Part shown: in pieces, positions 1 through 64,000 of the stretch
Layout: the number at the start of each line of letters is the position of its first letter
Position numbering within the stretch: the first letter of the stretch is position 1
DNA from: a virus
Taxonomy: Duplodnaviria; Caudoviricetes
IMG/VR virus record: IMGVR_UViG_3300010885_059224
Location: 1-64,000 of that record
Length of the DNA: 64,000 bases
Reading direction: 5' to 3' (one strand)
The notes under the pieces: generated by a model
What the model was told of the DNA's origin: nothing
Databases searched by the model: none
What the model saw: the letters and a program-made list of their open reading frames with translations, nothing else
Program-made: the position numbers and the translations under genes

Positions 1-1
1 C

Positions 2-2416
2 GTGATCACAGAGCCTTCTATCGGTATAGCAGAAACAGGCATAACTTATCGTGTTGGTGGGCTCTATGAAGATCCTGCTAACGTAGGTATCTACACGAGT
101 GTTCAGCCGATTTCAGGTACATACGTTTGGGCGGGGGCAACAACGGCTCCGTCAGTTCCTTCATTCTCAGTAGCGGCAGCTTATTCAGCCGCCTGGAGCG
201 GTCACAAGGCGCTGCGTATAATGAGTGATACCATTACAGCCACGGTAACAGGTGGAACTAATGCATCTAATGCCACGTTCTCAATCAGCTCTAAAAATGG
301 TGCTTTCGCAACAAAGACAGCAACCATAACAACCACAGGCTCAGGCGGATCACAGACCTGGTCCTTTGTTGTTGATACAGATGATGCCGGCAATACAATC
401 ACATTGACTCTCCCTAACGCAGCATCTTCTGCTAATGCACTTACAGTGGGCATGAGCTGGACATTAGGAGTTACAGCTTTATCAACTAACGCAACATATA
501 CAGCAGCAGGAACCTACTCTGGTACATCTGATGCAGTATACAAGCTGACCGTTGTTCGTGGAGGAGCATTCTACGACAGCACACTCAACAGCGGTGCAGG
601 TAATGCGGCCACTTGTGCGCAAGTAGCTATAACGGCCTCTAACGGAGATTCATCCGCAGCTGTTCTTGTTCCTCTTAACTCCGCGATAAACATTGGTAAT
701 TATGGAGTGACTGCAACGTTCACAGGTGGAACAACGAGCTCCAATGCAGGGTTAATTCAAGGAGACAGCTATTACATCAATGCTAAGTCAGCGACTCTCG
801 GAGCCGTTAACGTTATTCAATTAGCTGATAACCTCCCCAGCGCCACGATTAATAACAGCAATACTATGTATGTAACGCTGTCGCTCAACCAGGCATCTAT
901 CCAAGTTCCAACAGTGCAGAATCTCACCACAGGTACTTATAATTGGCAGTCTGTAGCAATTAATCAGCTTCAGCTCAACAGCGGAGTAACTACAACCGAC
1001 GCTAGTATTGTTTTTGGCGGTGCACCGCTGCCCCTTACAGTAACTTCCGCCAAGGTATTTATCGAACACAGAGATCTGACGACAGACAACACTGCCTCAA
1101 TCAGCTCTGTTAACAGTGAGGACGATGTGGCCATTAAATTAGGCACCATCCATCCTGATAACCCACTGGCTCAAGGTGTTTACAATGCAGTTTTAAACTC
1201 AAACGACACCACAGTCTACTTCATTGGTGTAGGATCTGACGATCTAGCTGGTTACAATGCCGCAATCGCAATCGCACAGAAGAACGACGCTGTTTATGGT
1301 TTTGTTCCCCTGACATTCGACCGCACCATTCAGCAGGCTGTAGTTGCTCACGTTAATGCTTACAGCACTCCTAACGTAGGTCTATGGCGTGTGGCTTGGT
1401 TGTCACAGCAGGACTTAACGACAGCCGTACTTTATGGAACAGGCTCAACCCTCGGGCAGGTGAATAACACCACAGGCTCAACCCCAACTCCTTGGGTGGC
1501 TACCGTTGCTGACGATCCAATTAATGCTGGAACTCAGTACACTTTAGTCACAATTCCTGGAGCTACATTAATAACTAATGGAGTTCGTGCTGGTGATTCC
1601 CTCAGAATTAACTTCGCGACAGACGCTAATGGAAATCAGACCTACTCACAGTACACTGTGAGCCAAGTCAGGAGCCAGACTTCATTCACAATTACTTCAG
1701 GGCTTTCAGCACCTATCGTTTCCCCTGTGTTAGCTCAGATCGTACGCAACTATACTCTCGACGAGCGTGCAAACAATATTGCAGCAATCGCCGGTAGCTA
1801 TAGAAACCGCCGCGTTCGTGTGGTATTCCCTGATACTTATAAGTATAATAACGTTACGTACTCTGGTTACTTCATGGCAGCAGCCCTCGCGGGATTACGT
1901 GCCGGTGTTGTCCCCCACCAGGGATTAACAAATACTGTGGTGCTTGGCGCCGACAATCTTAACAAGGTTGTTAATGTATTTAACCAAGATCAACTTAACG
2001 TTATGGCCTCACAGGGTGTGTGGTTGGTATCTCAGAGCATTGTTGGAGCTACACCTTATGTACGCCACCAGCTGACATCTGATGCAACAAGCCTTAACAC
2101 CTCAGAAGATTCCATCACCACGAATGTGGATAATATCAGCTACGGGTTAAAGAGAATCCTCGCTCCTTATATCGGAACATACAATATCAATCCTGAGAAT
2201 GTTCAAGTTATCAAGGACGCGGTTATCAGCCAGATGAACTTCTATGCGACACAGACATATACTGTGCGCGCAGGTAATCAGCTGGTGAGCTTCACTCCCG
2301 CCACAGATATCCTACAGATTCAACAAAATTCTAACTACAAAGATCGCATTGATGTTAAGTTGCAGTTACACGTACCGTACCCGCTGAACTACATTAATCT
2401 GACCGTTGTAGTATAA
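2..2416 (+). CDS. Contractile tail sheath protein (probably 5'-truncated by the window)
   Basis: Sheath-like C-terminus (AAALAGLRAG..PHQGLTN, VRHQLTS, DRIDVKLQLHVPYPLNYINLTVVV); Thr/Ser/Gly-rich insertion domains; lies upstream of a tube-sized gene. Confidence 0.8.
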   Translation: MITEPSIGIAETGITYRVGGLYEDPANVGIYTSVQPISGTYVWAGATTAPSVPSFSVAAAYSAAWSGHKALRIMSDTITATVTGGTNASNATFSISSKNGAFATKTATITTTGSGGSQTWSFVVDTDDAGNTITLTLPNAASSANALTVGMSWTLGVTALSTNATYTAAGTYSGTSDAVYKLTVVRGGAFYDSTLNSGAGNAATCAQVAITASNGDSSAAVLVPLNSAINIGNYGVTATFTGGTTSSNAGLIQGDSYYINAKSATLGAVNVIQLADNLPSATINNSNTMYVTLSLNQASIQVPTVQNLTTGTYNWQSVAINQLQLNSGVTTTDASIVFGGAPLPLTVTSAKVFIEHRDLTTDNTASISSVNSEDDVAIKLGTIHPDNPLAQGVYNAVLNSNDTTVYFIGVGSDDLAGYNAAIAIAQKNDAVYGFVPLTFDRTIQQAVVAHVNAYSTPNVGLWRVAWLSQQDLTTAVLYGTGSTLGQVNNTTGSTPTPWVATVADDPINAGTQYTLVTIPGATLITNGVRAGDSLRINFATDANGNQTYSQYTVSQVRSQTSFTITSGLSAPIVSPVLAQIVRNYTLDERANNIAAIAGSYRNRRVRVVFPDTYKYNNVTYSGYFMAAALAGLRAGVVPHQGLTNTVVLGADNLNKVVNVFNQDQLNVMASQGVWLVSQSIVGATPYVRHQLTSDATSLNTSEDSITTNVDNISYGLKRILAPYIGTYNINPENVQVIKDAVISQMNFYATQTYTVRAGNQLVSFTPATDILQIQQNSNYKDRIDVKLQLHVPYPLNYINLTVVV

Positions 2417-2667
2417 TGGATACATTTGAAACAGGATTTCTAAGCTTTGCAACAGAGTTTGGTTTGTCTCCCAAAGAGGCAAGCCAGCTCTGGAAAAGAG
2501 CTAATGAATACCCAGGCTCCCCTGAGGTGTTTAAGAAATTAGATATACCGGCAACATCAACACATGAAAACCTAGGTAATGAAGAATTATCTAATTTATC
2601 TAAGTTGATGGAGCAACAAAAAATTCAACAAGAACTACAAGCAATCAAACAAAATCTAGGAATTTAA
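2416..2667 (+). CDS. Hypothetical protein (83 aa)
   Basis: TAATG-coupled to the sheath gene; no recognisable motif. Confidence 0.6.
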   Translation: MDTFETGFLSFATEFGLSPKEASQLWKRANEYPGSPEVFKKLDIPATSTHENLGNEELSNLSKLMEQQKIQQELQAIKQNLGI

Positions 2668-2876
2668 TGAAAGTTGTAGTAACAGGAGATTTTAGAGAAC
2701 CAATTTTATTAGACACCGATAAAGCCACAGGACTACTAATCTATTCTGATGATGGATCACCAAACGTGATCTACAGAATTATAGGAAATGGGAAAGCCTG
2801 GGTGAGATACACAAAAGGAGAAGACAACAATTTTAACGATGTAGCTAGACAATTGGGACTAATTAATTTAAAATAA
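2667..2876 (+). CDS. Hypothetical protein (69 aa)
   Basis: TAATG-coupled to the previous ORF. Confidence 0.6.
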   Translation: MKVVVTGDFREPILLDTDKATGLLIYSDDGSPNVIYRIIGNGKAWVRYTKGEDNNFNDVARQLGLINLK

Positions 2877-2904
2877 TATAAACAATAACAGGAGATAAAA
2901 TACT

Positions 2905-3348
2905 ATGGCCGATCTATTTAACCGTCAAGACACAACAATTAAGACCCCGGTAACGGCGGATAATTGCCTTATTACCTGGGGCGGCACTATCGCTGCTGCT
3001 ATGCAGGTTCAAATTTCTTACCAGCAGCAGGTTCAACGCCGCAGAACAATTGGTAACCAGAATGCAATCATTTACGCAACATATCCTGTGGGGCAAGTAA
3101 CAATTGCAAGGCTTATTGCAGACACCGGGTCTGATATATTTGGTGCGCAGGGTTGGTCAGCATGTACACCTGGACAAATCACATTCTCGATGACTGGTGG
3201 AAAAGGCAGCAATTGCTCAACAGGAGGCTTTAGCCTTACTGCTAGGGGTTGTGTTGTAAGCCAATACAGCCTCTCCGCAGAAGCAGAAGGATTAACTGTG
3301 GTTGATAATATCACCGTAGAGTTCATAGAATTAGTTCGCGCAGGCTGA
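2905..3348 (+). CDS. Tail tube protein
   Basis: 147 aa, beta-rich pattern (QVQISYQQQVQRRRTIG ... VVSQYSLSAEAEGLTVVDNITVEF), downstream of the sheath, AGGAG RBS, followed by a terminator. Confidence 0.6.
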   Translation: MADLFNRQDTTIKTPVTADNCLITWGGTIAAAMQVQISYQQQVQRRRTIGNQNAIIYATYPVGQVTIARLIADTGSDIFGAQGWSACTPGQITFSMTGGKGSNCSTGGFSLTARGCVVSQYSLSAEAEGLTVVDNITVEFIELVRAG

Positions 3349-3370
3349 TATAAGATAAATAAAGTAAAGT

Positions 3371-3408
3371 GGCCTCACCAGTTAATCTCTGGTGGGGCCT
3401 TTTTATTT
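3371..3408 (+). terminator. Rho-independent terminator
   Basis: GGCCTCACCAG / CTGGTGGGGCC stem followed by TTTTTATTT. Confidence 0.85.
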
Positions 3409-3450
3409 CTTGCAATATAGGAGCATACAACTATATTCAATACACAGCAT

Positions 3451-5853
3451 ATGGATATTAAAGGATTATTCTCAGAAGCAACGAGAGAGTTTAGCACAGC
3501 GAATAGTACCGGCGGACAAATGTCGTTATTCACTGGGGTTGTGATAACCTCCACCGCAGCTACGTACACAGTTTCCGTGGTTAGGGAAAGCTACTCTACA
3601 GATAACGCAGATGGTGGAAACACCATACAAGGTATAGTGATTTCATCACACCTCGCATCATTCTTTGGCTTTAAAGAGGTATCTATTCCTCAGCCAGGTA
3701 GTCGTGTATTGTGTGCTTCTAGCAGTGTAAATACCTGCTATATTCTAGGAGTAATCCCGCAGAATAATTTGAGTTCTGAGCTCATACCTGGAAGAGTTAC
3801 TGCGGGAGCTGTGTGCGCAGGATCTGATGATGCGCAAAGAATGGGACACAAAGATAAGAATCCAGTTATACCCAATAACCGTAGACCCACTGATGTTGTT
3901 GATGGTGAATATGTGGTAGTTAATGAGTTTGGCGTGCTCTTAGGCTTATTTCAAGAACTAGCTACCCTCAAGGCTTCAGAATTATCTCAAGTACAATGCC
4001 ATCTGTTAGACGACCTTGTGCGGATTATCAGTCATAATTTCCAACATTATACCGCACTTGGAGAGTACAACGTTTGGCATGATGGTAAATCCTTAATGGC
4101 TGAATTTGGAGCTACACACATCCCTAGCGAAGGCCTCGGTCGCCCATCAGTAGATTCTGATAATGGTGGTGAACCTATATTTGAAAAGACTAGCAAAAAT
4201 AAACCAGATGACTCTGAAGATTTTTATAAAATAAAAGAAGATGAGAGAATTGTAGCTATAGAGAGGTTTAAAGTTTTCCTTGGGAGGCTTGGGGATTTTC
4301 TTCATGTATTTTTGGTAAAGCCGGACGATAAAGAAGTACGCACGCTAAACCCAGAAAACAAGCCTACAAAACCCGACACTGGGTTGTTTGATTTCCACCT
4401 CGGAACAGATGGTGGTGTACACATAAGAAGTGTAAAGGAAATATTTTTGGAAAAAACAAGTTGGATACGTGTACCGACCAGGTATAGCGCACCAGAAGAT
4501 CCAAAGGGAGATGACGCTACTGAAATAGCTTACGAAAAAAAAGAAGCATTCGAGTGGACTAATGACTACCAGTATAAAGAAAATCCTTATCATTATTTTT
4601 TACAAATCCGAGATTATGTTGCTTATGTTAACGAAGTCGCAGCATACAAAAATTTTAAAACCCACGAAAAAGACTTTTATGTTAATGACGAGCTAGATAA
4701 AGAAAAAAAGCTAAGCGAAATTCATAATGTCGATGAGCATACACCACTAGGACAAGAGCAATACAAACTAAGAGCCGCGGGTGTTTATTTAATGCCGAAT
4801 GGTGGAATAACTATTAAAGATGCTTGGAATAGTGCGATTGTAATGGAGGGCGGCAACATATATATCCAACCCGCAAAAGACCTTATAGTGCAACCCCTTC
4901 GTAATTTCATTGCGAAAGTGGGAGGTTGGACAAGTATAGCCAGCAAAGAAGACATAGATTTATCCTCTAGCGAAAAGGGGTTCAGGCTTAAGACGCAAAA
5001 GTCACAGTATTTTTACAGCGACGAGTCAGGCATAGTGCTCCAAGCTAACTCAAAAAATGCCAGCACAGGATCACCAGACCCAGCTGAAAACGCTATTTCC
5101 GATGTTGGAGGAATCGTACTCAAGTCTACAGTAGGCATATATAACTATGCAGAGACTGAGATTGTATATTTCGCAAAACAAAATATAACTTTTCAATCGC
5201 TTAAAAACATCTTCATAGAGGCGAAAGACTTATTAGGGTTATCATCATCAGATGGCCCTGTTTTAACCTACGCAAGCCAAATAGTTAGTGTAGGTGAGCA
5301 ATCTGCAATATTTATATCTACAGAGGGTTCAGCAATTTGCGCCGGAGCTAAAATTACAGCACTTGGTAAGAAAGATGAATATTTAGGTATTCAGTATGAC
5401 AAAGATAGCTTTTTTATTGATATTTTGAAGGGGGCTGTTCCATTTGATGAAATAACGACAGAACTAGCAAAGATTTCGCCCGCACTTAAAAACCCAATTC
5501 AGAACACAGTATTCAATACTGAAGATAAATTCAAACAGCTGGATTTTAAATTTTTATCCTCAGATATTTATGGTATAAGTGCAAGCTCAGACGCTATCCC
5601 GGCGACTATGGCACAGCAAGACGATCAGCTCACGGGGCTATACAGCTTAGAAGCTTGGGAAGAAAAAGAAATTAATAGTAGTTTCCCATACCCAGGTAAA
5701 GAGAAGTTTGATGAATTTTATCTAGCATCAGAAGCACCTAAAAATTTGCAAGTAGACCCATCAGGGAAGGGGTCAACCAGCAAAGCCAAATCAGAAAATA
5801 AGCCCGGCAAAATTACACTGAAGTCATTGAAGGAATACAAAATACAAAAATAA
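3451..5853 (+). CDS. Baseplate spike / VgrG-gp5-like puncturing protein
   Basis: N-terminal OB-fold-like signature (SIPQPGSRVLC..YILGVIP) and a long run of short beta-strand repeats (GGITIKD..IVMEGGNIYIQP); position in the tail operon. Confidence 0.5.
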   Translation: MDIKGLFSEATREFSTANSTGGQMSLFTGVVITSTAATYTVSVVRESYSTDNADGGNTIQGIVISSHLASFFGFKEVSIPQPGSRVLCASSSVNTCYILGVIPQNNLSSELIPGRVTAGAVCAGSDDAQRMGHKDKNPVIPNNRRPTDVVDGEYVVVNEFGVLLGLFQELATLKASELSQVQCHLLDDLVRIISHNFQHYTALGEYNVWHDGKSLMAEFGATHIPSEGLGRPSVDSDNGGEPIFEKTSKNKPDDSEDFYKIKEDERIVAIERFKVFLGRLGDFLHVFLVKPDDKEVRTLNPENKPTKPDTGLFDFHLGTDGGVHIRSVKEIFLEKTSWIRVPTRYSAPEDPKGDDATEIAYEKKEAFEWTNDYQYKENPYHYFLQIRDYVAYVNEVAAYKNFKTHEKDFYVNDELDKEKKLSEIHNVDEHTPLGQEQYKLRAAGVYLMPNGGITIKDAWNSAIVMEGGNIYIQPAKDLIVQPLRNFIAKVGGWTSIASKEDIDLSSSEKGFRLKTQKSQYFYSDESGIVLQANSKNASTGSPDPAENAISDVGGIVLKSTVGIYNYAETEIVYFAKQNITFQSLKNIFIEAKDLLGLSSSDGPVLTYASQIVSVGEQSAIFISTEGSAICAGAKITALGKKDEYLGIQYDKDSFFIDILKGAVPFDEITTELAKISPALKNPIQNTVFNTEDKFKQLDFKFLSSDIYGISASSDAIPATMAQQDDQLTGLYSLEAWEEKEINSSFPYPGKEKFDEFYLASEAPKNLQVDPSGKGSTSKAKSENKPGKITLKSLKEYKIQK

Positions 5854-5858
5854 AACAT

Positions 5859-6401
5859 ATGGAAGAACAAGAACAAACAAACCCAGAATCACAAATTGCA
5901 GAAGATAAAAGTATTATAGCTAACTTGCCACCTATAAACAAAGGGCTCGCCATAACAGAAGAAGATAAAGAAGCATTTTTTAAATCTGTATTATCGGATC
6001 AACCCTACATGGAAAAGATCGATTTATTCGGAGGAAAAATGAGTATCCTTCTTAAAACAATGAGCGTTGAAGAGAATAATGATATTGTGGCACAGATAGA
6101 GAATGATAAAAATAATAATCTAGCAGAAAATAATGACGCATACTTTATCACAATCTCGACCTACAGGCTCGCTTTATGTCTTGTGGAGATAGATGGTCAA
6201 GTCTACCAGGATATAGACAAGAATTCATTTAAACGAACTGATGACGGCATTACTTATGTAGGTGCTAGGGCACAGGCAATGCTAGGCTGGCCCACATTTA
6301 AATTATCAGCTTTCTTAGGCGCGTTTAACGACTTTGAGGCAAAGATAGTGAAATTAACAAGTGAGGTAAGAACTACAAATTTTTGGACAGCCAGCGCGTA
6401 A
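5859..6401 (+). CDS. Tail assembly chaperone (gpG-like)
   Basis: Acidic 180-aa ORF two genes upstream of the tape measure gene, ending in a slippery heptamer. Confidence 0.6.
   Translation: MEEQEQTNPESQIAEDKSIIANLPPINKGLAITEEDKEAFFKSVLSDQPYMEKIDLFGGKMSILLKTMSVEENNDIVAQIENDKNNNLAENNDAYFITISTYRLALCLVEIDGQVYQDIDKNSFKRTDDGITYVGARAQAMLGWPTFKLSAFLGAFNDFEAKIVKLTSEVRTTNFWTASA
6377..6383 (+). other. Programmed -1 frameshift site A_AAT_TTT
   Basis: In-frame X_XXY_YYZ heptamer; the -1 frame opens directly into ORF 6383..6751. Confidence 0.7.
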
Positions 6402-6751
6402 GGTTATTAACCACAGGTTACCTTCGTGGCTGGCTTAGTTTTGAACATAAGCAAAAAACCTCCGCTGTTAGGGAGGAAATAATATTATATAGGTTAGAGG
6501 GGGAGGAATACGAAGATCTACTTAAAGAGAGACTTCGTAAAGACACCGTATTGGTTGCGGGGCTAAATAATAAGACTAATAGCCTCTTAAAAATGATAGA
6601 GGATACATATCAATTATACCTTGGATTGAAATTGCCAGAACTCGCTAAGAAGCTTAAAATAGGGGTTAAACAGGAAATTTCATCACAATCGCTATCAGAT
6701 ATGCGTAAAATTCTAGAAGACGCCAAAAAGAAGGCCGCCCTACCTAAATAA
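6383..6751 (+). CDS. Tail assembly chaperone frameshift extension (gpT-like)
   Basis: Overlaps the previous ORF in the -1 frame; nominal start is TTG with no RBS; abuts the tape measure gene. Confidence 0.6.
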   Translation: MDSQRVRLLTTGYLRGWLSFEHKQKTSAVREEIILYRLEGEEYEDLLKERLRKDTVLVAGLNNKTNSLLKMIEDTYQLYLGLKLPELAKKLKIGVKQEISSQSLSDMRKILEDAKKKAALPK

Positions 6752-6753
6752 TC

Positions 6754-9700
6754 ATGCCAGACGAGATATCATCATTCCCCGGATACGAAACATATAGTCA
6801 ATATCGCCCGTACGGCAATAACTATGGTAATCCTATTCTTAACGCTTTAGCTTTTGGTGCTTTTGGTTCTAACTACGCCCCTCGCCCAGGAGAAGGACAG
6901 AGCTATTACGACGCTTCGATAGAACGAAGCAGAACTCGTCAGTTTATGGGGCTTCAGGGCTCGGAGTTTGCTAGTAATATGGCCTTCAAGGCTGCAGGCA
7001 TTAACCCAAACAATTCCACCCTTCAGATGATAGGTAGGAATTTCGCCTCCCCTGACAGCGGGCTAGCAAGGTTATTATCTCCCATGGTTGGTGGTAACCC
7101 AATGGCTGCAGCACAGGGATTATATGCAGGAATGCAGGGAGCCAATATAATGGGAGCTTTCGGCCGCCCAGAGGGAGTCACAGCGAAGGAAACTTCCCAA
7201 ATGATGCGAGTACTGGAAAAGAGCTTCTATAAGAAAGAGGGAATTGGTGATGTGGCGAATAAAATGGATGCAGAGTACAGTAATAGACTTTTAAACGATC
7301 CTGTTTTAGCTGAGCAATCAGGTATAGGTACCTTGTCAGAAGACGAGTCAAACGACGCTAAGAGCACTGGAGCAGATCGTAGAAAGGGAGTCATGGCGCT
7401 CAATAAAGAAGCAGATAGCCTAGCTGAAAATGAAACCAGGAGAGGCACAAAAGATTTCAACAAAGAGTTGTCTAAGCAGCTTAGTGAACATATCGAGAAA
7501 GTATTAATAAAATCAAATAAACTTACATCAGAAGAATTAAAAAAGGCTAGAGATTCTAATGGGATTGTTAAGCCTGAGGTTATTCGTAATCTTACAAGAA
7601 CAGAATTACAAAGAGCGGGGATAGAGGAGAAAGGACTCAACTACGACGCTATTAAAAATACAAAATTAAGTGAGATAGCAGATAAAGTTAATGAAGGACG
7701 GAGATCTAAAGATATAAGGTTGGATATAATTAGTCAGGCTAGACGAGAGTATAATAGTGCTACAACAAACGAAGAAAAAATTGCAGCTAATAAAAAAATA
7801 AGAGAACAACTTACAGGGTTGGGCATAAAAGAGCCCGGACAATTTTTGGGCTTCGGAGCAGCGAAGAAAATAGATGAAAAGTTTCTGAATGAGCAAGAGG
7901 CTAAGCAGAAAGCTGTTAACTATACCGAGTATAAGGCTGCACAGTATAAGCAATATCAAGAAGCCGGAGGTAGGTATAGCGGAATTAACTTCGCAAATAC
8001 AAGAGGGTTCAATATTGAAGATTTCACTTCCGGATTTAAATCCTCATCAGAATTGGGTATGTTGGGAGGGAAGTCTAAGGACATGGTTGGTAAGTTTGAT
8101 AATTTTATGCAAAATTCTGGTGGCACTCTTAGCGCGGCAAGGTCGGTTTTTGGGAATAAATCAGGTTCTGAGCTTGTAGGGAAAATAAGCGATTTGATGG
8201 GAACATCTGGTATAGACATGTCCTCTAAAGAGGGGTCTTCTGAAGTAGAACAATATCTGAGATCAATGAAGGCGACAGCCCGCATCGCGGGCGTTAGCAT
8301 GCATGCCATGCTGGACACTATTGATGCCGCTAAAGAATTAGCCAAGAACAACCCAAGGCTGAGTACATTAAGTGCAGGAGCTGCTGCAGACATGACCACC
8401 AAAGCCTTTCAAACCGCTAGCGCCATGTCAGGCGTAATGACCGGGACCGATATTAGAAAGGCCGGTGGACAGCAGGGTATGGTTGCTGCGAGTATAACAG
8501 AACAGCAAAAATTACTTAGTTCAGACATGGGGCAAGGTATTGTAGCGCTCCAACAAATGTTTGCTGGGGATAAAAAGAAATCCGCCGCCATGAAGAAAGC
8601 TCTAGAGCAATTCCCTCATGGAGTAAGACAAGACCAATTACCGGAATTAATGGAATCTATTATGAGTCAGAAGGGTATGGAGGATGTCAGCCGAGCAGAC
8701 CTGATGAACGGCATGAACAATAAGTTCTACCAGGATGAGGGCAATAAAAATAAAGATTTTGCGGGCAAAGCTACAGATATGATGAAGGACACAATAAAGA
8801 GTCAGCTATATACACATTTATTTGATGCCTCGGATGTGGATGTTAATCGCGAGGGATTCGCTGCTGCCTATGAGCAGGCCAAAGAAAAAAATCCAGAACT
8901 ACAAGAGCAGGATTTCAAATCTACCTATGTCCAACAGCAGATAGCTGAGGGATATAAAAAAGCCAGAGCAGAAGACCCTAACTTAAGCATGGATAGTTAT
9001 ATGGGTACTTTTCTACGCAAGGATGCATACGCAGCCTCGCTGTTTGGTCAAGCACCCAGTACATTCAAAGAAGGTATTGCTAGAACTATAGACCCTAAAT
9101 ATTTTGAAAAAGTGGATAAGATGAGAGAGCAGGACATCGCCACGGACAAAGAGATGGATGAAAAATATGCATCACGGTATGCGCAACCTATCACCCAACT
9201 AATGTCTACATTAGCCAGTGGTAAAGGTTTTGGTGAAGGTGAGGCGGAAAAATTAATGGGAATTTTTGGTGATGCCCCAGGCTCCGAAAAGCTCAAGGAG
9301 GGATTCCAGAGAGCCGTTGTTTCTGCTGGTCAAGGGGATGGCGACGAAGCATTAGCGGGCACCGCGGCAGGAATATCCGAAGCCACGGGAGAGACCATAA
9401 CGGGCGAAGACATCAAGAACATGGCCACCGCCGGTTTTAGAGAAAAAGATAATAAAGAGGCACTTAAGAGGTTAGATACCCTGGCTGGTAAGAAAAATAG
9501 GAGCGCTACTGAAGAAATGGAGTTCAAAGCTCTACAAGCAGCTAAGAAGCAGAAAATTTTAGATAGCGGAGAAGCTTATAAGGCTGCAAAGGAAGGTGTT
9601 GGTCAGGGGCACGATGGAGCTGCCGTTACCGCAGCATCAATAATGGCCCAGCGGGATGATGCAGCCGTGAAAGAGTTTGATGAAGACACAGGAGCTAAGA

Positions 9701-10125
9701 AAATCCAGAGCCTAGACCAATTACTCACAGACACCGCAAAAGATGCCGCCAAGGGCACCTCCCCAGAAGATGCTGAGATTGATACAGATATAAATACACT
9801 CAAAGACTTCTATGGCAACGATACAAAAAAGATGATGGACGATGCTAGGAAGAAAGTGGGGTTATTTGATAAAGATAGTAAAGTCTCAAAAGAATATGGG
9901 GTAGACCTCACAAGCGATAGATTTGCGAGTGTTAGGAACAGTATCGAACAAAAGGCGGAAGACTACGAATCAAGCAGAGCAAAACTAACTGGCGCTGGAG
10001 ATGGTGATGCAGCAGCAAAAAGTAACCCCCAGGAAGATATGAATAAGAACCTATCCGCATTAACCGCGGAGCTGCAGGGTGGTACACTAGCAAAAGCGGT
10101 TGAACTCTTGGCCGGTAAAGTATAA
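6754..10125 (+). CDS. Tape measure protein
   Basis: 1123 aa, helix-prone Ala/Gly/Lys/Met-rich composition, directly after the G/GT-like pair. Confidence 0.65.
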   Translation: MPDEISSFPGYETYSQYRPYGNNYGNPILNALAFGAFGSNYAPRPGEGQSYYDASIERSRTRQFMGLQGSEFASNMAFKAAGINPNNSTLQMIGRNFASPDSGLARLLSPMVGGNPMAAAQGLYAGMQGANIMGAFGRPEGVTAKETSQMMRVLEKSFYKKEGIGDVANKMDAEYSNRLLNDPVLAEQSGIGTLSEDESNDAKSTGADRRKGVMALNKEADSLAENETRRGTKDFNKELSKQLSEHIEKVLIKSNKLTSEELKKARDSNGIVKPEVIRNLTRTELQRAGIEEKGLNYDAIKNTKLSEIADKVNEGRRSKDIRLDIISQARREYNSATTNEEKIAANKKIREQLTGLGIKEPGQFLGFGAAKKIDEKFLNEQEAKQKAVNYTEYKAAQYKQYQEAGGRYSGINFANTRGFNIEDFTSGFKSSSELGMLGGKSKDMVGKFDNFMQNSGGTLSAARSVFGNKSGSELVGKISDLMGTSGIDMSSKEGSSEVEQYLRSMKATARIAGVSMHAMLDTIDAAKELAKNNPRLSTLSAGAAADMTTKAFQTASAMSGVMTGTDIRKAGGQQGMVAASITEQQKLLSSDMGQGIVALQQMFAGDKKKSAAMKKALEQFPHGVRQDQLPELMESIMSQKGMEDVSRADLMNGMNNKFYQDEGNKNKDFAGKATDMMKDTIKSQLYTHLFDASDVDVNREGFAAAYEQAKEKNPELQEQDFKSTYVQQQIAEGYKKARAEDPNLSMDSYMGTFLRKDAYAASLFGQAPSTFKEGIARTIDPKYFEKVDKMREQDIATDKEMDEKYASRYAQPITQLMSTLASGKGFGEGEAEKLMGIFGDAPGSEKLKEGFQRAVVSAGQGDGDEALAGTAAGISEATGETITGEDIKNMATAGFREKDNKEALKRLDTLAGKKNRSATEEMEFKALQAAKKQKILDSGEAYKAAKEGVGQGHDGAAVTAASIMAQRDDAAVKEFDEDTGAKKIQSLDQLLTDTAKDAAKGTSPEDAEIDTDINTLKDFYGNDTKKMMDDARKKVGLFDKDSKVSKEYGVDLTSDRFASVRNSIEQKAEDYESSRAKLTGAGDGDAAAKSNPQEDMNKNLSALTAELQGGTLAKAVELLAGKV

Positions 10126-10136
10126 TATTAACCATT

Positions 10137-10583
10137 ATGGCCGCAACATATTATTCAGCAGGTGGGGGTGACTTATTTAAACGCCAAACCGGTGGTGCTT
10201 CCTCTATTCTAAAAATACCTTTACTGGATGATATAATAGGCACTAGCGGACTTGCAATTTATTCTGATGTAACAATGCAGCTAGGCGAGACTATTCAATA
10301 TTTTTTAACATTTGATGACGTAATTAAATATGTACATTTCGGTAAAGGTGTAGGAAATATAGCAGTAAGTGGTGTTTTATTTTCCGATTGCTCTGGCCAA
10401 ATGCCCGGAGCGGCCAGATTTTTACAGGCCTTTTCTTCACTAAGAGGAAAAAGCCAGCAGATTACTCTAGGTAATCAAACCTTTACAGTAATTGTGACTA
10501 ACTGTAATTTATCACTTTTGGCTGAGCCTGACTTTATGGCTAACTTTCAAATGATCTTTTCTGTGGTGGATCATCAATTATAA
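10137..10583 (+). CDS. Putative tube-initiator / baseplate protein
   Basis: 148-aa beta-rich protein directly after the tape measure gene (YVHFGKGVGNIAVSGVLF). Confidence 0.4.
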   Translation: MAATYYSAGGGDLFKRQTGGASSILKIPLLDDIIGTSGLAIYSDVTMQLGETIQYFLTFDDVIKYVHFGKGVGNIAVSGVLFSDCSGQMPGAARFLQAFSSLRGKSQQITLGNQTFTVIVTNCNLSLLAEPDFMANFQMIFSVVDHQL

Positions 10584-10588
10584 CTCAT

Positions 10589-11425
10589 ATGGTCAACCAT
10601 TATGCAACGCTATTGCTAAATCTATCAGGAGTCAATACTCCTGGAGGAGTTAAATCTTATTTTGTAAATAGAGATTATTCCAAATTAGTCTTACCGGTTA
10701 AACTAAAGTCTTTTTACGACATTTTATTTCCGCCGAATACTTCAGATTATCAGAAGCAATTTCTATGCTATAACTACTTACGCCTATTAAACTCCACAAA
10801 TCTATTATCTACAGCAGTGCAGCATGACTCTAGGATTACATACGATCTGGATAGCTTAACCGAGTACTTCAGAACTAATAGAATATCCCAGCCAACGTCA
10901 AACAATCCAAATTATGCCATTCTCGTCTTTGGGAAGTATTCCGCAACAAATAAAAATAATTATTACTACAATTCATTTTCTATAAACCAGATAGGTTCTA
11001 CAAATACTATTTCGGTGTTCTCTGATGTAGATTATGTGTATTTAAAAGGCGGTAATAGGGGAAATTTATTAAATACCGAGCTTACGATAGCTGTAACACA
11101 GTCCCCAAGTTCAAACACAAGTTCCACTGTAATTGCTGTGGGAGACACGGGGCTTTCTTTTAGTATTACAGGACCTATAAGCACATTCAATCAATCTGCA
11201 AACAAAACTTGGAAGTTCGTCGCAGAATCTCCTTTGACATTTAATTTTCCCTTATTATTTAATTCACTATCTACTCAGAATAACGTAGTTGATAGCATGC
11301 TCTCGTACAGCTATCCTGACGCTACAAAAACAAATGAAAATATTTGGGCAGGTCATTTTAACGATATCTATAAGTTTGCAGGATTAATTAACTGCTATGT
11401 AGAAAGAGTGCACGGCTTACTATAA
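10589..11425 (+). CDS. Putative baseplate structural protein
   Basis: 278 aa within the baseplate operon; no specific motif. Confidence 0.4.
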   Translation: MVNHYATLLLNLSGVNTPGGVKSYFVNRDYSKLVLPVKLKSFYDILFPPNTSDYQKQFLCYNYLRLLNSTNLLSTAVQHDSRITYDLDSLTEYFRTNRISQPTSNNPNYAILVFGKYSATNKNNYYYNSFSINQIGSTNTISVFSDVDYVYLKGGNRGNLLNTELTIAVTQSPSSNTSSTVIAVGDTGLSFSITGPISTFNQSANKTWKFVAESPLTFNFPLLFNSLSTQNNVVDSMLSYSYPDATKTNENIWAGHFNDIYKFAGLINCYVERVHGLL

Positions 11426-11432
11426 TAGTTTT

Positions 11433-13115
11433 ATGCCTAAACAATCAGATGTAACATTATCGGTATCTCCTCTTCCTGGAGTAACACCTATAGGAGTTAG
11501 CCTTAACTTTAGTGTGGGAGCTATTCCGGTTTGTGCTGTTGACTTCGCCCCAGCGTATCCGGGACAACCCGCGAAAATAAGCGGAACCGCAGCGGGAATA
11601 TTAACAAATCCAGATCAGTTTAAACGCCAAACACCTATAGAAGTTTCAATTAGTGTTAAGACTACCTCTGGCGCGGGACAAACCACTACACACAGATTAA
11701 ATTGGGAGGGATTATTAGACGGGGTGAGTTTAAGTAATAACGTAGGCAGTAATACTTATCAGGCCGTGCTAAAGGGCAAAGCCCAGACCCTACTAGAGTT
11801 AACTACCCTCACCCCAGGACTAACCCCAACATCTGTAAATATATATAAAAATCCATTCTTCTCTCTGCTTGTCTCCTCTGACGATAAAGACCCTAATGTA
11901 GAAAAAGCATGGGCGAGTCTTGGTTTTTCCGGTGCTTTAAAGTTTGAAGAAAGCCCATTAAAGTTTTACTTAAAATTAATGGAACACCTACTAAAACTTC
12001 AACAGGGAGGTTTTAGTAATTATTTAGGTGACCAGCAATCAGTAATGTCGACCAAGGCGCTGGAGAAGATATATAACGAACAAAGGTATTCTAAAGCCAT
12101 ACAAACAGGGATTGAATTACTAAAAAAAATAGATACCTCCGCAGTGGACGGCGGGTCTTTAGGTTCAATGACAACCTCATATCAAGGAGCGTCAGCAAAG
12201 ATAAAAGAATACTTTTTCAGGGGGTCAAATGTACTTCTAGAAAATCTAATGAACTTTTTAAGTTTTTTGGGGTGTACCCTAGTCTTTGGGAATAACAAAA
12301 TTTTTGTAGTCCCGGAGAGATCATTTATTTTACAGACACACGAGGTGCCTGGTATAAAATCCCAGTCCGACAGACCTAATGTGGCTTACCCGGCAGATTA
12401 CAACGGATACTCATACACTGACAATGGTTATAGAGATATTTACGCGGTGATACTCGCGAACAAACTACCATTGAATGGATCAGAGTATATTAATCTTCCC
12501 CATGACCCTGGGCTCGTTGGGTACTACAAAGATAAAAATGAATTAACAAAAGCCTCTGGTGTTTTAGTAGTTCAGGAGCATCCATTTTCATTATTCTACT
12601 CCACAACACATAACAACCCCCGTGATTCGCATGAGTTAAAACAAAAAGCTGATCAGGGAAAAGAAACCTCATATTATGACAAGCCGCACAAGTGGAGAGG
12701 TAACGAAGAACAAGAAAATCAACAAAAGAGAGCAGAAGAAAAACAAAAAAACTACACTCAGATAGTTTCGCCTGTGCTTGAAAATTATGCCCAGATTAAA
12801 TTTTATCAAGCCAGATATGGAGATAGAAAGGGCAGCATAACACTATCTTTTAACCCGAACTGGGTTCCTGGAGCTAGCGGTACTTTATTCGTGAGAGAAA
12901 CAAAGTTTAATTTAGACTTCTGGGTAGAGAGTGTTACCCATAGGGTAGACATGACACCTCCAGCGGGCGGCTCCGCAATGACAATAGTTAATTTTTGCTG
13001 CGGCAGGATGGGCACAAGTCCTGTGGGTGTTAGCGAAGACGGGTTTACAGGGTACAATAAAGGAAAAGAATCCTCCTTTAAAACATCTTTTATTCAAGAT
13101 ATAAGAGCTATTTAA
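11433..13115 (+). CDS. Baseplate hub protein (gp27/gpD-like)
   Basis: C-terminal GSITLSFNPNWVPG ... FWVESVTHRVD pattern typical of hub proteins; operon position. Confidence 0.55.
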   Translation: MPKQSDVTLSVSPLPGVTPIGVSLNFSVGAIPVCAVDFAPAYPGQPAKISGTAAGILTNPDQFKRQTPIEVSISVKTTSGAGQTTTHRLNWEGLLDGVSLSNNVGSNTYQAVLKGKAQTLLELTTLTPGLTPTSVNIYKNPFFSLLVSSDDKDPNVEKAWASLGFSGALKFEESPLKFYLKLMEHLLKLQQGGFSNYLGDQQSVMSTKALEKIYNEQRYSKAIQTGIELLKKIDTSAVDGGSLGSMTTSYQGASAKIKEYFFRGSNVLLENLMNFLSFLGCTLVFGNNKIFVVPERSFILQTHEVPGIKSQSDRPNVAYPADYNGYSYTDNGYRDIYAVILANKLPLNGSEYINLPHDPGLVGYYKDKNELTKASGVLVVQEHPFSLFYSTTHNNPRDSHELKQKADQGKETSYYDKPHKWRGNEEQENQQKRAEEKQKNYTQIVSPVLENYAQIKFYQARYGDRKGSITLSFNPNWVPGASGTLFVRETKFNLDFWVESVTHRVDMTPPAGGSAMTIVNFCCGRMGTSPVGVSEDGFTGYNKGKESSFKTSFIQDIRAI

Positions 13116-13118
13116 AAT

Positions 13119-13754
13119 ATGAATAACACAGACATAAACAAATTATTAGTAGAACATAGAAAATTAATAGACTCTGAAGCTAAAAAGTATTCTACTAATA
13201 TTCCTTTTATTACGGCTCAAATAGAAGCGCATAAATTGGCAAGGCAGGCTGCAGAGTCGTATGCACCCACTACAGGCAAGTTCAGTACCCATCTAGTGAA
13301 TAACCTTAAAAAGTTATCTAGGTTATCTACACAATATGGTAGCTCTGTCAGACTCCCAGAAAATACTCAATTTGGAATAAATAAATTAAATAACCTGGAA
13401 AAACAGCTAGAGAGCGAATTTGGTCGTCCTCCTACTGCAGAAGAATTAGCGGATAATTCAGGTATGGGTATAAAAACGGTTAATAGCTTACTTAAAAACA
13501 GAAAGTCTATAATTTCTTTTACAAATATGTTAAACACCCCCACAATAATGGATAGCTCGAACGACGAATGGGCAACCTTCGTATATCACGACCTTGTACC
13601 AAAAGATAAACTGATATTCGAACATATGACTGGATTTGGCGGTAAGCCAGTTCTAGACACACCAGGTATATCTAAAAAGCTAAAAATTTCAGAACCTCAA
13701 GTAAACCAGAGGATAAAAATAATAAGTGATATGCTTAATAAAGGATGGAAATAA
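13119..13754 (+). CDS. Sigma70-family (group 3, FliA/SigF-like) RNA polymerase sigma factor
   Basis: Region 2 (GKFSTHL..SSVRLPE), region 3 (LESEFGRPPTAEELAD) and region 4 HTH (ISKKLKISEPQVNQR). Confidence 0.8.
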   Translation: MNNTDINKLLVEHRKLIDSEAKKYSTNIPFITAQIEAHKLARQAAESYAPTTGKFSTHLVNNLKKLSRLSTQYGSSVRLPENTQFGINKLNNLEKQLESEFGRPPTAEELADNSGMGIKTVNSLLKNRKSIISFTNMLNTPTIMDSSNDEWATFVYHDLVPKDKLIFEHMTGFGGKPVLDTPGISKKLKISEPQVNQRIKIISDMLNKGWK

Positions 13755-13755
13755 T

Positions 13756-14169
13756 ATGATCGCAGATACTTTAGAAAAACTAGTTGAAAAAATTAAAGAC
13801 TGGCTGGAAACTGACGCCCCGACTTCTATGTATCAATCAGGGCAACCAAGAAAATGGTTTTTATCTTCTGTGAAATACAAAGATACTTTGAAGATGGAAG
13901 ATATGCGAAAAGCCACAGATAGAGAAAAATTAAACAGCGAATATAAAACTAGGTTTGAAGAAAACGATCCAAAGTCTAGAAAAGGTATATCCGCCCTAAA
14001 GTTAGAAATTAGCCAGTTATACTCATTTAATAGATGTCTTATTCAAAGATACCAACCCAGGCTGCAATATTATCGTGCAGATTTATCTCAAAAAGGGGCA
14101 AGAAACATATATAACTCTTGGCAGTCTATCGCAGTATTCTTGAAGTTTAAACAAAAGTTAGACGTATAA
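13756..14169 (+). CDS. Hypothetical protein (137 aa)
   Basis: ATG immediately after the sigma stop codon, preferred over the GTG at 13726. Confidence 0.6.
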   Translation: MIADTLEKLVEKIKDWLETDAPTSMYQSGQPRKWFLSSVKYKDTLKMEDMRKATDREKLNSEYKTRFEENDPKSRKGISALKLEISQLYSFNRCLIQRYQPRLQYYRADLSQKGARNIYNSWQSIAVFLKFKQKLDV

Positions 14170-14170
14170 T

Positions 14171-14650
14171 ATGGCTATTTCTGGAATCTCCACAAGCTAT
14201 TCAGGCAGAACTGTAGATGTTAGCATTTTGCGTACACCTAACCCTAAAGCTATAACACCAACTGCGGTAGCCCCTGTTTTTGGTAACCCATCGCAGCTAT
14301 GTGCCGGAACTCAAAAGTTGGTGCAGCGCTACACTATAATACTGTTGAGTAATACTAATTCCCAGCCCGGCTACCCAGACTTTGGTACGGCCTTTTTAAA
14401 AACGCTAAACCAGGGCTTGTCTCCCGTTGATGCAATTGGTGCTCGTCAGATATTCTCGTTGGCGGACTACAATGCAGTTAATGTTATACAAAGATATCAA
14501 ATAACAAACCCAACTATCCCCCTGGACGAGCAACTAGAGAGTACTGAGTTATTAGACCTTACACTATACGCAGGATCTATTAGTTTTTCTGTAAAGTTAA
14601 CAACATTGGCTGGAGATGCAGCTAACTTTCTGTTACCCTTACCTATATAA
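14171..14650 (+). CDS. Baseplate wedge gp25-like protein
   Basis: GTQKLVQRYTIILLS...PDFGT motif; precedes the J-like gene. Confidence 0.65.
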   Translation: MAISGISTSYSGRTVDVSILRTPNPKAITPTAVAPVFGNPSQLCAGTQKLVQRYTIILLSNTNSQPGYPDFGTAFLKTLNQGLSPVDAIGARQIFSLADYNAVNVIQRYQITNPTIPLDEQLESTELLDLTLYAGSISFSVKLTTLAGDAANFLLPLPI

Positions 14651-14652
14651 TT

Positions 14653-16269
14653 ATGAGTGAATTAATACAAGATACCGCCAATAGGATTACTAAATTCATA
14701 TCCGAAAACTATAGCAACGCAGACACCGCACCAGGCTCTGTCATTAGCGAGCTAGTTGTAAAGCTGGCTGCCTCTGTTCAAAATGAGCAATATAACACGA
14801 TTGCCACCCTTTCTCAGTCCTCTGCGATTAGTCAGGCATTGGCGAGCACTACTGATACATATAGCCCCATCGTGGATCTGATTGCCTCTAACTATAATAC
14901 AGAGCGTAACAAAGGAACATACTCTACAGGCAATATTCAGGTATATGTTTCTTACTTTGGGAATTACGCAGTTCCGAACACGCTTTCATTTATTCAACCC
15001 ACACTAGGGCTCACATATAATGTTACTGAGTTATTCAGAATTTCCCCCACACCTAACACAGCATTAGGAGAGCTTCAGTTATATACTGAGGGAGAAAAAT
15101 ACTATTTTATTTTACCAGTGGTCGCAACGGAAGTTGGGTATAATTCGCAAGTCTCTTCCGGCACCACATTCTCGTTAACTGAAACAGGGGCAACAATAAC
15201 CAACTTTGTGTCTGCTCAAGCTTATGGTAATTTTACATCTGCGTTACCAGAGCAAACAGATAAACAGTTGATTTCTAGGTTTAAAAACACACTAGGAAGT
15301 ACTAGGTTTGAATCTCCTGCAGGTATTCAAAATAGACTCTCTAATATTTATCCTACGTTTCAAACGCTGTCTGTTTGTGGGGCTAACAATATAGAAATGA
15401 CCAGGTCTAAAAATAACGCTATGGGTATTTCTACATTTGGCATGGCTGATGTGTACGTCAGAAATTGTGTAGGTGCGGAAACGTATAGCGCCACAGTAGT
15501 GGGAAAGAAAACAGCAGACAAAACATGGGTTTTAAACCTCGATAATAGCTATTGCGCCGGATTCTACAGAGTATTTTCTATAATTCCAGACTCGGCCCAG
15601 TTAACAGGAGGTACATTCCCAATTACTGATGTTACATATGGTTATAGGACATTTGAATCAGGAATAAACAACGTAATCAATAGCTATAGGGATGCCCGCT
15701 TTACAAAGTACCAAACTGCCAAAGTTACGTTTACATACGACGAATCCCCTACGCTACCTATAGGAACAACCGCAAATTTTGTGGTTTCCACATACTATCA
15801 ACCACATATAGGAGATATCCAAGATCTGGTAACCTCTAGTGCTGAAAGGTTGGCCTGCGCAGATTATCTCGTTAAAGCTGCCCTTCCATGTTTTGTGGTG
15901 TTAGATCTAACCTTAGCAAAAGCCAACCCCAACGATAATTATACATCGCTTAATATAAATCAGCTTAAACAAGATTTGTTTACATATATAAACACAATAC
16001 CGTTCGGAGAAACAGTTCATGCATCTAAAATAGTAACGATCTGCCATAACTATAATATCTCAAGAGTAGAGCTACCGATCAATATGACGGGTAATATTCT
16101 TTGTAATGATGGCACTTCTTTAACAATTAAAGGAAACGACTATCTAGAGATCCCAACAAATATACCGCTTGGAGTTTCCCCTAAAACAACACAGTTTTTT
16201 ATAAATTACTACGATACTTCGGTTGGTGGTACGAACGTTGTTGATAACATAGGTGTAACGTTAATCTAA
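14653..16269 (+). CDS. Baseplate J / gp6-like wedge protein
   Basis: DTAPGSVISELVV N-terminus, V.ATEVG..EQTDKQLISR, GMADVYV. Confidence 0.75.
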   Translation: MSELIQDTANRITKFISENYSNADTAPGSVISELVVKLAASVQNEQYNTIATLSQSSAISQALASTTDTYSPIVDLIASNYNTERNKGTYSTGNIQVYVSYFGNYAVPNTLSFIQPTLGLTYNVTELFRISPTPNTALGELQLYTEGEKYYFILPVVATEVGYNSQVSSGTTFSLTETGATITNFVSAQAYGNFTSALPEQTDKQLISRFKNTLGSTRFESPAGIQNRLSNIYPTFQTLSVCGANNIEMTRSKNNAMGISTFGMADVYVRNCVGAETYSATVVGKKTADKTWVLNLDNSYCAGFYRVFSIIPDSAQLTGGTFPITDVTYGYRTFESGINNVINSYRDARFTKYQTAKVTFTYDESPTLPIGTTANFVVSTYYQPHIGDIQDLVTSSAERLACADYLVKAALPCFVVLDLTLAKANPNDNYTSLNINQLKQDLFTYINTIPFGETVHASKIVTICHNYNISRVELPINMTGNILCNDGTSLTIKGNDYLEIPTNIPLGVSPKTTQFFINYYDTSVGGTNVVDNIGVTLI

Positions 16270-18779
16270 TGGACTTAGGGTTTTTATCTTCTTCATATCC
16301 TGCCGGAGATTATACAAATAGAGATAATTTGTTTATGTCTCTTGGGTCGTTTTGGACTCAGGTATTTCAAGAGCAGGGAACACTCAGGGGATATACCCTA
16401 GCCATGGCTGAAGAACTTATTCAGAGTTATTATAACTTAATAGATATCTTAAACTCATATTCAGTTAAAGATGTACCTGTACTAGCGAGAACCAAGTGGC
16501 AACCACTTGTTATAAAAAAATCAGAGTTTAACCATGTACCTATTCAGTTTGCCCCTGCCTCTGTGGTTTTTGGTGCTCAGCCGGCTAGTGACTCTTATTA
16601 CGCTGGGCAAACATTCCTTTTTGGAAAAGCTAAAACACCATTTTCTTGGGTTTACAGTCTAGCACCCAATACTCCCCTGAGAAAGTTTTCCGTGGTTGCT
16701 GATCGTGTGATTGGTCCCAAAGCTATATATGTTAACGGAGTGGATGTAATAATAGATCCATCTAATGTATTATATTTTAATTCAGACCCATTCCAAAACT
16801 CAAGTATACCTAGAGCGGCGATAATAAATGATAATGGTACCCCTGCAACATTTGTTGATAATAATGGCGATAAACATAACGATGAATTAATTATTCTTTG
16901 GTGCTACAACGCGGAGAATGACAAAAATTATCTATACGATAACTTCGGTATACTATTTGATTTTAAATTACCTTCATCAGAAAAATACAAAGCCATGCTC
17001 CAGGGCGTGTTTAACTTGTTTGTCTCGGGTCCTACCGTCAATGCGATTAAATCCGTTATGGCTGCGTTTACTGGGGTTACCCCTGTTGTAAATACACAAG
17101 AAACCATACAGGACGTTTATTCTGATAACATTTATAAATACGTAATTACGGATAAAGAAGTTTATCGGTTCGACAAAGACCAAAATTTAATGCCTGGAGT
17201 TAAGGCTGGTAAAGTCGTATACGGTGGTGAAATTCTTGTGGACGTCGTGCAATATTATGACGCATTAATAAAACCTAATTGGTGGAGCTCTGTTTCAAGT
17301 GCTCCGCAAGTTGGACTATCTACTCATATATTCCTAGGGGATTATAAACATCAACTGTTTTTCTCCACCTCAACAAGTCTAGTAACTTTAGATGCGAAAG
17401 GAAAAATAGTTTTTCCTGTACTGGGTACCCCTGGGGATGTTTTGGAGTTTAATAAGTTTATTAACCGTCCAGAAAACATAAACGCTAATAAAAAAGCGCT
17501 AGGTTTAAAAAATCCAGGAAACACAGCAGTTATTGTACCCGCGGATTTTATATTTAATAATTTTATTAAAAATAACACAGCACTGCTTAAATTTAATTTT
17601 TACAGTCCTGCGGATGTTTCTACATTTTTTAGCTATTATCCATTACTTCAAAAATACCTACCAGCCCATATATACACATTGTTGTATGTAAATTTAAATT
17701 TGTCTGCTGACGTTTATGGCAATATGAATTCAAGATACTCGATCCCGGCTCTTCCTGGAGTTTCTCTAAGTGTAGATGGATCTAACTCAGACGGAACCAG
17801 ACCCACAACTGGGGTCGGAGATTCTAACTATTACAAGGACTATAAGAGCAGGCTTTTTTCACTAAGTAAAACACCTAGCACATCAAATGCGGGTATAGTG
17901 CAAACTTCAACACTGAATGGCACTAACCAGTTTTTTAGCATACCTAATAATTCTACTATTGTACCTAGCGGAAGCTTTACATTCGCGGGATGGTTCAACG
18001 CGACCTCAACCGGAACCGGTATTGTTAGTATTATAGGTGGGGGAGGAAGTAATAATTATTTCATTAGAACTAGGTCTAATAATCTACGTATTGATCTTTA
18101 TGATAGTGCAAGTACGTATCAACAGGCATCTACTCCTGTAGGCTCGGTCGTTACAGGCAACTGGTACTTTTTCGCTGCAGGTTTTAATTCTTCTACTAGA
18201 GTAGGATTTATATCTCTTAATAATGGGGCTGTTGTTAGTACACCTCAGCTATCAACATCTTCGGTTTACTATAACCTCTCCGCACCTGGCACATTTACAA
18301 TAGGTTCAGCTTTTGGTGGAGCTGCCCAGGCATGGCCAGGAACAATATCCTCTATAGGTTATTGGAATACTGTGCTTACAGCTAATCAAATCACCGCATT
18401 ATATAATAATGGTACAGGATTAACTTTATCCCCCGCATTAGCTGCGGGGTTGGGTCAAAACCTAGTCTCATGGTGGGAGTTGGACGATGCAGCAGGGTCT
18501 ACAAGTTATATTGATTCTGCTCCGTATGTTTCAGGGGTATCAGGAAATAATCATTTAACTGCAAATAATGGGCCTTTTGTAACCTCCTCAAGAAGTACAA
18601 AGATAGCTATTCCACTACACTCAGCGAGTAGCTTAGATCAGTTTACACTAACAAATACCCAAAGAACTGCTGGTATTCCTAGGGCATTTGATGGTAAAGT
18701 TTTTACAAGTATTCCAGCCACTAATCCGCCTCCAACAAATGCCACAGTTCCTACTGTGTTATTGATAGACTTTTCATAG
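16269..18779 (+). CDS. Baseplate wedge protein (gp7/gpI-like) with inserted LamG/ConA-like domain
   Basis: Follows the J-like gene; GPTVNAIK and KYLPAH motifs; LamG-like segment FTFAGWF...GNWYFFAAGF...TVLTANQITALYN. Confidence 0.6.
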   Translation: MDLGFLSSSYPAGDYTNRDNLFMSLGSFWTQVFQEQGTLRGYTLAMAEELIQSYYNLIDILNSYSVKDVPVLARTKWQPLVIKKSEFNHVPIQFAPASVVFGAQPASDSYYAGQTFLFGKAKTPFSWVYSLAPNTPLRKFSVVADRVIGPKAIYVNGVDVIIDPSNVLYFNSDPFQNSSIPRAAIINDNGTPATFVDNNGDKHNDELIILWCYNAENDKNYLYDNFGILFDFKLPSSEKYKAMLQGVFNLFVSGPTVNAIKSVMAAFTGVTPVVNTQETIQDVYSDNIYKYVITDKEVYRFDKDQNLMPGVKAGKVVYGGEILVDVVQYYDALIKPNWWSSVSSAPQVGLSTHIFLGDYKHQLFFSTSTSLVTLDAKGKIVFPVLGTPGDVLEFNKFINRPENINANKKALGLKNPGNTAVIVPADFIFNNFIKNNTALLKFNFYSPADVSTFFSYYPLLQKYLPAHIYTLLYVNLNLSADVYGNMNSRYSIPALPGVSLSVDGSNSDGTRPTTGVGDSNYYKDYKSRLFSLSKTPSTSNAGIVQTSTLNGTNQFFSIPNNSTIVPSGSFTFAGWFNATSTGTGIVSIIGGGGSNNYFIRTRSNNLRIDLYDSASTYQQASTPVGSVVTGNWYFFAAGFNSSTRVGFISLNNGAVVSTPQLSTSSVYYNLSAPGTFTIGSAFGGAAQAWPGTISSIGYWNTVLTANQITALYNNGTGLTLSPALAAGLGQNLVSWWELDDAAGSTSYIDSAPYVSGVSGNNHLTANNGPFVTSSRSTKIAIPLHSASSLDQFTLTNTQRTAGIPRAFDGKVFTSIPATNPPPTNATVPTVLLIDFS

Positions 18780-18801
18780 CCTTAAAGTATAATAAGAAAA
18801 T

Positions 18802-19365
18802 ATGGGATCCCTAGAAAAAAATAATTTAAACAAGTCAATATCTGGCTTTGTGAAGATTTGGAAATCCTGTCCAGTCACAGGGGAATCTGAATTAGTAGTA
18901 GACCAACCTAATCTAGTTTTATACGGTGGAGCCACAGTTATGGCTAATGCATTAGCGGGTGTGCCCAATGCTGGTATCTGGGGTATGTACATAGGCTACA
19001 ATAACAGCTCGTCGTTCACCCCGCCAACCATAGATGTAGCTTATTCTCAGCCATTTGCGGGGTTTACAGCACCATTCGGGTATCTTAGAGAGCCTTTAAC
19101 GTTCACCCCAACCTATCTTTCAGACCCTAATTATAAGAATAATACGGTTTTATTCAGCACAATGATCACATCTTCGTCTGCTGCCGCTGGTGCTCAATTT
19201 TTAGGTGGTTCTAGTAATATTTATGAGGTGGCCTTGGTTAGTGCCCCTAATCCTACAAATTTAGCTACTGATATAGTTTTTTCTAGAACATCTTTTAATA
19301 AAGTAAATTACGATTCTACATTTAACTTTACAGTGACCTGGGGAATTAAATTCCTCGTAAACTAA
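18802..19365 (+). CDS. Baseplate / tail-fibre attachment protein
   Basis: NLVLYGG..IYEVAL..FSR..FTVTWGIKF pattern seen in baseplate-fibre connectors. Confidence 0.45.
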   Translation: MGSLEKNNLNKSISGFVKIWKSCPVTGESELVVDQPNLVLYGGATVMANALAGVPNAGIWGMYIGYNNSSSFTPPTIDVAYSQPFAGFTAPFGYLREPLTFTPTYLSDPNYKNNTVLFSTMITSSSAAAGAQFLGGSSNIYEVALVSAPNPTNLATDIVFSRTSFNKVNYDSTFNFTVTWGIKFLVN

Positions 19366-19372
19366 AATAGCC

Positions 19373-21721
19373 ATGTCTGTAACTCCCTGGGTACCAACAG
19401 TAAAATTAATTCAAGACGGGCAAGAAGTATCTCAGTCTGTGGTGAATGTTCCTATGGAGCAGCTGATCCAGCGAGATCAGCACCTTTTTGATGAATTTGC
19501 AGAACTGCAGAATAAATCTGCATTGATGAGTTTTAATCAGCCTATTCATCCCAGTGATTTAGCGGGGGCAGAGCCCATTTCTGCTGGAAAGCTCGAAGTT
19601 GTTTATTATCGCAAAGATAATTTGGGTGAGGGATTATCAAGAGCGTCCACAGGTTTCTCCACTTCCCCAACCTCAAGTGTTTATCAGCCAAACAATTCTA
19701 ACTACGTGTTTGGTATCCTGAGAGATGTGAAAGCAGGGAATATGGCGGATTGCTACATTCAGGGTATGTGTGAATTCCCTGTTGGAATTGATGATCCATA
19801 CAGCGGTTTAATGGAGTATTCCACAGACCAAAATGGAAACAGGATAAAGCCTGAATTTGTTGTGGGCCCATATTATGTTTCCAGAAAAATGCCTGGTAAG
19901 ATCACTCAGAATCCTGCGGGAATTCCTGTGTATGTCGGATACGCTTTATCCAGAACGGAATTCATACTCCAACCGTCAGTAGATGAGTTTACCCAGTTCT
20001 TTATTAACTATAGGGATAATTTATTAGACCGTCCGGTCTACAAGCCGGCACTCACCAACGGCGGAACTAAATGGACTATTCCAACCCCCAGCGGCAGTCC
20101 CAATAACCCAAATAAGCTGGGTTGGATTGCTGCTACCACTACAAACCTCCCAGGATATGCCATCCCCACGTCTCCAAGCGGGCAGGTAGCTAAATTTTTA
20201 TACTATATCCCAGGTAATCTAACCACAGGACCAGATTCCACAGTACTTAATAGTAATGAGATTTCAGAAGCTGTTGAGTTAGGAAGAAACCTGCCACCAG
20301 TACCAGCAAATTTTGTTGAGCTTGTGGTTAACGGAATCATACAGCGCTATGCAGATGTTTATTCACCAGACGGCATATATTCTATAGATAACTATGGCAT
20401 ATGGTGGTATTCAGACACCCCAGGAACACAACCATGGGCGGAGGATATACTTGCCTTTTCAGCTGATAATGATTGGGATCCTGATGAATGGGAGGCGTAT
20501 AAAGGTAGCTTGTTCCGCAGACCCAGGTTGTTTTTATCTTTTGCAAAGTTTAATCCAGCTCTACGAACGCAGCTAGTTAGTTCTATTGCCCCTTACGATA
20601 TAACTACAAATCCACCAACAGGAACAATCCCTAACAAGAGCAGTAATTTTATTTCGTTCAAACTAAAAAATAATCCAGCAGTATCTTCAGCTACCGGCGA
20701 GCTGCTGGTTAACGTTACTCCACAGTTTGTAAAAACTGGCTACGCGGATTTACCTAGTGTGACTTCTGCAGTATATGTGCCAGGAAGCACAGGGCTAATA
20801 ACTTTTTCCCAGGCCCACGGGTTAGTTGCAGGTAAAAGTTTAATCCTTACAGGATTCTATGATCCAAATTCAAGCTGGAACGGCACTTTTGCGGCTACTA
20901 TAGTCTCATCAACTACCGTAAGTATTTCTGGTCCCACAGCCGATCCCACAACTGTGGGCAATATAGTTATTTCTGGAGGAGCAACACTTGTACCATCCGC
21001 TAGTGGTACAACCACAGCTTATACAGCCGGCAGTGCAGTTGCTGACTTAATATGGGACAATATTCAAGGTAAGTTTATAAAAATCTCAGCACCGTCAGTT
21101 TCAAAGCTGATCGGTACAGGTGGAATAGATGTCTCCCCTGTTACAAGTCAACCTGGAACATACACAGTTTCATATCTATCTAACGGTGTTTACGGGCTTG
21201 TAGATTCTATAGAGCCAGTTAATTCGAGGTTAGAATTCAGAGGGCTTAATTCTTATATTAAGCTACCTTATAATAATCCTGTTACTGTTCCTTATGGCTT
21301 GATAGGTAAGGTAGTCCTTGTGAAAGACGCAATAGATAATGCTCCTCTTAATTTGGTACTGCAGGTTTTTGGTACATCAACGTATAGCTCAGGTTCACCA
21401 AACGTAGCTATATCTGTTAGTTTTGAATATGCTGCGACTTCAGCAAAAAATGGTAGTGCCCCTACGGCAGTAGCAAACCTTAATAATACTGTTAGCCTTT
21501 CCTCTGCATCAACGTCCAGAGTTACATTGAACATGCCAGCTACTGGGTACACGGCGTATTCACCAATAAATCTCACCGGTCCACTCACAATCCCCGCCCA
21601 GTATATCGGAAAAGATACTGTGGTGAATTTCAAAATAACCAGAAATCTCACAGGTTCGGGAAATGACTATACTGGGGATGTTGGGATTTTAGGAATTTAC
21701 TGGGGAATAACTAACTCTTAG
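19373..21721 (+). CDS. Tail fibre-like structural protein
   Basis: N-terminal I.DG..V....N.P..QL..R...L fibre-anchor pattern; internal HGL..G beta-domain. Confidence 0.5.
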   Translation: MSVTPWVPTVKLIQDGQEVSQSVVNVPMEQLIQRDQHLFDEFAELQNKSALMSFNQPIHPSDLAGAEPISAGKLEVVYYRKDNLGEGLSRASTGFSTSPTSSVYQPNNSNYVFGILRDVKAGNMADCYIQGMCEFPVGIDDPYSGLMEYSTDQNGNRIKPEFVVGPYYVSRKMPGKITQNPAGIPVYVGYALSRTEFILQPSVDEFTQFFINYRDNLLDRPVYKPALTNGGTKWTIPTPSGSPNNPNKLGWIAATTTNLPGYAIPTSPSGQVAKFLYYIPGNLTTGPDSTVLNSNEISEAVELGRNLPPVPANFVELVVNGIIQRYADVYSPDGIYSIDNYGIWWYSDTPGTQPWAEDILAFSADNDWDPDEWEAYKGSLFRRPRLFLSFAKFNPALRTQLVSSIAPYDITTNPPTGTIPNKSSNFISFKLKNNPAVSSATGELLVNVTPQFVKTGYADLPSVTSAVYVPGSTGLITFSQAHGLVAGKSLILTGFYDPNSSWNGTFAATIVSSTTVSISGPTADPTTVGNIVISGGATLVPSASGTTTAYTAGSAVADLIWDNIQGKFIKISAPSVSKLIGTGGIDVSPVTSQPGTYTVSYLSNGVYGLVDSIEPVNSRLEFRGLNSYIKLPYNNPVTVPYGLIGKVVLVKDAIDNAPLNLVLQVFGTSTYSSGSPNVAISVSFEYAATSAKNGSAPTAVANLNNTVSLSSASTSRVTLNMPATGYTAYSPINLTGPLTIPAQYIGKDTVVNFKITRNLTGSGNDYTGDVGILGIYWGITNS

Positions 21722-21723
21722 CC

Positions 21724-22620
21724 ATGCCCTGGGTTGACTCTCTAGACTATCTAAATTTAAACTCACTACGCAGATACCCAATAAGAGAAGGTACTAGCGC
21801 AGTGAGTGTGGACGGGCTTTTTCAAATCCCAGATACACTGATATTAGACCTTTCATTATCTGCTAGTGGTAATGCTGATGAAAGGTTCTATATATCAGCA
21901 TTCACTAATAACTTGTTTTCCTGCACTATACAGATGGCAGAATACTTAACAGGAGAAGTGGCTGGGAGTTTCTTTGTAGACTTTAATACCCACAAATTAA
22001 ACGATACATACTATTTAAACGGTATCGGTGTCTACTCCGGTGCAACTGGTAAGGTCACAATAGGCTCCCCAGACGATTTACAATTACAGCCTGCTGGGCA
22101 ATTTTTATTTTTAAACACTAGTACAGAGGTGGAGCCGAAAGTAGTTGTTCCGGGGCTTATGGGGGTTAGCTCAATCACTTATATAGATGCAGAAGGAACT
22201 AGTGCTACTCTTACTGGCGACGTAACAATGAACGCCAGGACAAATACAATATTTACATATAACCAAACTTTAAACAGCATAGCAATTGATGTTGGTGACA
22301 ACCTGGGGCTTAACCAAATCTGCACAAAAACTAATTGTATACAAAAGATTAATGGTGTCACCCCAGACCCATCTACCGGTAATATCTCCCTAATAGGTGT
22401 AGATTGCATACAGATTGCCAGCAGTAGCGCATACACATTACAATTTAACGACTCTTGCTGTACCCCGTGCTCAGGCTGCTCAGATTTATCCACACTAACA
22501 ACTCGTTTAACCAGCTTAGAAAATAGTTTCATTGATCTTAAGAACTATTATAATACATTAAATGGGCAGCTGGTCAGTTACTTAACAACCGTTAATTCTA
22601 GCTGCTCATGCGGAAGTTAA
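21724..22620 (+). CDS. NxN..YP-family structural protein 1 (Cys-rich C-terminus)
   Basis: YLNLNSLRRYP N-terminus; CIQKINGVTPD, SCCTPCSGC, then a coiled-coil-like segment. Confidence 0.5.
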   Translation: MPWVDSLDYLNLNSLRRYPIREGTSAVSVDGLFQIPDTLILDLSLSASGNADERFYISAFTNNLFSCTIQMAEYLTGEVAGSFFVDFNTHKLNDTYYLNGIGVYSGATGKVTIGSPDDLQLQPAGQFLFLNTSTEVEPKVVVPGLMGVSSITYIDAEGTSATLTGDVTMNARTNTIFTYNQTLNSIAIDVGDNLGLNQICTKTNCIQKINGVTPDPSTGNISLIGVDCIQIASSSAYTLQFNDSCCTPCSGCSDLSTLTTRLTSLENSFIDLKNYYNTLNGQLVSYLTTVNSSCSCGS

Positions 22621-22632
22621 AATTACCGGCAT

Positions 22633-25600
22633 ATGTCAGCTCTAGAATACTTAAGTAATAATGCTTTAAACAGCTACCCATTTAAAGATGGTAGGGAGGC
22701 TAATCCTGATCTTCCTATCCCAAACGACGCATTTCTTGATGCACTGTTTATAACCAGCAACCACAGCATAAAGAGGGTATACATATCTAGAATAACGCAA
22801 GTTCAAGGAAATATAAGTATAGAATTATCTGAAGTAACATCTGGCGTCATTGGTACATTAGACTTTAAATTATCGGATGCAGTAAGTCATCTTAACAACC
22901 AAGATAAAAGTTTTATAGCTGGTTCTGGTACAGCTTGGGTTATAAAGCTGGTATTCGGTCCAGGGATATCATTTTTAAAAGGGAACAGAGCACCTGTAAC
23001 ATACACACCCCAGCAAACAGAGCTACTATCTTCTATATTACAAAACTATCCAAGAACAGTAACATCGCTTAAATTTCAATCTTACACACCGCAAGGAGCT
23101 ATATCAACTCAGGAGTTAACCGAAGTTCACAAGTACATAGCTGGAGACATTGTGCATATCGCAAATGGGGCGAATAATGAATTTAGTACAGGCACCGGAT
23201 CCGTGATGTACATAGACATTGACAGGGGTAAAGGAAAAGGGTTATGGGATCCTTGCAGCACAGGCCAGATAAAAAATATTTATTCAGTTAACGAGATAAT
23301 ACCAAGTAGCGTTGGAGAATTTTTTATTAACGCTGACGATTGTTATTCCGTAAAATTACTGTCGGCCAGTGAGCTTTCAGACCTAGGCAGCTCCACAAGC
23401 TCACCGACACATATAAAAACAGCAACAAACTATGCAAACTTTTCAACGCCCATAACACCAAAAGCAATACTTTCCGGTCTTATGGACTACGTTGGTCATT
23501 CTGCGGTCGCACAAAACTCAGTTAATGTAAGTTTCACAAGCCCAGAAATTGGGGATTTGATATCTGAAAACCCAGAAAACTACAGAATTATATTTAATGG
23601 TGGGTACATAGCAGAAAAAATAACAGGAGCTACAGGGGCGTATACACCAGGAGCAGTGTGGGCTATAACTGGTGTTTGGCCAGCCAACACCACTGGGGCT
23701 CCATTTTCAATCCAGCAAAAAAAAGTTTCCTTTAACGCCATAAGCGCGGCAGCCGGCGGCCATGGCTTTATGATGAGTAATAGCTGCTCTGCAAAATGCC
23801 CCCCAGAGAATATAAATGCCTTTGCAAAATATATGAACAGGGTAACAGATGGCGCCGCTGAACTTTATAAGATAGTTAATAACAATAGTCAAACATACGG
23901 TACCGGCAATATTGACGGAGCCCCTTTCTCTTCTGATAGCTTTAATGGAGTTATAAATAGCGCCTATTTTAAAGCGTATAATTTTTGTCAGGAGCCTGGG
24001 AGCTCAAGACCAATATCTTGCAACGCCAGCTTTAAAAAATATTTTCACGAGGGTAGAGATATAAAAATCACAAAAGGAAGGGATAATTATATATTTCAAA
24101 TAAAAAAAGTTTTATCGTCTACACGCATTATAATATCCCCCGCGATTCAAACTCCCGATATTTTTTCAGCGTTATGTGATATATTAAACACGCCTGGCAC
24201 ATATTATTCTTTTTCTGTGCTAGACTATGGTATAAAAAACTCATTAAACGACGCTATTATTAATAAGAATAATAAAGTTGCTACACAAAACACACCTTAT
24301 ATAGATTTGAATTACGGTACTGTGGAGGCGTACAACACAGCACGAGATTACGGAACTTTCATTACCTCCGTAATTGTTATCTATAACCCATCTGCAACTT
24401 CAATAACTTACAGTATCAGCGCAACGGTATTAGGCTTAGCTTCATTGGTTGGAACATCTGTAAAAATAAAAACAAGCAAGGGAGATATAAGTTATGGTGC
24501 CACCACAGGTACAATAGATTGCCAAGATTATAATATTTATGAATCAATATATTTTATACCTTGCTCTCCTTCTGAGCATAATTTAAGCGCTGGTGGGGTA
24601 CAATTCGAGGTGAATAATACAACACATACACCTCACGTACCAATACCCTATTACATTAACGGAGCCATAACAGCCCCATCAATTCCTCACTCCGAAAGCA
24701 GTACTGAATTAATTGCTGCCTTATGTGTATCTACCACGGTAGTCGAAGATTCTATTACCGCGACTCAAGGTAAAGCATTTGAATATAATATAACGCTTCT
24801 CGGCAACGCAACTGATGTTAAAGTTGCCGGTGATTTACCCAGCTGGATAACCCTCAGTCACACCACTACCCCTGGAGATCCTGTGATAAATAACTGGAAA
24901 TTATCTGCAACAAATCCTGACGGGATATCCAACAAAACGTATAATATTACTATATCTGGCTCCGGAGATACTCCAGTAGCTGCGATTAGTTTACATTTAC
25001 AATATATAGCAAAACCAGTGCTAAGTTACCCAGTGGACGATACCGCCGCTGGAAGGGCTCCATTTTCTTACGTTTTACATATATACCCCCCCGACGGTGG
25101 ACCCAAAATAAAAACTACCAGGCAATTCACTCAGGGTGCGCCATTAATGGCAATTCTTGCATCTAACAGCCCAACCAGTTACTCGATAACAGGATCTATC
25201 CCCAATGGACTAACTGTTTCAGGTCGCGGGCTGATAGGTAAAATTAGTCTTCCGGAGTCCACAACTTATCCTGCGGTTTATAATCTTACACTTTCCGCCA
25301 CCAATTCTGCAGGTACTTCCAAGACGGCTACAGTTGCATTAACTATACATGACGTAGGTATAACTACTCCTTGGGCGATAACAAATACATTATTTAATTA
25401 TTCTATTATAACCGCGGGTGACGTTATATCCCAGACGCTGATTTCAATAATTCCCGACTGGTTAACTTTTGATGGTGCAATCAATCTTTCTAGTACTTCT
25501 AAGCCAAAAGCTAATTTTTCTGGAACATATACTGGAGCGGACACAACAACTATTTCCGCGGTTGTCAGGCAAAATTTAATAAACGGAGGTTATAGACTTA

Positions 25601-28371
25601 TTGAATATAATATACCTGCCAAAGCATTGCCGTATATTACTTACCCAGTTACAGGCAGCACAATCGATGTATATTCTCCAGATTTCCAAGATTATTACGG
25701 TAATACCACTACGTTTACAACAACCAACCCATTTTTAATCGTTTTAGCTAAAAATAATCCAACAAATTTTAATGCTGTGGGACTGCCTACAGGACTCACA
25801 ATCAACCGCGATGGAAAAATAATAGGAAAGATTACATCTGCACCAGCAGGCATATACGTTGTCACAATCTATGCTATCAACGCACTAGGCAACTCTCAAA
25901 GTATAACAATAAACATAAAACTCTCTACCGCGGTAGAAGAAATACCTGCATTCCAGGGTGACTCGTTTTGTTATAAATTTCCAGCTTTGAATAGCTTAAT
26001 TAATGTTGAAGGCTGCTCATTCACAGTAACCGGCCGAGATGCAGCTAACCCAGCTCCAACTTGGCTTGGAGTAAGCAAAAGTATAAATTCTTCTTGTCAC
26101 CTTTATTACTCTGGGGGAGATCCTGGCTTATCTACTGGTACAACAAGTTTAATCTTATTAACGATAAACAATAACGATGTAATATCTCGGCGTTATTTTA
26201 ATGTAACCTACTCTCCTATACCTAACATCTTCGGCCCTCAAAGATCTAATATTTGGCAGGTGGCGTATACGAACTACAAAAATAATGTTTATACCACCGA
26301 ATTACCGTTAGCTAAAATAGAAGCCAGTCATTCTCCTACAAGTTATTCTGCTACGGGTTTGCCGTCTAGTTTGAGTATAGACTCAGCCGGTAATATTGTG
26401 GGCAGTTTAACCGTGCCGCCTGGTAACTACTATTTTACCATTTATGCAACCAATGAAGCTGGAAGAAGTGAAGGTGTTCAGTTCCAACTAAATGTTAGTT
26501 CTTCTCCCATTGAATATACAATATACAATAAAATAGAATTCAGTCTTTATGCGTTTGGACCAGCTAATTCTTCATATTCATATTCAGGAACGCTTCCACC
26601 AGGGCTAACTTTTTACCCAACAACTCGTCCAATATACGGAGATTTGATAGTGGGTTATGTAAATTTAACTAGCGATGCTTCATACCCAATAGACATAACT
26701 GTTCACAATGGAACCAGCAGCCTAAAATATTCATTTCTTTTAATTTATGATTCTAATGCATTAACTATTACTAATAGCGGAACGGTATATCCAATAGTAA
26801 TACCTGACTACGGTTTACGGAAATATACCAATAGCTCGCCATTACTCACCATAACCACAAATGTTCCAGCTACGTACTTTTACGGTAGTGGATTACCGCC
26901 AAGCCTAACTATTGATGCATCTACTGGGTGCATCATTGGTGGGCCTGTTACTACTGAGGGGTATTATACCGCCACGATCACGGCAAAAAATTCGAAATAT
27001 ACAGCCACTGCAGAATATTTTTTCAATGTGGAGAATAACGTAACCCGTTACCAGGCTGTGCACGGTGAGCCTGTATGTATACCGATAACAGCAGGTGTAT
27101 ACAACTATATTCTAAGTGCTGGTATTACCTCCGGATATTTACCTGGGGGACTCTCACTAAACGGACAGTCAGGTGTAGATTGTGGAATTTATGGTTATGT
27201 TTCACAGGGCGCCCCCTCAGGAACATCTGTAGTGACTATACGTAATAATTATATTGGTGGCTCCTTTAACCAAAATATTGCTATAAGTTACGTAGGAATA
27301 CCTACAATAACAAGTATTGAAGTTGGCTCTACCCCAACCACAAGCACTAGTAGAGTTAACAGTTTTAAATTTAAGCCGTCTAGATATAATTCATACGGAC
27401 CATACACTAAAGAAAACCCACTACTCACCGTAGTGGCCACAAATTCTCCAACGTCATTCATATATTCAGGATTACCAAGCAATTTAAGCATAGACAACTA
27501 CGGAAACGTTGTAGGCATCCCATCCATTGTTGAGACAGACGCGTTGTATTACGTATATGTTGTTGCGGTAAACTCCGTTGGTCGTTCGGGAGAGTATTTA
27601 TTTACGATCGATTTAACAAAAACAAGCCCAAGTATAAACTGGCAATCTCCAGGAGTATTGCTCTTTAGAGATACCGCGGAAAATGGAGATATATTCACCG
27701 CAACAGAAGGACATACCCCGCCGTATAGTGGAACTTTTGTATACTCAATTGCTCCTACAGATAGGTTTGATATAGGCTCGCAAAATTTAAGTATCACTTT
27801 TAATCCAACCAACAGAGCAGACTATTCCTCTCTAAGCAAAACGTTCTTCTATAACGTATCACCCGCCGGGTTTAGAATAGTGTGGAATCCTGTCATATCT
27901 ACGCTAACAAACACGGAATCTATAGACAGCAGGATTCTGAATGCTTATGTTGTTTTAAATACGGACCCATCGTATCACCCGCAGGGTAGCTTTGAGTATA
28001 CTATCTATGCATCTAGTGGAGCTACTGGCGTTTCGGCAAGTAATTATTCTCTCGATATGGGTAGCCCGGACATTCCAATTGATACAGTGGAGGGAGTGGT
28101 TATACGTCTTAAATTCACTCCAAACATATCCACACGGTGGGAGCAGCTCCCGCAGTATGACTACAGAAATGTATTTTTCAAGAAGGTGAACCAGCCATCA
28201 GACTGGACTCCAACACCTACACCTGAGCCTACACCTGAGCCTACACCTGAGCCTACACCTGAGCCTACCCCTGAACCTACACCTGAACCTACACCTGAAC
28301 CTGAACCTACACCTGAACCTACACCTGAACCTGAACCTACACCAGATCCTGATCCTGGTATGGGCGAATAG
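22633..28371 (+). CDS. Giant NxN..YP-family fibre/adhesin with repeated putative-Ig domains
   Basis: YLSNNALNSYP N-terminus; repeated (A/S)xGLPxxLxI(D/N)xxGxI(I/V)G units; C-terminal PTPE tract. Confidence 0.6.
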   Translation: MSALEYLSNNALNSYPFKDGREANPDLPIPNDAFLDALFITSNHSIKRVYISRITQVQGNISIELSEVTSGVIGTLDFKLSDAVSHLNNQDKSFIAGSGTAWVIKLVFGPGISFLKGNRAPVTYTPQQTELLSSILQNYPRTVTSLKFQSYTPQGAISTQELTEVHKYIAGDIVHIANGANNEFSTGTGSVMYIDIDRGKGKGLWDPCSTGQIKNIYSVNEIIPSSVGEFFINADDCYSVKLLSASELSDLGSSTSSPTHIKTATNYANFSTPITPKAILSGLMDYVGHSAVAQNSVNVSFTSPEIGDLISENPENYRIIFNGGYIAEKITGATGAYTPGAVWAITGVWPANTTGAPFSIQQKKVSFNAISAAAGGHGFMMSNSCSAKCPPENINAFAKYMNRVTDGAAELYKIVNNNSQTYGTGNIDGAPFSSDSFNGVINSAYFKAYNFCQEPGSSRPISCNASFKKYFHEGRDIKITKGRDNYIFQIKKVLSSTRIIISPAIQTPDIFSALCDILNTPGTYYSFSVLDYGIKNSLNDAIINKNNKVATQNTPYIDLNYGTVEAYNTARDYGTFITSVIVIYNPSATSITYSISATVLGLASLVGTSVKIKTSKGDISYGATTGTIDCQDYNIYESIYFIPCSPSEHNLSAGGVQFEVNNTTHTPHVPIPYYINGAITAPSIPHSESSTELIAALCVSTTVVEDSITATQGKAFEYNITLLGNATDVKVAGDLPSWITLSHTTTPGDPVINNWKLSATNPDGISNKTYNITISGSGDTPVAAISLHLQYIAKPVLSYPVDDTAAGRAPFSYVLHIYPPDGGPKIKTTRQFTQGAPLMAILASNSPTSYSITGSIPNGLTVSGRGLIGKISLPESTTYPAVYNLTLSATNSAGTSKTATVALTIHDVGITTPWAITNTLFNYSIITAGDVISQTLISIIPDWLTFDGAINLSSTSKPKANFSGTYTGADTTTISAVVRQNLINGGYRLIEYNIPAKALPYITYPVTGSTIDVYSPDFQDYYGNTTTFTTTNPFLIVLAKNNPTNFNAVGLPTGLTINRDGKIIGKITSAPAGIYVVTIYAINALGNSQSITINIKLSTAVEEIPAFQGDSFCYKFPALNSLINVEGCSFTVTGRDAANPAPTWLGVSKSINSSCHLYYSGGDPGLSTGTTSLILLTINNNDVISRRYFNVTYSPIPNIFGPQRSNIWQVAYTNYKNNVYTTELPLAKIEASHSPTSYSATGLPSSLSIDSAGNIVGSLTVPPGNYYFTIYATNEAGRSEGVQFQLNVSSSPIEYTIYNKIEFSLYAFGPANSSYSYSGTLPPGLTFYPTTRPIYGDLIVGYVNLTSDASYPIDITVHNGTSSLKYSFLLIYDSNALTITNSGTVYPIVIPDYGLRKYTNSSPLLTITTNVPATYFYGSGLPPSLTIDASTGCIIGGPVTTEGYYTATITAKNSKYTATAEYFFNVENNVTRYQAVHGEPVCIPITAGVYNYILSAGITSGYLPGGLSLNGQSGVDCGIYGYVSQGAPSGTSVVTIRNNYIGGSFNQNIAISYVGIPTITSIEVGSTPTTSTSRVNSFKFKPSRYNSYGPYTKENPLLTVVATNSPTSFIYSGLPSNLSIDNYGNVVGIPSIVETDALYYVYVVAVNSVGRSGEYLFTIDLTKTSPSINWQSPGVLLFRDTAENGDIFTATEGHTPPYSGTFVYSIAPTDRFDIGSQNLSITFNPTNRADYSSLSKTFFYNVSPAGFRIVWNPVISTLTNTESIDSRILNAYVVLNTDPSYHPQGSFEYTIYASSGATGVSASNYSLDMGSPDIPIDTVEGVVIRLKFTPNISTRWEQLPQYDYRNVFFKKVNQPSDWTPTPTPEPTPEPTPEPTPEPTPEPTPEPTPEPEPTPEPTPEPEPTPDPDPGMGE
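28216..28344 (+). repeat. Coding tandem repeat CCTACACCTGA(G/A) encoding PTPE
   Basis: About ten 12-bp units with two 6-bp CCTGAA insertions. Confidence 0.95.
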
Positions 28372-28429
28372 TTAATATTAACGAGTTAATTATGGTATAT
28401 TTTAATTAAATGTGTAAATATCAAATACT

Positions 28430-29869
28430 ATGGCCATCAGTACACTAAATTTTTTAAATAAGAACCAGTTTAGGAGTTACCCACTCAAGGCCGGCAGCTC
28501 TTTAACTTCTATAGATGGCAAAATTATAAGCGACGAATTATTTGTGGGAGCAAGCATCACGACCACGATCAATAGAAAAAACCTGTTCATTAAGCAGGTA
28601 TACATAAATGGTGCGGAAATAAGAGTTACCATAGCGGCAGTCCTACAAAATTCAAATTTTGAAACACTTGGAATATGCTATGGAACCATAGAGTCAGACT
28701 TTACGGTTTTAAAACTAACTGAAACTGCTATGTTCACGAGCGGTACGCTTATAGTAGGCACATTAGACTCTGTTATTTCTCACTCTGGAGTTTATACATT
28801 CGATAACACTAGCGCCAACTTCGAAGAGTCTGTCGTTTTTTATTATACGCCGCCCCCAGTAAAAAGTTTACACTGTAAAGGAATTTCCCTGCGAGGAAAT
28901 GTTAAGTTTGGGGTTTTGTCTAATCTTATAAAATCAAGAATAGAAGGCTCCAATAAAATTAATTTTGGTGTTATATCCTCCGCTAGTGTTAATAGTTTGG
29001 CGGATAAATCTTCGGTATTTAATAATTGCCCAACACCAATAATAAGATATATAGATGGAGCAATACCGTTCTATCAGGCAGCTGATTCTGTGGATGCTCA
29101 TAACTCCCCCAATTATCTTCCAGCTCTACAAGGTAATTTGTTTATGGTGGGCGTTTCCCCGCTATCATTTAAAAATCAACAAAATCTCAGTTCGTCACTG
29201 GGGCTAGTCGATATCGGTGGTATAAGCACAGAGGCAAAATCCATTACTAACGGCTCACCTATCACGCTTAATACTTTATGTAGTGCTAGAAACGCTGTAC
29301 TTCCGCCAGTGGCGCCTATGTATATAAATAATGGCTTACTGGACGGATCATCCCCAGCAGCAGATGGAATTTCAAGTTATTATACTAAATCTAGTTACTA
29401 CCCTAGTAATTTTTACTCTGTTGTAGACCCCGAGTTTACCTGGTGGCCTCAATTTTTTACTTATAGTAGTATTGCACCAGCCACCCCGATTACCGCGAAT
29501 ATTGGAGCTACTGGATTAATAGGCGTGGTGACACTCCCAGCAGAAACCGTGGTTAAAAAATACTCAATAGCTGTGGTTTTTGTGAATACTGGAGTAGCCA
29601 CGTTAGACTTAACTTTGGTACTTACTAGAAAAGCTCAAGATGGCACCACGACCACATCCAAGCCGGAGGGTTTTCATAACATCATAGTTAATCCAAACAG
29701 CTCCATAATCGTGAGAACAGTTAACGACAGCAACTATCCAAGACATGAAATAACTGGATCTGGCTATCCAATACCGATGGAGATTGCCACAGGTGATACA
29801 TTTTATGTATATTTTAATAATGTATCAGGAGGGGTCTCAACCCTACAACCATACCTATACTATAGATAA
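28430..29869 (+). CDS. NxN..YP-family structural protein 3
   Basis: FLNKNQFRSYP N-terminus; CPTPIIRYIDGAIP. Confidence 0.5.
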   Translation: MAISTLNFLNKNQFRSYPLKAGSSLTSIDGKIISDELFVGASITTTINRKNLFIKQVYINGAEIRVTIAAVLQNSNFETLGICYGTIESDFTVLKLTETAMFTSGTLIVGTLDSVISHSGVYTFDNTSANFEESVVFYYTPPPVKSLHCKGISLRGNVKFGVLSNLIKSRIEGSNKINFGVISSASVNSLADKSSVFNNCPTPIIRYIDGAIPFYQAADSVDAHNSPNYLPALQGNLFMVGVSPLSFKNQQNLSSSLGLVDIGGISTEAKSITNGSPITLNTLCSARNAVLPPVAPMYINNGLLDGSSPAADGISSYYTKSSYYPSNFYSVVDPEFTWWPQFFTYSSIAPATPITANIGATGLIGVVTLPAETVVKKYSIAVVFVNTGVATLDLTLVLTRKAQDGTTTTSKPEGFHNIIVNPNSSIIVRTVNDSNYPRHEITGSGYPIPMEIATGDTFYVYFNNVSGGVSTLQPYLYYR

Positions 29870-29871
29870 CA

Positions 29872-30639
29872 ATGTCATCATATACCGTACTATCTTGGCA
29901 GAATGAAAATGGGCTAACCAATTACCCATTTTCTAGCCCTATGCAAATAAATGATTTGGTTGTAGATGCTTCATTTATTCAGTTCGATAATTATACACCA
30001 ATATTGAACAGCATTCTTGTAGGTAGAGACTACATGGAGTTTAGAATAACTTTTGATAACGGTGTAGTTTTGGCTAAGTATCTTAAAACATCGTACGACT
30101 CCGGGCTTAGGAATCTTAGATTTTATGACTATGGTGGAAATAGGTATCTTGGTTGTTTGACAATTGGTGAAGGTGCTGTAACTGCATGGACTAGCTATGT
30201 TGGAGAAAACTTGATTATTTCACTTCCATTTGTTGCGACAACAGTGCGAAGCATACCATTGAACGACGCGGTGTATAAGCTAGATAATTCCTATGGTACC
30301 TTGGTTTTAGGTGCAAACCAAGATATAGCGGATAGCTTTATACAGGTAGGTAATCTTGTGTACCAAAAATCTGCCGGAGGTAATACTGTTTTTTATAACA
30401 CTTCGGTATCCCCGGCAGCGATTACATTTAACGCTGTAGGTAATAGCTCTATATCCGCCAGTAATAAAACCCACCCTTTAAAACAGATCAATCTTACTAA
30501 ACCTATAGATAACAATATTACGTTAAACGGAAATGACATTGTTAAATTTAAGTCTATAAACAATCAAAATTTATCTATATATGTTACCGGCAGCGGAATA
30601 TCAAATTCTAGCCCATTATTAACAACATTAGCCTTATAA
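29872..30639 (+). CDS. NxN..YP-family structural protein 4
   Basis: WQNENGLTNYP N-terminus; LKQINLTKP. Confidence 0.5.
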   Translation: MSSYTVLSWQNENGLTNYPFSSPMQINDLVVDASFIQFDNYTPILNSILVGRDYMEFRITFDNGVVLAKYLKTSYDSGLRNLRFYDYGGNRYLGCLTIGEGAVTAWTSYVGENLIISLPFVATTVRSIPLNDAVYKLDNSYGTLVLGANQDIADSFIQVGNLVYQKSAGGNTVFYNTSVSPAAITFNAVGNSSISASNKTHPLKQINLTKPIDNNITLNGNDIVKFKSINNQNLSIYVTGSGISNSSPLLTTLAL

Positions 30640-30640
30640 T

Positions 30641-31798
30641 ATGGAAATAGTACAATGGCTTAACGAAAACGCCCTGAGGGCTTACCCATTAATAGAGGGT
30701 AAGACTGTAGAGCAAATACCTGATGGAGTCATACTAGACTTATTACTTAATATTTCCGAAGGCACAGATCCCGCAACAGCTAAATTAACCGCACTAGTTG
30801 TTAATTCTACAGATATAACTGTTATTTTTACAGATAACTTTTTTGATTATAATTATGCTGAGCATGGAGTCTCTGGCATTGATAATATTACATTTCCAAT
30901 ATACATAAGAAATGCTTCAGGCAGCCTAGTAGTACTTGGAGAGGACTTGAAAAAAATAACAAGAGGCACTGTATTTAATGTAGATGTCCCTGTTGAACCC
31001 GCCACAGTATACCAATTTAGTGGTGCATGGAATGGTGTTACTAGCATATCGGGAAATCCCAATTACCTTAGCGGTGGGTTCCAAATAGCCAACATTATGA
31101 ACTATTCAGGACAACCATCAGTAGGGTACAATACCGTAAGTGTTGGCCTTGGTAATCCTGGGTGGGGTCCCCAAATACAAGCAAACCCACATAGTTATGA
31201 AATTGTATTTAATGGTGGATTAACCGCAGATATCGCTACAGCTTCAGGTAGTCCGTATCCAGGAGGCCGCTGGACTTTTACCGGTGAATGGCCAGCTAAC
31301 TCAAATGGCGCCCCACTAACCATAAGATCAAAAAATACAGATTCATTTGCACCATTTCTCCCGCTACAGTCGGTTGACGGTGTTGGCTTGACTGGAGATA
31401 TCGAATTTGTTCCTGGTTATAACTACGCGATAAATTTTAATAACAATGCGATAAATATGACAGTTGGCTACCGATTAGGCCTAAAAATGGATTGCACAAC
31501 CAAATTTCTACAGGATAAATACCTGGATTGTGGGGATATCGTATCTTATATTAACGGAGTACCTCCGGATGACTCTGGAGTGTTTAAATTCACTGCAGGT
31601 AGCAATATTTATTTATTCGATGGTGATTCGGTACAAGAGCCCATACAGGATACAAACCTAGCCCCACCGTTGAGTGTTTATACAGATATATCAGGGGACA
31701 AACAAACAGGATTAAATAATAACACTATATTTGTAGGGTTGACATTCCTAGAGTCTGATTTATGCTCTCCTATACAACTACTACCCACAAATAACTAA
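30641..31798 (+). CDS. NxN..YP-family structural protein 5
   Basis: WLNENALRAYP N-terminus; CGDIVSYINGVPPD. Confidence 0.5.
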   Translation: MEIVQWLNENALRAYPLIEGKTVEQIPDGVILDLLLNISEGTDPATAKLTALVVNSTDITVIFTDNFFDYNYAEHGVSGIDNITFPIYIRNASGSLVVLGEDLKKITRGTVFNVDVPVEPATVYQFSGAWNGVTSISGNPNYLSGGFQIANIMNYSGQPSVGYNTVSVGLGNPGWGPQIQANPHSYEIVFNGGLTADIATASGSPYPGGRWTFTGEWPANSNGAPLTIRSKNTDSFAPFLPLQSVDGVGLTGDIEFVPGYNYAINFNNNAINMTVGYRLGLKMDCTTKFLQDKYLDCGDIVSYINGVPPDDSGVFKFTAGSNIYLFDGDSVQEPIQDTNLAPPLSVYTDISGDKQTGLNNNTIFVGLTFLESDLCSPIQLLPTNN

Positions 31799-31802
31799 AA
31801 AT

Positions 31803-32120
31803 ATGAGCGAAGCAAAAAAAAGAATGGTGTTCACTAGCGTAAACCAAATATTAACACTTATAAAAACCACACCCGCGCTACAACAAATGCCGAGATTCAG
31901 CGGGTTGAAAGATAACGAACTAAGTAAGACCCCTACAAACAGCTGCAATTGTGCAAGAAACATAGTAACTCCAGATGTAAACAAGCAGATATTGGAGAGC
32001 ACGTTATCCTCTCTAAATGATACTGACTTCTTTACCATAAAGAACGCACTAGGGCTAGATGAACTGTGCTACTACAAGAGGAATAGTGCCACCAGTAAAT
32101 TAGAGATGATTTGCATCTAG
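31803..32120 (+). CDS. Hypothetical protein (105 aa, CNC motif)
   Basis: Closely packed after the fibre cluster. Confidence 0.55.
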   Translation: MSEAKKRMVFTSVNQILTLIKTTPALQQMPRFSGLKDNELSKTPTNSCNCARNIVTPDVNKQILESTLSSLNDTDFFTIKNALGLDELCYYKRNSATSKLEMICI

Positions 32121-32125
32121 TTTGC

Positions 32126-32134
32126 TGATATACT
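32126..32134 (+). promoter_or_regulatory. Extended -10 promoter TGaTATACT (likely leaderless transcript)
   Basis: TGn-TATACT ending 7 nt before ATG 32142. Confidence 0.5.
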
Positions 32135-32141
32135 CGGTTAT

Positions 32142-32801
32142 ATGAGTAATCCATCCCAGCATCCAGTATACTACATAAATTCTGCCGACGGTACGAGCTT
32201 ACCCGTACCATTAGACTCTATTGACGGCACTGTAGAGCCCAGACATAGCATAATCAGGGGCAGGAAGAACTCACCACTTAGAGAGTATACTTCTCCTATT
32301 GGGTTTATGGGGTTTCCTGGCGTACCATACGAGCAGGGAGTACCAAATCCCTCAACGTATTCTCAAGGAGAGGACGTTGTTTTAGACGCCATGCTTTACT
32401 ATAAGGGAGAACCTGTTAGCGAAGAAAAGTATAATATTACTGCCGTTGTTAAGTCTGACCCTCATGCCCTAAATGCTATCTGGACAGGTATTGTTGATAA
32501 TGGCATATACAAGGGAGGTAAGTCTGGTATTTATGAGATATGGATACCTAGCGCGAATACCTCCAAGATGTTTGCCGGTTCATACTACCTAGACATTGTT
32601 TTAAAGGAACCTGTGGGTACTGGGATGGGACCTAAAGATAGAACAATTTTCGTTGCTAGCTATATTTTCAACATAGTGTATAGCTCAGCCAGTCCTAATC
32701 CGGAGAGTGCGGATGTTGGCGATAATCAATTAAATAGAAGCACCTTAAAGCCATCTTGGCCCCCAGTGGCGGACACCATCGGAACATCATCTGTACGTTG
32801 A
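32142..32801 (+). CDS. Hypothetical protein, possibly a beta-sandwich structural protein
   Basis: 219 aa; YSQGED..IWIPSANT..AGSYYLDI resembles upper-baseplate Ig-like domains. Confidence 0.45.
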   Translation: MSNPSQHPVYYINSADGTSLPVPLDSIDGTVEPRHSIIRGRKNSPLREYTSPIGFMGFPGVPYEQGVPNPSTYSQGEDVVLDAMLYYKGEPVSEEKYNITAVVKSDPHALNAIWTGIVDNGIYKGGKSGIYEIWIPSANTSKMFAGSYYLDIVLKEPVGTGMGPKDRTIFVASYIFNIVYSSASPNPESADVGDNQLNRSTLKPSWPPVADTIGTSSVR

Positions 32802-32827
32802 AATTTAGGTAATATCTTCAACCTGTA

Positions 32828-32863
32828 CCCCCCAGGCTAAATATACATTCTGGCTGGTATAAT
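32828..32863 (+). promoter_or_regulatory. Promoter CCCCCCA-N21-GGTATAAT (copy 1)
   Basis: Perfect TATAAT; same spacing to a C-run as the copy at 33468. Confidence 0.6.
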
Positions 32864-32870
32864 TAATTAG

Positions 32871-33164
32871 ATGGCAAGTTATATCGCTGTCTATTTTTTA
32901 ACTATGAAGATAGCCAAATATTTACGAAGGATAGATTGGACGGCAGATAGTAGGTTATATAGCTTATCCACCAAGTTAGATGGACATAGCTATATAATCG
33001 TTACTGCAACAAAGTCAGATTTCTCAGAACCGGAAACTTTGATTTTCGGTGCAGATGAGAGAGGGAACCCAATAGATTTTGAGGAATTACCAGGAACAGG
33101 AGTCGGAAGCATTAATCATGACGCAGCAATAATAAAGGCGGGATATACTCCGTTTTACAACTAA
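32871..33164 (+). CDS. Hypothetical protein (97 aa; alternative start 32904)
   Basis: Downstream of a TATAAT promoter; ETLIFGADERG..FEELPG. Confidence 0.6.
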   Translation: MASYIAVYFLTMKIAKYLRRIDWTADSRLYSLSTKLDGHSYIIVTATKSDFSEPETLIFGADERGNPIDFEELPGTGVGSINHDAAIIKAGYTPFYN

Positions 33165-33178
33165 CCCACACAAAATAC

Positions 33179-33466
33179 ATGAGCCACGAAATAGTAGACA
33201 AGTTGATACAGGAAAACACAGATCTCAAAAATAACTTAGAGGTACATGCTAACATGGCGGTACAGCTTACAGTAACAAGAAATGAGCTAATGACTCAACT
33301 TGAGAAGCTTAATGAAAAGATTAAGGTACTGGAGAGTCATCCCAAGATTGTAAAAATTAATAAGAATGATGATAGAACATTCGTAAGCATCGACGACTTG
33401 TTTGAGATCCGTAGATCAGATAAAGCAGAAATAAAGAGACTCAGCCAACTTTTAAATGGGTGTTAA
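33179..33466 (+). CDS. Hypothetical coiled-coil protein (95 aa)
   Basis: Heptad-like L/E/K pattern; C/A-rich leader. Confidence 0.6.
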   Translation: MSHEIVDKLIQENTDLKNNLEVHANMAVQLTVTRNELMTQLEKLNEKIKVLESHPKIVKINKNDDRTFVSIDDLFEIRRSDKAEIKRLSQLLNGC

Positions 33467-33467
33467 C

Positions 33468-33503
33468 CCCCCCATTTATAATTATGGTTTTTTGCGGTAT
33501 AAT
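33468..33503 (+). promoter_or_regulatory. Promoter CCCCCCA-N21-GGTATAAT (copy 2), upstream of the ncRNA array
   Basis: TATAAT at 33498-33503 directly ahead of the first structured module. Confidence 0.6.
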
Positions 33504-33504
33504 A

Positions 33505-33624
33505 AAATGTAACCACGATTTGCTGGGCTCTATTAATTTAGGGTATAGCGGCAAATCAATTGGTTGACAACCCCACACACCCAACAACGTGCATCTTCTT
33601 CACAGAAGATAGCATGTTACATTT
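33505..33624 (+). ncRNA. Unassigned two-hairpin structured RNA
   Basis: GATTTGCTG/CGGCAAATC and ATCTTCT/AGAAGAT stems joined by a C/A-rich linker. Confidence 0.45.
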
Positions 33625-33656
33625 AGCTTTTTGGGGTGCACAGATCCTCATATTTT

Positions 33657-33757
33657 GAAACACTGCCTGAATAGGGCGCAGGGAGAACCTGCGACTACAC
33701 ATACCCGGTTATCTGTTTTCATAGGGACTATGTGGGTTGCAACACAGGCAGTGTTTC
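33657..33757 (+). ncRNA. Unassigned three-way-junction RNA (copy A)
   Basis: Perfect 13-bp closing stem GAAACACTGCCTG/CAGGCAGTGTTTC, CGCAGG-GAGAA-CCTGCG hairpin, long second arm. Confidence 0.65.
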
Positions 33758-33759
33758 TA

Positions 33760-33828
33760 ACTCGTCTATGCGAGTATAAATAGCCAACTAGGCATAGAGC
33801 GTCCCGGCTAAAATAGCTGGGGGATTGG
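33760..33828 (+). ncRNA. Pistol self-cleaving ribozyme
   Basis: P1 ACTCG/CGAGT; loop TCTATG pseudoknots with CATAGA; AAA linker; TAG/CTA; GCG; P3 TCCCGGCTA/TAGCTGGGG; P2 CCAA/TTGG; predicted cut G33823/A33824. Confidence 0.9.
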
Positions 33829-33992
33829 GCGCAAGAATGGAACGTATCGTAATTAAGTTACGCTCCCCTAATAGGTCAATATGGTATAACCCATATTTGG
33901 TGACAACCTCATAGGTCTCTGCAAAGACAATGAACAAATCACCCGCCTCGCTAATGACAATTGCAGAAGTCTTGGCAGGAACGCGCCCCGAA
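33824..33992 (+). ncRNA. Unassigned multibranch RNA starting at the pistol cleavage site
   Basis: GGGCGC/GCGCCC closing stem; CGTAAT/GTTACG, AATATGG/CCATATT and TCTGCAA/TTGCAGA stems. Confidence 0.55.
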
Positions 33993-33995
33993 TTT

Positions 33996-34112
33996 AAATA
34001 AGCTTGTGAGTAGAGCGCCCGGAGATCTGGCGACACGGTTAGTAGATTGATTTTTAACCACACGCTGGTGGTATTTAATCTGCTAAATGGTGATGATCAC
34101 ACAAACTTATTT
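33996..34112 (+). ncRNA. Unassigned three-way-junction RNA (copy B)
   Basis: 12/13-bp closing stem AAATAAGCTTGTG/CACAAACTTATTT; shares a 26-nt core with copy A; TTAGTAGATTG/TAATCTGCTAA arm. Confidence 0.65.
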
Positions 34113-34164
34113 TTAACTGTCCCCTCCCCTAAACCAAAACACCAACCATAACCATAAAACAAAC

Positions 34165-34947
34165 ATGGCTAAAAACGTAGAAGTAATAGATTGGGCTTCA
34201 CCTGCCCGTAAGGCAAAAAGAGACAATGATCTTTATATCAATAGGGATCTCAAGAAGCTCATGACATATCGTGAGTATAGAAATCAACCAGTTAATGTTT
34301 TATCATTACCTGCAGAGAAGTGGCTGTGGGAGAGCCAGTTGATTCAGAACTTCCCTAATAATAAGATTAACTTTCTAGGCACAGAGTCAAATCCTGTAGT
34401 TTATAAGAAAGCGCTAGAAGTAGCTACCACGATTAATGGTAAAAACGTAAAAACAGAACTACTACCCAACAAATGGGAAGAAGTGGTGGTTAGAGATTTT
34501 AACTCTAGGATGTTTAATCCCACAGATGCTGGTTTTGACATCATTTACGGGGACTTCATGGGTACATTTAATAGAGGCATTATAGGCTATATAGAAGAAC
34601 TATTGAGTGATACCGAAATGTTAAAACCTCTTGGTAATATTATTTTTACATTCATGCTTGCTCGTGGATGTAAATATACCAGAGAGGAAACAATAAAGAT
34701 CGGGGAGAAATCCGCTTATAGACATCAGCTCTATGTTGATGACGATAAGATGTGGCTACGGAACACCAAAAACAACACCTCAAATCTGGTACATACATAT
34801 GCTCTGGGCATTATGGAAACAGTTGTGTTAATCGCCAAGAAGTTTGGTAAGGTATTAATACCCGCTAAACCTCACGTTTATTATAGCCCAGGAGCTAACG
34901 GAGCAGAACTTCCAGAAGGCAGCTTTTGCTTTACTAGGCTTAAATAA
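34165..34947 (+). CDS. Class I SAM-dependent methyltransferase-like protein
   Basis: Rossmann MTase strand order: NVLSLPAE (motif I-like), FLGTESNP (II), FDIIYGDFMG (IV), LKPLGNIIFTF (VI); motif I is degenerate. Confidence 0.5.
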   Translation: MAKNVEVIDWASPARKAKRDNDLYINRDLKKLMTYREYRNQPVNVLSLPAEKWLWESQLIQNFPNNKINFLGTESNPVVYKKALEVATTINGKNVKTELLPNKWEEVVVRDFNSRMFNPTDAGFDIIYGDFMGTFNRGIIGYIEELLSDTEMLKPLGNIIFTFMLARGCKYTREETIKIGEKSAYRHQLYVDDDKMWLRNTKNNTSNLVHTYALGIMETVVLIAKKFGKVLIPAKPHVYYSPGANGAELPEGSFCFTRLK

Positions 34948-34969
34948 TTTAATACACTTATAAAAATTT

Positions 34970-35403
34970 GGGGGCGTTACTGGCACTCGACTCCAGAAAT
35001 AGATAACACACCTACATGCGGAGGATCTCAGTTGGCCTCCTTAATCATCTGGGAAAAAACTAAAAGCAGCCTCTAACGAGACGCTTGCTCCTAGCCTCGC
35101 CGAGGCAGACGCCATTCTTGCAAAGTTTGGCTATGCTGACGCTGAGCTCCTCGCTGCCTAACCGCAGCGGAGAAATCCGCTAGTTGCAATAACGGTACAA
35201 GGACGCCCGATGCCATGTACTTCAAACGGGTACCTCGATTATATTGTGAGGGTATAATTCATATATGCACCAATTGCATTAAGTTGGGAATCTGAACTAC
35301 GCATTTACACATTATTGTAGTTCTTATATTAAATGTGAAAAGCATGTACACGGTTGTTTGAAATATCTGGAACACAGGGGTTCGAATCCCCTCGCCTCCA
35401 CCA
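34970..35403 (+). ncRNA. ssrA: tmRNA, encoded tag AASNETLAPSLAEADAILAKFGYADAELLAA
   Basis: GGGGGCG..CTCGAC 5' end; GGGGTTCGAATCCCCTCGCCTCCACCA 3' end with G3:U pair; CATGC/GCATG helix; tag ORF 35066-35161 ending LAA-stop. Confidence 0.95.
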
Positions 35404-35407
35404 ATTT

Positions 35408-35465
35408 GAATGTCGAACCCCGCTCCCCTCTTGTCCAATACCATGGACTGAGGGGAGCAACATTT
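35408..35465 (+). ncRNA. GC-rich hairpin element after tmRNA
   Basis: GCTCCCCTC/GAGGGGAGC and GTCCA/TGGAC stems; could also act as a terminator or processing site. Confidence 0.45.
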
Positions 35466-35572
35466 TATCCGAGAAATCCCATTGCGATAAGCTGGCAGCA
35501 CATTAGAGCTGATCCAGTGTGTCAGAAGAACTCGTAGACCGAAGACGTTTTGGGCGAATAGGTCAATTAATT

Positions 35573-35757
35573 TTCCTCCTAGGGTGAGGTCGCTCCCCTT
35601 GCTCATAGCTTGACGAATACTGCACGACTACAGTTATCGTTAAAGCGAAAGAGACCGCAGTTCCCTGCACGTGTAATCCCTCTATTATATCAGGCATGAG
35701 TAATAAGAAACATGACTAGTCATCATGGGGGAGAGAAGCTAGCTGCGGGTGGAGGAA
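35573..35757 (+). ncRNA. Rod-shaped 185-nt RNA (6S-sized)
   Basis: Nested stems TTCCTCC/GGAGGAA, CTCCCC/GGGGAG, TTGCTCAT/ATGAGTAA, GCTTGA/TCAGGC, TGCACG/CGTGTA. Confidence 0.55.
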
Positions 35758-35766
35758 CACTTTTTA

Positions 35767-35925
35767 TCCCAGTAGTTGTATATAAAACCCACACTGAGAA
35801 GCACGTCAGCCGCCGTGTGTATACGTGGAAATCCTGAAGATAAACGATACATCCTCTCATAGGCATACAGGTGATGAATGTGAGAACAAAGGAAATCAAC
35901 CATCTAGGAGCTACAACTACTGGGA
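35767..35925 (+). ncRNA. Unassigned 159-nt RNA with a perfect 14-bp closing stem
   Basis: TCCCAGTAGTTGTA/TACAACTACTGGGA; inner CACGT/ACGTG and TCTCATA/TGTGAGA. Confidence 0.55.
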
Positions 35926-36092
35926 AAATTTGGTAATGTATTTTATCGGTTAAATCATTAATGTTACAGCCGTCTGTGGCCGCGAGATATCATATCTTTC
36001 CCGCCCAAAAAAATAACAGATAGAATAATTCAAAGGGGTCCAAACCTGTAGATTTATTCTAGCACTATAAAGTAACAGCCATTAACCATTTT
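35926..36092 (+). ncRNA. Unassigned branched RNA
   Basis: TGGTAATG/CATTAACCA, TGTTAC/GTAACA, GTCTGT/ACAGAT and AGAATAA/TTATTCT stems. Confidence 0.45.
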
Positions 36093-36120
36093 CTAAATCT
36101 GACACACTCAGGCTTGGGAG

Positions 36121-36152
36121 CACTGGTCCGGCAGTGACTAACACAATCCGGA
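36121..36152 (+). ncRNA. Compact H-type pseudoknot
   Basis: S1 CACTG/CAGTG, 1-nt L1, S2 TCCGG/CCGGA, A/C-rich L3 ACTAACACAAT. Confidence 0.45.
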
Positions 36153-36196
36153 AAATTTTATTTGCCACATAACCTATATAGGTCTATTGTGATTCT

Positions 36197-36277
36197 AGCT
36201 CAGGACAACCAAAAACCCTCTGGTATTAGGCGTATGCTCCAATGGCACGTGGAGTATTTTAAGTCCTGTCCTGAGCT
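36197..36277 (+). ncRNA. Unassigned three-way-junction RNA
   Basis: Perfect 11-bp closing stem AGCTCAGGACA/TGTCCTGAGCT; ACCA/TGGT and ATGCTCCA/TGGAGTAT hairpins. Confidence 0.55.
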
Positions 36278-36305
36278 CTAATTTTTAGCTATCAACATAA
36301 AGCAC

Positions 36306-36527
36306 ATGACACACAAAAAAACCACAGTAGAAATTCCACAATGGTGGGAAGCAACAGCAGACAACTATAATGATTTCTGGAATATGCAAAGGGCGTACAG
36401 CCTGGCAGGATTAAACACAAGCTATAAAGAGATAGCCCAATACAACACTCCCCCATATTTGGCTATATTTTGGGTAGGTAAACGACCTGACCAGGTTATT
36501 GAAAAATATTCCGAGAAATCCGTTTGA
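36306..36527 (+). CDS. Hypothetical protein (73 aa)
   Basis: ATG ORF with C/A-rich leader. Confidence 0.55.
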   Translation: MTHKKTTVEIPQWWEATADNYNDFWNMQRAYSLAGLNTSYKEIAQYNTPPYLAIFWVGKRPDQVIEKYSEKSV

Positions 36528-36552
36528 CAGGGCTGCAATACTAGCTTAGGGT
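36524..36552 (+). promoter_or_regulatory. Sigma70-type promoter TTGACA-N17-TAGGGT
   Basis: Perfect -35, 17-nt spacer, TAnnnT -10, ending 8 nt before ATG 36561. Confidence 0.55.
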
Positions 36553-36560
36553 CAAAAACC

Positions 36561-36863
36561 ATGAGTAAAACTACCACACAAAAAGAAAGCATCCTAGAGG
36601 AAGCCCTTCGTTTGACGTCTGGTGATCGTCGTAGAGACTATGACCACCCAGCACCAAATCACGAAAGAATATCCACACTATGGAATGCTTATCTATCAGT
36701 TAGAAAAGATCCAGAGGCGGAGATTTCTGCCTACGACGCAGCAATGATGATGATGCTACTAAAGGTGGCCAGGGATGTATATACATCCAAGCGCGATAAC
36801 TTCGTTGATGCTATCGGTTATATCCGTTGCGCAGCTATTATCGCAGGATACGAAGAACAATAA
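36561..36863 (+). CDS. DUF6378-like protein
   Basis: ILEEA..GDR..DY..P..N..RI..LW.AYL..MMLLKVAR..DNFVDAIGY pattern. Confidence 0.75.
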   Translation: MSKTTTQKESILEEALRLTSGDRRRDYDHPAPNHERISTLWNAYLSVRKDPEAEISAYDAAMMMMLLKVARDVYTSKRDNFVDAIGYIRCAAIIAGYEEQ

Positions 36864-36888
36864 TTAACCAACAATATAAATAAAAATT

Positions 36889-37029
36889 TGATCTGACGGT
36901 ATGGAAAAGAACATACATTTGCTACGCGGTAAGTTGTCCGCAGCAACCCTGTGCTTCTGGAAATTCCGGGGGCGAGCTTGCAAGCCGAGGGAAACCAAAA
37001 CAGTGATGGAGTAGTGACCATCCAGATCA
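36889..37029 (+). ncRNA. Unassigned multibranch RNA
   Basis: TGATCTG/CAGATCA closing stem with hairpins GTATG/CATAC, TTGCT..GCGG/CCGC AGCAA, GCTTCTGGA/TCCGGGGGC, GATGG/CCATC. Confidence 0.55.
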
Positions 37030-37050
37030 TTAAAATTAACACATAAAATT

Positions 37051-37257
37051 ATGCACATTTGGCAAACCAAACAAATTACTAAATCCCTTCCAACATGGGA
37101 CGTTAAAAAAATGATGGCCAACAGACCCAAGGGTTTGAAGGATGACGAATGGAAAGAAATGGTGTCTAACGCAAAGATGGAAAAACTTATTGTTTTAAAC
37201 CAAGTCCCAAAACACCTACTCAAGAAAGATCCTAGGTTCACCCAGGATAAAGAATAA
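37051..37257 (+). CDS. Hypothetical protein (68 aa)
   Basis: Basic small ORF closely packed against the next gene. Confidence 0.5.
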   Translation: MHIWQTKQITKSLPTWDVKKMMANRPKGLKDDEWKEMVSNAKMEKLIVLNQVPKHLLKKDPRFTQDKE

Positions 37258-37258
37258 T

Positions 37259-37891
37259 ATGGGATTATTTGATACCATTATAGTAGAAAAAGCCCTTCCC
37301 CTACCCAAGAAAGCCAAAGAAGCTTTCAAGGGTAAAGATTGGGGTAAAGTAGATTTCCAGACGAAAGATCTAGAGGAATGTATGCAAACATATTACCTCA
37401 AAAAGAATGGTGATCTTATATTAGAAAAAATTGAAGGAGACTATGAAGAATTATCAGAAGAAGAGCTTAAAGAAGCTAAACAGAAGTATAGTCCAGGGTA
37501 TTATCCTGCAATTAAGTTCACAGAGACCGGCAGATCTTTAGTTAAGCAGAAAATTACCCAGAGCGTTAATTTCTACACAGGCAGAGATGATAATGAAGGA
37601 AATCAATGGTGGCTAGAGTTCGTGGCCGTATTCGACGGCGGTAAGTTAGCATCACTTAAAGCCCATAAAGTAGAGTTAACCAGAACAGCTGCCGAGGTTA
37701 AAAGAGCAAATGATGAATTCAGAGCTAGACTAGAAGCAGACCGAAATCATCCATGGAACAAAACCAGAATGGCGCTAAACAAGGCATCTTTTGGATACTG
37801 GGGAGCTACTTGGAGGTTCATAGCAAAAACCTCAAGAAAAGCAGGTCAAGGCCTAGACAAGCTAGGATTTTGGATCTTTAGAAATATGTAA
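37259..37891 (+). CDS. Conserved phage protein (MG.FD..FQTKDL family)
   Basis: MGLFDTI N-terminus, FQTKDL, NFY...W.EF.A.F..G. Confidence 0.65.
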   Translation: MGLFDTIIVEKALPLPKKAKEAFKGKDWGKVDFQTKDLEECMQTYYLKKNGDLILEKIEGDYEELSEEELKEAKQKYSPGYYPAIKFTETGRSLVKQKITQSVNFYTGRDDNEGNQWWLEFVAVFDGGKLASLKAHKVELTRTAAEVKRANDEFRARLEADRNHPWNKTRMALNKASFGYWGATWRFIAKTSRKAGQGLDKLGFWIFRNM

Positions 37892-37897
37892 TATGAT

Positions 37898-38095
37898 TTT
37901 TGACGGCAGCATCATAAATACGGCCGGACCCTTCCTTCCTTTAGCACCCCTCACAAAGGGTATTGTTAAACAGGTAGACTGGCGTGGTCGGGTAGAAGAG
38001 CTCTCCTGTTTGGCACACTATAATAGTGCTGAGTAACTTCTTTAACCATGGTAACCCGGATGCTGAAAAGGTTCTGCAGAGCCGTACCGTCAAAA
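37898..38095 (+). ncRNA. Rod-shaped 198-nt RNA with central bubble (6S-like candidate)
   Basis: TTTTGACGG/CCGTCAAAA, CAGCATC/GATGCTG, TTAGCAC/GTGCTGA, TATTGT/ATAATA, TAAACAGG/CCTGTTTG. Confidence 0.6.
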
Positions 38096-38099
38096 CTAC

Positions 38100-38174
38100 T
38101 CCTGATTAGCTCAATGGTAGAGCAGTGAGCTGTTAACTCGCATGTTGTTGGTTCGAGTCCAGCATCAGGAGCCA
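38100..38174 (+). tRNA. tRNA-Asn (GTT)
   Basis: Cloverleaf, anticodon loop CTGTTAA, T-loop TTCGAGT, encoded CCA. Confidence 0.95.
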
Positions 38175-38262
38175 GATTTGAGATGTTTGGGTCGCTCCCA
38201 ACTGAAGGGCAAACGCAGGATCAGGCCAACGAGATACAAATAAACCCTGCACAATTTTAAAT

Positions 38263-38333
38263 TACCCTGTGGTGTAACGGTAACACTTTAGTTTTTGGCA
38301 CTAACATTCATGGTTCAAATCCATGCGGGGTAG
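38263..38333 (+). tRNA. tRNA-Gln (TTG)
   Basis: TACCCTG/CGGGGTA acceptor with U1:A72, loop TTTTGGC; no encoded CCA. Confidence 0.9.
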
Positions 38334-38350
38334 TATATAATAATTTATCT

Positions 38351-38424
38351 GGAGTTGTAGCTCAATTGGTCAGAGCACCGCCCTGTCACGGCGGGGGTTG
38401 CGAGTTCGAGCCTCGTCAACTCCG
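38351..38424 (+). tRNA. tRNA-Asp (GTC)
   Basis: GGAGTTG/CAACTCC acceptor, loop CTGTCAC, G73; no encoded CCA. Confidence 0.95.
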
Positions 38425-38438
38425 GATTACATTTTAAT

Positions 38439-38513
38439 GCACGATTAGCTTAGCGGTAGAGCAGGTCCTTTACACGGACAAGGTCGGGGGTTCGATTCCC
38501 TCATCGTGCACCA
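38439..38513 (+). tRNA. tRNA-Val (TAC)
   Basis: GCACGAT/ATCGTGC acceptor, loop TTTACAC, encoded CCA. Confidence 0.95.
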
Positions 38514-38514
38514 C

Positions 38515-38587
<73 letters not shown>

Positions 38588-38597
38588 CAAATTTAAT

Positions 38598-38683
38598 GGG
38601 TAGATACCGAAGCGGTCAAACGGGGTAGACTGTAAATCTACTGGCATTAGCCTTCGAAGGTTCGAGTCCTTCTCTGCCCACCA
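38598..38683 (+). tRNA. tRNA-Tyr (GTA)
   Basis: Loop CTGTAAA, long variable arm, encoded CCA. Confidence 0.95.
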
Positions 38684-38685
38684 AT

Positions 38686-38769
38686 TTTGCTAGATCAGGG
38701 GACAAGGGGCTACATGCCCCGTTCTGTAAGCTGTATACAAGCGACAAGGACTTACCCTGATCTGGCAAA
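38686..38769 (+). ncRNA. Unassigned three-way-junction RNA after the tRNA cluster
   Basis: 15-bp closing stem TTTGCTAGATCAGGG/CCCTGATCTGGCAAA (one G:U); GGGGC/GCCCC hairpin plus a second arm. Confidence 0.55.
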
Positions 38770-38787
38770 TACTATAAAACACAAACC

Positions 38788-38964
38788 ATGCACATATACT
38801 CATCTAAAACAATTCTAGCATTCTCATTATTAATGTACTTTGCCATCTCATTCTTTGTAATGATGAGCTGGTTTGGGATAATGAAAATAAGTTCTTCTAT
38901 ATCATATGATACAGCTATGAAAGAAAATAAAGCTAGATTAACACACCAGCCCATTAAGTTCTAA
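38788..38964 (+). CDS. Small membrane protein (58 aa, not in the ORF track)
   Basis: MHIYSSKTILAFSLLMYFAISFFVMMSWFGIMK...; C/A-rich leader; ends 4 nt before the next ATG. Confidence 0.55.
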   Translation: MHIYSSKTILAFSLLMYFAISFFVMMSWFGIMKISSSISYDTAMKENKARLTHQPIKF

Positions 38965-38968
38965 AACT

Positions 38969-39181
38969 ATGACTACCAAAGAAAAGAAAGTAGACCATTA
39001 CAAGGCTACAGAAAAAATGACAGAAGCGGAATGCTTGAAGTATTGTAAAAAGAAAGCCGCAGAGGACCTGGAGTTATTTCCTGACCTCACATTTGACAAA
39101 GAAAAGTTAATATCTGGATATATGGGTATGTACTACAAGCCCAAAAAAGCCGTAAAAGATGAGAGTAAAGTACCTCAATAG
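38969..39181 (+). CDS. Hypothetical protein (70 aa)
   Basis: Closely packed + strand ORF. Confidence 0.55.
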   Translation: MTTKEKKVDHYKATEKMTEAECLKYCKKKAAEDLELFPDLTFDKEKLISGYMGMYYKPKKAVKDESKVPQ

Positions 39182-39335
39182 ACTAGAGCAATTGATGGTT
39201 GGGAATACATTATTGTCCAAAAGCTATTCATATAACCTCATTAAAGATGCCAAGGCAGCGGTTAGATTCGGAGCTAAGGCGTCAGAAAAAACATTACTAG
39301 GGGCAGTATATATTGCCGCAGTAAAACAAAACTAA
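39159..39335 (+). CDS. Hypothetical protein (58 aa, not in the ORF track)
   Basis: MRVKYLNRLEQLMVG...AVKQN; fills the gap between neighbouring genes. Confidence 0.45.
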   Translation: MRVKYLNRLEQLMVGNTLLSKSYSYNLIKDAKAAVRFGAKASEKTLLGAVYIAAVKQN

Positions 39336-39356
39336 ACACCAAAACATAACACACAT

Positions 39357-39731
39357 ATGGGATTAGATATGTACGCAAGAAGCTACAAGGTCGTGGATAC
39401 CCTTGGTGGTATAAGAGTTAAACCAAACAGTGATATTAGTGAAATACACTATTGGGAAAAACATCATGACCTACATGGTTGGATGCACAAGCTATATCTG
39501 GAGAAAGGGGGAACCAAAGAATTCAACTGTGAATATGTAAATCTAGACATGGAAGATCTGGACAGGTTAGAAAAGGATCTCAAGATGGAAGGATTACCTC
39601 CTACCACAGGATTCTTCTTTGGAAACAATCCTCCTGATGAAGATTCATTAGAGGATGACATGGAGTTTATCCGTAAAGCCAGAGATGAAATCCGTCAAGG
39701 AAGGCTAGTATATTACTCTAGCTGGTGGTAA
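39357..39731 (+). CDS. Conserved phage protein (MGLDMY..YW.KH..LHGW family)
   Basis: MGLDMY start, YWEKHHDLHGWM, LP.T.GFFFG, YYSSWW end. Confidence 0.75.
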   Translation: MGLDMYARSYKVVDTLGGIRVKPNSDISEIHYWEKHHDLHGWMHKLYLEKGGTKEFNCEYVNLDMEDLDRLEKDLKMEGLPPTTGFFFGNNPPDEDSLEDDMEFIRKARDEIRQGRLVYYSSWW

Positions 39732-39817
39732 CATGCAGCTGTTGACTCTGTCCCTGCATCCATAGTGTGAAAGTTTAAAAAACGTTAGCACTAATGCTGG
39801 ATGGTGTGGATCAGGTG

Positions 39818-39853
39818 GCCTCCCCTTAAAAATCCTCACAATTAGGGGGAGGC
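39818..39853. terminator. Hairpin between convergent genes (possible terminator)
   Basis: GCCTCCCCTTAA/TTAGGGGGAGGC stem; no clear U-tract. Confidence 0.4.
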
Positions 39854-39858
39854 TAACC

Positions 39859-41142
39859 TTATTCCGCTATGATAGGAACCTTGTACGAGGTAAGCTGTAT
39901 CATATTCAATACCTGTCGGACATATCTTTCGTTAATGAACGGTATTCCCATACCCAAGGTCATAAACTGCTTTCTAATTCCTTTAGAGAACAGATGTGAG
40001 CTATTGAAAAACTTATCGCTCATTTGGAAGGGCACAACGCTATTTCCATGATGAATCATACCACTCCAGTAGAACGCTTCTTCATTATCTTCTGTCTTTT
40101 TACGGATTTCGTTAATTTCTAGTGCAAAATTTGTAAGTTGTTCTTCCTCACGTTCTTTAACAAGAAAGTATGAGGTTCCTCTTCTTACGAATGTTTTACC
40201 CTGCACAGTGAATTGCTGCTCTCTGGATTCTCTCCAGGAGCGCATCAAATCCTCTCCAGAGCGCTCTCCAAGCTCTTTTACCTGCTCATAGGATAGGTTT
40301 GCCACATAGTGATGAAGATTAGTGGTTCCCTCTTTGCCTATGAGTAAATCCATGGGGTTTGTTTTAAACTCCGACCTTTTTGCCTCACTCCATATTTTGA
40401 TTAGGCTGGACGTATCAATACTATCAGATAATTTGATAGGTTGGTTCGTCCACCAATCAGCCTTGTAGTTCCAGGTAAAACCGGATCTGATTTTTAGCTC
40501 ATTGAAATCTCCTAGAACCTCAGAGCCAATTTTACCATACCAACCCATTTCGGCATTCATATATAGTTTTTCCCTTTCGGCTGGTGTTTGAAACTTAGCC
40601 AGCTCTAGAGAACAAATATGTTTAGGAGATACAAATGAAGGTATGAGCAAAACCTTCTTATACTTCTGCTTAGGGCCCAGATTCAATTTAGGAAAGGCCT
40701 TAACCACATTTTCTGTGAGGTATCCTACTTCGTTCTCTAAGAACCCCGGCATACCTCCTACAGTTAATATATCTTTAAAATACATTACTTTATCCCCGTG
40801 TCTTGCTCTATGGTTCTTGGCTTCCTCTTTAGAGAGTTGCCATGCCCCTTGATACTGGGCGTGTAGATAATAGTTATTCCATAGCTTCCTTTCTGCATAT
40901 TCAGACCTAGGAAGTTTAAAATCCAAGCAGTCATCAAAGTTATCTAATACTGTGGTATATAGGGTAGGCCAGTCCTTACCCTCAAAAAAGTCAAACACAG
41001 TACCTACAAAGTTAGAGGTTTTAGACCTTGCAAACCAGCCAAAGACTGGTATTCTTACAAAATCGAAATCATCCACTTTCAACCCCAGTTTGGACACTAA
41101 ACGAGGCAGATTAATTTTGCTATTAAAATCGTTGATATTCAT
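39859..41142 (-). CDS. Hypothetical protein (427 aa), possibly a degenerate primase-like protein
   Basis: Long minus-strand ORF; ATG at 41142 avoids overlap with the divergent gene at 41168. Confidence 0.65.
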   Translation of the reverse strand: MNINDFNSKINLPRLVSKLGLKVDDFDFVRIPVFGWFARSKTSNFVGTVFDFFEGKDWPTLYTTVLDNFDDCLDFKLPRSEYAERKLWNNYYLHAQYQGAWQLSKEEAKNHRARHGDKVMYFKDILTVGGMPGFLENEVGYLTENVVKAFPKLNLGPKQKYKKVLLIPSFVSPKHICSLELAKFQTPAEREKLYMNAEMGWYGKIGSEVLGDFNELKIRSGFTWNYKADWWTNQPIKLSDSIDTSSLIKIWSEAKRSEFKTNPMDLLIGKEGTTNLHHYVANLSYEQVKELGERSGEDLMRSWRESREQQFTVQGKTFVRRGTSYFLVKEREEEQLTNFALEINEIRKKTEDNEEAFYWSGMIHHGNSVVPFQMSDKFFNSSHLFSKGIRKQFMTLGMGIPFINERYVRQVLNMIQLTSYKVPIIAE

Positions 41143-41167
41143 GCTAAAATAAGGTAAATATAAAATT

Positions 41168-42220
41168 ATGAGTTCATTAAATTTTGACCAATCCACCGAC
41201 TACTCCAATAAGGAGCTTTATCAATTACTCCGCGTTGCAGAACTTCCTGAATATGTGAAGACCGCTTCTGTGGATGACTATGATACCCTCCAAGGCCTCC
41301 CCAAAGAGGCGTTTGCGGATGAAGATCGTAGGATTTATCCCCTGAATAGTGCTGCCCGTACATATGTGAGTAATGCTTATTTCATCAGCAAGAAAGCTGA
41401 TATAGAAAAGCTATACGGTGATGGGTATGTTCGTCAACTAGAAAACAAGATTAAAGAGGCCGCTGAGATATTCCAAATTGAGGAAGATATCAATAGTTAC
41501 TCTAATGAGTTCACAAAACAGGCTAGCTCAGATTATCCAGAAACACACTTAGGTAACTTTGAACTTGCCGGTTTGGGTGCTATGGATCTTTATCCTGTTA
41601 AAACCGCAGCTGACCTCAGGGAGAATATGGACCACATTGTAAACAACATCCATAACTATCCATTTGAGTGGAGAACCAAGCTAGCAGAGAATTCCGTTAA
41701 GGTTGCCGGTGAGCTAGGTGTGGACGAGGTTCCTGATCTGCTCCTTAAGTATGCCGGTTATTTCTATCCTGACTTTGCTGGTTTAAAAACAGAAGTCTGG
41801 AGAAGAAGCACAAAGCTCAAGCAAGCAGAGCATAAAGAGATGTATGAGAAAATCTCTGCAGATATCGAAAACATAAGCTCATCAGAAGAGGTTATGAAAC
41901 TCGCAGAGACCCTAGCCCATATTGAGAATATGGAAGGTCTATATGATAATGTTAAAGTCGCACAGGTTCTTCGTGACCCTGTTGACATGATCTTCACGAA
42001 GAGCATAGAGAAAGTTGCAAGTGATCTTAACTTTGTTGAGGCTCACGGCGACAAGTATCTCATTGATGACCTTCAAAAGGTAGGTAAGGACAAGTATGAG
42101 GAAGCTTTTGGATTCGACCTGGATCCAGCAGATTCCACAAAGCTTGCAGAAGTATTCCCTACAATGCCACGTTCAGACATCAAGCTGTTCGAAGAGATCT
42201 CGGGTATCCGCCCAGTATAA
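41168..42220 (+). CDS. Acidic protein with two YP(L/V) repeats (DUF6582-like), possible virion protein
   Basis: FADEDRRIYPLNSAART..AYF and LYPVKTAADL; repeated K-x-A motifs. Confidence 0.5.
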   Translation: MSSLNFDQSTDYSNKELYQLLRVAELPEYVKTASVDDYDTLQGLPKEAFADEDRRIYPLNSAARTYVSNAYFISKKADIEKLYGDGYVRQLENKIKEAAEIFQIEEDINSYSNEFTKQASSDYPETHLGNFELAGLGAMDLYPVKTAADLRENMDHIVNNIHNYPFEWRTKLAENSVKVAGELGVDEVPDLLLKYAGYFYPDFAGLKTEVWRRSTKLKQAEHKEMYEKISADIENISSSEEVMKLAETLAHIENMEGLYDNVKVAQVLRDPVDMIFTKSIEKVASDLNFVEAHGDKYLIDDLQKVGKDKYEEAFGFDLDPADSTKLAEVFPTMPRSDIKLFEEISGIRPV

Positions 42221-42242
42221 AAAAGTAAAAAAATAAAATAAT

Positions 42243-42284
42243 ACCTCCCACGCCTCTCACTGAAGCGCACCAGGGAGGTTTTTT
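42243..42284 (+). terminator. Probable rho-independent terminator
   Basis: ACCTCCC/GGGAGGT stem plus T-tract; unusually long loop. Confidence 0.5.
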
Positions 42285-42298
42285 ATTGTACACACAAT

Positions 42299-42490
42299 AT
42301 GAAGTATGAGGTAAAGGTTAAGAGAATATATACTACTATTATATCCGTGGAGGCTGATGCCCCCTGGGATGCAAAAGACAAAGCCGCCGAAATACTACGG
42401 GTAGGTAAGTACTCGGACGGATCACAAATACCTACATTCAAACCAGAAAACACACTCCCACAAGTAGAGTGGGGTTTCTGGGAAATATAA
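42299..42490 (+). CDS. Hypothetical protein (63 aa)
   Basis: MKYEVKV..ISVEADAPWDA pattern common in small phage proteins. Confidence 0.6.
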   Translation: MKYEVKVKRIYTTIISVEADAPWDAKDKAAEILRVGKYSDGSQIPTFKPENTLPQVEWGFWEI

Positions 42491-42501
42491 ACACACAACA
42501 A

Positions 42502-42954
42502 ATGGAAGCTAGAATTAAAGTACTTTGGAATGACTGCGGACATGTTCGTAGATGGGGAGCAGACGTATACAAATGGAGCTGGAAAAACGGACCAGGTCTT
42601 GCAGATGTTCTACATCAATGCAGAATGGAGGGTTACAACACTATGGTGCACGCTGATCCTCAGTTATGGCACAAAACCTTCTTTAAGGCTTATTGCGAGG
42701 TTCATACTCTATTAGATAAGCCATATGTGAATAACCAAGAAAATTACGAACCCTCTGAGTTTGATCTGTGGGCTAGAACTTCTGCACGTATTTATTTCTC
42801 AACCAGAGATGCTGCGGAAACACCATGGACAACCAACAGGGTACAGTTCTACGACTATGTGCACACCCCTGTAGAGCACGTGGTATGGGCGGCAGCAGCA
42901 ATTAAAGCAGTATACGATCAGGGTAAAGATTACTTTATCTTGAACCAGGCCTAA
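42502..42954 (+). CDS. Hypothetical protein (150 aa)
   Basis: ATG after an AAACACACAACAA leader, preferred over GTG 42469. Confidence 0.6.
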   Translation: MEARIKVLWNDCGHVRRWGADVYKWSWKNGPGLADVLHQCRMEGYNTMVHADPQLWHKTFFKAYCEVHTLLDKPYVNNQENYEPSEFDLWARTSARIYFSTRDAAETPWTTNRVQFYDYVHTPVEHVVWAAAAIKAVYDQGKDYFILNQA

Positions 42955-42962
42955 TCTACAAC

Positions 42963-42991
42963 TTGCAAAAGATATGAAACATTGATATCTT
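42963..42991 (+). promoter_or_regulatory. Sigma70-type promoter TTGCAA-N17-TATCTT with extended -10
   Basis: 17-nt spacer, TGn before the -10, 19 nt upstream of the tRNA. Confidence 0.55.
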
Positions 42992-43010
42992 AACAAGAAT
43001 TAAGATTTAA

Positions 43011-43082
43011 CGCAGAGTAGAGAAACGGTATCTCGCAACGCTCATAACGTTGAGACAGCAGGTTCAACTCCTGCCTCTGCCA
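43011..43082 (+). tRNA. tRNA-Met (CAT), initiator-like
   Basis: C1xC72 mismatch, A11:U24, loop CTCATAA, T-loop TTCAACT; no encoded CCA. Confidence 0.85.
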
Positions 43083-43099
43083 AATCTAATAAAACCTAA

Positions 43100-43654
43100 A
43101 TGAAATCCTCTAAGGAAATATTAAAAGATCAAACTGCTCCGCTAATGGCTTTGGCCTACGTTATACAGGAGGAATTTGGCGTGGACTCTTTCACCTGGGA
43201 ACCTCAACTTCTCAGAAACGAGCTAGAGACTAAGTATGACATAAAGATAACTGATCTGCAGTCTGATAAGATTCAGGCTGTGATTGTTATGTTAACCACA
43301 GATATGTATGAGACGGATGTACGAACATTCGAAGTACTCAACAGTTTAACAAATCATAATCATCAAGATTTTGAAGATTTTGAGCCCTCAGAAGCAGAAG
43401 AGATCGTTATTGGAATTACAGAAGCACTATTGCTTAAAATGGAACAGCTAGAATATAGTGACTCTGTTAAAGCTTATGCTGGCTGGGTATTTCATGAATA
43501 CGGTTTTTGCAAAGCTCCTGATATCTTTCCTAATGCTATCATGCCAGAAGGTTTCCCAACCGACGGAGATGACAAAGAAAAAAATCTGGCGCTAGAAGAA
43601 ATATTTAATATGAAAATTGATAATGTGACGAAATATATGACAGACATTAAATAA
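43100..43654 (+). CDS. Hypothetical acidic protein (184 aa)
   Basis: Long ORF with no recognised catalytic motif. Confidence 0.65.
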   Translation: MKSSKEILKDQTAPLMALAYVIQEEFGVDSFTWEPQLLRNELETKYDIKITDLQSDKIQAVIVMLTTDMYETDVRTFEVLNSLTNHNHQDFEDFEPSEAEEIVIGITEALLLKMEQLEYSDSVKAYAGWVFHEYGFCKAPDIFPNAIMPEGFPTDGDDKEKNLALEEIFNMKIDNVTKYMTDIK

Positions 43655-43656
43655 AG

Positions 43657-44778
43657 ATGAAAAAAGCACACACAGACCTATTCGACCGTCCGTCTGGATT
43701 AGGTGACACTAGAGTAGAATACTTATATAATAAAGAAAACGGAACATTACCATCTAAGGTATACGTTGGAGATCCGCTTGATTTAGAAAAGACTAGCCAG
43801 TTTATATCTGATAATTTTGATCCATTAAATTCAGAATTTGCGTTTAAAGGGGGGAAACTATCAGAATCAGGATTCTGGCTAGGTAAAGGAGAATATCTGG
43901 ATATTATTCTTGAGGTTAGCGATTACGGAAGATCAAGAGAATATCTGCCGTACATTAGCGAAGAAAGTTATAATCTTAATAAACCTAAACAAGTAAAAAC
44001 CTGCTCTGTTCAGGCTTGTGGTGGCTCCCCTGAAAAACTAAAAAAGTTAGGTGAGGAGTTGTCTAAGTTCAAACATGAAGCAGAAGCAAAGATATACCTA
44101 TTAGTAAGCGAACATGGGGATACAGATTTACGGCCACTAGATGTGCCTGTAATAGACACTAACCTTGATTTGAATTACGGTACTGAGTTTAAAGAAGTAC
44201 ATGATAGTGTTATAGACTCATTAAAGAATAAATCCTCTGGTTTATACCTGTTTTATGGGGATCCAGGCACAGGTAAATCCTCGTATATCAAACATCTGCT
44301 ATCAACAGTAAAAAATAGAAAGATTGTTTATATCCCTATTAGCCTTATTGATAGCCTGACATCGCCAAACTTCCTGCCGCTGCTCATGAGTAATAGGAAC
44401 ATGATTCTTGTTATAGAAGACGCAGAAAAGGCACTATTATCCCGGGAAGAAGATAGAGGAAACTCATCACTGGTATCAACCATACTTAATCTTACGGATA
44501 GCTTTATAAGCAGTACCTTGAATGTAAGTATTATTGCTACATTCAATACCAAAAAGGAAAATCTTGATAAGGCCTTGTTAAGAAAAGGCAGGTTGAAAGT
44601 CAGTCATGAGTTCAAGAAATTATCGGTAGAAGATAGTCAGAAATTAATAGACTCTCTAGGTATACAACATACTGCAACAGAGAGTATGTCTATTGCTGAC
44701 ATCTATTATTTAGACGAAGATAATCGTCACAAAGAAGATAAAGAAGAAGATAGAGTTATTGGCTTTGGTAAGGCTTAA
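43657..44778 (+). CDS. AAA+ ATPase (single domain)
   Basis: Walker A GDPGTGKS, Walker B LVIEDAE, SRH LDKALLRKGR. Confidence 0.9.
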   Translation: MKKAHTDLFDRPSGLGDTRVEYLYNKENGTLPSKVYVGDPLDLEKTSQFISDNFDPLNSEFAFKGGKLSESGFWLGKGEYLDIILEVSDYGRSREYLPYISEESYNLNKPKQVKTCSVQACGGSPEKLKKLGEELSKFKHEAEAKIYLLVSEHGDTDLRPLDVPVIDTNLDLNYGTEFKEVHDSVIDSLKNKSSGLYLFYGDPGTGKSSYIKHLLSTVKNRKIVYIPISLIDSLTSPNFLPLLMSNRNMILVIEDAEKALLSREEDRGNSSLVSTILNLTDSFISSTLNVSIIATFNTKKENLDKALLRKGRLKVSHEFKKLSVEDSQKLIDSLGIQHTATESMSIADIYYLDEDNRHKEDKEEDRVIGFGKA

Positions 44779-46478
44779 ATAACATCTCTTGCACTACTAC
44801 TTGCGCCCTGGAGACTAATATCTCCAGCGGCCATGTAGGCGGCGCAAACAGCAAACACAAGACTGTGCATTGCATCATCAGGCTGGTTAGGGTTGTGGTT
44901 ATAGAACATTTCCTGACCGTACATACCATCCTTTACTTCTACATAAACATTTAATAAGTCCTGCATATAGTCGGACACATCCTCCCAATTAGGGAACAAT
45001 ATTTTACCTGCCTTTATTTGGCGTATAACTAATGAAATAACATCAGATCTATGTAGCACCCAGCGGTTTTGCCTCCAATCGTAATCTCCCATATCAAAAT
45101 ACTGAATAACTTTACTTCTCCTATATGTTGCTAATTGCGAACGTGTAGGGCTTGTTAATTCACACAGTTTAATTCCTCTGATAGGGTCAGGACCGGAGTC
45201 AGCCACACAAAAGGCATTATAATCATTAGCTAACTCTGAGATGTTTCTAATATGCCCTTCATGATCAAATCCATTGAATATCTTTACATAGAAAACCTCA
45301 AACACTCCATCGTTTCTCATGGCTCCTGCGGTGCATATAGTTCTGCTTTGAACCATAGAAACACCCCAATCCACTCCAACCGTGTATATCTTATACATCG
45401 GCCGGTTCTTTTCATGAATAAGCTTTTGACCATTACTATCCAACATCTTACCTAACACACAAACACGACGAAGTTCTTCTTCTGTGATGGGTTTTGTACC
45501 CATATCAAAAGTAAGCCCAAACACCTCGTTCATTATCTTTTTATGATCGTACTTACCACTAGTACATTTTTCATAAATTTCTTTCCACTCTTTTTCAGTT
45601 TCATTAAAGAATGGCAGTATAGGCTGGGCTAGATGATAACCAGTCATCAGGAAGTTAGTAGGATTTCCTGCCGCCCATTCACCATCTCTTGCATTAATAA
45701 GTTTAGAACACTTAGAACAACTCAAACCGTGCTCCAAAATCATTTTCATTGGGTCATTACCCTCTGTGAGACTATTCCAATGACCACATCCACAGCGCAT
45801 CATCCACTCAAGCTGATTCGTTGTTTTCCATAAACTATGAATAGTATTCGTACTATCCAAAGGAGTACCTGCAAAGATCTCTCTTTTGTAAGGGCTCAAT
45901 GCCATAGTTTCCTGGATAATAGGAATCTGGTCATACATCATGTCTTGCACCTCATCATAAACAATACAATCAACCGCAGGTCCACGGACTCGCGTAGCAT
46001 CATCTTTAACATAACGAAACAAGATACTGCTTCTGGTATCGCCCATAATTTTTTCAAACACATCATTCTTATCCCAACCTTTCACCAACATATTCTTAAC
46101 CTTAGGGCTATCAAACCTGGGTGGAAGGTAATTACTAGAGAAATACTTAACAGTTAATTCCTGAGGGCCAATATAGAGCATCTTGTAGTAGTTCCATCTC
46201 AACATATTCAAGCACACAAAATTACTCAAAAGTGTACTCTTTAAAGTTTTACGACTACACTTAAGGAGCAGTTTCTGTGGCATGTGGTCATACACATGTT
46301 TAAGCATCGGGAAATCAGTTAAATCTTGAAGCCTCCCCTCATTATCGAACAAATAGTTCTCGACAAAATGAGAGGGCGGAAGTACCGAAAACATCAGCTG
46401 TCGAGCGCGAAAAACAGCATCCTTGGTACCAACCTGGAAAAGTTTTTCTATAGTATCTTTGACATCAGAATGGGACAT
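44775..46478 (-). CDS. terL: Terminase large subunit
   Basis: Walker A-like KCSRKTLKST, RG..VYDEVQD, AGTP, CGCGH..CSKC zinc motif, RNase H-fold VGVDWG and PDDAMHS. Confidence 0.8.
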   Translation of the reverse strand: MSHSDVKDTIEKLFQVGTKDAVFRARQLMFSVLPPSHFVENYLFDNEGRLQDLTDFPMLKHVYDHMPQKLLLKCSRKTLKSTLLSNFVCLNMLRWNYYKMLYIGPQELTVKYFSSNYLPPRFDSPKVKNMLVKGWDKNDVFEKIMGDTRSSILFRYVKDDATRVRGPAVDCIVYDEVQDMMYDQIPIIQETMALSPYKREIFAGTPLDSTNTIHSLWKTTNQLEWMMRCGCGHWNSLTEGNDPMKMILEHGLSCSKCSKLINARDGEWAAGNPTNFLMTGYHLAQPILPFFNETEKEWKEIYEKCTSGKYDHKKIMNEVFGLTFDMGTKPITEEELRRVCVLGKMLDSNGQKLIHEKNRPMYKIYTVGVDWGVSMVQSRTICTAGAMRNDGVFEVFYVKIFNGFDHEGHIRNISELANDYNAFCVADSGPDPIRGIKLCELTSPTRSQLATYRRSKVIQYFDMGDYDWRQNRWVLHRSDVISLVIRQIKAGKILFPNWEDVSDYMQDLLNVYVEVKDGMYGQEMFYNHNPNQPDDAMHSLVFAVCAAYMAAGDISLQGASSSARDVI

Positions 46479-46636
46479 AGAACAAGAAAGAAGTTAAGTA
46501 AAAAACCGCAACAAGGCAATAACTTTGTTGCACTATATGATTTTACATACAGATCATTAGATTCGCTAATATCCACCCTAACACCTAAAGTGAAGGGAAA
46601 TAAAAAATATTATCCAATCTATGGAAAGAAGTAGTG

Positions 46637-46642
46637 TATAAT
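46637..46642 (+). promoter_or_regulatory. TATAAT -10 element, likely leaderless transcript
   Basis: GTATAATTAATTA identical to 32857-32869; ATG starts 6 nt after the -10. Confidence 0.55.
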
Positions 46643-46648
46643 TAATTA

Positions 46649-46840
46649 ATGAGCAAAACAGCAATATATTATAAAGTTAGAGACAGACTTTGCGGCTATG
46701 TAGAACCGATACTAAATCCGTTACTTAGTAAGTATTATACAGATAGCAGCAAGTCTCAGCAACGCAAAGAGTTAACGCATATTCCTGAACCTCCAGTTCA
46801 GAAACCTATGCAACAACCACCACGACCTAAAAAGGTATAA
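46649..46840 (+). CDS. Hypothetical protein (63 aa)
   Basis: ATG at the predicted transcription start. Confidence 0.5.
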   Translation: MSKTAIYYKVRDRLCGYVEPILNPLLSKYYTDSSKSQQRKELTHIPEPPVQKPMQQPPRPKKV

Positions 46841-46861
46841 CCCTTCAAAACAACACACACA

Positions 46862-47341
46862 TTGAAAAGAAGAAAAAAGAAAAAGGTTAACAAAAAAATA
46901 ATTAAGAATGAGACTCCTCCCGTTAAAAGAGGTAGGGGTAGACCTAGAAAAGAGGTTAAAGCTGTAGAGGCAACTCCGGCTAAAAGACGTGGAAGGCCAC
47001 CAAAGGTTAAAACACCATTGCCGGCTCCACTTAAGAAGGAAGACAAGCTAGCAGGGTTTAGAAGGCCCGTGAAGCTTGCTATAAGAAGCAAACCTGCAAT
47101 GGGGTACAATGACACCCCGCAATCTCCTCAGGAGCTACAGATAGCCTCACACCCATTATATAATGGCTCTGTGTGGTTACTCTCCAAGCTGCCACCACAT
47201 GAGGAGGAGTATATTAAGAAAATGGCTAGAAAGAGAGGCACCACTCCATTAAACACTATTATGGAGCATATCCTTGATTTCTTTGCCATAAGAGGCACAG
47301 AACTTGGTCAAGCATTAAAAGAAACACACAAACCCGTATAA
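46862..47341 (+). CDS. AT-hook DNA-binding protein
   Basis: KRGRGRPRK and KRRGRPPK; very basic N-half; TTG start after a C/A-rich leader. Confidence 0.7.
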   Translation: MKRRKKKKVNKKIIKNETPPVKRGRGRPRKEVKAVEATPAKRRGRPPKVKTPLPAPLKKEDKLAGFRRPVKLAIRSKPAMGYNDTPQSPQELQIASHPLYNGSVWLLSKLPPHEEEYIKKMARKRGTTPLNTIMEHILDFFAIRGTELGQALKETHKPV

Positions 47342-47342
47342 A

Positions 47343-48911
47343 ATGGAATTCACACAAAAATTCAAAAACTATTACAAAGCACACTATCCTAGCCTGTTCA
47401 TCCTAACCCATGAGGAGGAGAGGGTAGTAAAAGATATCCTGGAGCTATTCTCCACGGATGAGGTAACAAAGATACACACCTGGGATGCCCAACGTGGATT
47501 GGTTAATCTTAAAGATACAAATCAAATTCACCCAGAAGGGCTAAATAACAGCACAGAGCTTCTCAAGTATCTACAGAGCTACAGAGAAGAGGATAATATC
47601 TTTATCCTAAAAGACTTCCACCTTCACTTCGACAAGGTGATTAACATCCGCCTGCTCAGGAACCTTTGGAATATTCTAAAGACCAAGGGTAACATGTTGG
47701 TTCTTGTTGGCCATAAATTCGCAATACCCGCGGAAATGGAAAAAGAGATTCAGTTGATAGACTACGATCTCCCTGGTGCAAAGAGCATAGAGGAGCGTCT
47801 AGCGTTTATTATTGATTCTGTTAACAAGGCCCGGGAGGACAATAAAATGGACGCCCTAGTGGTTCCTGAAGAAATCAAAGAAGCGGCAGTAGAAGCAGCC
47901 AAGGGTATGACCTTTGGTGAAATTGAGAATGCTTTTGCTATGGCATACACCACCACGAAGAGCTTTGAACAGCCATTTGTGGGTACGGTATTCGATGAGA
48001 AGATTCAGCAGCTGAAGAAAAACGGACTGCTAACCTATATCCCATCTGATATATCGTTTGATAATGTGGGTGGGCTTAACGGCTTAAAGCGTTGGATCCG
48101 CTCTAGGAAAAAGGCATATTCACAGGATGCAAGAGACTACAAGCTACCCCTACCAAAGGGTATATTGCTGGCCTCTGTGCCTGGTGTGGGCAAAACTCTT
48201 GTAAGCAAGTCTATTGCTAAGGAGTTTGATTGCCCATTGTTCCAGTTCGATATGGGATCTATATTTGATTCTCATGTTGGTAACAGTGAGCGTAATATGC
48301 GTGAAGCCATCAAGGTCATAGAGAGCATTGGAAAGTGCGTTATACTTATTGATGAGATAGAAAAGAGTCTCAGTAAGGATGCAGTTTCTGGTAAGGGTGA
48401 CACAGGTGTAAGTTCACGTATCTTTGGTACGTTTCTTGGTTGGCTCAATGACAGGACTAATCCTGCGTTCATTGTGGCAACCTCAAACGATCACACCATA
48501 CTCCCAACGCCACTTATTCGTAAGGGTAGGTTTGACCAGTTATTCTGGGTTGACCTTCCTAGCGATCAGGAACGTCGTGAGATATTCAATGTGGTATTAA
48601 CCAAATATGGCCGTAACCCCTCAGATTTCGACCTAAAGAAATTTGTTGTTGAATCAGATGAATTCACAGGTGCTGAAATTGAGGATGTGGTTAAATCTGC
48701 ATTGTTCAGGGCATTTGATGTTGGTAAAGAAATATCCGATAAGGATGTATTAGCAGAGTTGGATGAGTTTATTCCTTTTGCCCATTCGCACGAGGAAGAT
48801 CTTCAGACCATGCGTAAACAAGCCCGCGGCAAGCTAGTCATGCTTAACGATCAGGGCGAAACCCAAACAATAGAAACCGCTATGCGAAAGCTTAGCATCT
48901 CAATGGAATAA
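47343..48911 (+). CDS. Ycf46-like tandem AAA+ ATPase
   Basis: N-terminal THEEER..ILKDFH degenerate domain; VGGL..LK.W, SVPGVGKT, LIDEIEK, RKGRFD. Confidence 0.85.
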   Translation: MEFTQKFKNYYKAHYPSLFILTHEEERVVKDILELFSTDEVTKIHTWDAQRGLVNLKDTNQIHPEGLNNSTELLKYLQSYREEDNIFILKDFHLHFDKVINIRLLRNLWNILKTKGNMLVLVGHKFAIPAEMEKEIQLIDYDLPGAKSIEERLAFIIDSVNKAREDNKMDALVVPEEIKEAAVEAAKGMTFGEIENAFAMAYTTTKSFEQPFVGTVFDEKIQQLKKNGLLTYIPSDISFDNVGGLNGLKRWIRSRKKAYSQDARDYKLPLPKGILLASVPGVGKTLVSKSIAKEFDCPLFQFDMGSIFDSHVGNSERNMREAIKVIESIGKCVILIDEIEKSLSKDAVSGKGDTGVSSRIFGTFLGWLNDRTNPAFIVATSNDHTILPTPLIRKGRFDQLFWVDLPSDQERREIFNVVLTKYGRNPSDFDLKKFVVESDEFTGAEIEDVVKSALFRAFDVGKEISDKDVLAELDEFIPFAHSHEEDLQTMRKQARGKLVMLNDQGETQTIETAMRKLSISME

Positions 48912-48912
48912 T

Positions 48913-49917
48913 ATGGAAAGAGAACACAAAATATCAGACACACTACAGCAGTACTACGACAAGGTATTCCAAGATGGAAAGCTTGTGAACGTACACATAG
49001 CAATGTGGGGAATGAGCTACAGCCTAACGGAAGAAGATATCAAATTAGATAACAAACTTCCTGAGGTTATTCAGCTCGGCAAGAAAATGCTTATCAAGCC
49101 TGCGGTACATAACCTGTTCCGCAGTCTACAGGCCAAGGCCCGTAACTACTTGTACGCCAACTCATTCCAGTTTCCACTGGTTCCTCAAGCACACTTTGTC
49201 CCTAAGGCAAGATATGTAGAGGTCTATCAGAAGCTGAATGAGTATAAAGAAGCGTTCATCCAGATGCGTGATGAGTTCATCGAGAAGTATCCAACCTATA
49301 AGGAGGAGGCTATAGAGTACTACAAGCAGTTTGCAGACCAGATCAACGTTGATGATATGGAATATCTATATCCCAGCGTTGAAAACGTGAAGAGCAAGTT
49401 CTCATTCGAGATTGTATCCTTCGAGGTTAAACTGCCTACTGAGTTTGCTGACATTGATATTCATACTGAAATCAATCGTGAGCAGGCTGCTGGTGAAGCT
49501 AAACTTGCGGCCGCACGTCAGTACAAGCAGGAGTATAAGAACCAGTTGGATACCCACATGGGTAAAATCAACGAGTTCGTTGGTGATGTTATCAACACCC
49601 TGCGCAGCAAGGTGGTAGAGCATTGCTCTGTTGTACTTGGTAAAATCTCAAAGAAAGAGGTTGTTTCCGAGACCAGCATCAAAACACTCATGAAGCACAT
49701 CAATGAGTTTCGTGATCTTAACTTCATAGAAGATAAGACCATAGAGGCAGAGCTTAGTAAGGTCGAAAAGCTCCTTAAAGGGGAAACAGACTTTGCCAAG
49801 GATAAGGATGCAGTCAAAGAGCTGCAGGGCGTGTTAACCAATGTTATCACGGAAGCCAAGAGTATGACCGACGTGGCCAATATCTCTGGTGAATACTTCC
49901 GTAAGCTAGAGGTATAA
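48913..49917 (+). CDS. DUF3150-like helical protein
   Basis: LGKKMLI, AHFVP, F..KY, YPS..VKSKFSF; C-terminal RKLEV; adjacent to the Ycf46-like ATPase. Confidence 0.6.
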   Translation: MEREHKISDTLQQYYDKVFQDGKLVNVHIAMWGMSYSLTEEDIKLDNKLPEVIQLGKKMLIKPAVHNLFRSLQAKARNYLYANSFQFPLVPQAHFVPKARYVEVYQKLNEYKEAFIQMRDEFIEKYPTYKEEAIEYYKQFADQINVDDMEYLYPSVENVKSKFSFEIVSFEVKLPTEFADIDIHTEINREQAAGEAKLAAARQYKQEYKNQLDTHMGKINEFVGDVINTLRSKVVEHCSVVLGKISKKEVVSETSIKTLMKHINEFRDLNFIEDKTIEAELSKVEKLLKGETDFAKDKDAVKELQGVLTNVITEAKSMTDVANISGEYFRKLEV

Positions 49918-49918
49918 T

Positions 49919-50248
49919 ATGTACGAGGGAGAAGAAACAGTAATGAATATTCCCTCTTTTGATATGCTCTGGATCTCCTTTAGGGGGGATCCAGAGGGTA
50001 CCTTTAGCTTGATAGTTCCGTGTTGCGAGGTAATCAACGGAGTAATAATAGGAATTACTCAAACTGATATCATTGTATCGCATAAAAAAGAAAACATAGA
50101 ACTCTCGCACGGAGAATTCAAGGAAGCCATAGAATATGAACTCAATGACGCATTGGAACACCAGGGGTTCAAAAAGAAGAAAATAACGCGACTTAGCGTT
50201 CAGCCGGCAAAAACAAATGACGTTATACAAATACTAATAACACAATGA
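49919..50248 (+). CDS. Hypothetical protein (109 aa)
   Basis: Closely packed in the operon. Confidence 0.55.
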   Translation: MYEGEETVMNIPSFDMLWISFRGDPEGTFSLIVPCCEVINGVIIGITQTDIIVSHKKENIELSHGEFKEAIEYELNDALEHQGFKKKKITRLSVQPAKTNDVIQILITQ

Positions 50249-50634
50249 GCCACTCAGTAAAAATCAAAACAAAGTTTAAAAACAAGAGATTACTTTTGAG
50301 TACTTTTGAAAATCTCGGATGGAAAATTGTCGAGAACCAGAAGTGCACAACATATCCCTCCGACCCTAGTAGAAACGATGTTCATCAATATGTAGCATTA
50401 AATCCTTCTCCTCGAGGATATGATGTGGGAATTGACATCAATAGTGACGGTGAAGCAGTATTCACCTGCGACTTCTTTGATAGCTCTATAGCTAGGCAGT
50501 TAGGGCAGAATCTAAAGAATGTTAAACAGAATTATTCATTAACTGAATTAAAGCAGTTCATGAATGAGGAGGATCTCAACTATCAGATAGAGACCCTAAA
50601 GACAGGAGAACTCAAAATAATCGCAACCAAATAA
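50245..50634 (+). CDS. DUF1257 / Ycf35-like protein
   Basis: MSH...IKT....L...LG, YDVG, CD.F, QNY, G.LKI pattern. Confidence 0.75.
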   Translation: MSHSVKIKTKFKNKRLLLSTFENLGWKIVENQKCTTYPSDPSRNDVHQYVALNPSPRGYDVGIDINSDGEAVFTCDFFDSSIARQLGQNLKNVKQNYSLTELKQFMNEEDLNYQIETLKTGELKIIATK

Positions 50635-50646
50635 CCAAAAACACAT

Positions 50647-50910
50647 ATGACAACACAGGGATTTGACTCCATCAAGCAGCAGCTAGAAAGATCAATCGTG
50701 GAAACACTCTATCACGATTGTCAGCCGTATCCTCCAGCAAAGGTGTATGTTCACAACTACAGCCTGCAGGCAGAGAAGTCACACGGTTGGGCAAGGGCAA
50801 AGGTTACGTATGTGGTTTACTGCCCAGGAGAAAAACTCCACACGGTAAACATCCGGTTCCAGCATGACAAGATGGGCCGGTTCCTCATGAACACAATGCA
50901 GTATGTCTAA
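50647..50910 (+). CDS. Hypothetical protein (87 aa)
   Basis: Closely packed; C/A-rich leader. Confidence 0.55.
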   Translation: MTTQGFDSIKQQLERSIVETLYHDCQPYPPAKVYVHNYSLQAEKSHGWARAKVTYVVYCPGEKLHTVNIRFQHDKMGRFLMNTMQYV

Positions 50911-51100
50911 AAACATCACATTCATTATTGATAACAATGGTAATGTGAAAGTCGACAAGGTTGAGGGATATGGATCAGGATGCCTTGAGGCTACAAAACT
51001 CATTGAGGATCGTCTTGGTGGAGCCGAGGAGGGCTCCAGAGAGATGACAGAGGAATATAATAAACCCATTGAAAACGGCGGGAATACTATAGAGTTATGA
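50903..51100 (+). CDS. DUF2997-like protein
   Basis: ITFIIDNNGNVKVDKVEGYGSGCLEATKLIEDRLG..TEEY. Confidence 0.75.
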   Translation: MSKNITFIIDNNGNVKVDKVEGYGSGCLEATKLIEDRLGGAEEGSREMTEEYNKPIENGGNTIEL

Positions 51101-51369
51101 GAAGCGTTATCTATATAGACAAGGAAGGTAATCTTTCAGGTCTTTCTGATAATCTATTCGACAAGCTGGCTGCCCTCGGTAGGAGGGCAGTCATGCGGGT
51201 CTCTAACATTGAATTCAATTCAAGAATTCAAAAATGGCAAGCAGTAGACCTTGATGGAAACATCATAGGCACACACGAGTTTAGAGATAAACTTATAGAG
51301 ATAGAACGAGATTATCTAAACACAAAAATAGAGGAAGACTATGGAAAGAATCAAAACCTGCTTTCTTAA
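51097..51369 (+). CDS. Conserved small protein of the DUF2997 neighbourhood
   Basis: IDKEG..LG...RVSNIEF...W..DL..G..R..IE..YL; ATGA-coupled. Confidence 0.55.
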   Translation: MRSVIYIDKEGNLSGLSDNLFDKLAALGRRAVMRVSNIEFNSRIQKWQAVDLDGNIIGTHEFRDKLIEIERDYLNTKIEEDYGKNQNLLS

Positions 51370-51742
51370 AAAAGCGGAAATATACGTGGGTAATGTAACT
51401 GAGGTGATGGCCATAGAATTGGTAAAGAATAGCAATAACATGTACTATGTATTTGAAAATCTATTCCATACCAAAACTGGAAAGTACAGTAAGGCAGAAA
51501 TAGCTGCGGTCTGGATGGCTGATTCATTAGCCTTAGACATTTACGAACTTGCTGTAGAAAACAGGACAAGTGGTGAAAATTCCGACGGAGGATACGCATT
51601 TGTACAGGATGGAGATAATCTCACGGGATTATCACATCTACTTGACTACACGAAAGAATACGTGGATGGTTATAACGCAGGCACAATCAGTGAAACCCCT
51701 AAAGTGGTATTCACAGAACAACACAGAAAACTAGAAGTATGA
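51341..51742 (+). CDS. Hypothetical protein (133 aa), weak WGR-domain resemblance
   Basis: SNNMYY...A..IY...V.......GY spacing; no WGR/YGR core. Confidence 0.5.
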   Translation: MERIKTCFLKKAEIYVGNVTEVMAIELVKNSNNMYYVFENLFHTKTGKYSKAEIAAVWMADSLALDIYELAVENRTSGENSDGGYAFVQDGDNLTGLSHLLDYTKEYVDGYNAGTISETPKVVFTEQHRKLEV

Positions 51743-52842
51743 AATTCTTAGCAATATCCGATGAACATCTGGGTAGCAAATTATACAACTTCCCAGAGCT
51801 AGAAAATGATTGTAGGGTAGTGTTCACAAAGGCCATAGACACAGCCATAGAGCTGGGTGTGGACTACCTTGTTAGCATTGGTGACTTGTTCGACAACAAC
51901 AAGCCGTCTTCAGAGACAATAGACTTCGTGTCTGGTGAGCTTAGAAGGCTTCGCAGGGCAAATATAATTCCATTGGGTATTGCTGGAGATCACAGCAAAC
52001 CTGTGGATGGTGTTACTTGGGAAAAAATCGCAGGATTTGATCCTATCAACACAGAGAGTGAGTTCGTTGGAATAGATTATAATGATAACCCTCAACATGT
52101 TATAGACCTGTTGAATATGGAATTAAACAGCAGACCAGCAAACTCTGTTAAGTTTATTTTCCTGCACCAGCAGGTCCCTGAGTTGTTTCACTTTATATCA
52201 GAGAAGAAGAAAGTATCTATAAAGGATATAGACTTCTCTAATCAATGCGGATCAATACAGGCTATATTCCTTGGAGATATTCATAAACGTCTAGAGATGT
52301 GGTATCACGACCCTGTGTGTGACCGTAAAATCTTTGTAGGTTATTGCGGAAGTCTAGGAGTCACAGCAGCTGATGAAACAGAGAAGGACGGCATGTACTA
52401 TTGGAATGGTGATAAGTTAGAAATAGTTGAGTACCAGCTACCTAGGAAGTTTGTTACCTTGAATATTACAAAAGACAACATAGATAACTTCTCTCCGTCC
52501 CTATATGCAGAATATGTGATGAGTGAGAATAAACCTGTGTTTCTTTGTAAATATACCCATGAGGTATCAGACCAACTAGACAAGCTCCAGTTCTTGTACA
52601 AGATTGGCATGGTTAAATTCACTAGAGTAAAACTAGATAAAAATAATCAGGAAGAACATATCAATATAAGGTCTGAGCTTAAAACCGCAGATCGTATATT
52701 TAATGTTCTTCACGAACTCACAAACGGTAAAGATGATAGCGATATCATATATAACACAGCAGTAAAATTACTAACAGAGGATGACACGGCGAAAGTTCTG
52801 GATAGTCTGAAGAACGAAATTTTACTACAACAACCAAAATAA
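51739..52842 (+). CDS. sbcD: SbcD/Mre11-like nuclease
   Basis: SDEHLG, GDLFD, AGDHS (variant of GNHD), LHQ, GDIH, YCGS. Confidence 0.85.
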   Translation: MKFLAISDEHLGSKLYNFPELENDCRVVFTKAIDTAIELGVDYLVSIGDLFDNNKPSSETIDFVSGELRRLRRANIIPLGIAGDHSKPVDGVTWEKIAGFDPINTESEFVGIDYNDNPQHVIDLLNMELNSRPANSVKFIFLHQQVPELFHFISEKKKVSIKDIDFSNQCGSIQAIFLGDIHKRLEMWYHDPVCDRKIFVGYCGSLGVTAADETEKDGMYYWNGDKLEIVEYQLPRKFVTLNITKDNIDNFSPSLYAEYVMSENKPVFLCKYTHEVSDQLDKLQFLYKIGMVKFTRVKLDKNNQEEHINIRSELKTADRIFNVLHELTNGKDDSDIIYNTAVKLLTEDDTAKVLDSLKNEILLQQPK

Positions 52843-52843
52843 T

Positions 52844-53173
52844 ATGGACGAATCAACAACATTAACTAAAAAGATCCTGCCCAGCAAAGATGTATATATC
52901 CAATTCACAGAAGAGGAGGTTGATCAACTTGGCTTAGAGGCTGGGCAGAATTTCAGTGTTGAGTTAACTCCTGATGGACATGTGCTTATGAAGCCATACG
53001 TTAAACTAGAGGTGGACTTCTCTGAACTCCCTCGTGAGATCCTAGAAAATATTATAGCTGAATCCTGTGACAGGGATATTAGTGCTAATAATGTAATTGT
53101 GGATATGCTCAAGGCCGGATTAGACCGCCTTGAAAATGAGAAAACCACAAAAGACGGTGAAGAAAATAAATGA
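52844..53173 (+). CDS. AbrB/MazE-like DNA-binding protein
   Basis: VYIQFTEEEVDQLGLEAGQNFSVELTPDGHVLMKP swapped-hairpin pattern. Confidence 0.55.
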   Translation: MDESTTLTKKILPSKDVYIQFTEEEVDQLGLEAGQNFSVELTPDGHVLMKPYVKLEVDFSELPREILENIIAESCDRDISANNVIVDMLKAGLDRLENEKTTKDGEENK

Positions 53174-53700
53174 GTCCTGAACTAGAACAAGTTTTGGTAG
53201 ATACTTATCCTAATTTCTTCAGAGGTAAAAACGAACCACTCACCCAAAATCTCATGGCCTTTGGCTGTGAGTGCGGGGATGGGTGGTATGAGCTTATAGA
53301 CACATTCTGCAAGCTGGCTAGTAATAAATTGAAGCACGCCAGGTATATAAGATTAAAGCCCCAGTTTAAAACTCCGGATGTGGAATTTGAAAAATACATA
53401 GCTCCTGACTTCAAGTTTATTCAAGTAAAGGAAAAGTATGCCACAATAAGGCTATACTTTGATATTACTCAACCTGAGGGAGATAACAAACACAGGCTTA
53501 ATGAGGCAGACATATTAGATCGGTTTGGTGAAATTCTAACAACAATACATGCGTTCGAATATTACACAGACTATCTATCAGGCAGAACATGCGAGGAGTG
53601 TGGCAAGCCTGGAAAAATATACCAGGGCGGCTGGTGGAGAACCCTATGCCCTGAGCATGCCAAAGATAGCAACAGATTAGAAGACGAAGAACTACCATAA
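53170..53700 (+). CDS. Conserved phage zinc-finger protein
   Basis: CGDGW, QVKEKY, TCEECGKPG..GWWRTLC..H. Confidence 0.7.
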   Translation: MSPELEQVLVDTYPNFFRGKNEPLTQNLMAFGCECGDGWYELIDTFCKLASNKLKHARYIRLKPQFKTPDVEFEKYIAPDFKFIQVKEKYATIRLYFDITQPEGDNKHRLNEADILDRFGEILTTIHAFEYYTDYLSGRTCEECGKPGKIYQGGWWRTLCPEHAKDSNRLEDEELP

Positions 53701-55757
53701 TGGAACTTAAAAAATTAAACCTAAAGAACTTTAGAACACACCGTAAGCTGGAAATTAATTTCCAGCAGGGTATTACTGGAATTGTTGGCACTAATGGTGC
53801 AGGCAAGTCTAGTATTGTGGAGGCTATAATATTCCTCTTCACTGGTGAGGGCTATGGGTTTAAAGCCGATATGCTTTCAGTTGGTGAAGAATCTGGGTAT
53901 GTTATAGGTCACATAGACATAAATGGCAAAGAGGCAGTATTAGAGCGTCACCTAGATACATCTAAGGTGGCGTTCAAATATGATGGAATAACCTACAAGA
54001 AATCAGGAGAAGTAGCGGAGATTTGGGATAAGCTGTTTCAGATAGACAAGAATATCTTTAAAAATATTGTTGTGGCTAAACAAGGAGACATAGCTCTTCT
54101 TTTCTCTGGCGATAACAGTACAAAGGAAAAGATATTCCAAAAGATCTTTCTCGTTCCTAACACCACAAAGGTAAGGGATGCGATATGGAACAAGTATATC
54201 AAAACAGCTCCTCCTGAATATCCACTGTTAGATGAAAATCAATATACTGCAGAAATATCTGAAATAACACAAACCAGGGATAGTGTGCAGGCAGAGCTAG
54301 TTAAATTCCCTGCCGGGTTATCTGATACTTATGCAAACCTGATATCTAGGTCAAACTATCTAGTTTCTTGCCGTGCCGCTGTGGCTAAGAAAATAGAGAT
54401 AGCGGACAAGATAGCGGCCCTAGAAGCTAGAAAAGAAGAAGTTAACAGCGAGATATCTAAGATAGATGCAAAGTTAGCCACTGTGGATATAGCGGCGATA
54501 ACCTCCTCCCTAGAGAAGCTAAAGCTGAGTAGGCCACTGTACGAGAAGAAAGTAGCATTGGAAAAACAACTATCTGAGCTGAATACCAAGAAACCAGTAG
54601 AGCTCACTGAGGCCGACCTCACAGAGTTAGACAATTTGACTAGTCAGAGAGGGCTACTACAAGCTAGTTATGATGCGCTCTCAAAAGAGTACAATGAGGC
54701 AACTCAAACAATTCAAACATACAGAGAGAAGGGTTTAGTGGATGTTGATAACTGTCCACATTGTGGGTCAACACTCAAAGATATGGGAGAGTATATATCT
54801 CACTTGTCTAAAAAGGTAGAAGACCTGCAGGATAAGATAAAAACAACGCAAACCGAATTCTCAAAAGTTACCACAGATATATCAGACATTGAGTATAGGA
54901 AAACTACGTTTAACGACTGGAATAATGATAACAATAAAGTCCTGGCCGGATTAGACCCTATAAGGGATATCTCTTTCGACCAGAACGACTATGAGATTTA
55001 TTCTGCTGTGGTTAGTCAGTATAGTAGTTTCGTAGAGGCTAAGAAAAAGCTAGACTCTGATTTAACCGAGATAGAGCGTAGTCTGAGGACACAGAACATG
55101 AGTAATATAACTCTAACAACTTACGACTATGCCAAGATCACTATAGAGGTAGAAGAGGAAGATATTGCCAATAAGATAAAAAATATAAAGGCAGATCAGG
55201 AAGCACAGCAGACAAAACAAAATGCATTATCTGGGTATAATAATCTACTAACCCTCAAGCAGGAGGAGCTAGACAGGAACAGCAGAACCAAAGAGCAGAA
55301 CAAGATTAGAAATAAGTACGTTAATATACTTAACGAAATCTATGAAATGCTAGCAACTTCTCAGTTTCCTAGAAAGTTAATACAAACATACAGCTCCACG
55401 GTATCAGAGTACTTATCAGAAAATCTAAGGCAATTTAACTTCCCCTATAGGGCAGAGGTTAATGATAGCTTTGGTATAGATGTATTTGATTACCAGGGTA
55501 GAAAACTACCGTCTGTGTCTGGAGGTCAGGAGATAATGGTTGGCGTGGCGTTGAGGCTCGCCCTACACAGTATGTTCGGTGAAGCATTTCCTATGATGAT
55601 ATTCGATGAGGGTTCTGTGCACCTCTCCCAAGAGAGCAAGAAAAACTATTTCGAAGTCATCAAGAATATGAAGAACATGAGCAAACTGAAACAAATAATA
55701 ATTATCGATCACGACGAGGATCTCTCTGATGTGGTCGACAACACAATTAAATTATGA
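53700..55757 (+). CDS. sbcC: SbcC/Rad50-like ATPase
   Basis: Walker A GTNGAGKSS, Q-loop, zinc hook CPHCG, signature SGGQ, Walker B IFDEG. Confidence 0.9.
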   Translation: MELKKLNLKNFRTHRKLEINFQQGITGIVGTNGAGKSSIVEAIIFLFTGEGYGFKADMLSVGEESGYVIGHIDINGKEAVLERHLDTSKVAFKYDGITYKKSGEVAEIWDKLFQIDKNIFKNIVVAKQGDIALLFSGDNSTKEKIFQKIFLVPNTTKVRDAIWNKYIKTAPPEYPLLDENQYTAEISEITQTRDSVQAELVKFPAGLSDTYANLISRSNYLVSCRAAVAKKIEIADKIAALEARKEEVNSEISKIDAKLATVDIAAITSSLEKLKLSRPLYEKKVALEKQLSELNTKKPVELTEADLTELDNLTSQRGLLQASYDALSKEYNEATQTIQTYREKGLVDVDNCPHCGSTLKDMGEYISHLSKKVEDLQDKIKTTQTEFSKVTTDISDIEYRKTTFNDWNNDNNKVLAGLDPIRDISFDQNDYEIYSAVVSQYSSFVEAKKKLDSDLTEIERSLRTQNMSNITLTTYDYAKITIEVEEEDIANKIKNIKADQEAQQTKQNALSGYNNLLTLKQEELDRNSRTKEQNKIRNKYVNILNEIYEMLATSQFPRKLIQTYSSTVSEYLSENLRQFNFPYRAEVNDSFGIDVFDYQGRKLPSVSGGQEIMVGVALRLALHSMFGEAFPMMIFDEGSVHLSQESKKNYFEVIKNMKNMSKLKQIIIIDHDEDLSDVVDNTIKL

Positions 55758-55963
55758 GCGAAGATAAAAATGAGCTTAAACAAAACTTAATATCTATTGG
55801 TATTTCATTACTATCCATAGCTAGTGCTGCATTAGGTAAGGATAAAAGCGAGACACTAACAGATATTGCCTCTTCTACCTCTGAACGGGTACTGAAAAAG
55901 CAAAAGACTAATAACAGACCACCTAAAAATAATAATGGACGATCAAGAAATCCAAAAGCTTAA
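55754..55963 (+). CDS. Hypothetical protein (69 aa)
   Basis: ATGA overlap with the SbcC stop region. Confidence 0.5.
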   Translation: MSEDKNELKQNLISIGISLLSIASAALGKDKSETLTDIASSTSERVLKKQKTNNRPPKNNNGRSRNPKA

Positions 55964-56126
55964 ATCTTATAGTTTAAGCCCTGTTTGGAGAACTTGTATG
56001 TTCTTGGCTATCATTATTAGTTTTATATTGGACAAGCCTTGGATTAACTTCATTATAGGTGGTTTAGGAGGGGTTCTACTCTATCCTATAGTGGAGAACT
56101 TTCTCAAAGACCTAATAGAAGACTAG
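55935..56126 (+). CDS. Small two-TM membrane protein
   Basis: Two hydrophobic segments CMFLAIIISFIL and INFIIGGLGGVLLYPIV. Confidence 0.55.
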   Translation: MDDQEIQKLKSYSLSPVWRTCMFLAIIISFILDKPWINFIIGGLGGVLLYPIVENFLKDLIED

Positions 56127-56127
56127 A

Positions 56128-57603
56128 ATGCATATAGAAATCACCAGATTCGATGGAGGTCTTAGGTTTAAACCTATTCCGCCATACCTAATGAAGTATC
56201 TCAGGTACCACCATAGGGAAATGCAGTCATTTAACTACAAGAGAGAATGCGTTTTCGTTGAGAAGATGCTCTACTCTGTGGATAGTGACGGATACGCATT
56301 TACCCTCCCTGGGTTCTTCTATCAGATTACCGTGATGATACACAAGAATCACGATACCTATCAGGTGACGGATTTGCGCACACCGCTACCTCCTATAGAT
56401 TGGAATAGAATAAAAGAGTTCAAGTTAAGAGACTATCAGATACCGCTCGTAGCAGACCTTGTATTAAAGGGAGCGGAAGATAGTGGCGTTATTAATGCTG
56501 CAGGTGGTATTGGCAAGACACATCTTGCTGCTATCACTTATGCTGCATGGAATGGCTTGAACACGATATTGGCAATTCCTCTAAAGGAGGTAGTCAGGCA
56601 AACATATCAGAAGTTTAAAATATTCTTCCCGGAGAAACATGTGGGCTTGGTAGGCGATGGAAGTCATGATATTAGCAATGATATCACGATAACCACGTTC
56701 AAGAGTCTGAAGAGTTGTTCCCTGGAAAAATGTGAATTACTTCTGGTAGACGAAATGCAATCCACAGGAAGTCCTACTTTCAAGAATTGCATGGAGATAT
56801 TGCGACCTAAAAGGATGTTTGGTTTTAGTGCTACCACAGACGGCTTGTTTAACAATAGTGACAAGCTATTGGTAGGGCTGTTTGGTGAAGATCTCATATA
56901 TTTTCCATATATGGATGCAGAGGAATCCGGTGCCGTTGTTCCTGGTGTTGTTTATATGCTAAACATGCCCAGGGACTACGAGTTCAACCTGTACAGCTCT
57001 ATAGAGGCGAAAATAAAGCATGGTATAAAATCCTGCGTTGTTCGTCACGAAATGATAGGAGAAGTCTGCAACAACATCCCAGAAGGATGGCAGACAATCA
57101 TATTTGTAGACCATGTAAAGGATCACCTGATTCCATTGTATAAATATCTCCCACCAGGAACAAAATATCTACACAGGGAAAGCAGCAAAAAATCCGTTGG
57201 TACATTCGCACTCACAAACAAGCAACAGAGGGACACAGCCACAGAATTCGCTAATAATGAATTCCAAAGGTTAATTGCTACTGATGCCTTTCGTGCTGGT
57301 GTGGATATTCCAAACTGCCGCGTTGTTATACAGGGTGCAGGAGGTTCATCAAAAGTAGAGGTTCTTCAGGAGGCTCTTCGAGGAAGCAGAATATTAACAC
57401 AAGAACAAAAGGAAAAATTCGGATTAACCGATAAAACTCACTTTGTTCTGGTTGATTTCATGGATAACCATGATCCTGTATTAAACGGAATGGCTAAAAA
57501 AAGAATCCAATACTATAAAGAACAGGGTTGGACAATTCATGAAGTTGACAGGGTTGAACAGATCGACTGGCATAATACCGGCGAAAAAAAGCAACTCAAG
57601 TAA
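56128..57603 (+). CDS. Superfamily 2 helicase (UvsW-like)
   Basis: LRDYQ, AAGGIGKT, VDEMQ, SAT, GVDIP, QEALRGSR. Confidence 0.85.
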   Translation: MHIEITRFDGGLRFKPIPPYLMKYLRYHHREMQSFNYKRECVFVEKMLYSVDSDGYAFTLPGFFYQITVMIHKNHDTYQVTDLRTPLPPIDWNRIKEFKLRDYQIPLVADLVLKGAEDSGVINAAGGIGKTHLAAITYAAWNGLNTILAIPLKEVVRQTYQKFKIFFPEKHVGLVGDGSHDISNDITITTFKSLKSCSLEKCELLLVDEMQSTGSPTFKNCMEILRPKRMFGFSATTDGLFNNSDKLLVGLFGEDLIYFPYMDAEESGAVVPGVVYMLNMPRDYEFNLYSSIEAKIKHGIKSCVVRHEMIGEVCNNIPEGWQTIIFVDHVKDHLIPLYKYLPPGTKYLHRESSKKSVGTFALTNKQQRDTATEFANNEFQRLIATDAFRAGVDIPNCRVVIQGAGGSSKVEVLQEALRGSRILTQEQKEKFGLTDKTHFVLVDFMDNHDPVLNGMAKKRIQYYKEQGWTIHEVDRVEQIDWHNTGEKKQLK

Positions 57604-57620
57604 ACTTCATTTGACAATAC

Positions 57621-57655
57621 GGGGTGTGGTGGAGTAATTTCCATCACACCCTTTT
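57621..57655 (+). terminator. Rho-independent terminator overlapping a possible promoter
   Basis: GGGTGTGGTGGA/TCCATCACACCC stem plus TTTT; TTGACA at 57611. Confidence 0.7.
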
Positions 57656-57667
57656 CAAACACACAAC

Positions 57668-58591
57668 ATGGTAAATACCTACGTACTCAAATTATTAAAA
57701 GAAAGATTTGGAAAAGCCAAAGGAGTAAGTGGTGGTAGTTACAGAGTTAATTGCCCCACCTGTGAGGCAAAGAACGCTAAAAAGATGAAGCGTTATATCT
57801 CTCCTGGATGGGCGGTTAGTAACTGCTTTATCTGTGGTGAGCTATTGAAAGTAAGCGAGCTACTCAAGGGAGACAACTTCAGTTTTGAGTCAGCAGCTCC
57901 TGAGACAGGGGTTAATGATGAACAAAATTATCCATATGCTAAAACTCCTCCATATACAAAGCTGCAGGACTTTAGTTCGTTAGCAGAAGATCATCCGGCT
58001 ATACAATTTCTAAAGAAAGATCATCTTACAAATTTTAATTACTATGCCTCTATAGGTGTAGGATATATACCTGCAGACGGGGGCACAAACCTAACGTTCG
58101 ACTCAGGAACAAAGATCAACACAGCAGAGAGCATACACTTTCCTATATTTCACAGGGGAGAATATGTTGGCTGGCAGATTAGATTTATCCCAGGAACTTT
58201 CAACGGAGACCGTTTTCAGTTCATGAGATACCTTCATCTTTTCCCCAAAGGCAATTATTTATTCAACTACGATAATGCCAAGCTGCATCATCCACATGTT
58301 ATTGTGGTTGAAGGAGCTAAGAAGGCATTAAAGGCAATGAACGCTGTTGCTACTTTAGGAAAAGGTATATCACACACACAAAAACAGTTGATTCAAGAAT
58401 GGAAGAAGATTACATTGATCCTCGATGGCGAAGACAATACCCAAGAAAAGGCCAGGGAGTTGGCAGAAGAGTTTAGGATCAACGGCCGTCAGTGTATTAA
58501 TGTTGATCCTAGAGATTATGGCTTTGATTCTCCCGATGAAGCTACAACAGAGGAATTAAACAATATCGTCACATCATTATGGAACAAATAG
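57668..58591 (+). CDS. DNA primase (zinc finger plus TOPRIM)
   Basis: CPTC..CFIC, FPI..GWQIR, YLFNYD, IVVEG, AVATLG, LILDG. Confidence 0.75.
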   Translation: MVNTYVLKLLKERFGKAKGVSGGSYRVNCPTCEAKNAKKMKRYISPGWAVSNCFICGELLKVSELLKGDNFSFESAAPETGVNDEQNYPYAKTPPYTKLQDFSSLAEDHPAIQFLKKDHLTNFNYYASIGVGYIPADGGTNLTFDSGTKINTAESIHFPIFHRGEYVGWQIRFIPGTFNGDRFQFMRYLHLFPKGNYLFNYDNAKLHHPHVIVVEGAKKALKAMNAVATLGKGISHTQKQLIQEWKKITLILDGEDNTQEKARELAEEFRINGRQCINVDPRDYGFDSPDEATTEELNNIVTSLWNK

Positions 58592-59121
58592 GTAATCCAC
58601 AAATTCAAGAATTAAAAACTCGGATAGAGAATGAGTATGTTCGTTTACGTGGCTTGGTGCAATCCCACTACTTATACAACAGTACTCCTGCCCACGATAA
58701 GGCATTCAAGAAAGCTGCAGAATTCTGCAAACTTCAAAGAATAACACCAGAGCAATATGCAATGGGGTTGTTTCAAAGCCTGAGTGGTCACCAGGAAAAT
58801 TTCTATCCTAGTTATTTTGGGTCGGCTTCTGGAAATCAGGCGGCACTCACATATAGCAAGGAATATTGCGTACACCCATCAGATCTATACGAGCATCAGA
58901 AAGAAATGCTTAGGAGACATGTTGTTGACTTAGGAAAAGATCCTATAGAGACATTATTGAACCCCAGGCTGAGCTTCTATGCTTGGTTTAGGATACTCGC
59001 CACCAAAGAACCGGTCCCTGAAATTATCAGGTTATATAGTGAAACAGCGAAGAAAGAAGCTTCACCTGAGCTGGTTGCCTTTCTTCGTGAACAAAACTTG
59101 TCGGTTAATAGAATAATATGA
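58579..59121 (+). CDS. Hypothetical replication-cluster protein (180 aa)
   Basis: Overlaps both primase and helicase genes. Confidence 0.6.
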   Translation: MEQIGNPQIQELKTRIENEYVRLRGLVQSHYLYNSTPAHDKAFKKAAEFCKLQRITPEQYAMGLFQSLSGHQENFYPSYFGSASGNQAALTYSKEYCVHPSDLYEHQKEMLRRHVVDLGKDPIETLLNPRLSFYAWFRILATKEPVPEIIRLYSETAKKEASPELVAFLREQNLSVNRII

Positions 59122-60545
59122 TTAATGATATATATCAAGACGGTGACTTCATGGAGTTGGTTATAAAGCATATCGTAAGAGATGCAAAAGTATTCAACCT
59201 AGCCAAAAGCTTAAAAATAGTCCCAGAAGATCTAGGAGGTGTGGATGTATACAGAGCATTCATACAAATAGCCCTGGATGTTAATGAGGCGCCTATCAAT
59301 CCTAAGCTCATGCTTATCAAGTTGAAAGAGGCAATTACTAATGGCAAGATAAGCCAAGGACAGCAAGAGCAGATAGGGGATTTTCATGGGTATATCTATA
59401 ATGATGATCCATTGAATTCTGATTATATAATAGAGCACTTGCCGAAAATGTTAAAAGCCAGAAGATTTGGGGCTATCCTCAGGGGTGATACCAAAGATGC
59501 TGACTCAGTAGCTGCCAGTTTGAACTCATTAGTATTTGATTTCAAAAATGCATCTAGTAATGGAGAAGAGATGACATTCAATCCTTTTGAGCGTCCTATA
59601 TTCGCCGAGCATAAGAAAACGTTCCCAACAGGATTCAAGGATATCGACGCTATAATCAAGGGATTAGGTGTACAGGAATACGGAATAATCCTTGGTTATT
59701 CTGGTGGGGGTAAAACCGCAATGGCAATACACTCAGCAATAGAAGCAGCAAAGCTAGGTTACAAGGTTATGTTCCTAAGCATGGAAGAACCAAAAGAGCC
59801 TATATTCGCCAGAATATATGCAAACTACTTTCATGTGAGCTATTCTGATCTACACCATGGAAAAGCTATTGCTCAGTCTGAGGTAATGAGTAAATGGCAT
59901 GATATGACTAACGACGAGAAAGAAGTGATGGCGAATATCAGAGTTATTAACATGAAAGATAGTGATGTTGAAACCGCCAAAGATATAGCAAACTTCTTGG
60001 ACAGAGAAGCGGAAAAGTCAGGGTTTATTCCTGAGGTTGTGTATATAGACCAGATGGACTATATGGAACCGTCCAAAACCTACGATGCTCAATGGCAGAA
60101 ATACGAGACTATCTCTTTTGAGGTAGAGGAGCTTTCTAACCATCTAATCCTAGGAGAACATAAATTCTCTGTGTGGTTACTTCACCAGGCCACAGGAAAA
60201 ATGAAAGGACACTTCAGTAACGCTGAAATATCCGGATTCAAGGGTGTTATCAAACCTGCAGATATAGTTGTTGGTATAGGTAAAGACAGCCCAGATGCAA
60301 AGATAGCAAATATCTTTTCTCTGAAGTCTAGACATACCAAGAACTTCTTCGTACCTCACAGAGCCAATATGGAATTCATGAGGTTTGATACCGCAGATGT
60401 TGGAGGAGAAGCAAGAGAACAAATCGAACTCGAACTTGTGCCTAAACTCACAGGTAAGAAAAACAAAAAATCAAAACAAACAAGTTTCAAGAACATACCT
60501 GAAAAGGAGGAGTTACTTCCTTCCCCTAACGGTAAATTCATGTAA
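59118..60545 (+). CDS. dnaB: DnaB-like replicative helicase
   Basis: PTGF..ID, GYSGGGKT, FLSMEE, YIDQMDY, LHQ, KSR. Confidence 0.85.
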   Translation: MINDIYQDGDFMELVIKHIVRDAKVFNLAKSLKIVPEDLGGVDVYRAFIQIALDVNEAPINPKLMLIKLKEAITNGKISQGQQEQIGDFHGYIYNDDPLNSDYIIEHLPKMLKARRFGAILRGDTKDADSVAASLNSLVFDFKNASSNGEEMTFNPFERPIFAEHKKTFPTGFKDIDAIIKGLGVQEYGIILGYSGGGKTAMAIHSAIEAAKLGYKVMFLSMEEPKEPIFARIYANYFHVSYSDLHHGKAIAQSEVMSKWHDMTNDEKEVMANIRVINMKDSDVETAKDIANFLDREAEKSGFIPEVVYIDQMDYMEPSKTYDAQWQKYETISFEVEELSNHLILGEHKFSVWLLHQATGKMKGHFSNAEISGFKGVIKPADIVVGIGKDSPDAKIANIFSLKSRHTKNFFVPHRANMEFMRFDTADVGGEAREQIELELVPKLTGKKNKKSKQTSFKNIPEKEELLPSPNGKFM

Positions 60546-61090
60546 TGCAAATACACTCCCAAGATAGTATATTCTTTGCTCTTGGAAAAGCTAACCATAC
60601 AAAGGACTATATTGTCTTGGGAGTCTTTGACTTCTTGGATAATGAAGTCGTAGGGAAACATCCCTTCGACATGAAATATACGTTCGGAAAGTATACATGC
60701 TTATCCAGGAGTTTTGACGCGGTTTATCTAGTATCAGCATCTTATTCAGACGCACACGGAAAAGATCTAATAAGATTCTCATGCCAGTTGGGTAGGGATG
60801 ATTATGAAATCATTTCAGAAAGAAAGATAGGTGGGTTATTCATGGACAGCTCTGATGAGAGCATGAATGTAAACTATCCTAGAGTATTCGATAGCTCTAT
60901 AGAGCCCCACTTATGCCTAAAGGTAGAAAAAGGCGTGGTGTACGAGAAAACAGAAAATAAATTCACAGGAGTGAGCTGGAGAGAAGCAGGGCTAGATATT
61001 ACTAATGACGTAGGAATATTTGGAAATATCATGCTTAATCTTTTCGGGGAACTACCAAAACAAGAAGATTACGACGAATATGACGAATAG
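60545..61090 (+). CDS. Hypothetical protein (181 aa)
   Basis: TAATG-coupled to the helicase gene. Confidence 0.6.
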   Translation: MQIHSQDSIFFALGKANHTKDYIVLGVFDFLDNEVVGKHPFDMKYTFGKYTCLSRSFDAVYLVSASYSDAHGKDLIRFSCQLGRDDYEIISERKIGGLFMDSSDESMNVNYPRVFDSSIEPHLCLKVEKGVVYEKTENKFTGVSWREAGLDITNDVGIFGNIMLNLFGELPKQEDYDEYDE

Positions 61091-61307
61091 TGAGAAAAGA
61101 CAACACACGTTCACAGTAACAACACCATCTTGGATGACTGCTCCACATACCACAGTACACTTCAATATGTTTACTGACGCTACCCTACCCGAGGCCATAG
61201 AATCATTTGAAAGATTCTTGTTGGCTCTTGGGTATAGCTTGCCGGATGGAGCACATCTTGGATATGAATACCACGAACCATCCACAGGTATAGATTTAGA
61301 AAAATAA
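61080..61307 (+). CDS. Hypothetical protein (75 aa)
   Basis: ATG at 61080; TLPEAIESFERFLLALGY pattern of small phage proteins. Confidence 0.55.
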   Translation: MTNSEKRQHTFTVTTPSWMTAPHTTVHFNMFTDATLPEAIESFERFLLALGYSLPDGAHLGYEYHEPSTGIDLEK

Positions 61308-61315
61308 TAAAACAC

Positions 61316-64000
61316 ATGAGCGACACAAAAGTAGAAGTAAAACCCAGAGGAGGACCCGGGGCGAAATATATGATTGTATTCTCCCATCCCACCAAGGACG
61401 ACCTTCAGGTTGCTCATTTTGGTAGGTCTGGGGGATCAGCCAATGAAGTATTAGATGCCCTGGAAGAGGCAGAGATACCAGTAGAAGAATGCTACTTCAC
61501 TGCTATGGTAAGAAATGGCATAGGTAGCAAGCCAAAGCCACCAGCAGAAGATATAGAATTCTGGAGTGAAAAGCTGGATAAGGAGATAGAAGAAATCAAA
61601 CCACAGCTAATCATTAGTCTAGGCGCTGAAGTATTCAAGAGAATCATGAAAACCAATATGAAGGTAGGAGACTACCTCGGTGAAATCATAGATTCCCCAT
61701 ACGGTAAGCTACTAGCTAATTATTCACCAGGAATGGTCACGGTTCAGGATCCTACAAAACGTCCTGAGTTTAGAGATATATTCATGCTAGCCAAAAAAGC
61801 AGTGGATAATAATCTCCAGTACCAAGAGTATACATACAAGATAGTGGATAGTCCTGAAGAGAATATAGCCATACTAAAAGACTATATATCCAGGGAAATG
61901 TTCTCTATTGGTTATGATGCTGAGTGGTATGGGAGTAAATTCACTGATGATGAGGTGATGTATGAGTTTCAATACTCTTGCGAAAAGCATGTGGCCGTGG
62001 TTCTTAACATATCCAAGGATGGTGTGACAGAGAACCGTGAGCTACTAGATACCATGAAGCTTATTCTAGAGCATCCTAAAGCAGATAGGCTAGGCTGGAA
62101 TATACGCGCTGACGATATCAGGTTGACCTATAGAGGGTTTAAACTAGCGGATGAGACTCTAGGGTTTGATGGTATGAAGGCAGTGGCTTTCTTTGACTCT
62201 AGAATGGCCAAGGGCCTAGAAACAGGCATTAAGAAGTTTACTAACTATGAGCCATACTATGTTCCTTTCTATCGTAAGATGAAAGAGCATAAGTTGCCAA
62301 AGGCAGCATTAGCAAAGATGAAGTTCTTTGAACCTGACACATATTATCATTATTGTGCTGGTGATGCTGTGGCTCATCGTGAAGCGTGTTTAAGAATGCG
62401 TGAGGGTTTCCCAAAAGAGCTAAAGGGTTATTATGACGGTGTTTATCTACCTCTCACAAATTACTTCCTGGATATGGAGCTTACCGGCATACCCATAGAC
62501 CTTGATGTATTAAATGAGATCACTGATAAATATTTGAATAAATATAACAGCTTGAGAGAGGAGATGGATACCTTTATGGATAACCACTTTGGTATCAAGG
62601 GGTTCAATCCTAACTCTTCACTGCAAAAGAAAGAATTCTTATTCAGTACTTTGGCGTTACCTCCTGCATACTATACAAAAGCAGGAAAGTCACCAAAGCC
62701 TAGAGTATGGTACGAGAAGCAGAGCCCCCAAACACAAAGGCTATTCTCACCTAGCACAAATGGTAAATCCCTATCCACCATCAAGTTCGAACTAGAGGAG
62801 GATATGGAGGAGAACGACTCTGAAGATCTAAAAGTCAAGCACAAGGCGGTAGAACTATTGTTGAATATTTCCAGAATAGGAGTATTCGCTACTAAGTTCT
62901 TATCCAAGAAAGGTGTGGTCATGGATGAATCAGAGTTAGAGGATGGCGATGATGATGAACCACTAAAGCAGAGTTATTGGGCGGCGATTGCTAATGACGG
63001 AAGAGTACATGCAAGCTTCTTTGAGCTTCTTAAAAACTTCCGAGCATCTAGCTCTCCAAACGTCCAAAATCCTGCATCAAAGGTGTTGGCTCACATCCCT
63101 AATATCTTCGTGCCTGGTTATTCATTAATGACCAAGGACGAACAAGCTAATCACAACAGTAAGCTACCAGACAACATCAGGAATATATTCTACTCCGGTA
63201 GTCAGGATTATCATTGGGTAGAGCTAGACATTGCAGGTGCAGACCTTGCAATTATGGCATTCCTTAGCAGGGATGAAGCGTTTATCAAGGATATCAGAGC
63301 AGGAAATTTCCATCAAACCAAGATGCGAGAATACTTCCAAGACCCTGGGTTATCCAAGAAAGATGTTTCTAAATATGTTATCGCAAAGAGTATCACATTT
63401 CGTGTTTCTTATACTGCAGGACTGGACTATGCCGCAATTCCTATTCAGGCTGAGATTTACGCTGAAAACGGACTACATGTTCCGCTAGAGCTGATTCAAT
63501 ATGCTTTGGAAACCTGGAAGAGATATAGTACATACATGGGGTATAGAGAAGAATGTAATGCTGAGGTTAACGCTTACGAAAGAATATCTAATGCCAGAGG
63601 TATGCAGTTATCATATGAAAAAACAGACAATTTCGGAATCAAGGCAGGTTGGCTGAATGAGAGTTTAGCTTTTCCTGTGGCTTCTGAATTGGCGTTGTTC
63701 ATGTGGCATGCTTCTGTGAACATCAGAAAATTCCTAAAGAGTGAGGGCCTCTGGATGAAATATATTTATCCTGTTAATGTGGTACATGATGCTAACTACT
63801 GGATTGCTCACAAAGATCTTATGAAAGATAACTATCTTCCTGAGATACTAAGACATGTCTTCTGTGATTACACAAGAATCGCCACAGGAGATAAACTAGG
63901 TTGTGAGTTAGTTGTTAGTGACAGATGGAAAGGTAAGAAGAAATTCTTCGAGAAAGAAACAGTTTGGAACAATCAGACCCAATCATGGGACTGGAGCCAT
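61316..64000 (+). CDS. polA: Family A DNA polymerase with N-terminal UDG-like and 3'-5' exonuclease domains (runs off the window; absent from the ORF track)
   Basis: UDG-like IKPQLIISLG; Exo I GYDAEW, Exo II GWNIRADD, Exo III YCAGDA; DGRVH, RASSSPNVQN, motif A LDIAGADL, motif B AKSITFRVSY, motif C VHDA. Confidence 0.9.
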   Translation, partial: MSDTKVEVKPRGGPGAKYMIVFSHPTKDDLQVAHFGRSGGSANEVLDALEEAEIPVEECYFTAMVRNGIGSKPKPPAEDIEFWSEKLDKEIEEIKPQLIISLGAEVFKRIMKTNMKVGDYLGEIIDSPYGKLLANYSPGMVTVQDPTKRPEFRDIFMLAKKAVDNNLQYQEYTYKIVDSPEENIAILKDYISREMFSIGYDAEWYGSKFTDDEVMYEFQYSCEKHVAVVLNISKDGVTENRELLDTMKLILEHPKADRLGWNIRADDIRLTYRGFKLADETLGFDGMKAVAFFDSRMAKGLETGIKKFTNYEPYYVPFYRKMKEHKLPKAALAKMKFFEPDTYYHYCAGDAVAHREACLRMREGFPKELKGYYDGVYLPLTNYFLDMELTGIPIDLDVLNEITDKYLNKYNSLREEMDTFMDNHFGIKGFNPNSSLQKKEFLFSTLALPPAYYTKAGKSPKPRVWYEKQSPQTQRLFSPSTNGKSLSTIKFELEEDMEENDSEDLKVKHKAVELLLNISRIGVFATKFLSKKGVVMDESELEDGDDDEPLKQSYWAAIANDGRVHASFFELLKNFRASSSPNVQNPASKVLAHIPNIFVPGYSLMTKDEQANHNSKLPDNIRNIFYSGSQDYHWVELDIAGADLAIMAFLSRDEAFIKDIRAGNFHQTKMREYFQDPGLSKKDVSKYVIAKSITFRVSYTAGLDYAAIPIQAEIYAENGLHVPLELIQYALETWKRYSTYMGYREECNAEVNAYERISNARGMQLSYEKTDNFGIKAGWLNESLAFPVASELALFMWHASVNIRKFLKSEGLWMKYIYPVNVVHDANYWIAHKDLMKDNYLPEILRHVFCDYTRIATGDKLGCELVVSDRWKGKKKFFEKETVWNNQTQSWDWSH

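Follow-up and report, generated by a model that had tools for sequence, protein, structure and literature searches.

Two three-way-junction RNAs flanking a phage pistol ribozyme belong to a family of small structured RNAs from uncultured phages

The window analysed here, a stretch of viral DNA of 64,000 nt, contains a "gap" of 700 nt in which two similar RNA folds, copies A and B, lie on either side of a pistol ribozyme. What these two RNAs are, and what they may do for the phage that carries them, is the question raised by this locus. The initial annotation had taken them for a new ncRNA family with a constant protein-binding handle and a variable arm, reminiscent of guide or decoy RNAs. In our analysis the gap resolves into at least five RNA domains, ordered as a cassette and probably transcribed together, with the following features.

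33475–33503, plus strand: sigma-70-like promoter match, TTTATA-17-TATAAT, 10/12 (consensus scan alone)
33657–33757, plus strand: copy A, a divergent member of subtype 1 (sequence, fold, covariance models R1 and R2)
33657–33669 with 33745–33757, plus strand: P1 of copy A, 13 bp
33670–33676, plus strand: J12 of copy A, AAUAGGG
33677–33682 with 33688–33693, plus strand: P2 of copy A
33683–33687, plus strand: L2 of copy A, GAGAA
33694–33695, plus strand: J23 of copy A, AC
33698–33734, plus strand: P3 of copy A, an extended hairpin
33735–33744, plus strand: J31 of copy A, GGUUGCAACA
33760–33828, plus strand: pistol ribozyme (RF02679), a neighbour and not a member of the family, 61.5 bits against a gathering score of 34.5
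33827–33988, plus strand: multi-hairpin domain that separates the pistol from copy B, with a closing stem GGGCGC/GCGCCC
33996–34112, plus strand: copy B, a member of subtype 2 (sequence, fold, covariance model R2)
33996–34008 with 34100–34112, plus strand: P1 of copy B, 12 bp plus one C.A mismatch
34009–34015, plus strand: J12 of copy B, AGUAGAG
34016–34021 with 34027–34032, plus strand: P2 of copy B, with one C.U
34022–34026, plus strand: L2 of copy B, GAGAU
34033–34034, plus strand: J23 of copy B, AC
about 34035–34092, plus strand: P3 of copy B, a long arm
34094–34099, plus strand: J31 of copy B, UGAUCA

The proposal of two paralogous three-way-junction RNAs at these coordinates was borne out by sequence and fold. 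The cores, AATAGGGCGCAGGGAGAACCTGCGAC from 33670 in copy A and AGTAGAGCGCCCGGAGATCTGGCGAC from 34009 in copy B, are identical in 19 of 26 columns, and each copy folds as a three-way junction (−42.9 kcal/mol, z = −5.15, for copy A; −35.1 kcal/mol, z = −3.85, for copy B). In both copies P2 opens with C-G and G-C, and the loop is followed by AC. The closing stems had been given as 13 bp each, which is correct for copy A, whereas that of copy B has 12 bp and one C.A. The A:U to C:G swap, read as a compensatory change, is present at the fourth P2 pair (A:U in copy A, C:G in copy B), but the fifth pair, G:C in copy A, is a C.U mismatch in copy B that had gone unmentioned. The long second arms (33698–33734 and about 34035–34092) are, as described, unlike in sequence. 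Copy A departs once from the UAGAG box of J12 (G for A at box position 4), to which copy B conforms, and its J31 box reads UGCAACA, with one extra C, against UGAUCA in copy B, both J31 boxes being visible in the R2 alignment. When a degenerate core pattern was scanned over both strands of the 64 kb with up to two mismatches, copies A and B were the only matches, and 100 dinucleotide-preserving shuffles gave none; they are also the only copies of the element in the whole 73.8-kb source record.

The two copies do flank the pistol and its downstream RNA, with copy A ending at 33757 rather than at the pistol boundary; the pistol begins two bases past that end. The multi-hairpin domain that follows (33827–33988) has a predicted fold of −49.8 kcal/mol (z = −3.24) and no match in Rfam at E ≤ 10. 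When contigs of four DNA runs were compared with the window, only an L005-like strain variant was found; of the data sets listed as carrying the stretch, none is recorded as RNA. In the close relative L005, the pistol is retained (60.5 bits) and the multi-hairpin domain is almost the same; against a relative in which a flanking protein is 96% identical, the most changed stretch is the P3 arm of copy A, both versions of which fold as stable hairpins. The promoter-like match at 33475–33503 sits just 3′ of the upstream ORF. Judged from its sequence, this match could drive the entire non-coding cluster (33467–34164), and copy A, the pistol and copy B probably share one transcript. PHROGs and Pfam searches of the flanking ORFs of the window returned nothing informative close to the element, and blastn of the region and of the surrounding 8 kb gave no match and no close cultured-phage relative.

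Relatives were retrieved with patterns of increasing degeneracy. The exact core pattern was found in three viral stretches and a looser one in 33, with the full junction in 32; one match of the looser pattern, L027, is without P1 or J31, was missed by model R1 and was set aside as a chance match. With a still looser pattern that included the J31 box, IMG/VR yielded 53 stretches and the metagenomes at least 119, with 80 loci among the metagenome matches listed. No true copy of the core pattern was present in 185,579 prokaryote species genomes: the sole match, L036, is G+C-rich, has no P1, leaves its "P2" unpaired and reaches only a partial 20.4 bits, and was also attributed to chance. Searches by blastn with the L010 and L134 copies (E ≤ 10) returned short chance matches only, away from the core. 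The copies range in G+C content from 0.41 to 0.71, and the compact members, such as L003, L010 and L013, are about 75 nt long.

The helices are supported by covariation. In 18 viral copies, 89.2% of cells were paired, compared to 33–43% when the partner was slid, and both sides changed in 12 of 12 P1 pairs and four of six P2 pairs. For 62 distinct metagenome copies, in an alignment fitted to the model, the corresponding values were 94.1% and 30–40%, and 19 of 21 pairs changed on both sides, including all three P3 pairs. Model R2, built from metagenome copies alone with the window sequences excluded, recovered copy A (51.7 bits, E 3.3e-11) and the full length of copy B (39.9 bits, E 4.3e-8), and no other match was found in the 64 kb at E ≤ 10. 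Model R1 gave 39.5 bits (E 1.4e-7) for copy A and 27 bits for copy B, whose 3′ end was misplaced because of its long P3. Among 93 distinct rows, G.U or U.G pairs (102) outnumbered A.C or C.A pairs (38); a separate count of 84 parsed copies found 20 A.C at P2 pair 6 and, at P2 pairs 3–5, 15 G.U or U.G against 1 A.C. This bias towards G.U relative to A.C indicates an RNA transcribed from the plus strand.

Rfam 15 was compared with these loci (4227 models, including hammerhead, twister, twister-sister, hatchet, HDV-like, pistol, riboswitches, tRNA and RAGATH motifs). Between 33400 and 34200, the pistol at 33760–33828 was the sole match at E ≤ 10, and none fell over the element; 14 viral loci gave no match at the gathering threshold, and 15 metagenome loci gave none overlapping the element at E ≤ 1. 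A description of the motif was not found in the literature, including the portions available to us of PMC6765202, PMC10690425, PMC11620745, PMC9004378 and two 2026 bioRxiv preprints. No mention of the motif was found in the main text of PMC10690425, an IMG/VR-based study with more than ten thousand candidate viral RNAs, whose supplements might list it. ARAGORN found no tRNA gene at copy A or copy B; a tRNA or tRNA-like identity was rejected on this result, on the lack of an Rfam tRNA match at E ≤ 10 and on the P2 loop, which, read as 7 nt, has G and not U at its second position. Resemblances to hammerhead, hairpin, 5S and tRNA fail on the junction strand lengths and on the Rfam result.

There is little doubt that copies A and B, although diverged, both belong to a single large family of small three-way-junction RNAs, and it is almost certain that the family consists of elements of about 70–120 nt, on the gene-sense strand, carried by uncultured phages. 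The prediction of a new ncRNA family is upheld: homologues exist, their helices covary, a model that excludes the window recovers both copies, and Rfam 15 does not contain the element. The family is hitherto uncatalogued.

From 5′ to 3′, the consensus consists of P1, NN-UAGAG, a P2 hairpin with a GAGAN loop, AC, P3, UGAACA or UGAUCA, and P1′, with junction strands of 7, 2 and at least 8 nt and about 20 near-invariant unpaired bases per element. P1 covaries freely and has about 9–15 bp in the consensus and 7 to 17 bp among 41 lineage representatives, with a mode of 11–12 bp (20/41). The first two P2 pairs (C-G, G-C) are unchanged in 84 of 84 parsed copies, a set in which copies A and B are not both included, and the next three covary; loop positions 1–4 are invariant in all 41 representatives. 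As had been suggested, the constant core is combined with a variable arm, since P3 ranges from 18 to 59 nt across the 41 representatives and also varies in sequence; in most members it is a short GGG/CCC-type stem with a loop of about 9–16 nt. J31 consists of 2–6 nt followed by UGAACA (or UGAUCA) directly before P1′. The flanks are G-poor, and the 5′ flank is often U-rich: G occurs in at most 6 of the 41 representatives at positions −4 to −1 and in at most 3 at +1 to +3, C at both +2 and +3 in at most 16, and U at −1 in 24. Pairing of the U-rich 5′ flank with the GAGA loop as a pseudoknot, or of the 5′ flank with P3 loops, was considered by inspection and discarded as inconsistent across lineages.

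Two subtypes can be distinguished. Subtype 1, to which copy A belongs, has [A/C/U]UAGAG, GAGA[A/G] and UGAACA, and subtype 2, to which copy B belongs, has GUAGAG, GAGA[U/C] and UGAUCA. Across 43 lineages, the 12 with G before UAGAG all have U or C at J31 position 4 and a pyrimidine at loop position 5, whereas the 31 with another base there have A at J31 position 4 in 30 cases and a purine at loop position 5 in 29. These correlated positions may reflect shared descent rather than physical contact.

The genomic context of the element is constant in some respects and heterogeneous in others. In all five other records examined (four of them at least 90% complete), the element occupies a single locus on the sense strand, either as one copy or as two in tandem, and it has the orientation of the flanking genes in all loci examined. 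In 22 of 43 lineages an upstream ORF ends no more than 12 nt before the element, and in 22 of 43 a downstream ORF begins no more than 35 nt after it. Downstream ORFs encoded a family A DNA polymerase in four and HTH_17 in seven of the 20 scanned, while upstream ORFs encoded a dNMP kinase in three of ten scanned and an Enc34-type ssDNA-binding protein in one. Taken together, the downstream genes are heterogeneous (HTH_17, polymerase, a collagen-like protein and many without annotation); neighbours also include PD-(D/E)XK nuclease genes and a weak RecT-like match (E 0.0098, 15.9 bits against a cut-off of 24 bits). All-against-all blastp of 1664 ORFs from 82 sources revealed no universal partner, the widest family occurring in 11 lineages on contigs that are short. 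Reverse transcriptase (PF00078) was absent from the source record (0/1, 38% complete) and from the five others (0/5). The pistol was likewise absent from the five other element-bearing records (0/5, four at least 90% complete), a weak result in that its control matched no reference genome.

Tandem copies occur in L006, L008, L009, L012, L017, L041, L046, L048, L062, L100 and L121. In the HTH_17 group, the element is found between a few and about 20 nt 3′ of a promoter-like site, TTGACA/TTGCAA-N17-xAxxxT; in the L010 group, a strong terminator is located 23 nt past the element and is followed by the polymerase gene. The L044 and L032 groups carry it 3′ of a small ORF, then more hairpins with no ORF nearby, and in L004 it lies between two sub-threshold tRNA-like elements, starting 4 nt after the CCA end of one of them. 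Terminators within 300 nt downstream in the sense direction were found in 4 of 43 lineages, compared to 4 upstream and 12 antisense, and are thus not enriched. The visible Shine-Dalgarno-like sequences (L126, L137) are outside P1, in a free linker, which indicates that simple occlusion of the ribosome site is not the mechanism.

The explanation that we favour, to which we give a probability of roughly 40% for identity and mechanism together, is that of a receptor RNA acting in cis. The family, its structure, strand, copy number and neighbourhood are observed, whereas the binding of a partner to the core and its consequences for the downstream genes are what we infer. More tentatively still, the element may be an autonomously folding receptor module of early or replication leaders, placed at one site per genome, in the leader of genes that act early or in DNA metabolism or in a spacer between them. 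Its compact core would be insulated by the long P1, and the GNRA-like GAGA loop and two junction strands would form one pocket. Recognition of this pocket by a conserved partner, putatively a protein of the phage or of its host, or else the machinery of transcription or translation, would then set the fate of the downstream cistron at the level of translation, stability or read-through. A start codon within 35 nt downstream in about half of the lineages suggests action in cis, and the G+C spread of the copies, from 0.41 to 0.71, implies a broad spread of hosts, which fits a conserved partner. Against this explanation, no protein family accompanies the element across lineages (on short contigs), the downstream genes are heterogeneous, P1, given its length and stability, does not look like a helix that switches, some members lie outside leaders (the L044 and L032 groups, L004), and copy A precedes a pistol ribozyme and not a gene.

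A new class of self-cleaving ribozymes, with the conserved junction and loop as active site, is possible, albeit rather unlikely. Cleavage where P1 begins on its 5′ side, or close to that point, would free the upstream RNA, and the folded junction left at the 5′ end of the downstream RNA would protect it like a cap. Such a role would suit a small junction RNA with some 20 near-invariant unpaired bases, G-poor single-stranded flanks and an insulator-like position (upstream stop within 12 nt and next start within 35 nt, each in 22 of 43 lineages), found in phage and metagenome DNA only. Most copies of the newer ribozyme classes are likewise from phages or metagenomes. Copy A abuts the pistol, which both copies flank, and the L004 element lies 4 nt past the CCA end of a tRNA-like element, a placement that resembles that of HDV-like ribozymes, which reportedly occur beside phage tRNAs. 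However, no known ribozyme model is similar at E ≤ 10, neither a ribozyme nor another Rfam family was detected in the related loci searched (146 kb and 45 kb), and the link with the pistol is limited to the lineage of the window (0/5 other records, with a weak control). Elsewhere, several structured RNAs adjacent to ribozymes failed to cleave when tested, according to the part of PMC6765202 available to us. In its fullest and slightly more doubtful form, this would be a ribozyme class exclusive to uncultured phages that cuts itself where its closing helix begins on the 5′ side, and in the window copies A and B would form with the pistol a three-ribozyme cassette carving a leader of about 650 nt into defined pieces.

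Unlikely, too, is that the element is a module on nascent RNA recognised by the host machinery. It could be an antiterminator that binds RNA polymerase and acts processively, like HK022 put or lambda nut, or a substrate of a host RNase (P, E or III), tRNA-like or a stem plus flank, cut once at the head of an early or replication transcript. Several observations are consistent with this: the core is kept across G+C contents of 0.41 to 0.71, as expected for a universally conserved host partner; the element is confined to phages, each genome having one or two copies; it lies just past a promoter-like site in the HTH_17 group, before a strong terminator (after 23 nt) and a polymerase gene in the L010 group, and within a tRNA-like array in L004; P2 is a G+C-rich stem of 5–6 bp with a purine-rich pentaloop, the general shape of boxB hairpins; and P1 has a modal length of 11–12 bp (20/41). 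If tethering to the polymerase were needed, a second copy past the cut site of the pistol would also make sense. On the other hand, downstream terminators are not enriched (4/43 lineages), and sites for a generic RNase should recur throughout a genome rather than occur once. With 7 to 17 bp, P1 provides no strict ruler, and C at +2 and +3 (at most 16/41) and U at −1 (just 24/41) are not general. An RNase P-type ruler was rejected as a reading of its own on the same range of P1 and on the CC 3′ flank and the U at −1, which are present in only about 40–60% of representatives.

We consider it improbable that the element is a riboswitch, which would use its junction pocket to bind a small molecule linked to infection or to the supply of nucleotides, with subtypes as specificity variants and tandems that sharpen or combine responses. 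The conserved junction and variable peripheral arm are aptamer-like, three core positions change together between the subtypes, tandems occur (the window pairs subtype 1 with subtype 2), the neighbours include genes of DNA metabolism (dNMP kinase, DNA polymerase, ssDNA-binding protein), and there is one locus per genome in five of five records. Known riboswitch classes, however, are mainly bacterial, and this element is absent from the 185,579 prokaryote species genomes. Its P1 is stable (9–15 bp) with no alternative pairing or expression platform visible, sense terminators follow in just 4 of 43 lineages, Shine-Dalgarno-like sequences remain accessible, and some copies have no downstream gene.

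The guide or decoy RNA of the initial annotation, acting in trans through a constant protein handle and a programmable arm, fared poorly and is very improbable. The variation of P3 in length (18–59 nt) and sequence would fit, as would the concentration of changes between the window and its close relative in the P3 of copy A, with both versions folding stably, and the element may belong to a stand-alone transcript in the L010, L044 and L032 groups. However, most members have only a short P3 hairpin, in which the arm bases are self-paired, about half of the lineages have the position of an mRNA leader, of cis type, and no reverse transcriptase, nuclease or universal neighbouring protein is consistently nearby. 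Complementarity of the arms within the phage's own 73.8 kb was not above chance, at one 12-mer match per arm against 0.44 expected. Equally remote is an element acting at the DNA level, as an origin-associated primer RNA or ssDNA structure present once per genome in the replication module: the single locus per genome and the neighbours (DNA polymerase, dNMP kinase, ssDNA-binding protein, the weak RecT-like match, PD-(D/E)XK nuclease) would agree with it, but the bias towards G.U relative to A.C indicates an RNA from one strand, and in every locus examined the element runs in the direction of its flanking genes.

Should the family be what it seems, it would rank among the more widespread of the unnamed structured RNAs that are confined to phages, with more than 100 copies retrieved, a core conserved at the level seen in ribozymes and riboswitches and a single position per genome ahead of early or replication genes. 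Its partner or reaction is then likely to be a general step of the infection programme in many uncultured lytic phages. The compact members of about 75 nt are ready-made for cleavage, ligand and protein-binding assays and for structure determination.

Several known systems share traits with the element. UG27 units are hairpins of about 135–167 nt with an asymmetric internal loop and a pseudoknot, arranged in arrays beside a reverse transcriptase and two accessory genes (bioRxiv 10.64898/2026.09.22.753630, in the part available to us). As far as that part of the source shows, UG27 arrays are also phage-encoded and repeated, conserved in structure and diverse in sequence, with a variable hairpin and a UANAG-type box, whereas our elements are three-way junctions of 70–120 nt, present once or twice per genome, with no reverse transcriptase found. 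Twister-sister, also a three- or four-way junction of largely metagenomic origin, has its catalytic internal loop between P1 and P2 and a C-A cleavage site (PMC11620745, from the part available to us); in the element, P1 and P2 are uninterrupted helices without a catalytic internal loop, and there was no Rfam match. The pistol (RF02679) is likewise a small, phage-borne, sense-strand structured RNA, but it is built from a hairpin, a pseudoknot and two stems and not from a closed three-way junction. The hammerhead is closer in plan, as a three-way junction with purine-rich conserved junction strands and variable helices that any stem can close. Its junction strands, however, are 7, 3 and 1 nt long, compared to 7, 2 and at least 8 nt in the element, the conserved letters differ, and by inspection no circular permutation maps one onto the other. 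Three-way-junction riboswitch aptamers (purine; glycine) have in common with the element a conserved pocket, variable peripheral helices, tandems and subtypes with correlated core changes, and differ from it in that its P1 is much longer, it has no expression platform, it is absent from prokaryote genomes and it matches nothing in Rfam. Finally, the phage nut (boxA/boxB) and HK022 put sites are phage-only, occur once or twice per genome on the sense strand past early promoters, and act in cis. Unlike them, the element consists of two hairpins closed by a long P1, with conserved junction strands, and has neither downstream terminator enrichment nor an identified N-like protein. In its P2, a short G+C stem with a pentaloop of purines, the element is similar to boxB.

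The window lies within a 73.8-kb IMG/VR virus record (completeness estimate 38%) and has, between the ORFs at 33179-33466 and 34165-34947, 698 nt in which no convincing ORF is seen. The two three-way-junction RNAs with a shared core that the initial annotation had described here were confirmed by sequence, folds, and pattern scan. The quoted core strings were located at 33670 and 34009, with 19 of 26 columns identical, and within the window a degenerate core pattern (≤2 mismatches) matched nothing but copies A and B; 0/100 shuffles matched. Both copies fold as three-way junctions more stable than shuffles (z = -5.15 for A and -3.85 for B). Against Rfam 15 at E ≤ 10, a pistol ribozyme was the sole match in 33400-34200. 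The features, those of A and B read from the sequence, are:

33634-33652: site at which L005, a close relative of the window, carries an extra stretch (L005 ~5060-5190, - strand)
33657-33669/33745-33757, + strand: closing helix P1 of copy A
33677-33682/33688-33693, + strand: hairpin P2 of copy A, after junction strand J12 AAUAGGG; loop GAGAA; then AC
33698-33734, + strand: variable arm P3 of copy A, followed by junction strand J31 (33735-33744)
33760-33828: pistol ribozyme, Rfam 15 match, 61.5 bits
33996-34008/34100-34112, + strand: P1 of copy B, one C.A mismatch
34016-34021/34027-34032, + strand: P2 of copy B (one C.U), after J12 AGUAGAG; loop GAGAU; then AC
34094-34099, + strand: J31 of copy B, UGAUCA, after a long P3
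34970-35403, 38100-38683, 43011-43082: tmRNA and seven tRNA genes

From 5' to 3', the region reads like a cassette made up of a promoter-like site, a hairpin domain, copy A, the pistol, a multi-hairpin domain, copy B, a C/A-rich leader, and the ORF at 34165. The stretch 5' of copy A (33515-33656; z = -4.34, -42 kcal/mol) is structured, comprises two hairpin domains, and has no Rfam match, and a promoter-like TTTATA-17-TATAAT lies just upstream of it at 33475-33503. The multi-hairpin domain of ~160 nt between the pistol and copy B (33827-33988; GGGCGC/GCGCCC closure, z = -3.24) is nearly identical in L005 and also has no Rfam match. Downstream of the RNA cluster, the phage encodes a tmRNA (76.8 bits; 30-residue tag by ARAGORN) and tRNAs for Asn, Gln, Asp, Val, Ala, Tyr, and Met, none of them a suppressor. 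A borderline abiF RNA match (RF03085; gathering score 37) at 42244-42279 reached 37.3 bits.

In copy A of L005, P2 is retained through two C-to-U changes that yield U.G pairs, and the P3 arm is rewritten, yet remains a stable hairpin. The same variant is seen in a public contig from another run, whose differences from the window are concentrated in 33687-33758, the pistol and copy B having a single change each. Strain differences cluster in the P3 arm of copy A. The extra stretch just 5' of copy A, ~110-125 nt in L005 and one public contig, is missing from the window.

The proposal that the two copies represent a ncRNA family was borne out by further copies from viral and metagenome collections. 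The exact core pattern retrieved L005 and two unrelated viral contigs (L003 and L004) with the same core and compact junctions of ~75 nt. A loosened pattern retrieved 33 viral stretches, 32 of them with the full architecture, and the other (L027) was a chance match. With the third P2 pair freed and the 3' junction box required, 53 viral stretches and at least 119 stretches of metagenome contigs were found (80 loci among the matches listed). A stricter gapped pattern (C-G-C start of P2) gave one match in one genome each of 185,579 prokaryote species, which was rejected as it has no P1 and its 'P2' does not pair; blastn of two family members against 50,697 GenBank phage records never matched the core. 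Within the reach of these searches, only uncultured viral and metagenomic DNA carries the family.

In an 18-sequence MAFFT alignment, 89.2% of cells are paired in the three-helix structure vs 33-43% for slid partners, with double changes in 12/12 P1 and 4/6 P2 pairs. The resulting covariance model, R1, gave 35 matches in viral loci and 73 in metagenome loci. Pairing reaches 94.1% of cells among 62 distinct metagenome rows vs 30-40% when slid, and 19/21 pairs, including all three of P3, changed on both sides, in an alignment that is model-fitted and leans towards the structure. A second model, R2, built from the metagenome rows only, recovered copy A (51.7 bits, E 3.3e-11) and the full length of copy B (39.9 bits, E 4.3e-8), with no third match in the rest of the window at E ≤ 10; A and B are the only copies in the entire 73.8-kb record. 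Of the refuting conditions set initially, neither a lack of homologues nor a lack of covariation was borne out. G.U/U.G pairs outnumbered A.C/C.A pairs (102 vs 38), an asymmetry indicating an RNA read from the strand that also bears the flanking genes. At the loop-closing sixth P2 position, A.C was counted 20 times in 84 copies that were parsed separately.

The consensus rests on 84 distinct copies that were parsed and on 41-43 representatives of lineages. The 3' end of J12, U-A-G-A-G, is near-invariant, the first P2 pairs (C-G, G-C) are invariant, the P2 loop is G-A-G-A-N, the linker A-C, and the 3' end of J31 U-G/U-A-N-C-A. P3 (18-59 nt) mostly starts with GGG and ends with CCC, though covariation to different pairs is also seen; the P1 flanks are G-poor, with U prevalent at -3 to -1 on the 5' side and C/U on the 3' side. 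Three unpaired positions co-vary: in all 12 lineages with G before UAGAG, loop position 5 is a pyrimidine and J31 position 4 is U (once C), and in the 31 lineages with another base there, the J31 position is A in 30 and the loop position a purine in 29. We read this joint variation as suggesting that the P2 loop and both junction strands come together in a single core; shared ancestry of the 'G/Y/U' subtype could produce the same counts. Copy B is of this subtype, and copy A of the common one, with two private departures (UAGGG and a C inserted in J31).

At every locus examined, the element lies on the strand of its neighbours. An ORF of ≥50 aa starts ≤35 nt downstream in 22/43 lineages, and an ORF stops ≤12 nt upstream in 22/43. 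Twenty downstream ORFs were scanned (seven HTH_17, four family A DNA polymerase, the remainder unknown or weak); upstream ORFs include dNMP kinase (3/10) and an ssDNA-binding protein, and more distant, commoner neighbours include RecT-like (a weak match, below cut-off) and PD-(D/E)XK proteins. No protein family co-travels with the element across lineages. Tandem pairs of diverged copies occur at no fewer than 11 loci.

The HTH_17 group carries, as read from sequence, a promoter-like TTGACA/TTGCAA-17-xAxxxT just 5' of the element. In three HTH_17-linked subgroups (L006, L016, L031), ATGACCAATTTT is conserved ~12 nt upstream of P1; in L016 its ATG opens a short frame through the element, whose stop appears to overlap the HTH_17 start and which could be a leader peptide or chance. 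In one subtype-2 (G/Y/U) group, a small conserved protein is encoded by the ORF that stops just 5' of the element (L134 706-975, L025 9486-9767, L032 3389-3643; also L120, L090, L104) with a common block ...SIPHEPNI...VGDACEAWL... and no significant Pfam match. The L010 group has a terminator-like hairpin, the element, a strong terminator, and then the polymerase gene. A hairpin GGCAGACCGGAUAAAGUCUGCC, preceded by GCU, is shared by two phage groups that differ in other respects, and is downstream of the element in each (L010 ~3490-3520 and L004 ~2660-2690, - strands). In the L044 and L032 groups, a small ORF and the element are followed by two near-perfect GUAACUC...GAGUUAC inverted repeats around a G+C-rich hairpin. 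This conserved trio (L044 4500-4600, L084, L061, L069, L072, L075, L083, L112, L032, L120, L133) has no Rfam match at E ≤ 1, is followed by a terminator-like hairpin in L044-type loci, and its first repeat begins with ACUCG, the letters of the first stem of the pistol in the window. In L004, the junction RNA stands between two degenerate tRNA-like elements (2874-2939 and 3038-3111, - strand; 19.2 and 22.9 bits, both under the gathering score for tRNA and not called by ARAGORN), the CCA end of the upstream one lying four bases before P1.

Sense orientation, closeness to start codons, tandem forms, and core subtypes lead us to favour, tentatively (probability about 0.35), a putative cis-acting regulatory receptor, against which stand a P1 that is both long and stable, Shine-Dalgarno-like sequences that are left free, the heterogeneity of the downstream genes, and copies without a downstream gene. 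The most interesting rival, a new self-cleaving ribozyme, appears rather unlikely: an unpaired core that is conserved, occurrence in phages only, placement immediately 3' of stop codons or of a tRNA-like 3' end, and the pistol adjoining copy A would fit it, but the pistol link is limited to the lineage of the window, none being found in five other element-bearing records (a weak control), which also have no reverse transcriptase. A signal to host machinery, by antitermination or a single RNase cut, is less likely than a ribozyme; downstream terminators occur in 4/43 lineages and are not enriched. A riboswitch is more doubtful still, and both a replication element and the guide or decoy RNA suggested in the initial annotation are very improbable; the long arms of copies A and B matched the 73.8-kb phage record no better than chance. 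A generic multi-copy signal (terminator, promoter, or routine RNase site) is argued against by the single locus per genome, as in the five other records (four ≥90% complete).

The junction strand lengths of hammerhead ribozymes do not fit the element, and tests for the features that define twister-sister, tRNA, and UG27 ncRNA arrays found none of them. The element matches none of the Rfam 15 models, a hit to an existing family being an outcome that the initial annotation had named as refuting. The literature searched, including the main text of the viral-RNA catalogue PMC10690425, does not describe the motif. The element is therefore filed as a new RNA family.

Follow-up and report, generated by a model that had tools for sequence, protein, structure and literature searches.

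A pistol ribozyme with a predicted GA cleavage step lies between conserved structured RNAs in a freshwater tailed phage

A pistol self-cleaving ribozyme occupies positions 33760-33828 of the plus strand in a 64-kb stretch of viral DNA (hereafter called the window). We place a probability of roughly 65% on the reading that this is a functional ribozyme within a non-coding phage RNA of ~550-600 nucleotides, where it would separate the RNAs that flank it. The family is already known and, judged from its sequence, the locus is a new member of it. In its available text, a 2019 review describes most self-cleaving ribozymes encoded in genomes as having an unknown biological role, with ‘processing polycistronic transcripts’ offered as no more than a suggestion (PMC6765202). 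The locus described here offers a concrete and testable case, in that the ribozyme lies between two conserved structured RNAs and its slot is apparently filled by two ribozyme classes in related viruses. Because this conserved cutting slot sits between undescribed RNAs and beside a phage tmRNA, the question of what such a ribozyme does becomes directly testable.

The window is the leading 64 kb of an IMG/VR virus record of 73.8 kb whose completeness is estimated at 38%. Its coding content, with a terminase large subunit, a DnaB-like helicase, an SbcC-like ATPase and large proteins resembling tail fibres, identifies its source as a tailed phage. Freshwater metagenomes are the best holders of window DNA. 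A search of both strands of the 64-kb window with all 4227 Rfam families matched 33760-33828 (plus strand) to the complete Pistol model (RF02679, model positions 1-68 of 68) with 61.5 bits against a gathering score of 34.5 (E = 9.2e-9). This is the sole Rfam match at E<=10 within 33440-34180. The ribozyme is built from the following elements.

33760-33764 and 33771-33775, plus strand: P1, ACTCG with CGAGT, 5 of 5 pairs
33765-33770 and 33793-33798, plus strand: pseudoknot, TCTATG with CATAGA, 6 of 6 pairs, joining the P1 loop to the strand between P2 and P3
33778-33780, plus strand: AAA
33784-33787 and 33825-33828, plus strand: P2, CCAA with TTGG
33788, plus strand: C, the position-29 equivalent (usually U) and expected partner of the +1 residue A33824 in the Rfam alignment
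33791-33801, plus strand: active-site segment, mapped through the Rfam consensus line
33791, and 33792 with 33800, plus strand: purine 32 (G33791) and the G33-C41 pair (G33792-C33800), Rfam consensus mapping
33799 and 33801, plus strand: G40, the general base (G33799), and G42 (G33801), Rfam consensus mapping
33799-33801, plus strand: GCG
33802-33809 and 33815-33822, plus strand: P3, 8 pairs in the Rfam alignment and 9 counting A33810-T33814
33823-33824, plus strand: junction with the predicted scissile step G33823/A33824, the two junction columns of the Rfam alignment

An earlier note on this DNA had listed the pistol elements, and a check of the sequence found each of them at the coordinates it gave. 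The P3 helix that it described as 9 bp is present, with a length better given as 8-9 bp (8 in the Rfam alignment). Its assignment to the pistol class is borne out by the full-model match at 61.5 bits, its placement of the product 5' end at A33824 agrees with the cleavage position predicted by the Rfam alignment, and the residue it had singled out for mutation, G33799, turns out to equal the general-base G40. The 3' junction between P3 and P2 is exactly two nucleotides long (G33823 and A33824), as the pistol rule requires. All residues named as catalytic or structural in the available text of PMC6154101 are present in the window pistol, where the roles of purine 32, G33-C41, G40 and G42 follow that source and the portions of PMC6795133 at hand.

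The Rfam covariance model does not score the pseudoknot, and its perfect complementarity therefore provides independent support for the assignment. Among 41 aligned phage pistols, including that of the window, P1, the pseudoknot and the G33-C41 pair are 98.8% paired, and both sides have changed in 8 of these 12 pairs. None of 500 shuffles reached the observed pairing, and slid controls were 24-50% paired. On sequence and structure together, the identity of 33760-33828 as a pistol is almost certain.

The earlier note had drawn attention to a GA cleavage dinucleotide. In its available text, Harris 2015 (PMC4604425) places pistol cleavage at ‘a modestly conserved GU dinucleotide’, describes the identity of the junction nucleotides as one that ‘varies somewhat’ while their number is strictly conserved, and reports products with 2',3'-cyclic phosphate and 5'-OH ends. 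Because junction identity varies in that account, the GA step falls inside known natural variation. The +1 U is held by a U-U wobble with the conserved U29, an interaction seen in both pistol crystal structures according to the text available of Kostenbader and York 2019 (PMC6795133). At this contact, the window pistol carries C33788 opposite A33824.

Phage pistols were collected from IMG/VR with two core patterns, yielding at least 223 pattern matches and, after requiring at least 4 of 5 P1 pairs and at least 5 of 6 pseudoknot pairs, at least 190 cores. Among the matches listed, 121 unique sequences were parsed through P3, the junction and P2, with 69 of 190 cores left out as duplicates or parser failures. 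This sample is biased by the fixed letters in the search patterns. Since a MAFFT alignment lost the register of the 3' strand, the junction statistics derive from a simple parser script, which probably mis-reads some rare AG, AA, TA and TT junctions. The combination of U29 with GU accounts for 98 of the 121 parsed pistols among the matches listed, followed by U29 with AU (6), C29 with GA (5), and U29 with GA, C29 with GC and U29 with GC (2 each); the other 6 combine various residues at position 29 with AG, AA, UA or UU junctions, several of them probably mis-parsed.

Among the same listed matches, C29 occurs with none of 105 U(+1) residues and with 7 of 16 other +1 bases (5 A, 2 C), an association with a Fisher p of 1.8e-7 when kinship among the 121 parsed pistols is ignored. 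The absence of C29 opposite U(+1) is explained by the known U29-U(+1) pair (PMC6795133, available text). The C29/GA combination comes from three lineages among the matches listed, namely the window clade, L006 and L143, and L025, which lies within the window clade, carries U29 with A(+1), a Watson-Crick pair. Because C29 and A(+1) change together, the GA step is best read as one of two coupled changes at a known contact. This natural covariation of position 29 and the +1 base fits the contact seen in the crystal structures. The GA dinucleotide is thus present as the earlier note had it, although less remarkable than was implied, since it lies within known variation and is coupled to the change of U29 to C. 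The pistol literature searched yielded no mutational data on U29 or on the +1 residue.

A pistol fold might also have been kept as a structural part of a larger RNA while C29 and A(+1) left it catalytically weak or dead. Two positions that are usually U do differ, and U29 is called conserved, and is said to hold the +1 base, in the available text of PMC6795133. However, every residue named as catalytic is intact, C29/A(+1) recurs in the window clade, L006 and L143, L025 has U29/A(+1), and the identity of the junction varies among pistols (Harris 2015, as far as its text was available). The apparent presence of a different ribozyme class in the same slot, described below, suggests moreover that cutting is what matters. 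We consider an inactive fold very improbable. An active ribozyme is preferred, and the window pistol very likely self-cleaves at G|A as judged from these sequence features; the C-A contact could lower the rate of catalysis.

The pistol lies in a 698-nucleotide gap (33467-34164) between plus-strand ORFs. Short ORFs overlapping this gap on either strand have no Pfam or PHROGs match, and the gap in relatives differs by indels of 13, 3 and 2 nucleotides (alignment A1), from which we conclude that 33467-34164 is non-coding. The gap and the region downstream of it hold the following features.

33475-33503, plus strand: promoter-like site, TTTATA, 17 nucleotides, TATAAT (consensus scan, 10 of 12, best in the region)
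33510-33633 (approximate), plus strand: upstream RNA module, a long hairpin (AACCA.GATTTGC with GCAAATC..TTGGT) and a second hairpin ending GTTACATTTAG
33634-33647, plus strand: 3' remnant GGGTGCACAGATCC of a ~125-nucleotide element (alignments A1 and A5)
33659-33755, plus strand: long branched hairpin closed by AACACTGCCTG and CAGGCAGTGTT (alignment A1)
33824-33994, plus strand: ~170-nucleotide structured RNA with a five-way junction (folds, RNAalifold)
34005-34102, plus strand: trailing element with GTGAGTAGAG, a covarying hairpin, ACAC, GCTGG and the palindromic GGTGATGATCACAC (alignment A5)
34165-34947, plus strand: 260-amino-acid ORF
34970-35403, plus strand: tmRNA (Rfam, 76.8 bits)
38100-38683, plus strand: six tRNA genes (Asn, Gln, Asp, Val, Ala, Tyr)
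43011-43082, plus strand: separate tRNA-Met

This locus was found in five other viral contigs, designated G001 (locus L007), G002 (L025), G003 (L094/L085), G004 and G005 (L245 and L246), which together with the window make six viral contigs from four lineages. A neighbouring protein of G003 is 96% identical to that of the window, and G004 and G005 are identical to each other across the locus. The pistols of G001, G002 and G003 score 59.7-61.3 bits with the Rfam model and keep both GA and the GGGCGC that follows, and P3 has compensatory changes in relatives, from TCCCGGCT/AGCTGGGG to TCCTGGAC/GTCCGGGG. Only four lineages carry the locus, and the covariation counts are accordingly small. GenBank phages gave no match to it by megablast or blastn. 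A scan of viral sequences for the downstream RNA returned 16 loci, of which 4 belong to the clade already known and 12 are chance matches to GC-rich coding regions, and the loci returned from metagenomes (10) and genomes (3) were all chance hits in coding sequence. Two further viral scans returned 5 stretches each, with L245 and L246 as the only additions.

The structured RNAs on both sides of the pistol are shared by these relatives, and none of the flanking RNAs matches any Rfam family. The upstream module at 33510-33633 is conserved in the window, L094, L007 and L025 (alignment A1), and by reading of the sequence L007 keeps its first hairpin with a different sequence, such that the upstream hairpins are conserved more in structure than in sequence. 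The ~125-nucleotide element that follows (GATCTGTGT...ACACAGATCC) is complete in L094 (~2540-2670), L007 (~2010-2135) and L245 (minus strand, ~9750-9850), is deleted in the window and L025, and has no Rfam match. It is closed by GATCTGTGT with ACACAGATC; its core, CCGCTAATTA..AAAGGTCCACG..TGATATTGT, is conserved and its inner hairpin variable. The long branched hairpin at 33659-33755 is found only in the window and L094. It was considered as a degenerate twister and rejected, as it forms a continuous stem and has no Rfam match at E<=10.

Downstream of the predicted cut, the ~170-nucleotide RNA has a closing helix of GGGCGC (33827-33832) with GCGCCC (33983-33988) around four hairpins. Its minimum free energy has a z-score of -3.24, and the window, L094, L007 and L025 share this architecture when each is folded independently. 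RNAalifold with five sequences yields 34 pairs, of which 10 show compensatory change. A loop-loop pairing of CTGCAA (33919-33924) with TTGCAG (33961-33966), both strands of which are invariant, is possible; several unpaired stretches, among them TGACAAYCTCA, GAACAAAYCA and AGGAACGCGCC, are likewise invariant. These observations point to a new structured RNA family that Rfam does not hold. The predicted cut falls three nucleotides before the closing helix. P2 and this helix overlap by two nucleotides (33827-33828), and competition between them was considered as a timer for product release, an idea dropped as a conserved feature because the overlap is absent in the lineage with a twister-like element. 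In the trailing element, the hairpin arms differ by lineage and stay complementary (GCCCG/TGGCG, GTAGG/CCTAC, ATGG/CCAT and ATGGG/CCCAT). The trailing element may act as an RNA or as a DNA site bound by protein.

The promoter-like site at 33475-33503 probably starts a non-coding transcript near 33510. With 11 sites against 9.6 expected, the consensus scan does not exceed chance overall; the -10 box GGTATAATA is invariant in all four sequences of alignment A1 and is also present in L245. Reading of the sequences shows that the tmRNA of G001 and G002 is preceded by TTGTAA or TTGAAA, 17 nucleotides and TATTAT, and the window equivalent is TTAATA, 18 nucleotides and TATTAT. Since the tmRNA appears to have a promoter-like site of its own, it is probably a separate transcript, and the ‘polycistronic’ unit therefore probably spans only ~550-600 nucleotides, from ~33510 to ~34070-34100. 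The description of the pistol as lying inside an ncRNA array holds for its immediate flanks, but the tmRNA lies 1.1 kb and the tRNAs 4.3 kb further on. The suggestion in the earlier note that the ribozyme processes an ncRNA transcript is strengthened by the conserved structured flanks and by the apparent exchange for a twister-like element, with the reservation that the unit is probably this short.

A search of sequencing runs yielded 19 runs, 6 of them RNA, and four lake metatranscriptome runs were compared as Logan contigs. Over 33000-36500, their contigs cover 33000-33181, 34853-35401 (mainly tmRNA) and 35489-35693. No contig of the four runs covers 33182-34852, a gap that is uninformative on the pistol, and the contigs carry no end information. 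The window tmRNA is matched without differing letters by contigs of the four lake runs. Its tag is unusually long, with 31 residues ending in LLAA, and directly after the tmRNA (~35410-35470) comes a hairpin that is conserved and covaries, and then a T run.

Between the non-coding unit and the tmRNA lies the plus-strand 260-amino-acid ORF (34165-34947), which lacks any Pfam or PHROG match and is missing from L007 and L025. Its ESM Atlas model is similar to class I SAM-dependent methyltransferases, among them a tRNA methyltransferase family (TM 0.57-0.74), and the protein may on this model be methyltransferase-like, which we treat as a lead only. The pistol could then process the 5' leader of the mRNA for this protein. 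Most phage pistols seem to process mRNA leaders, the ORF is on the same strand 340 nucleotides downstream, and L094 and L245 have a homologue. However, L007 and L025 keep the pistol and the downstream RNA without such an ORF, and their unit runs into the tmRNA, which in G001 and G002 starts ~390 nucleotides after the pistol with no ORF between it and the non-coding unit. By reading of the sequence, the downstream RNA of L007 and L025 is followed by a long hairpin and then a T run, and the intervening 340 nucleotides are conserved as structure, not as a leader. Leader processing is therefore judged unlikely, and separation of non-coding RNAs remains the preferred reading.

A survey of downstream contexts with a rough script places the window in a minority. 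Of the 58 unique phage pistols from the first of the two pattern scans that could be evaluated, 21 have a Shine-Dalgarno sequence and an ORF of at least 40 amino acids within the next 150 nucleotides, 28 have an ORF without a clear Shine-Dalgarno sequence, and 9, including the window, L007 and L085, have neither. Adjacency to tRNA or tmRNA was also considered as a general pistol trait and set aside, because ARAGORN found one tRNA within 1.5 kb across 78 unique pistol loci, a weak test given that the program missed the Rfam-found tmRNAs of L007 and L085.

The two relatives that lack a pistol provide further evidence on the function of the slot. G004 (182 kb, 93% complete) and G005 share the promoter box, upstream element, downstream RNA, trailing element and ORF homologue with the window, and no pistol was found anywhere in either record. 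The slot instead holds a 103-nucleotide element, ~10 nucleotides after the upstream element and 4 nucleotides before the downstream closing helix. In L245 it spans 9627-9729 on the minus strand, with a predicted cut between U9725 and A9724. In a search of 1.3 kb with all Rfam families, this element matches the full twister-P1 model (RF03160) with 29.6 bits (E = 5.6e-4), far below the gathering score of 67.2. A search of the whole G004 and G005 records with RF03160 gave no hit at E<=0.1, probably because an element with long insertions escaped the first-pass filter.

The type-P1 twister comprises P1, P2 and P4 stems, two pseudoknots that join L4 with L1 and L2, and a conserved A located 3' of the scissile bond (PMC5408937). 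The element in L245 has this architecture of stems, pseudoknots and conserved A, with P1 (UUUG/CAAA), P2 (UGCU/AGCA), 2 of 3 pairs of P4, and UAA. Relative to the twister-P1 consensus, the L2 dinucleotide is AC rather than GC and its L4 partner GU rather than GC, while the L4 triplet is CUC rather than CCC and its L1 partner GAG rather than GGG. Neither pseudoknot is scored by the model, and both are kept through these double changes in L2/L4 and L4/L1. The CUC/GAG variant recurs in other viral contigs, where a scan gave 35 stretches, 34 script matches and 26 unique sequences, 8 of which pass a strict P1/P2 test with P1 and P2 that differ and stay complementary. Five of six variant loci match RF03160 with 32-48 bits (E of 1e-7 to 3e-3), none of them at the gathering score, and L263 has no listed match; even compact members of the variant reach only 43-48 bits. 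Taken together, the slot element of G004 and G005 is probably a twister.

Elsewhere, seven loci (L250, L251, L252, L254, L266, L272 and L279) carry CUC/GAG twister-like elements followed after ~10-15 nucleotides by a shared sequence with GAGTTCGAACTC. This sequence looks like a tRNA T-arm and may represent another phage arrangement in which a ribozyme is next to a structured RNA. In L248, a twister-like element lies beside a RAGATH-12 match (70.8 bits against a threshold of 75).

The proposed course of events begins with plus-strand transcription from ~33510. Once 33828 has emerged, the pistol would fold through P1, the pseudoknot, P2 and P3, with C33788 matched to A(+1) in a C-A contact in place of the usual U-U. 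G33799 would then activate the 2'-OH of G33823, and the chain would break between G33823 and A33824. The upstream RNA would keep the ribozyme and end at G33823 with a 2',3'-cyclic phosphate, and the ~170-nucleotide five-way-junction RNA would be released with a 5'-OH at A33824 and three extra nucleotides (AUU) before its closing helix. The purpose would be the physical separation of the upstream and downstream RNA modules, and we lean slightly towards separating or maturing the flanking RNAs as the role of this pistol. Ends of this kind slow RNases that depend on a 5'-monophosphate or a 3'-OH, and the products might thus be handled poorly by host 5'- and 3'-end-dependent RNases. The pistol would stay on the upstream product and a type-P1 twister on the downstream product. 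Exact end-trimming therefore would not be a role common to the two; they would share only the separation of the modules, along with the non-standard ends that it leaves.

The 2',3'-cyclic phosphate and 5'-OH ends are also substrates for RtcB-type ligases, and cleavage might serve to make chemical ends for a later step, such as RtcB-type ligation or circularisation, or recognition by a phage or host protein. Pistol products do carry these ends (PMC4604425, available text), and the methyltransferase-like gene and tmRNA are next door. Searches of four related records for RtcB (PF01139) and RNA ligase (PF09414) gave 0 of 4 each, weak evidence against this idea as the records are only 13-53% complete. 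In addition, an Rfam search found no second ribozyme downstream that would make a matching end. We consider a role in supplying chemical ends improbable, and favour separation of the two RNAs.

A more specific and more tentative proposal is that the pistol and the twister-like element form an interchangeable cutting cassette, which frees the ~170-nucleotide RNA from the upstream RNA and lies in a phage RNA island that also holds the tmRNA, the tRNAs and the methyltransferase-like gene. If this is true, the pistol would be among the first with a natural substrate and purpose that can be named, and its C29/A(+1) pair would indicate that other bases can re-form the +1 contact.

Compared with known systems, the window pistol shares with other RF02679 members (Weinberg 2015, Harris 2015) P1, the 6-bp pseudoknot, AAA, P2, P3, the 2-nucleotide junction, the equivalents of the active-site residues and the typical association with phages. 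It differs in having GA rather than GU and C rather than U at position 29, and what follows it is a structured non-coding RNA instead of a ribosome-binding site with its ORF. The type-P1 twister (RF03160) enters the comparison through the twister-like element, which occupies the exact pistol slot of G004 and G005 between the same flanks. Its fold is unrelated, the G004/G005 match is sub-threshold (29.6 versus 67.2 bits), and it would cleave near its own 5' end such that the ribozyme stays on the downstream RNA.

The closest functional precedent found is that of theta (minimal HDV-like) ribozymes by phage tRNAs, as described in the available text of PMC10879173. There too, a small self-cleaving ribozyme abuts a phage structured RNA and is proposed to cut it free without host RNases. 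However, theta ribozymes belong to another class, come from gut phages rather than a freshwater phage, and are proposed to act on tRNA 3' trailers, whereas the pistol cuts at its own 3' end and would define a 5' end.

Two further observations concern other parts of the window. A match to abiF RNA at 42244-42279 (plus strand) is barely at the Rfam threshold (37.3 bits versus 37). At 22633-31798 (plus strand), four consecutive large ORFs (1912, 479, 255 and 385 amino acids) share the N-terminal motif N..L..YP[FL] and are probably tail-fibre or baseplate paralogues, and the 1912-amino-acid protein ends in a long PEPT-type repeat.
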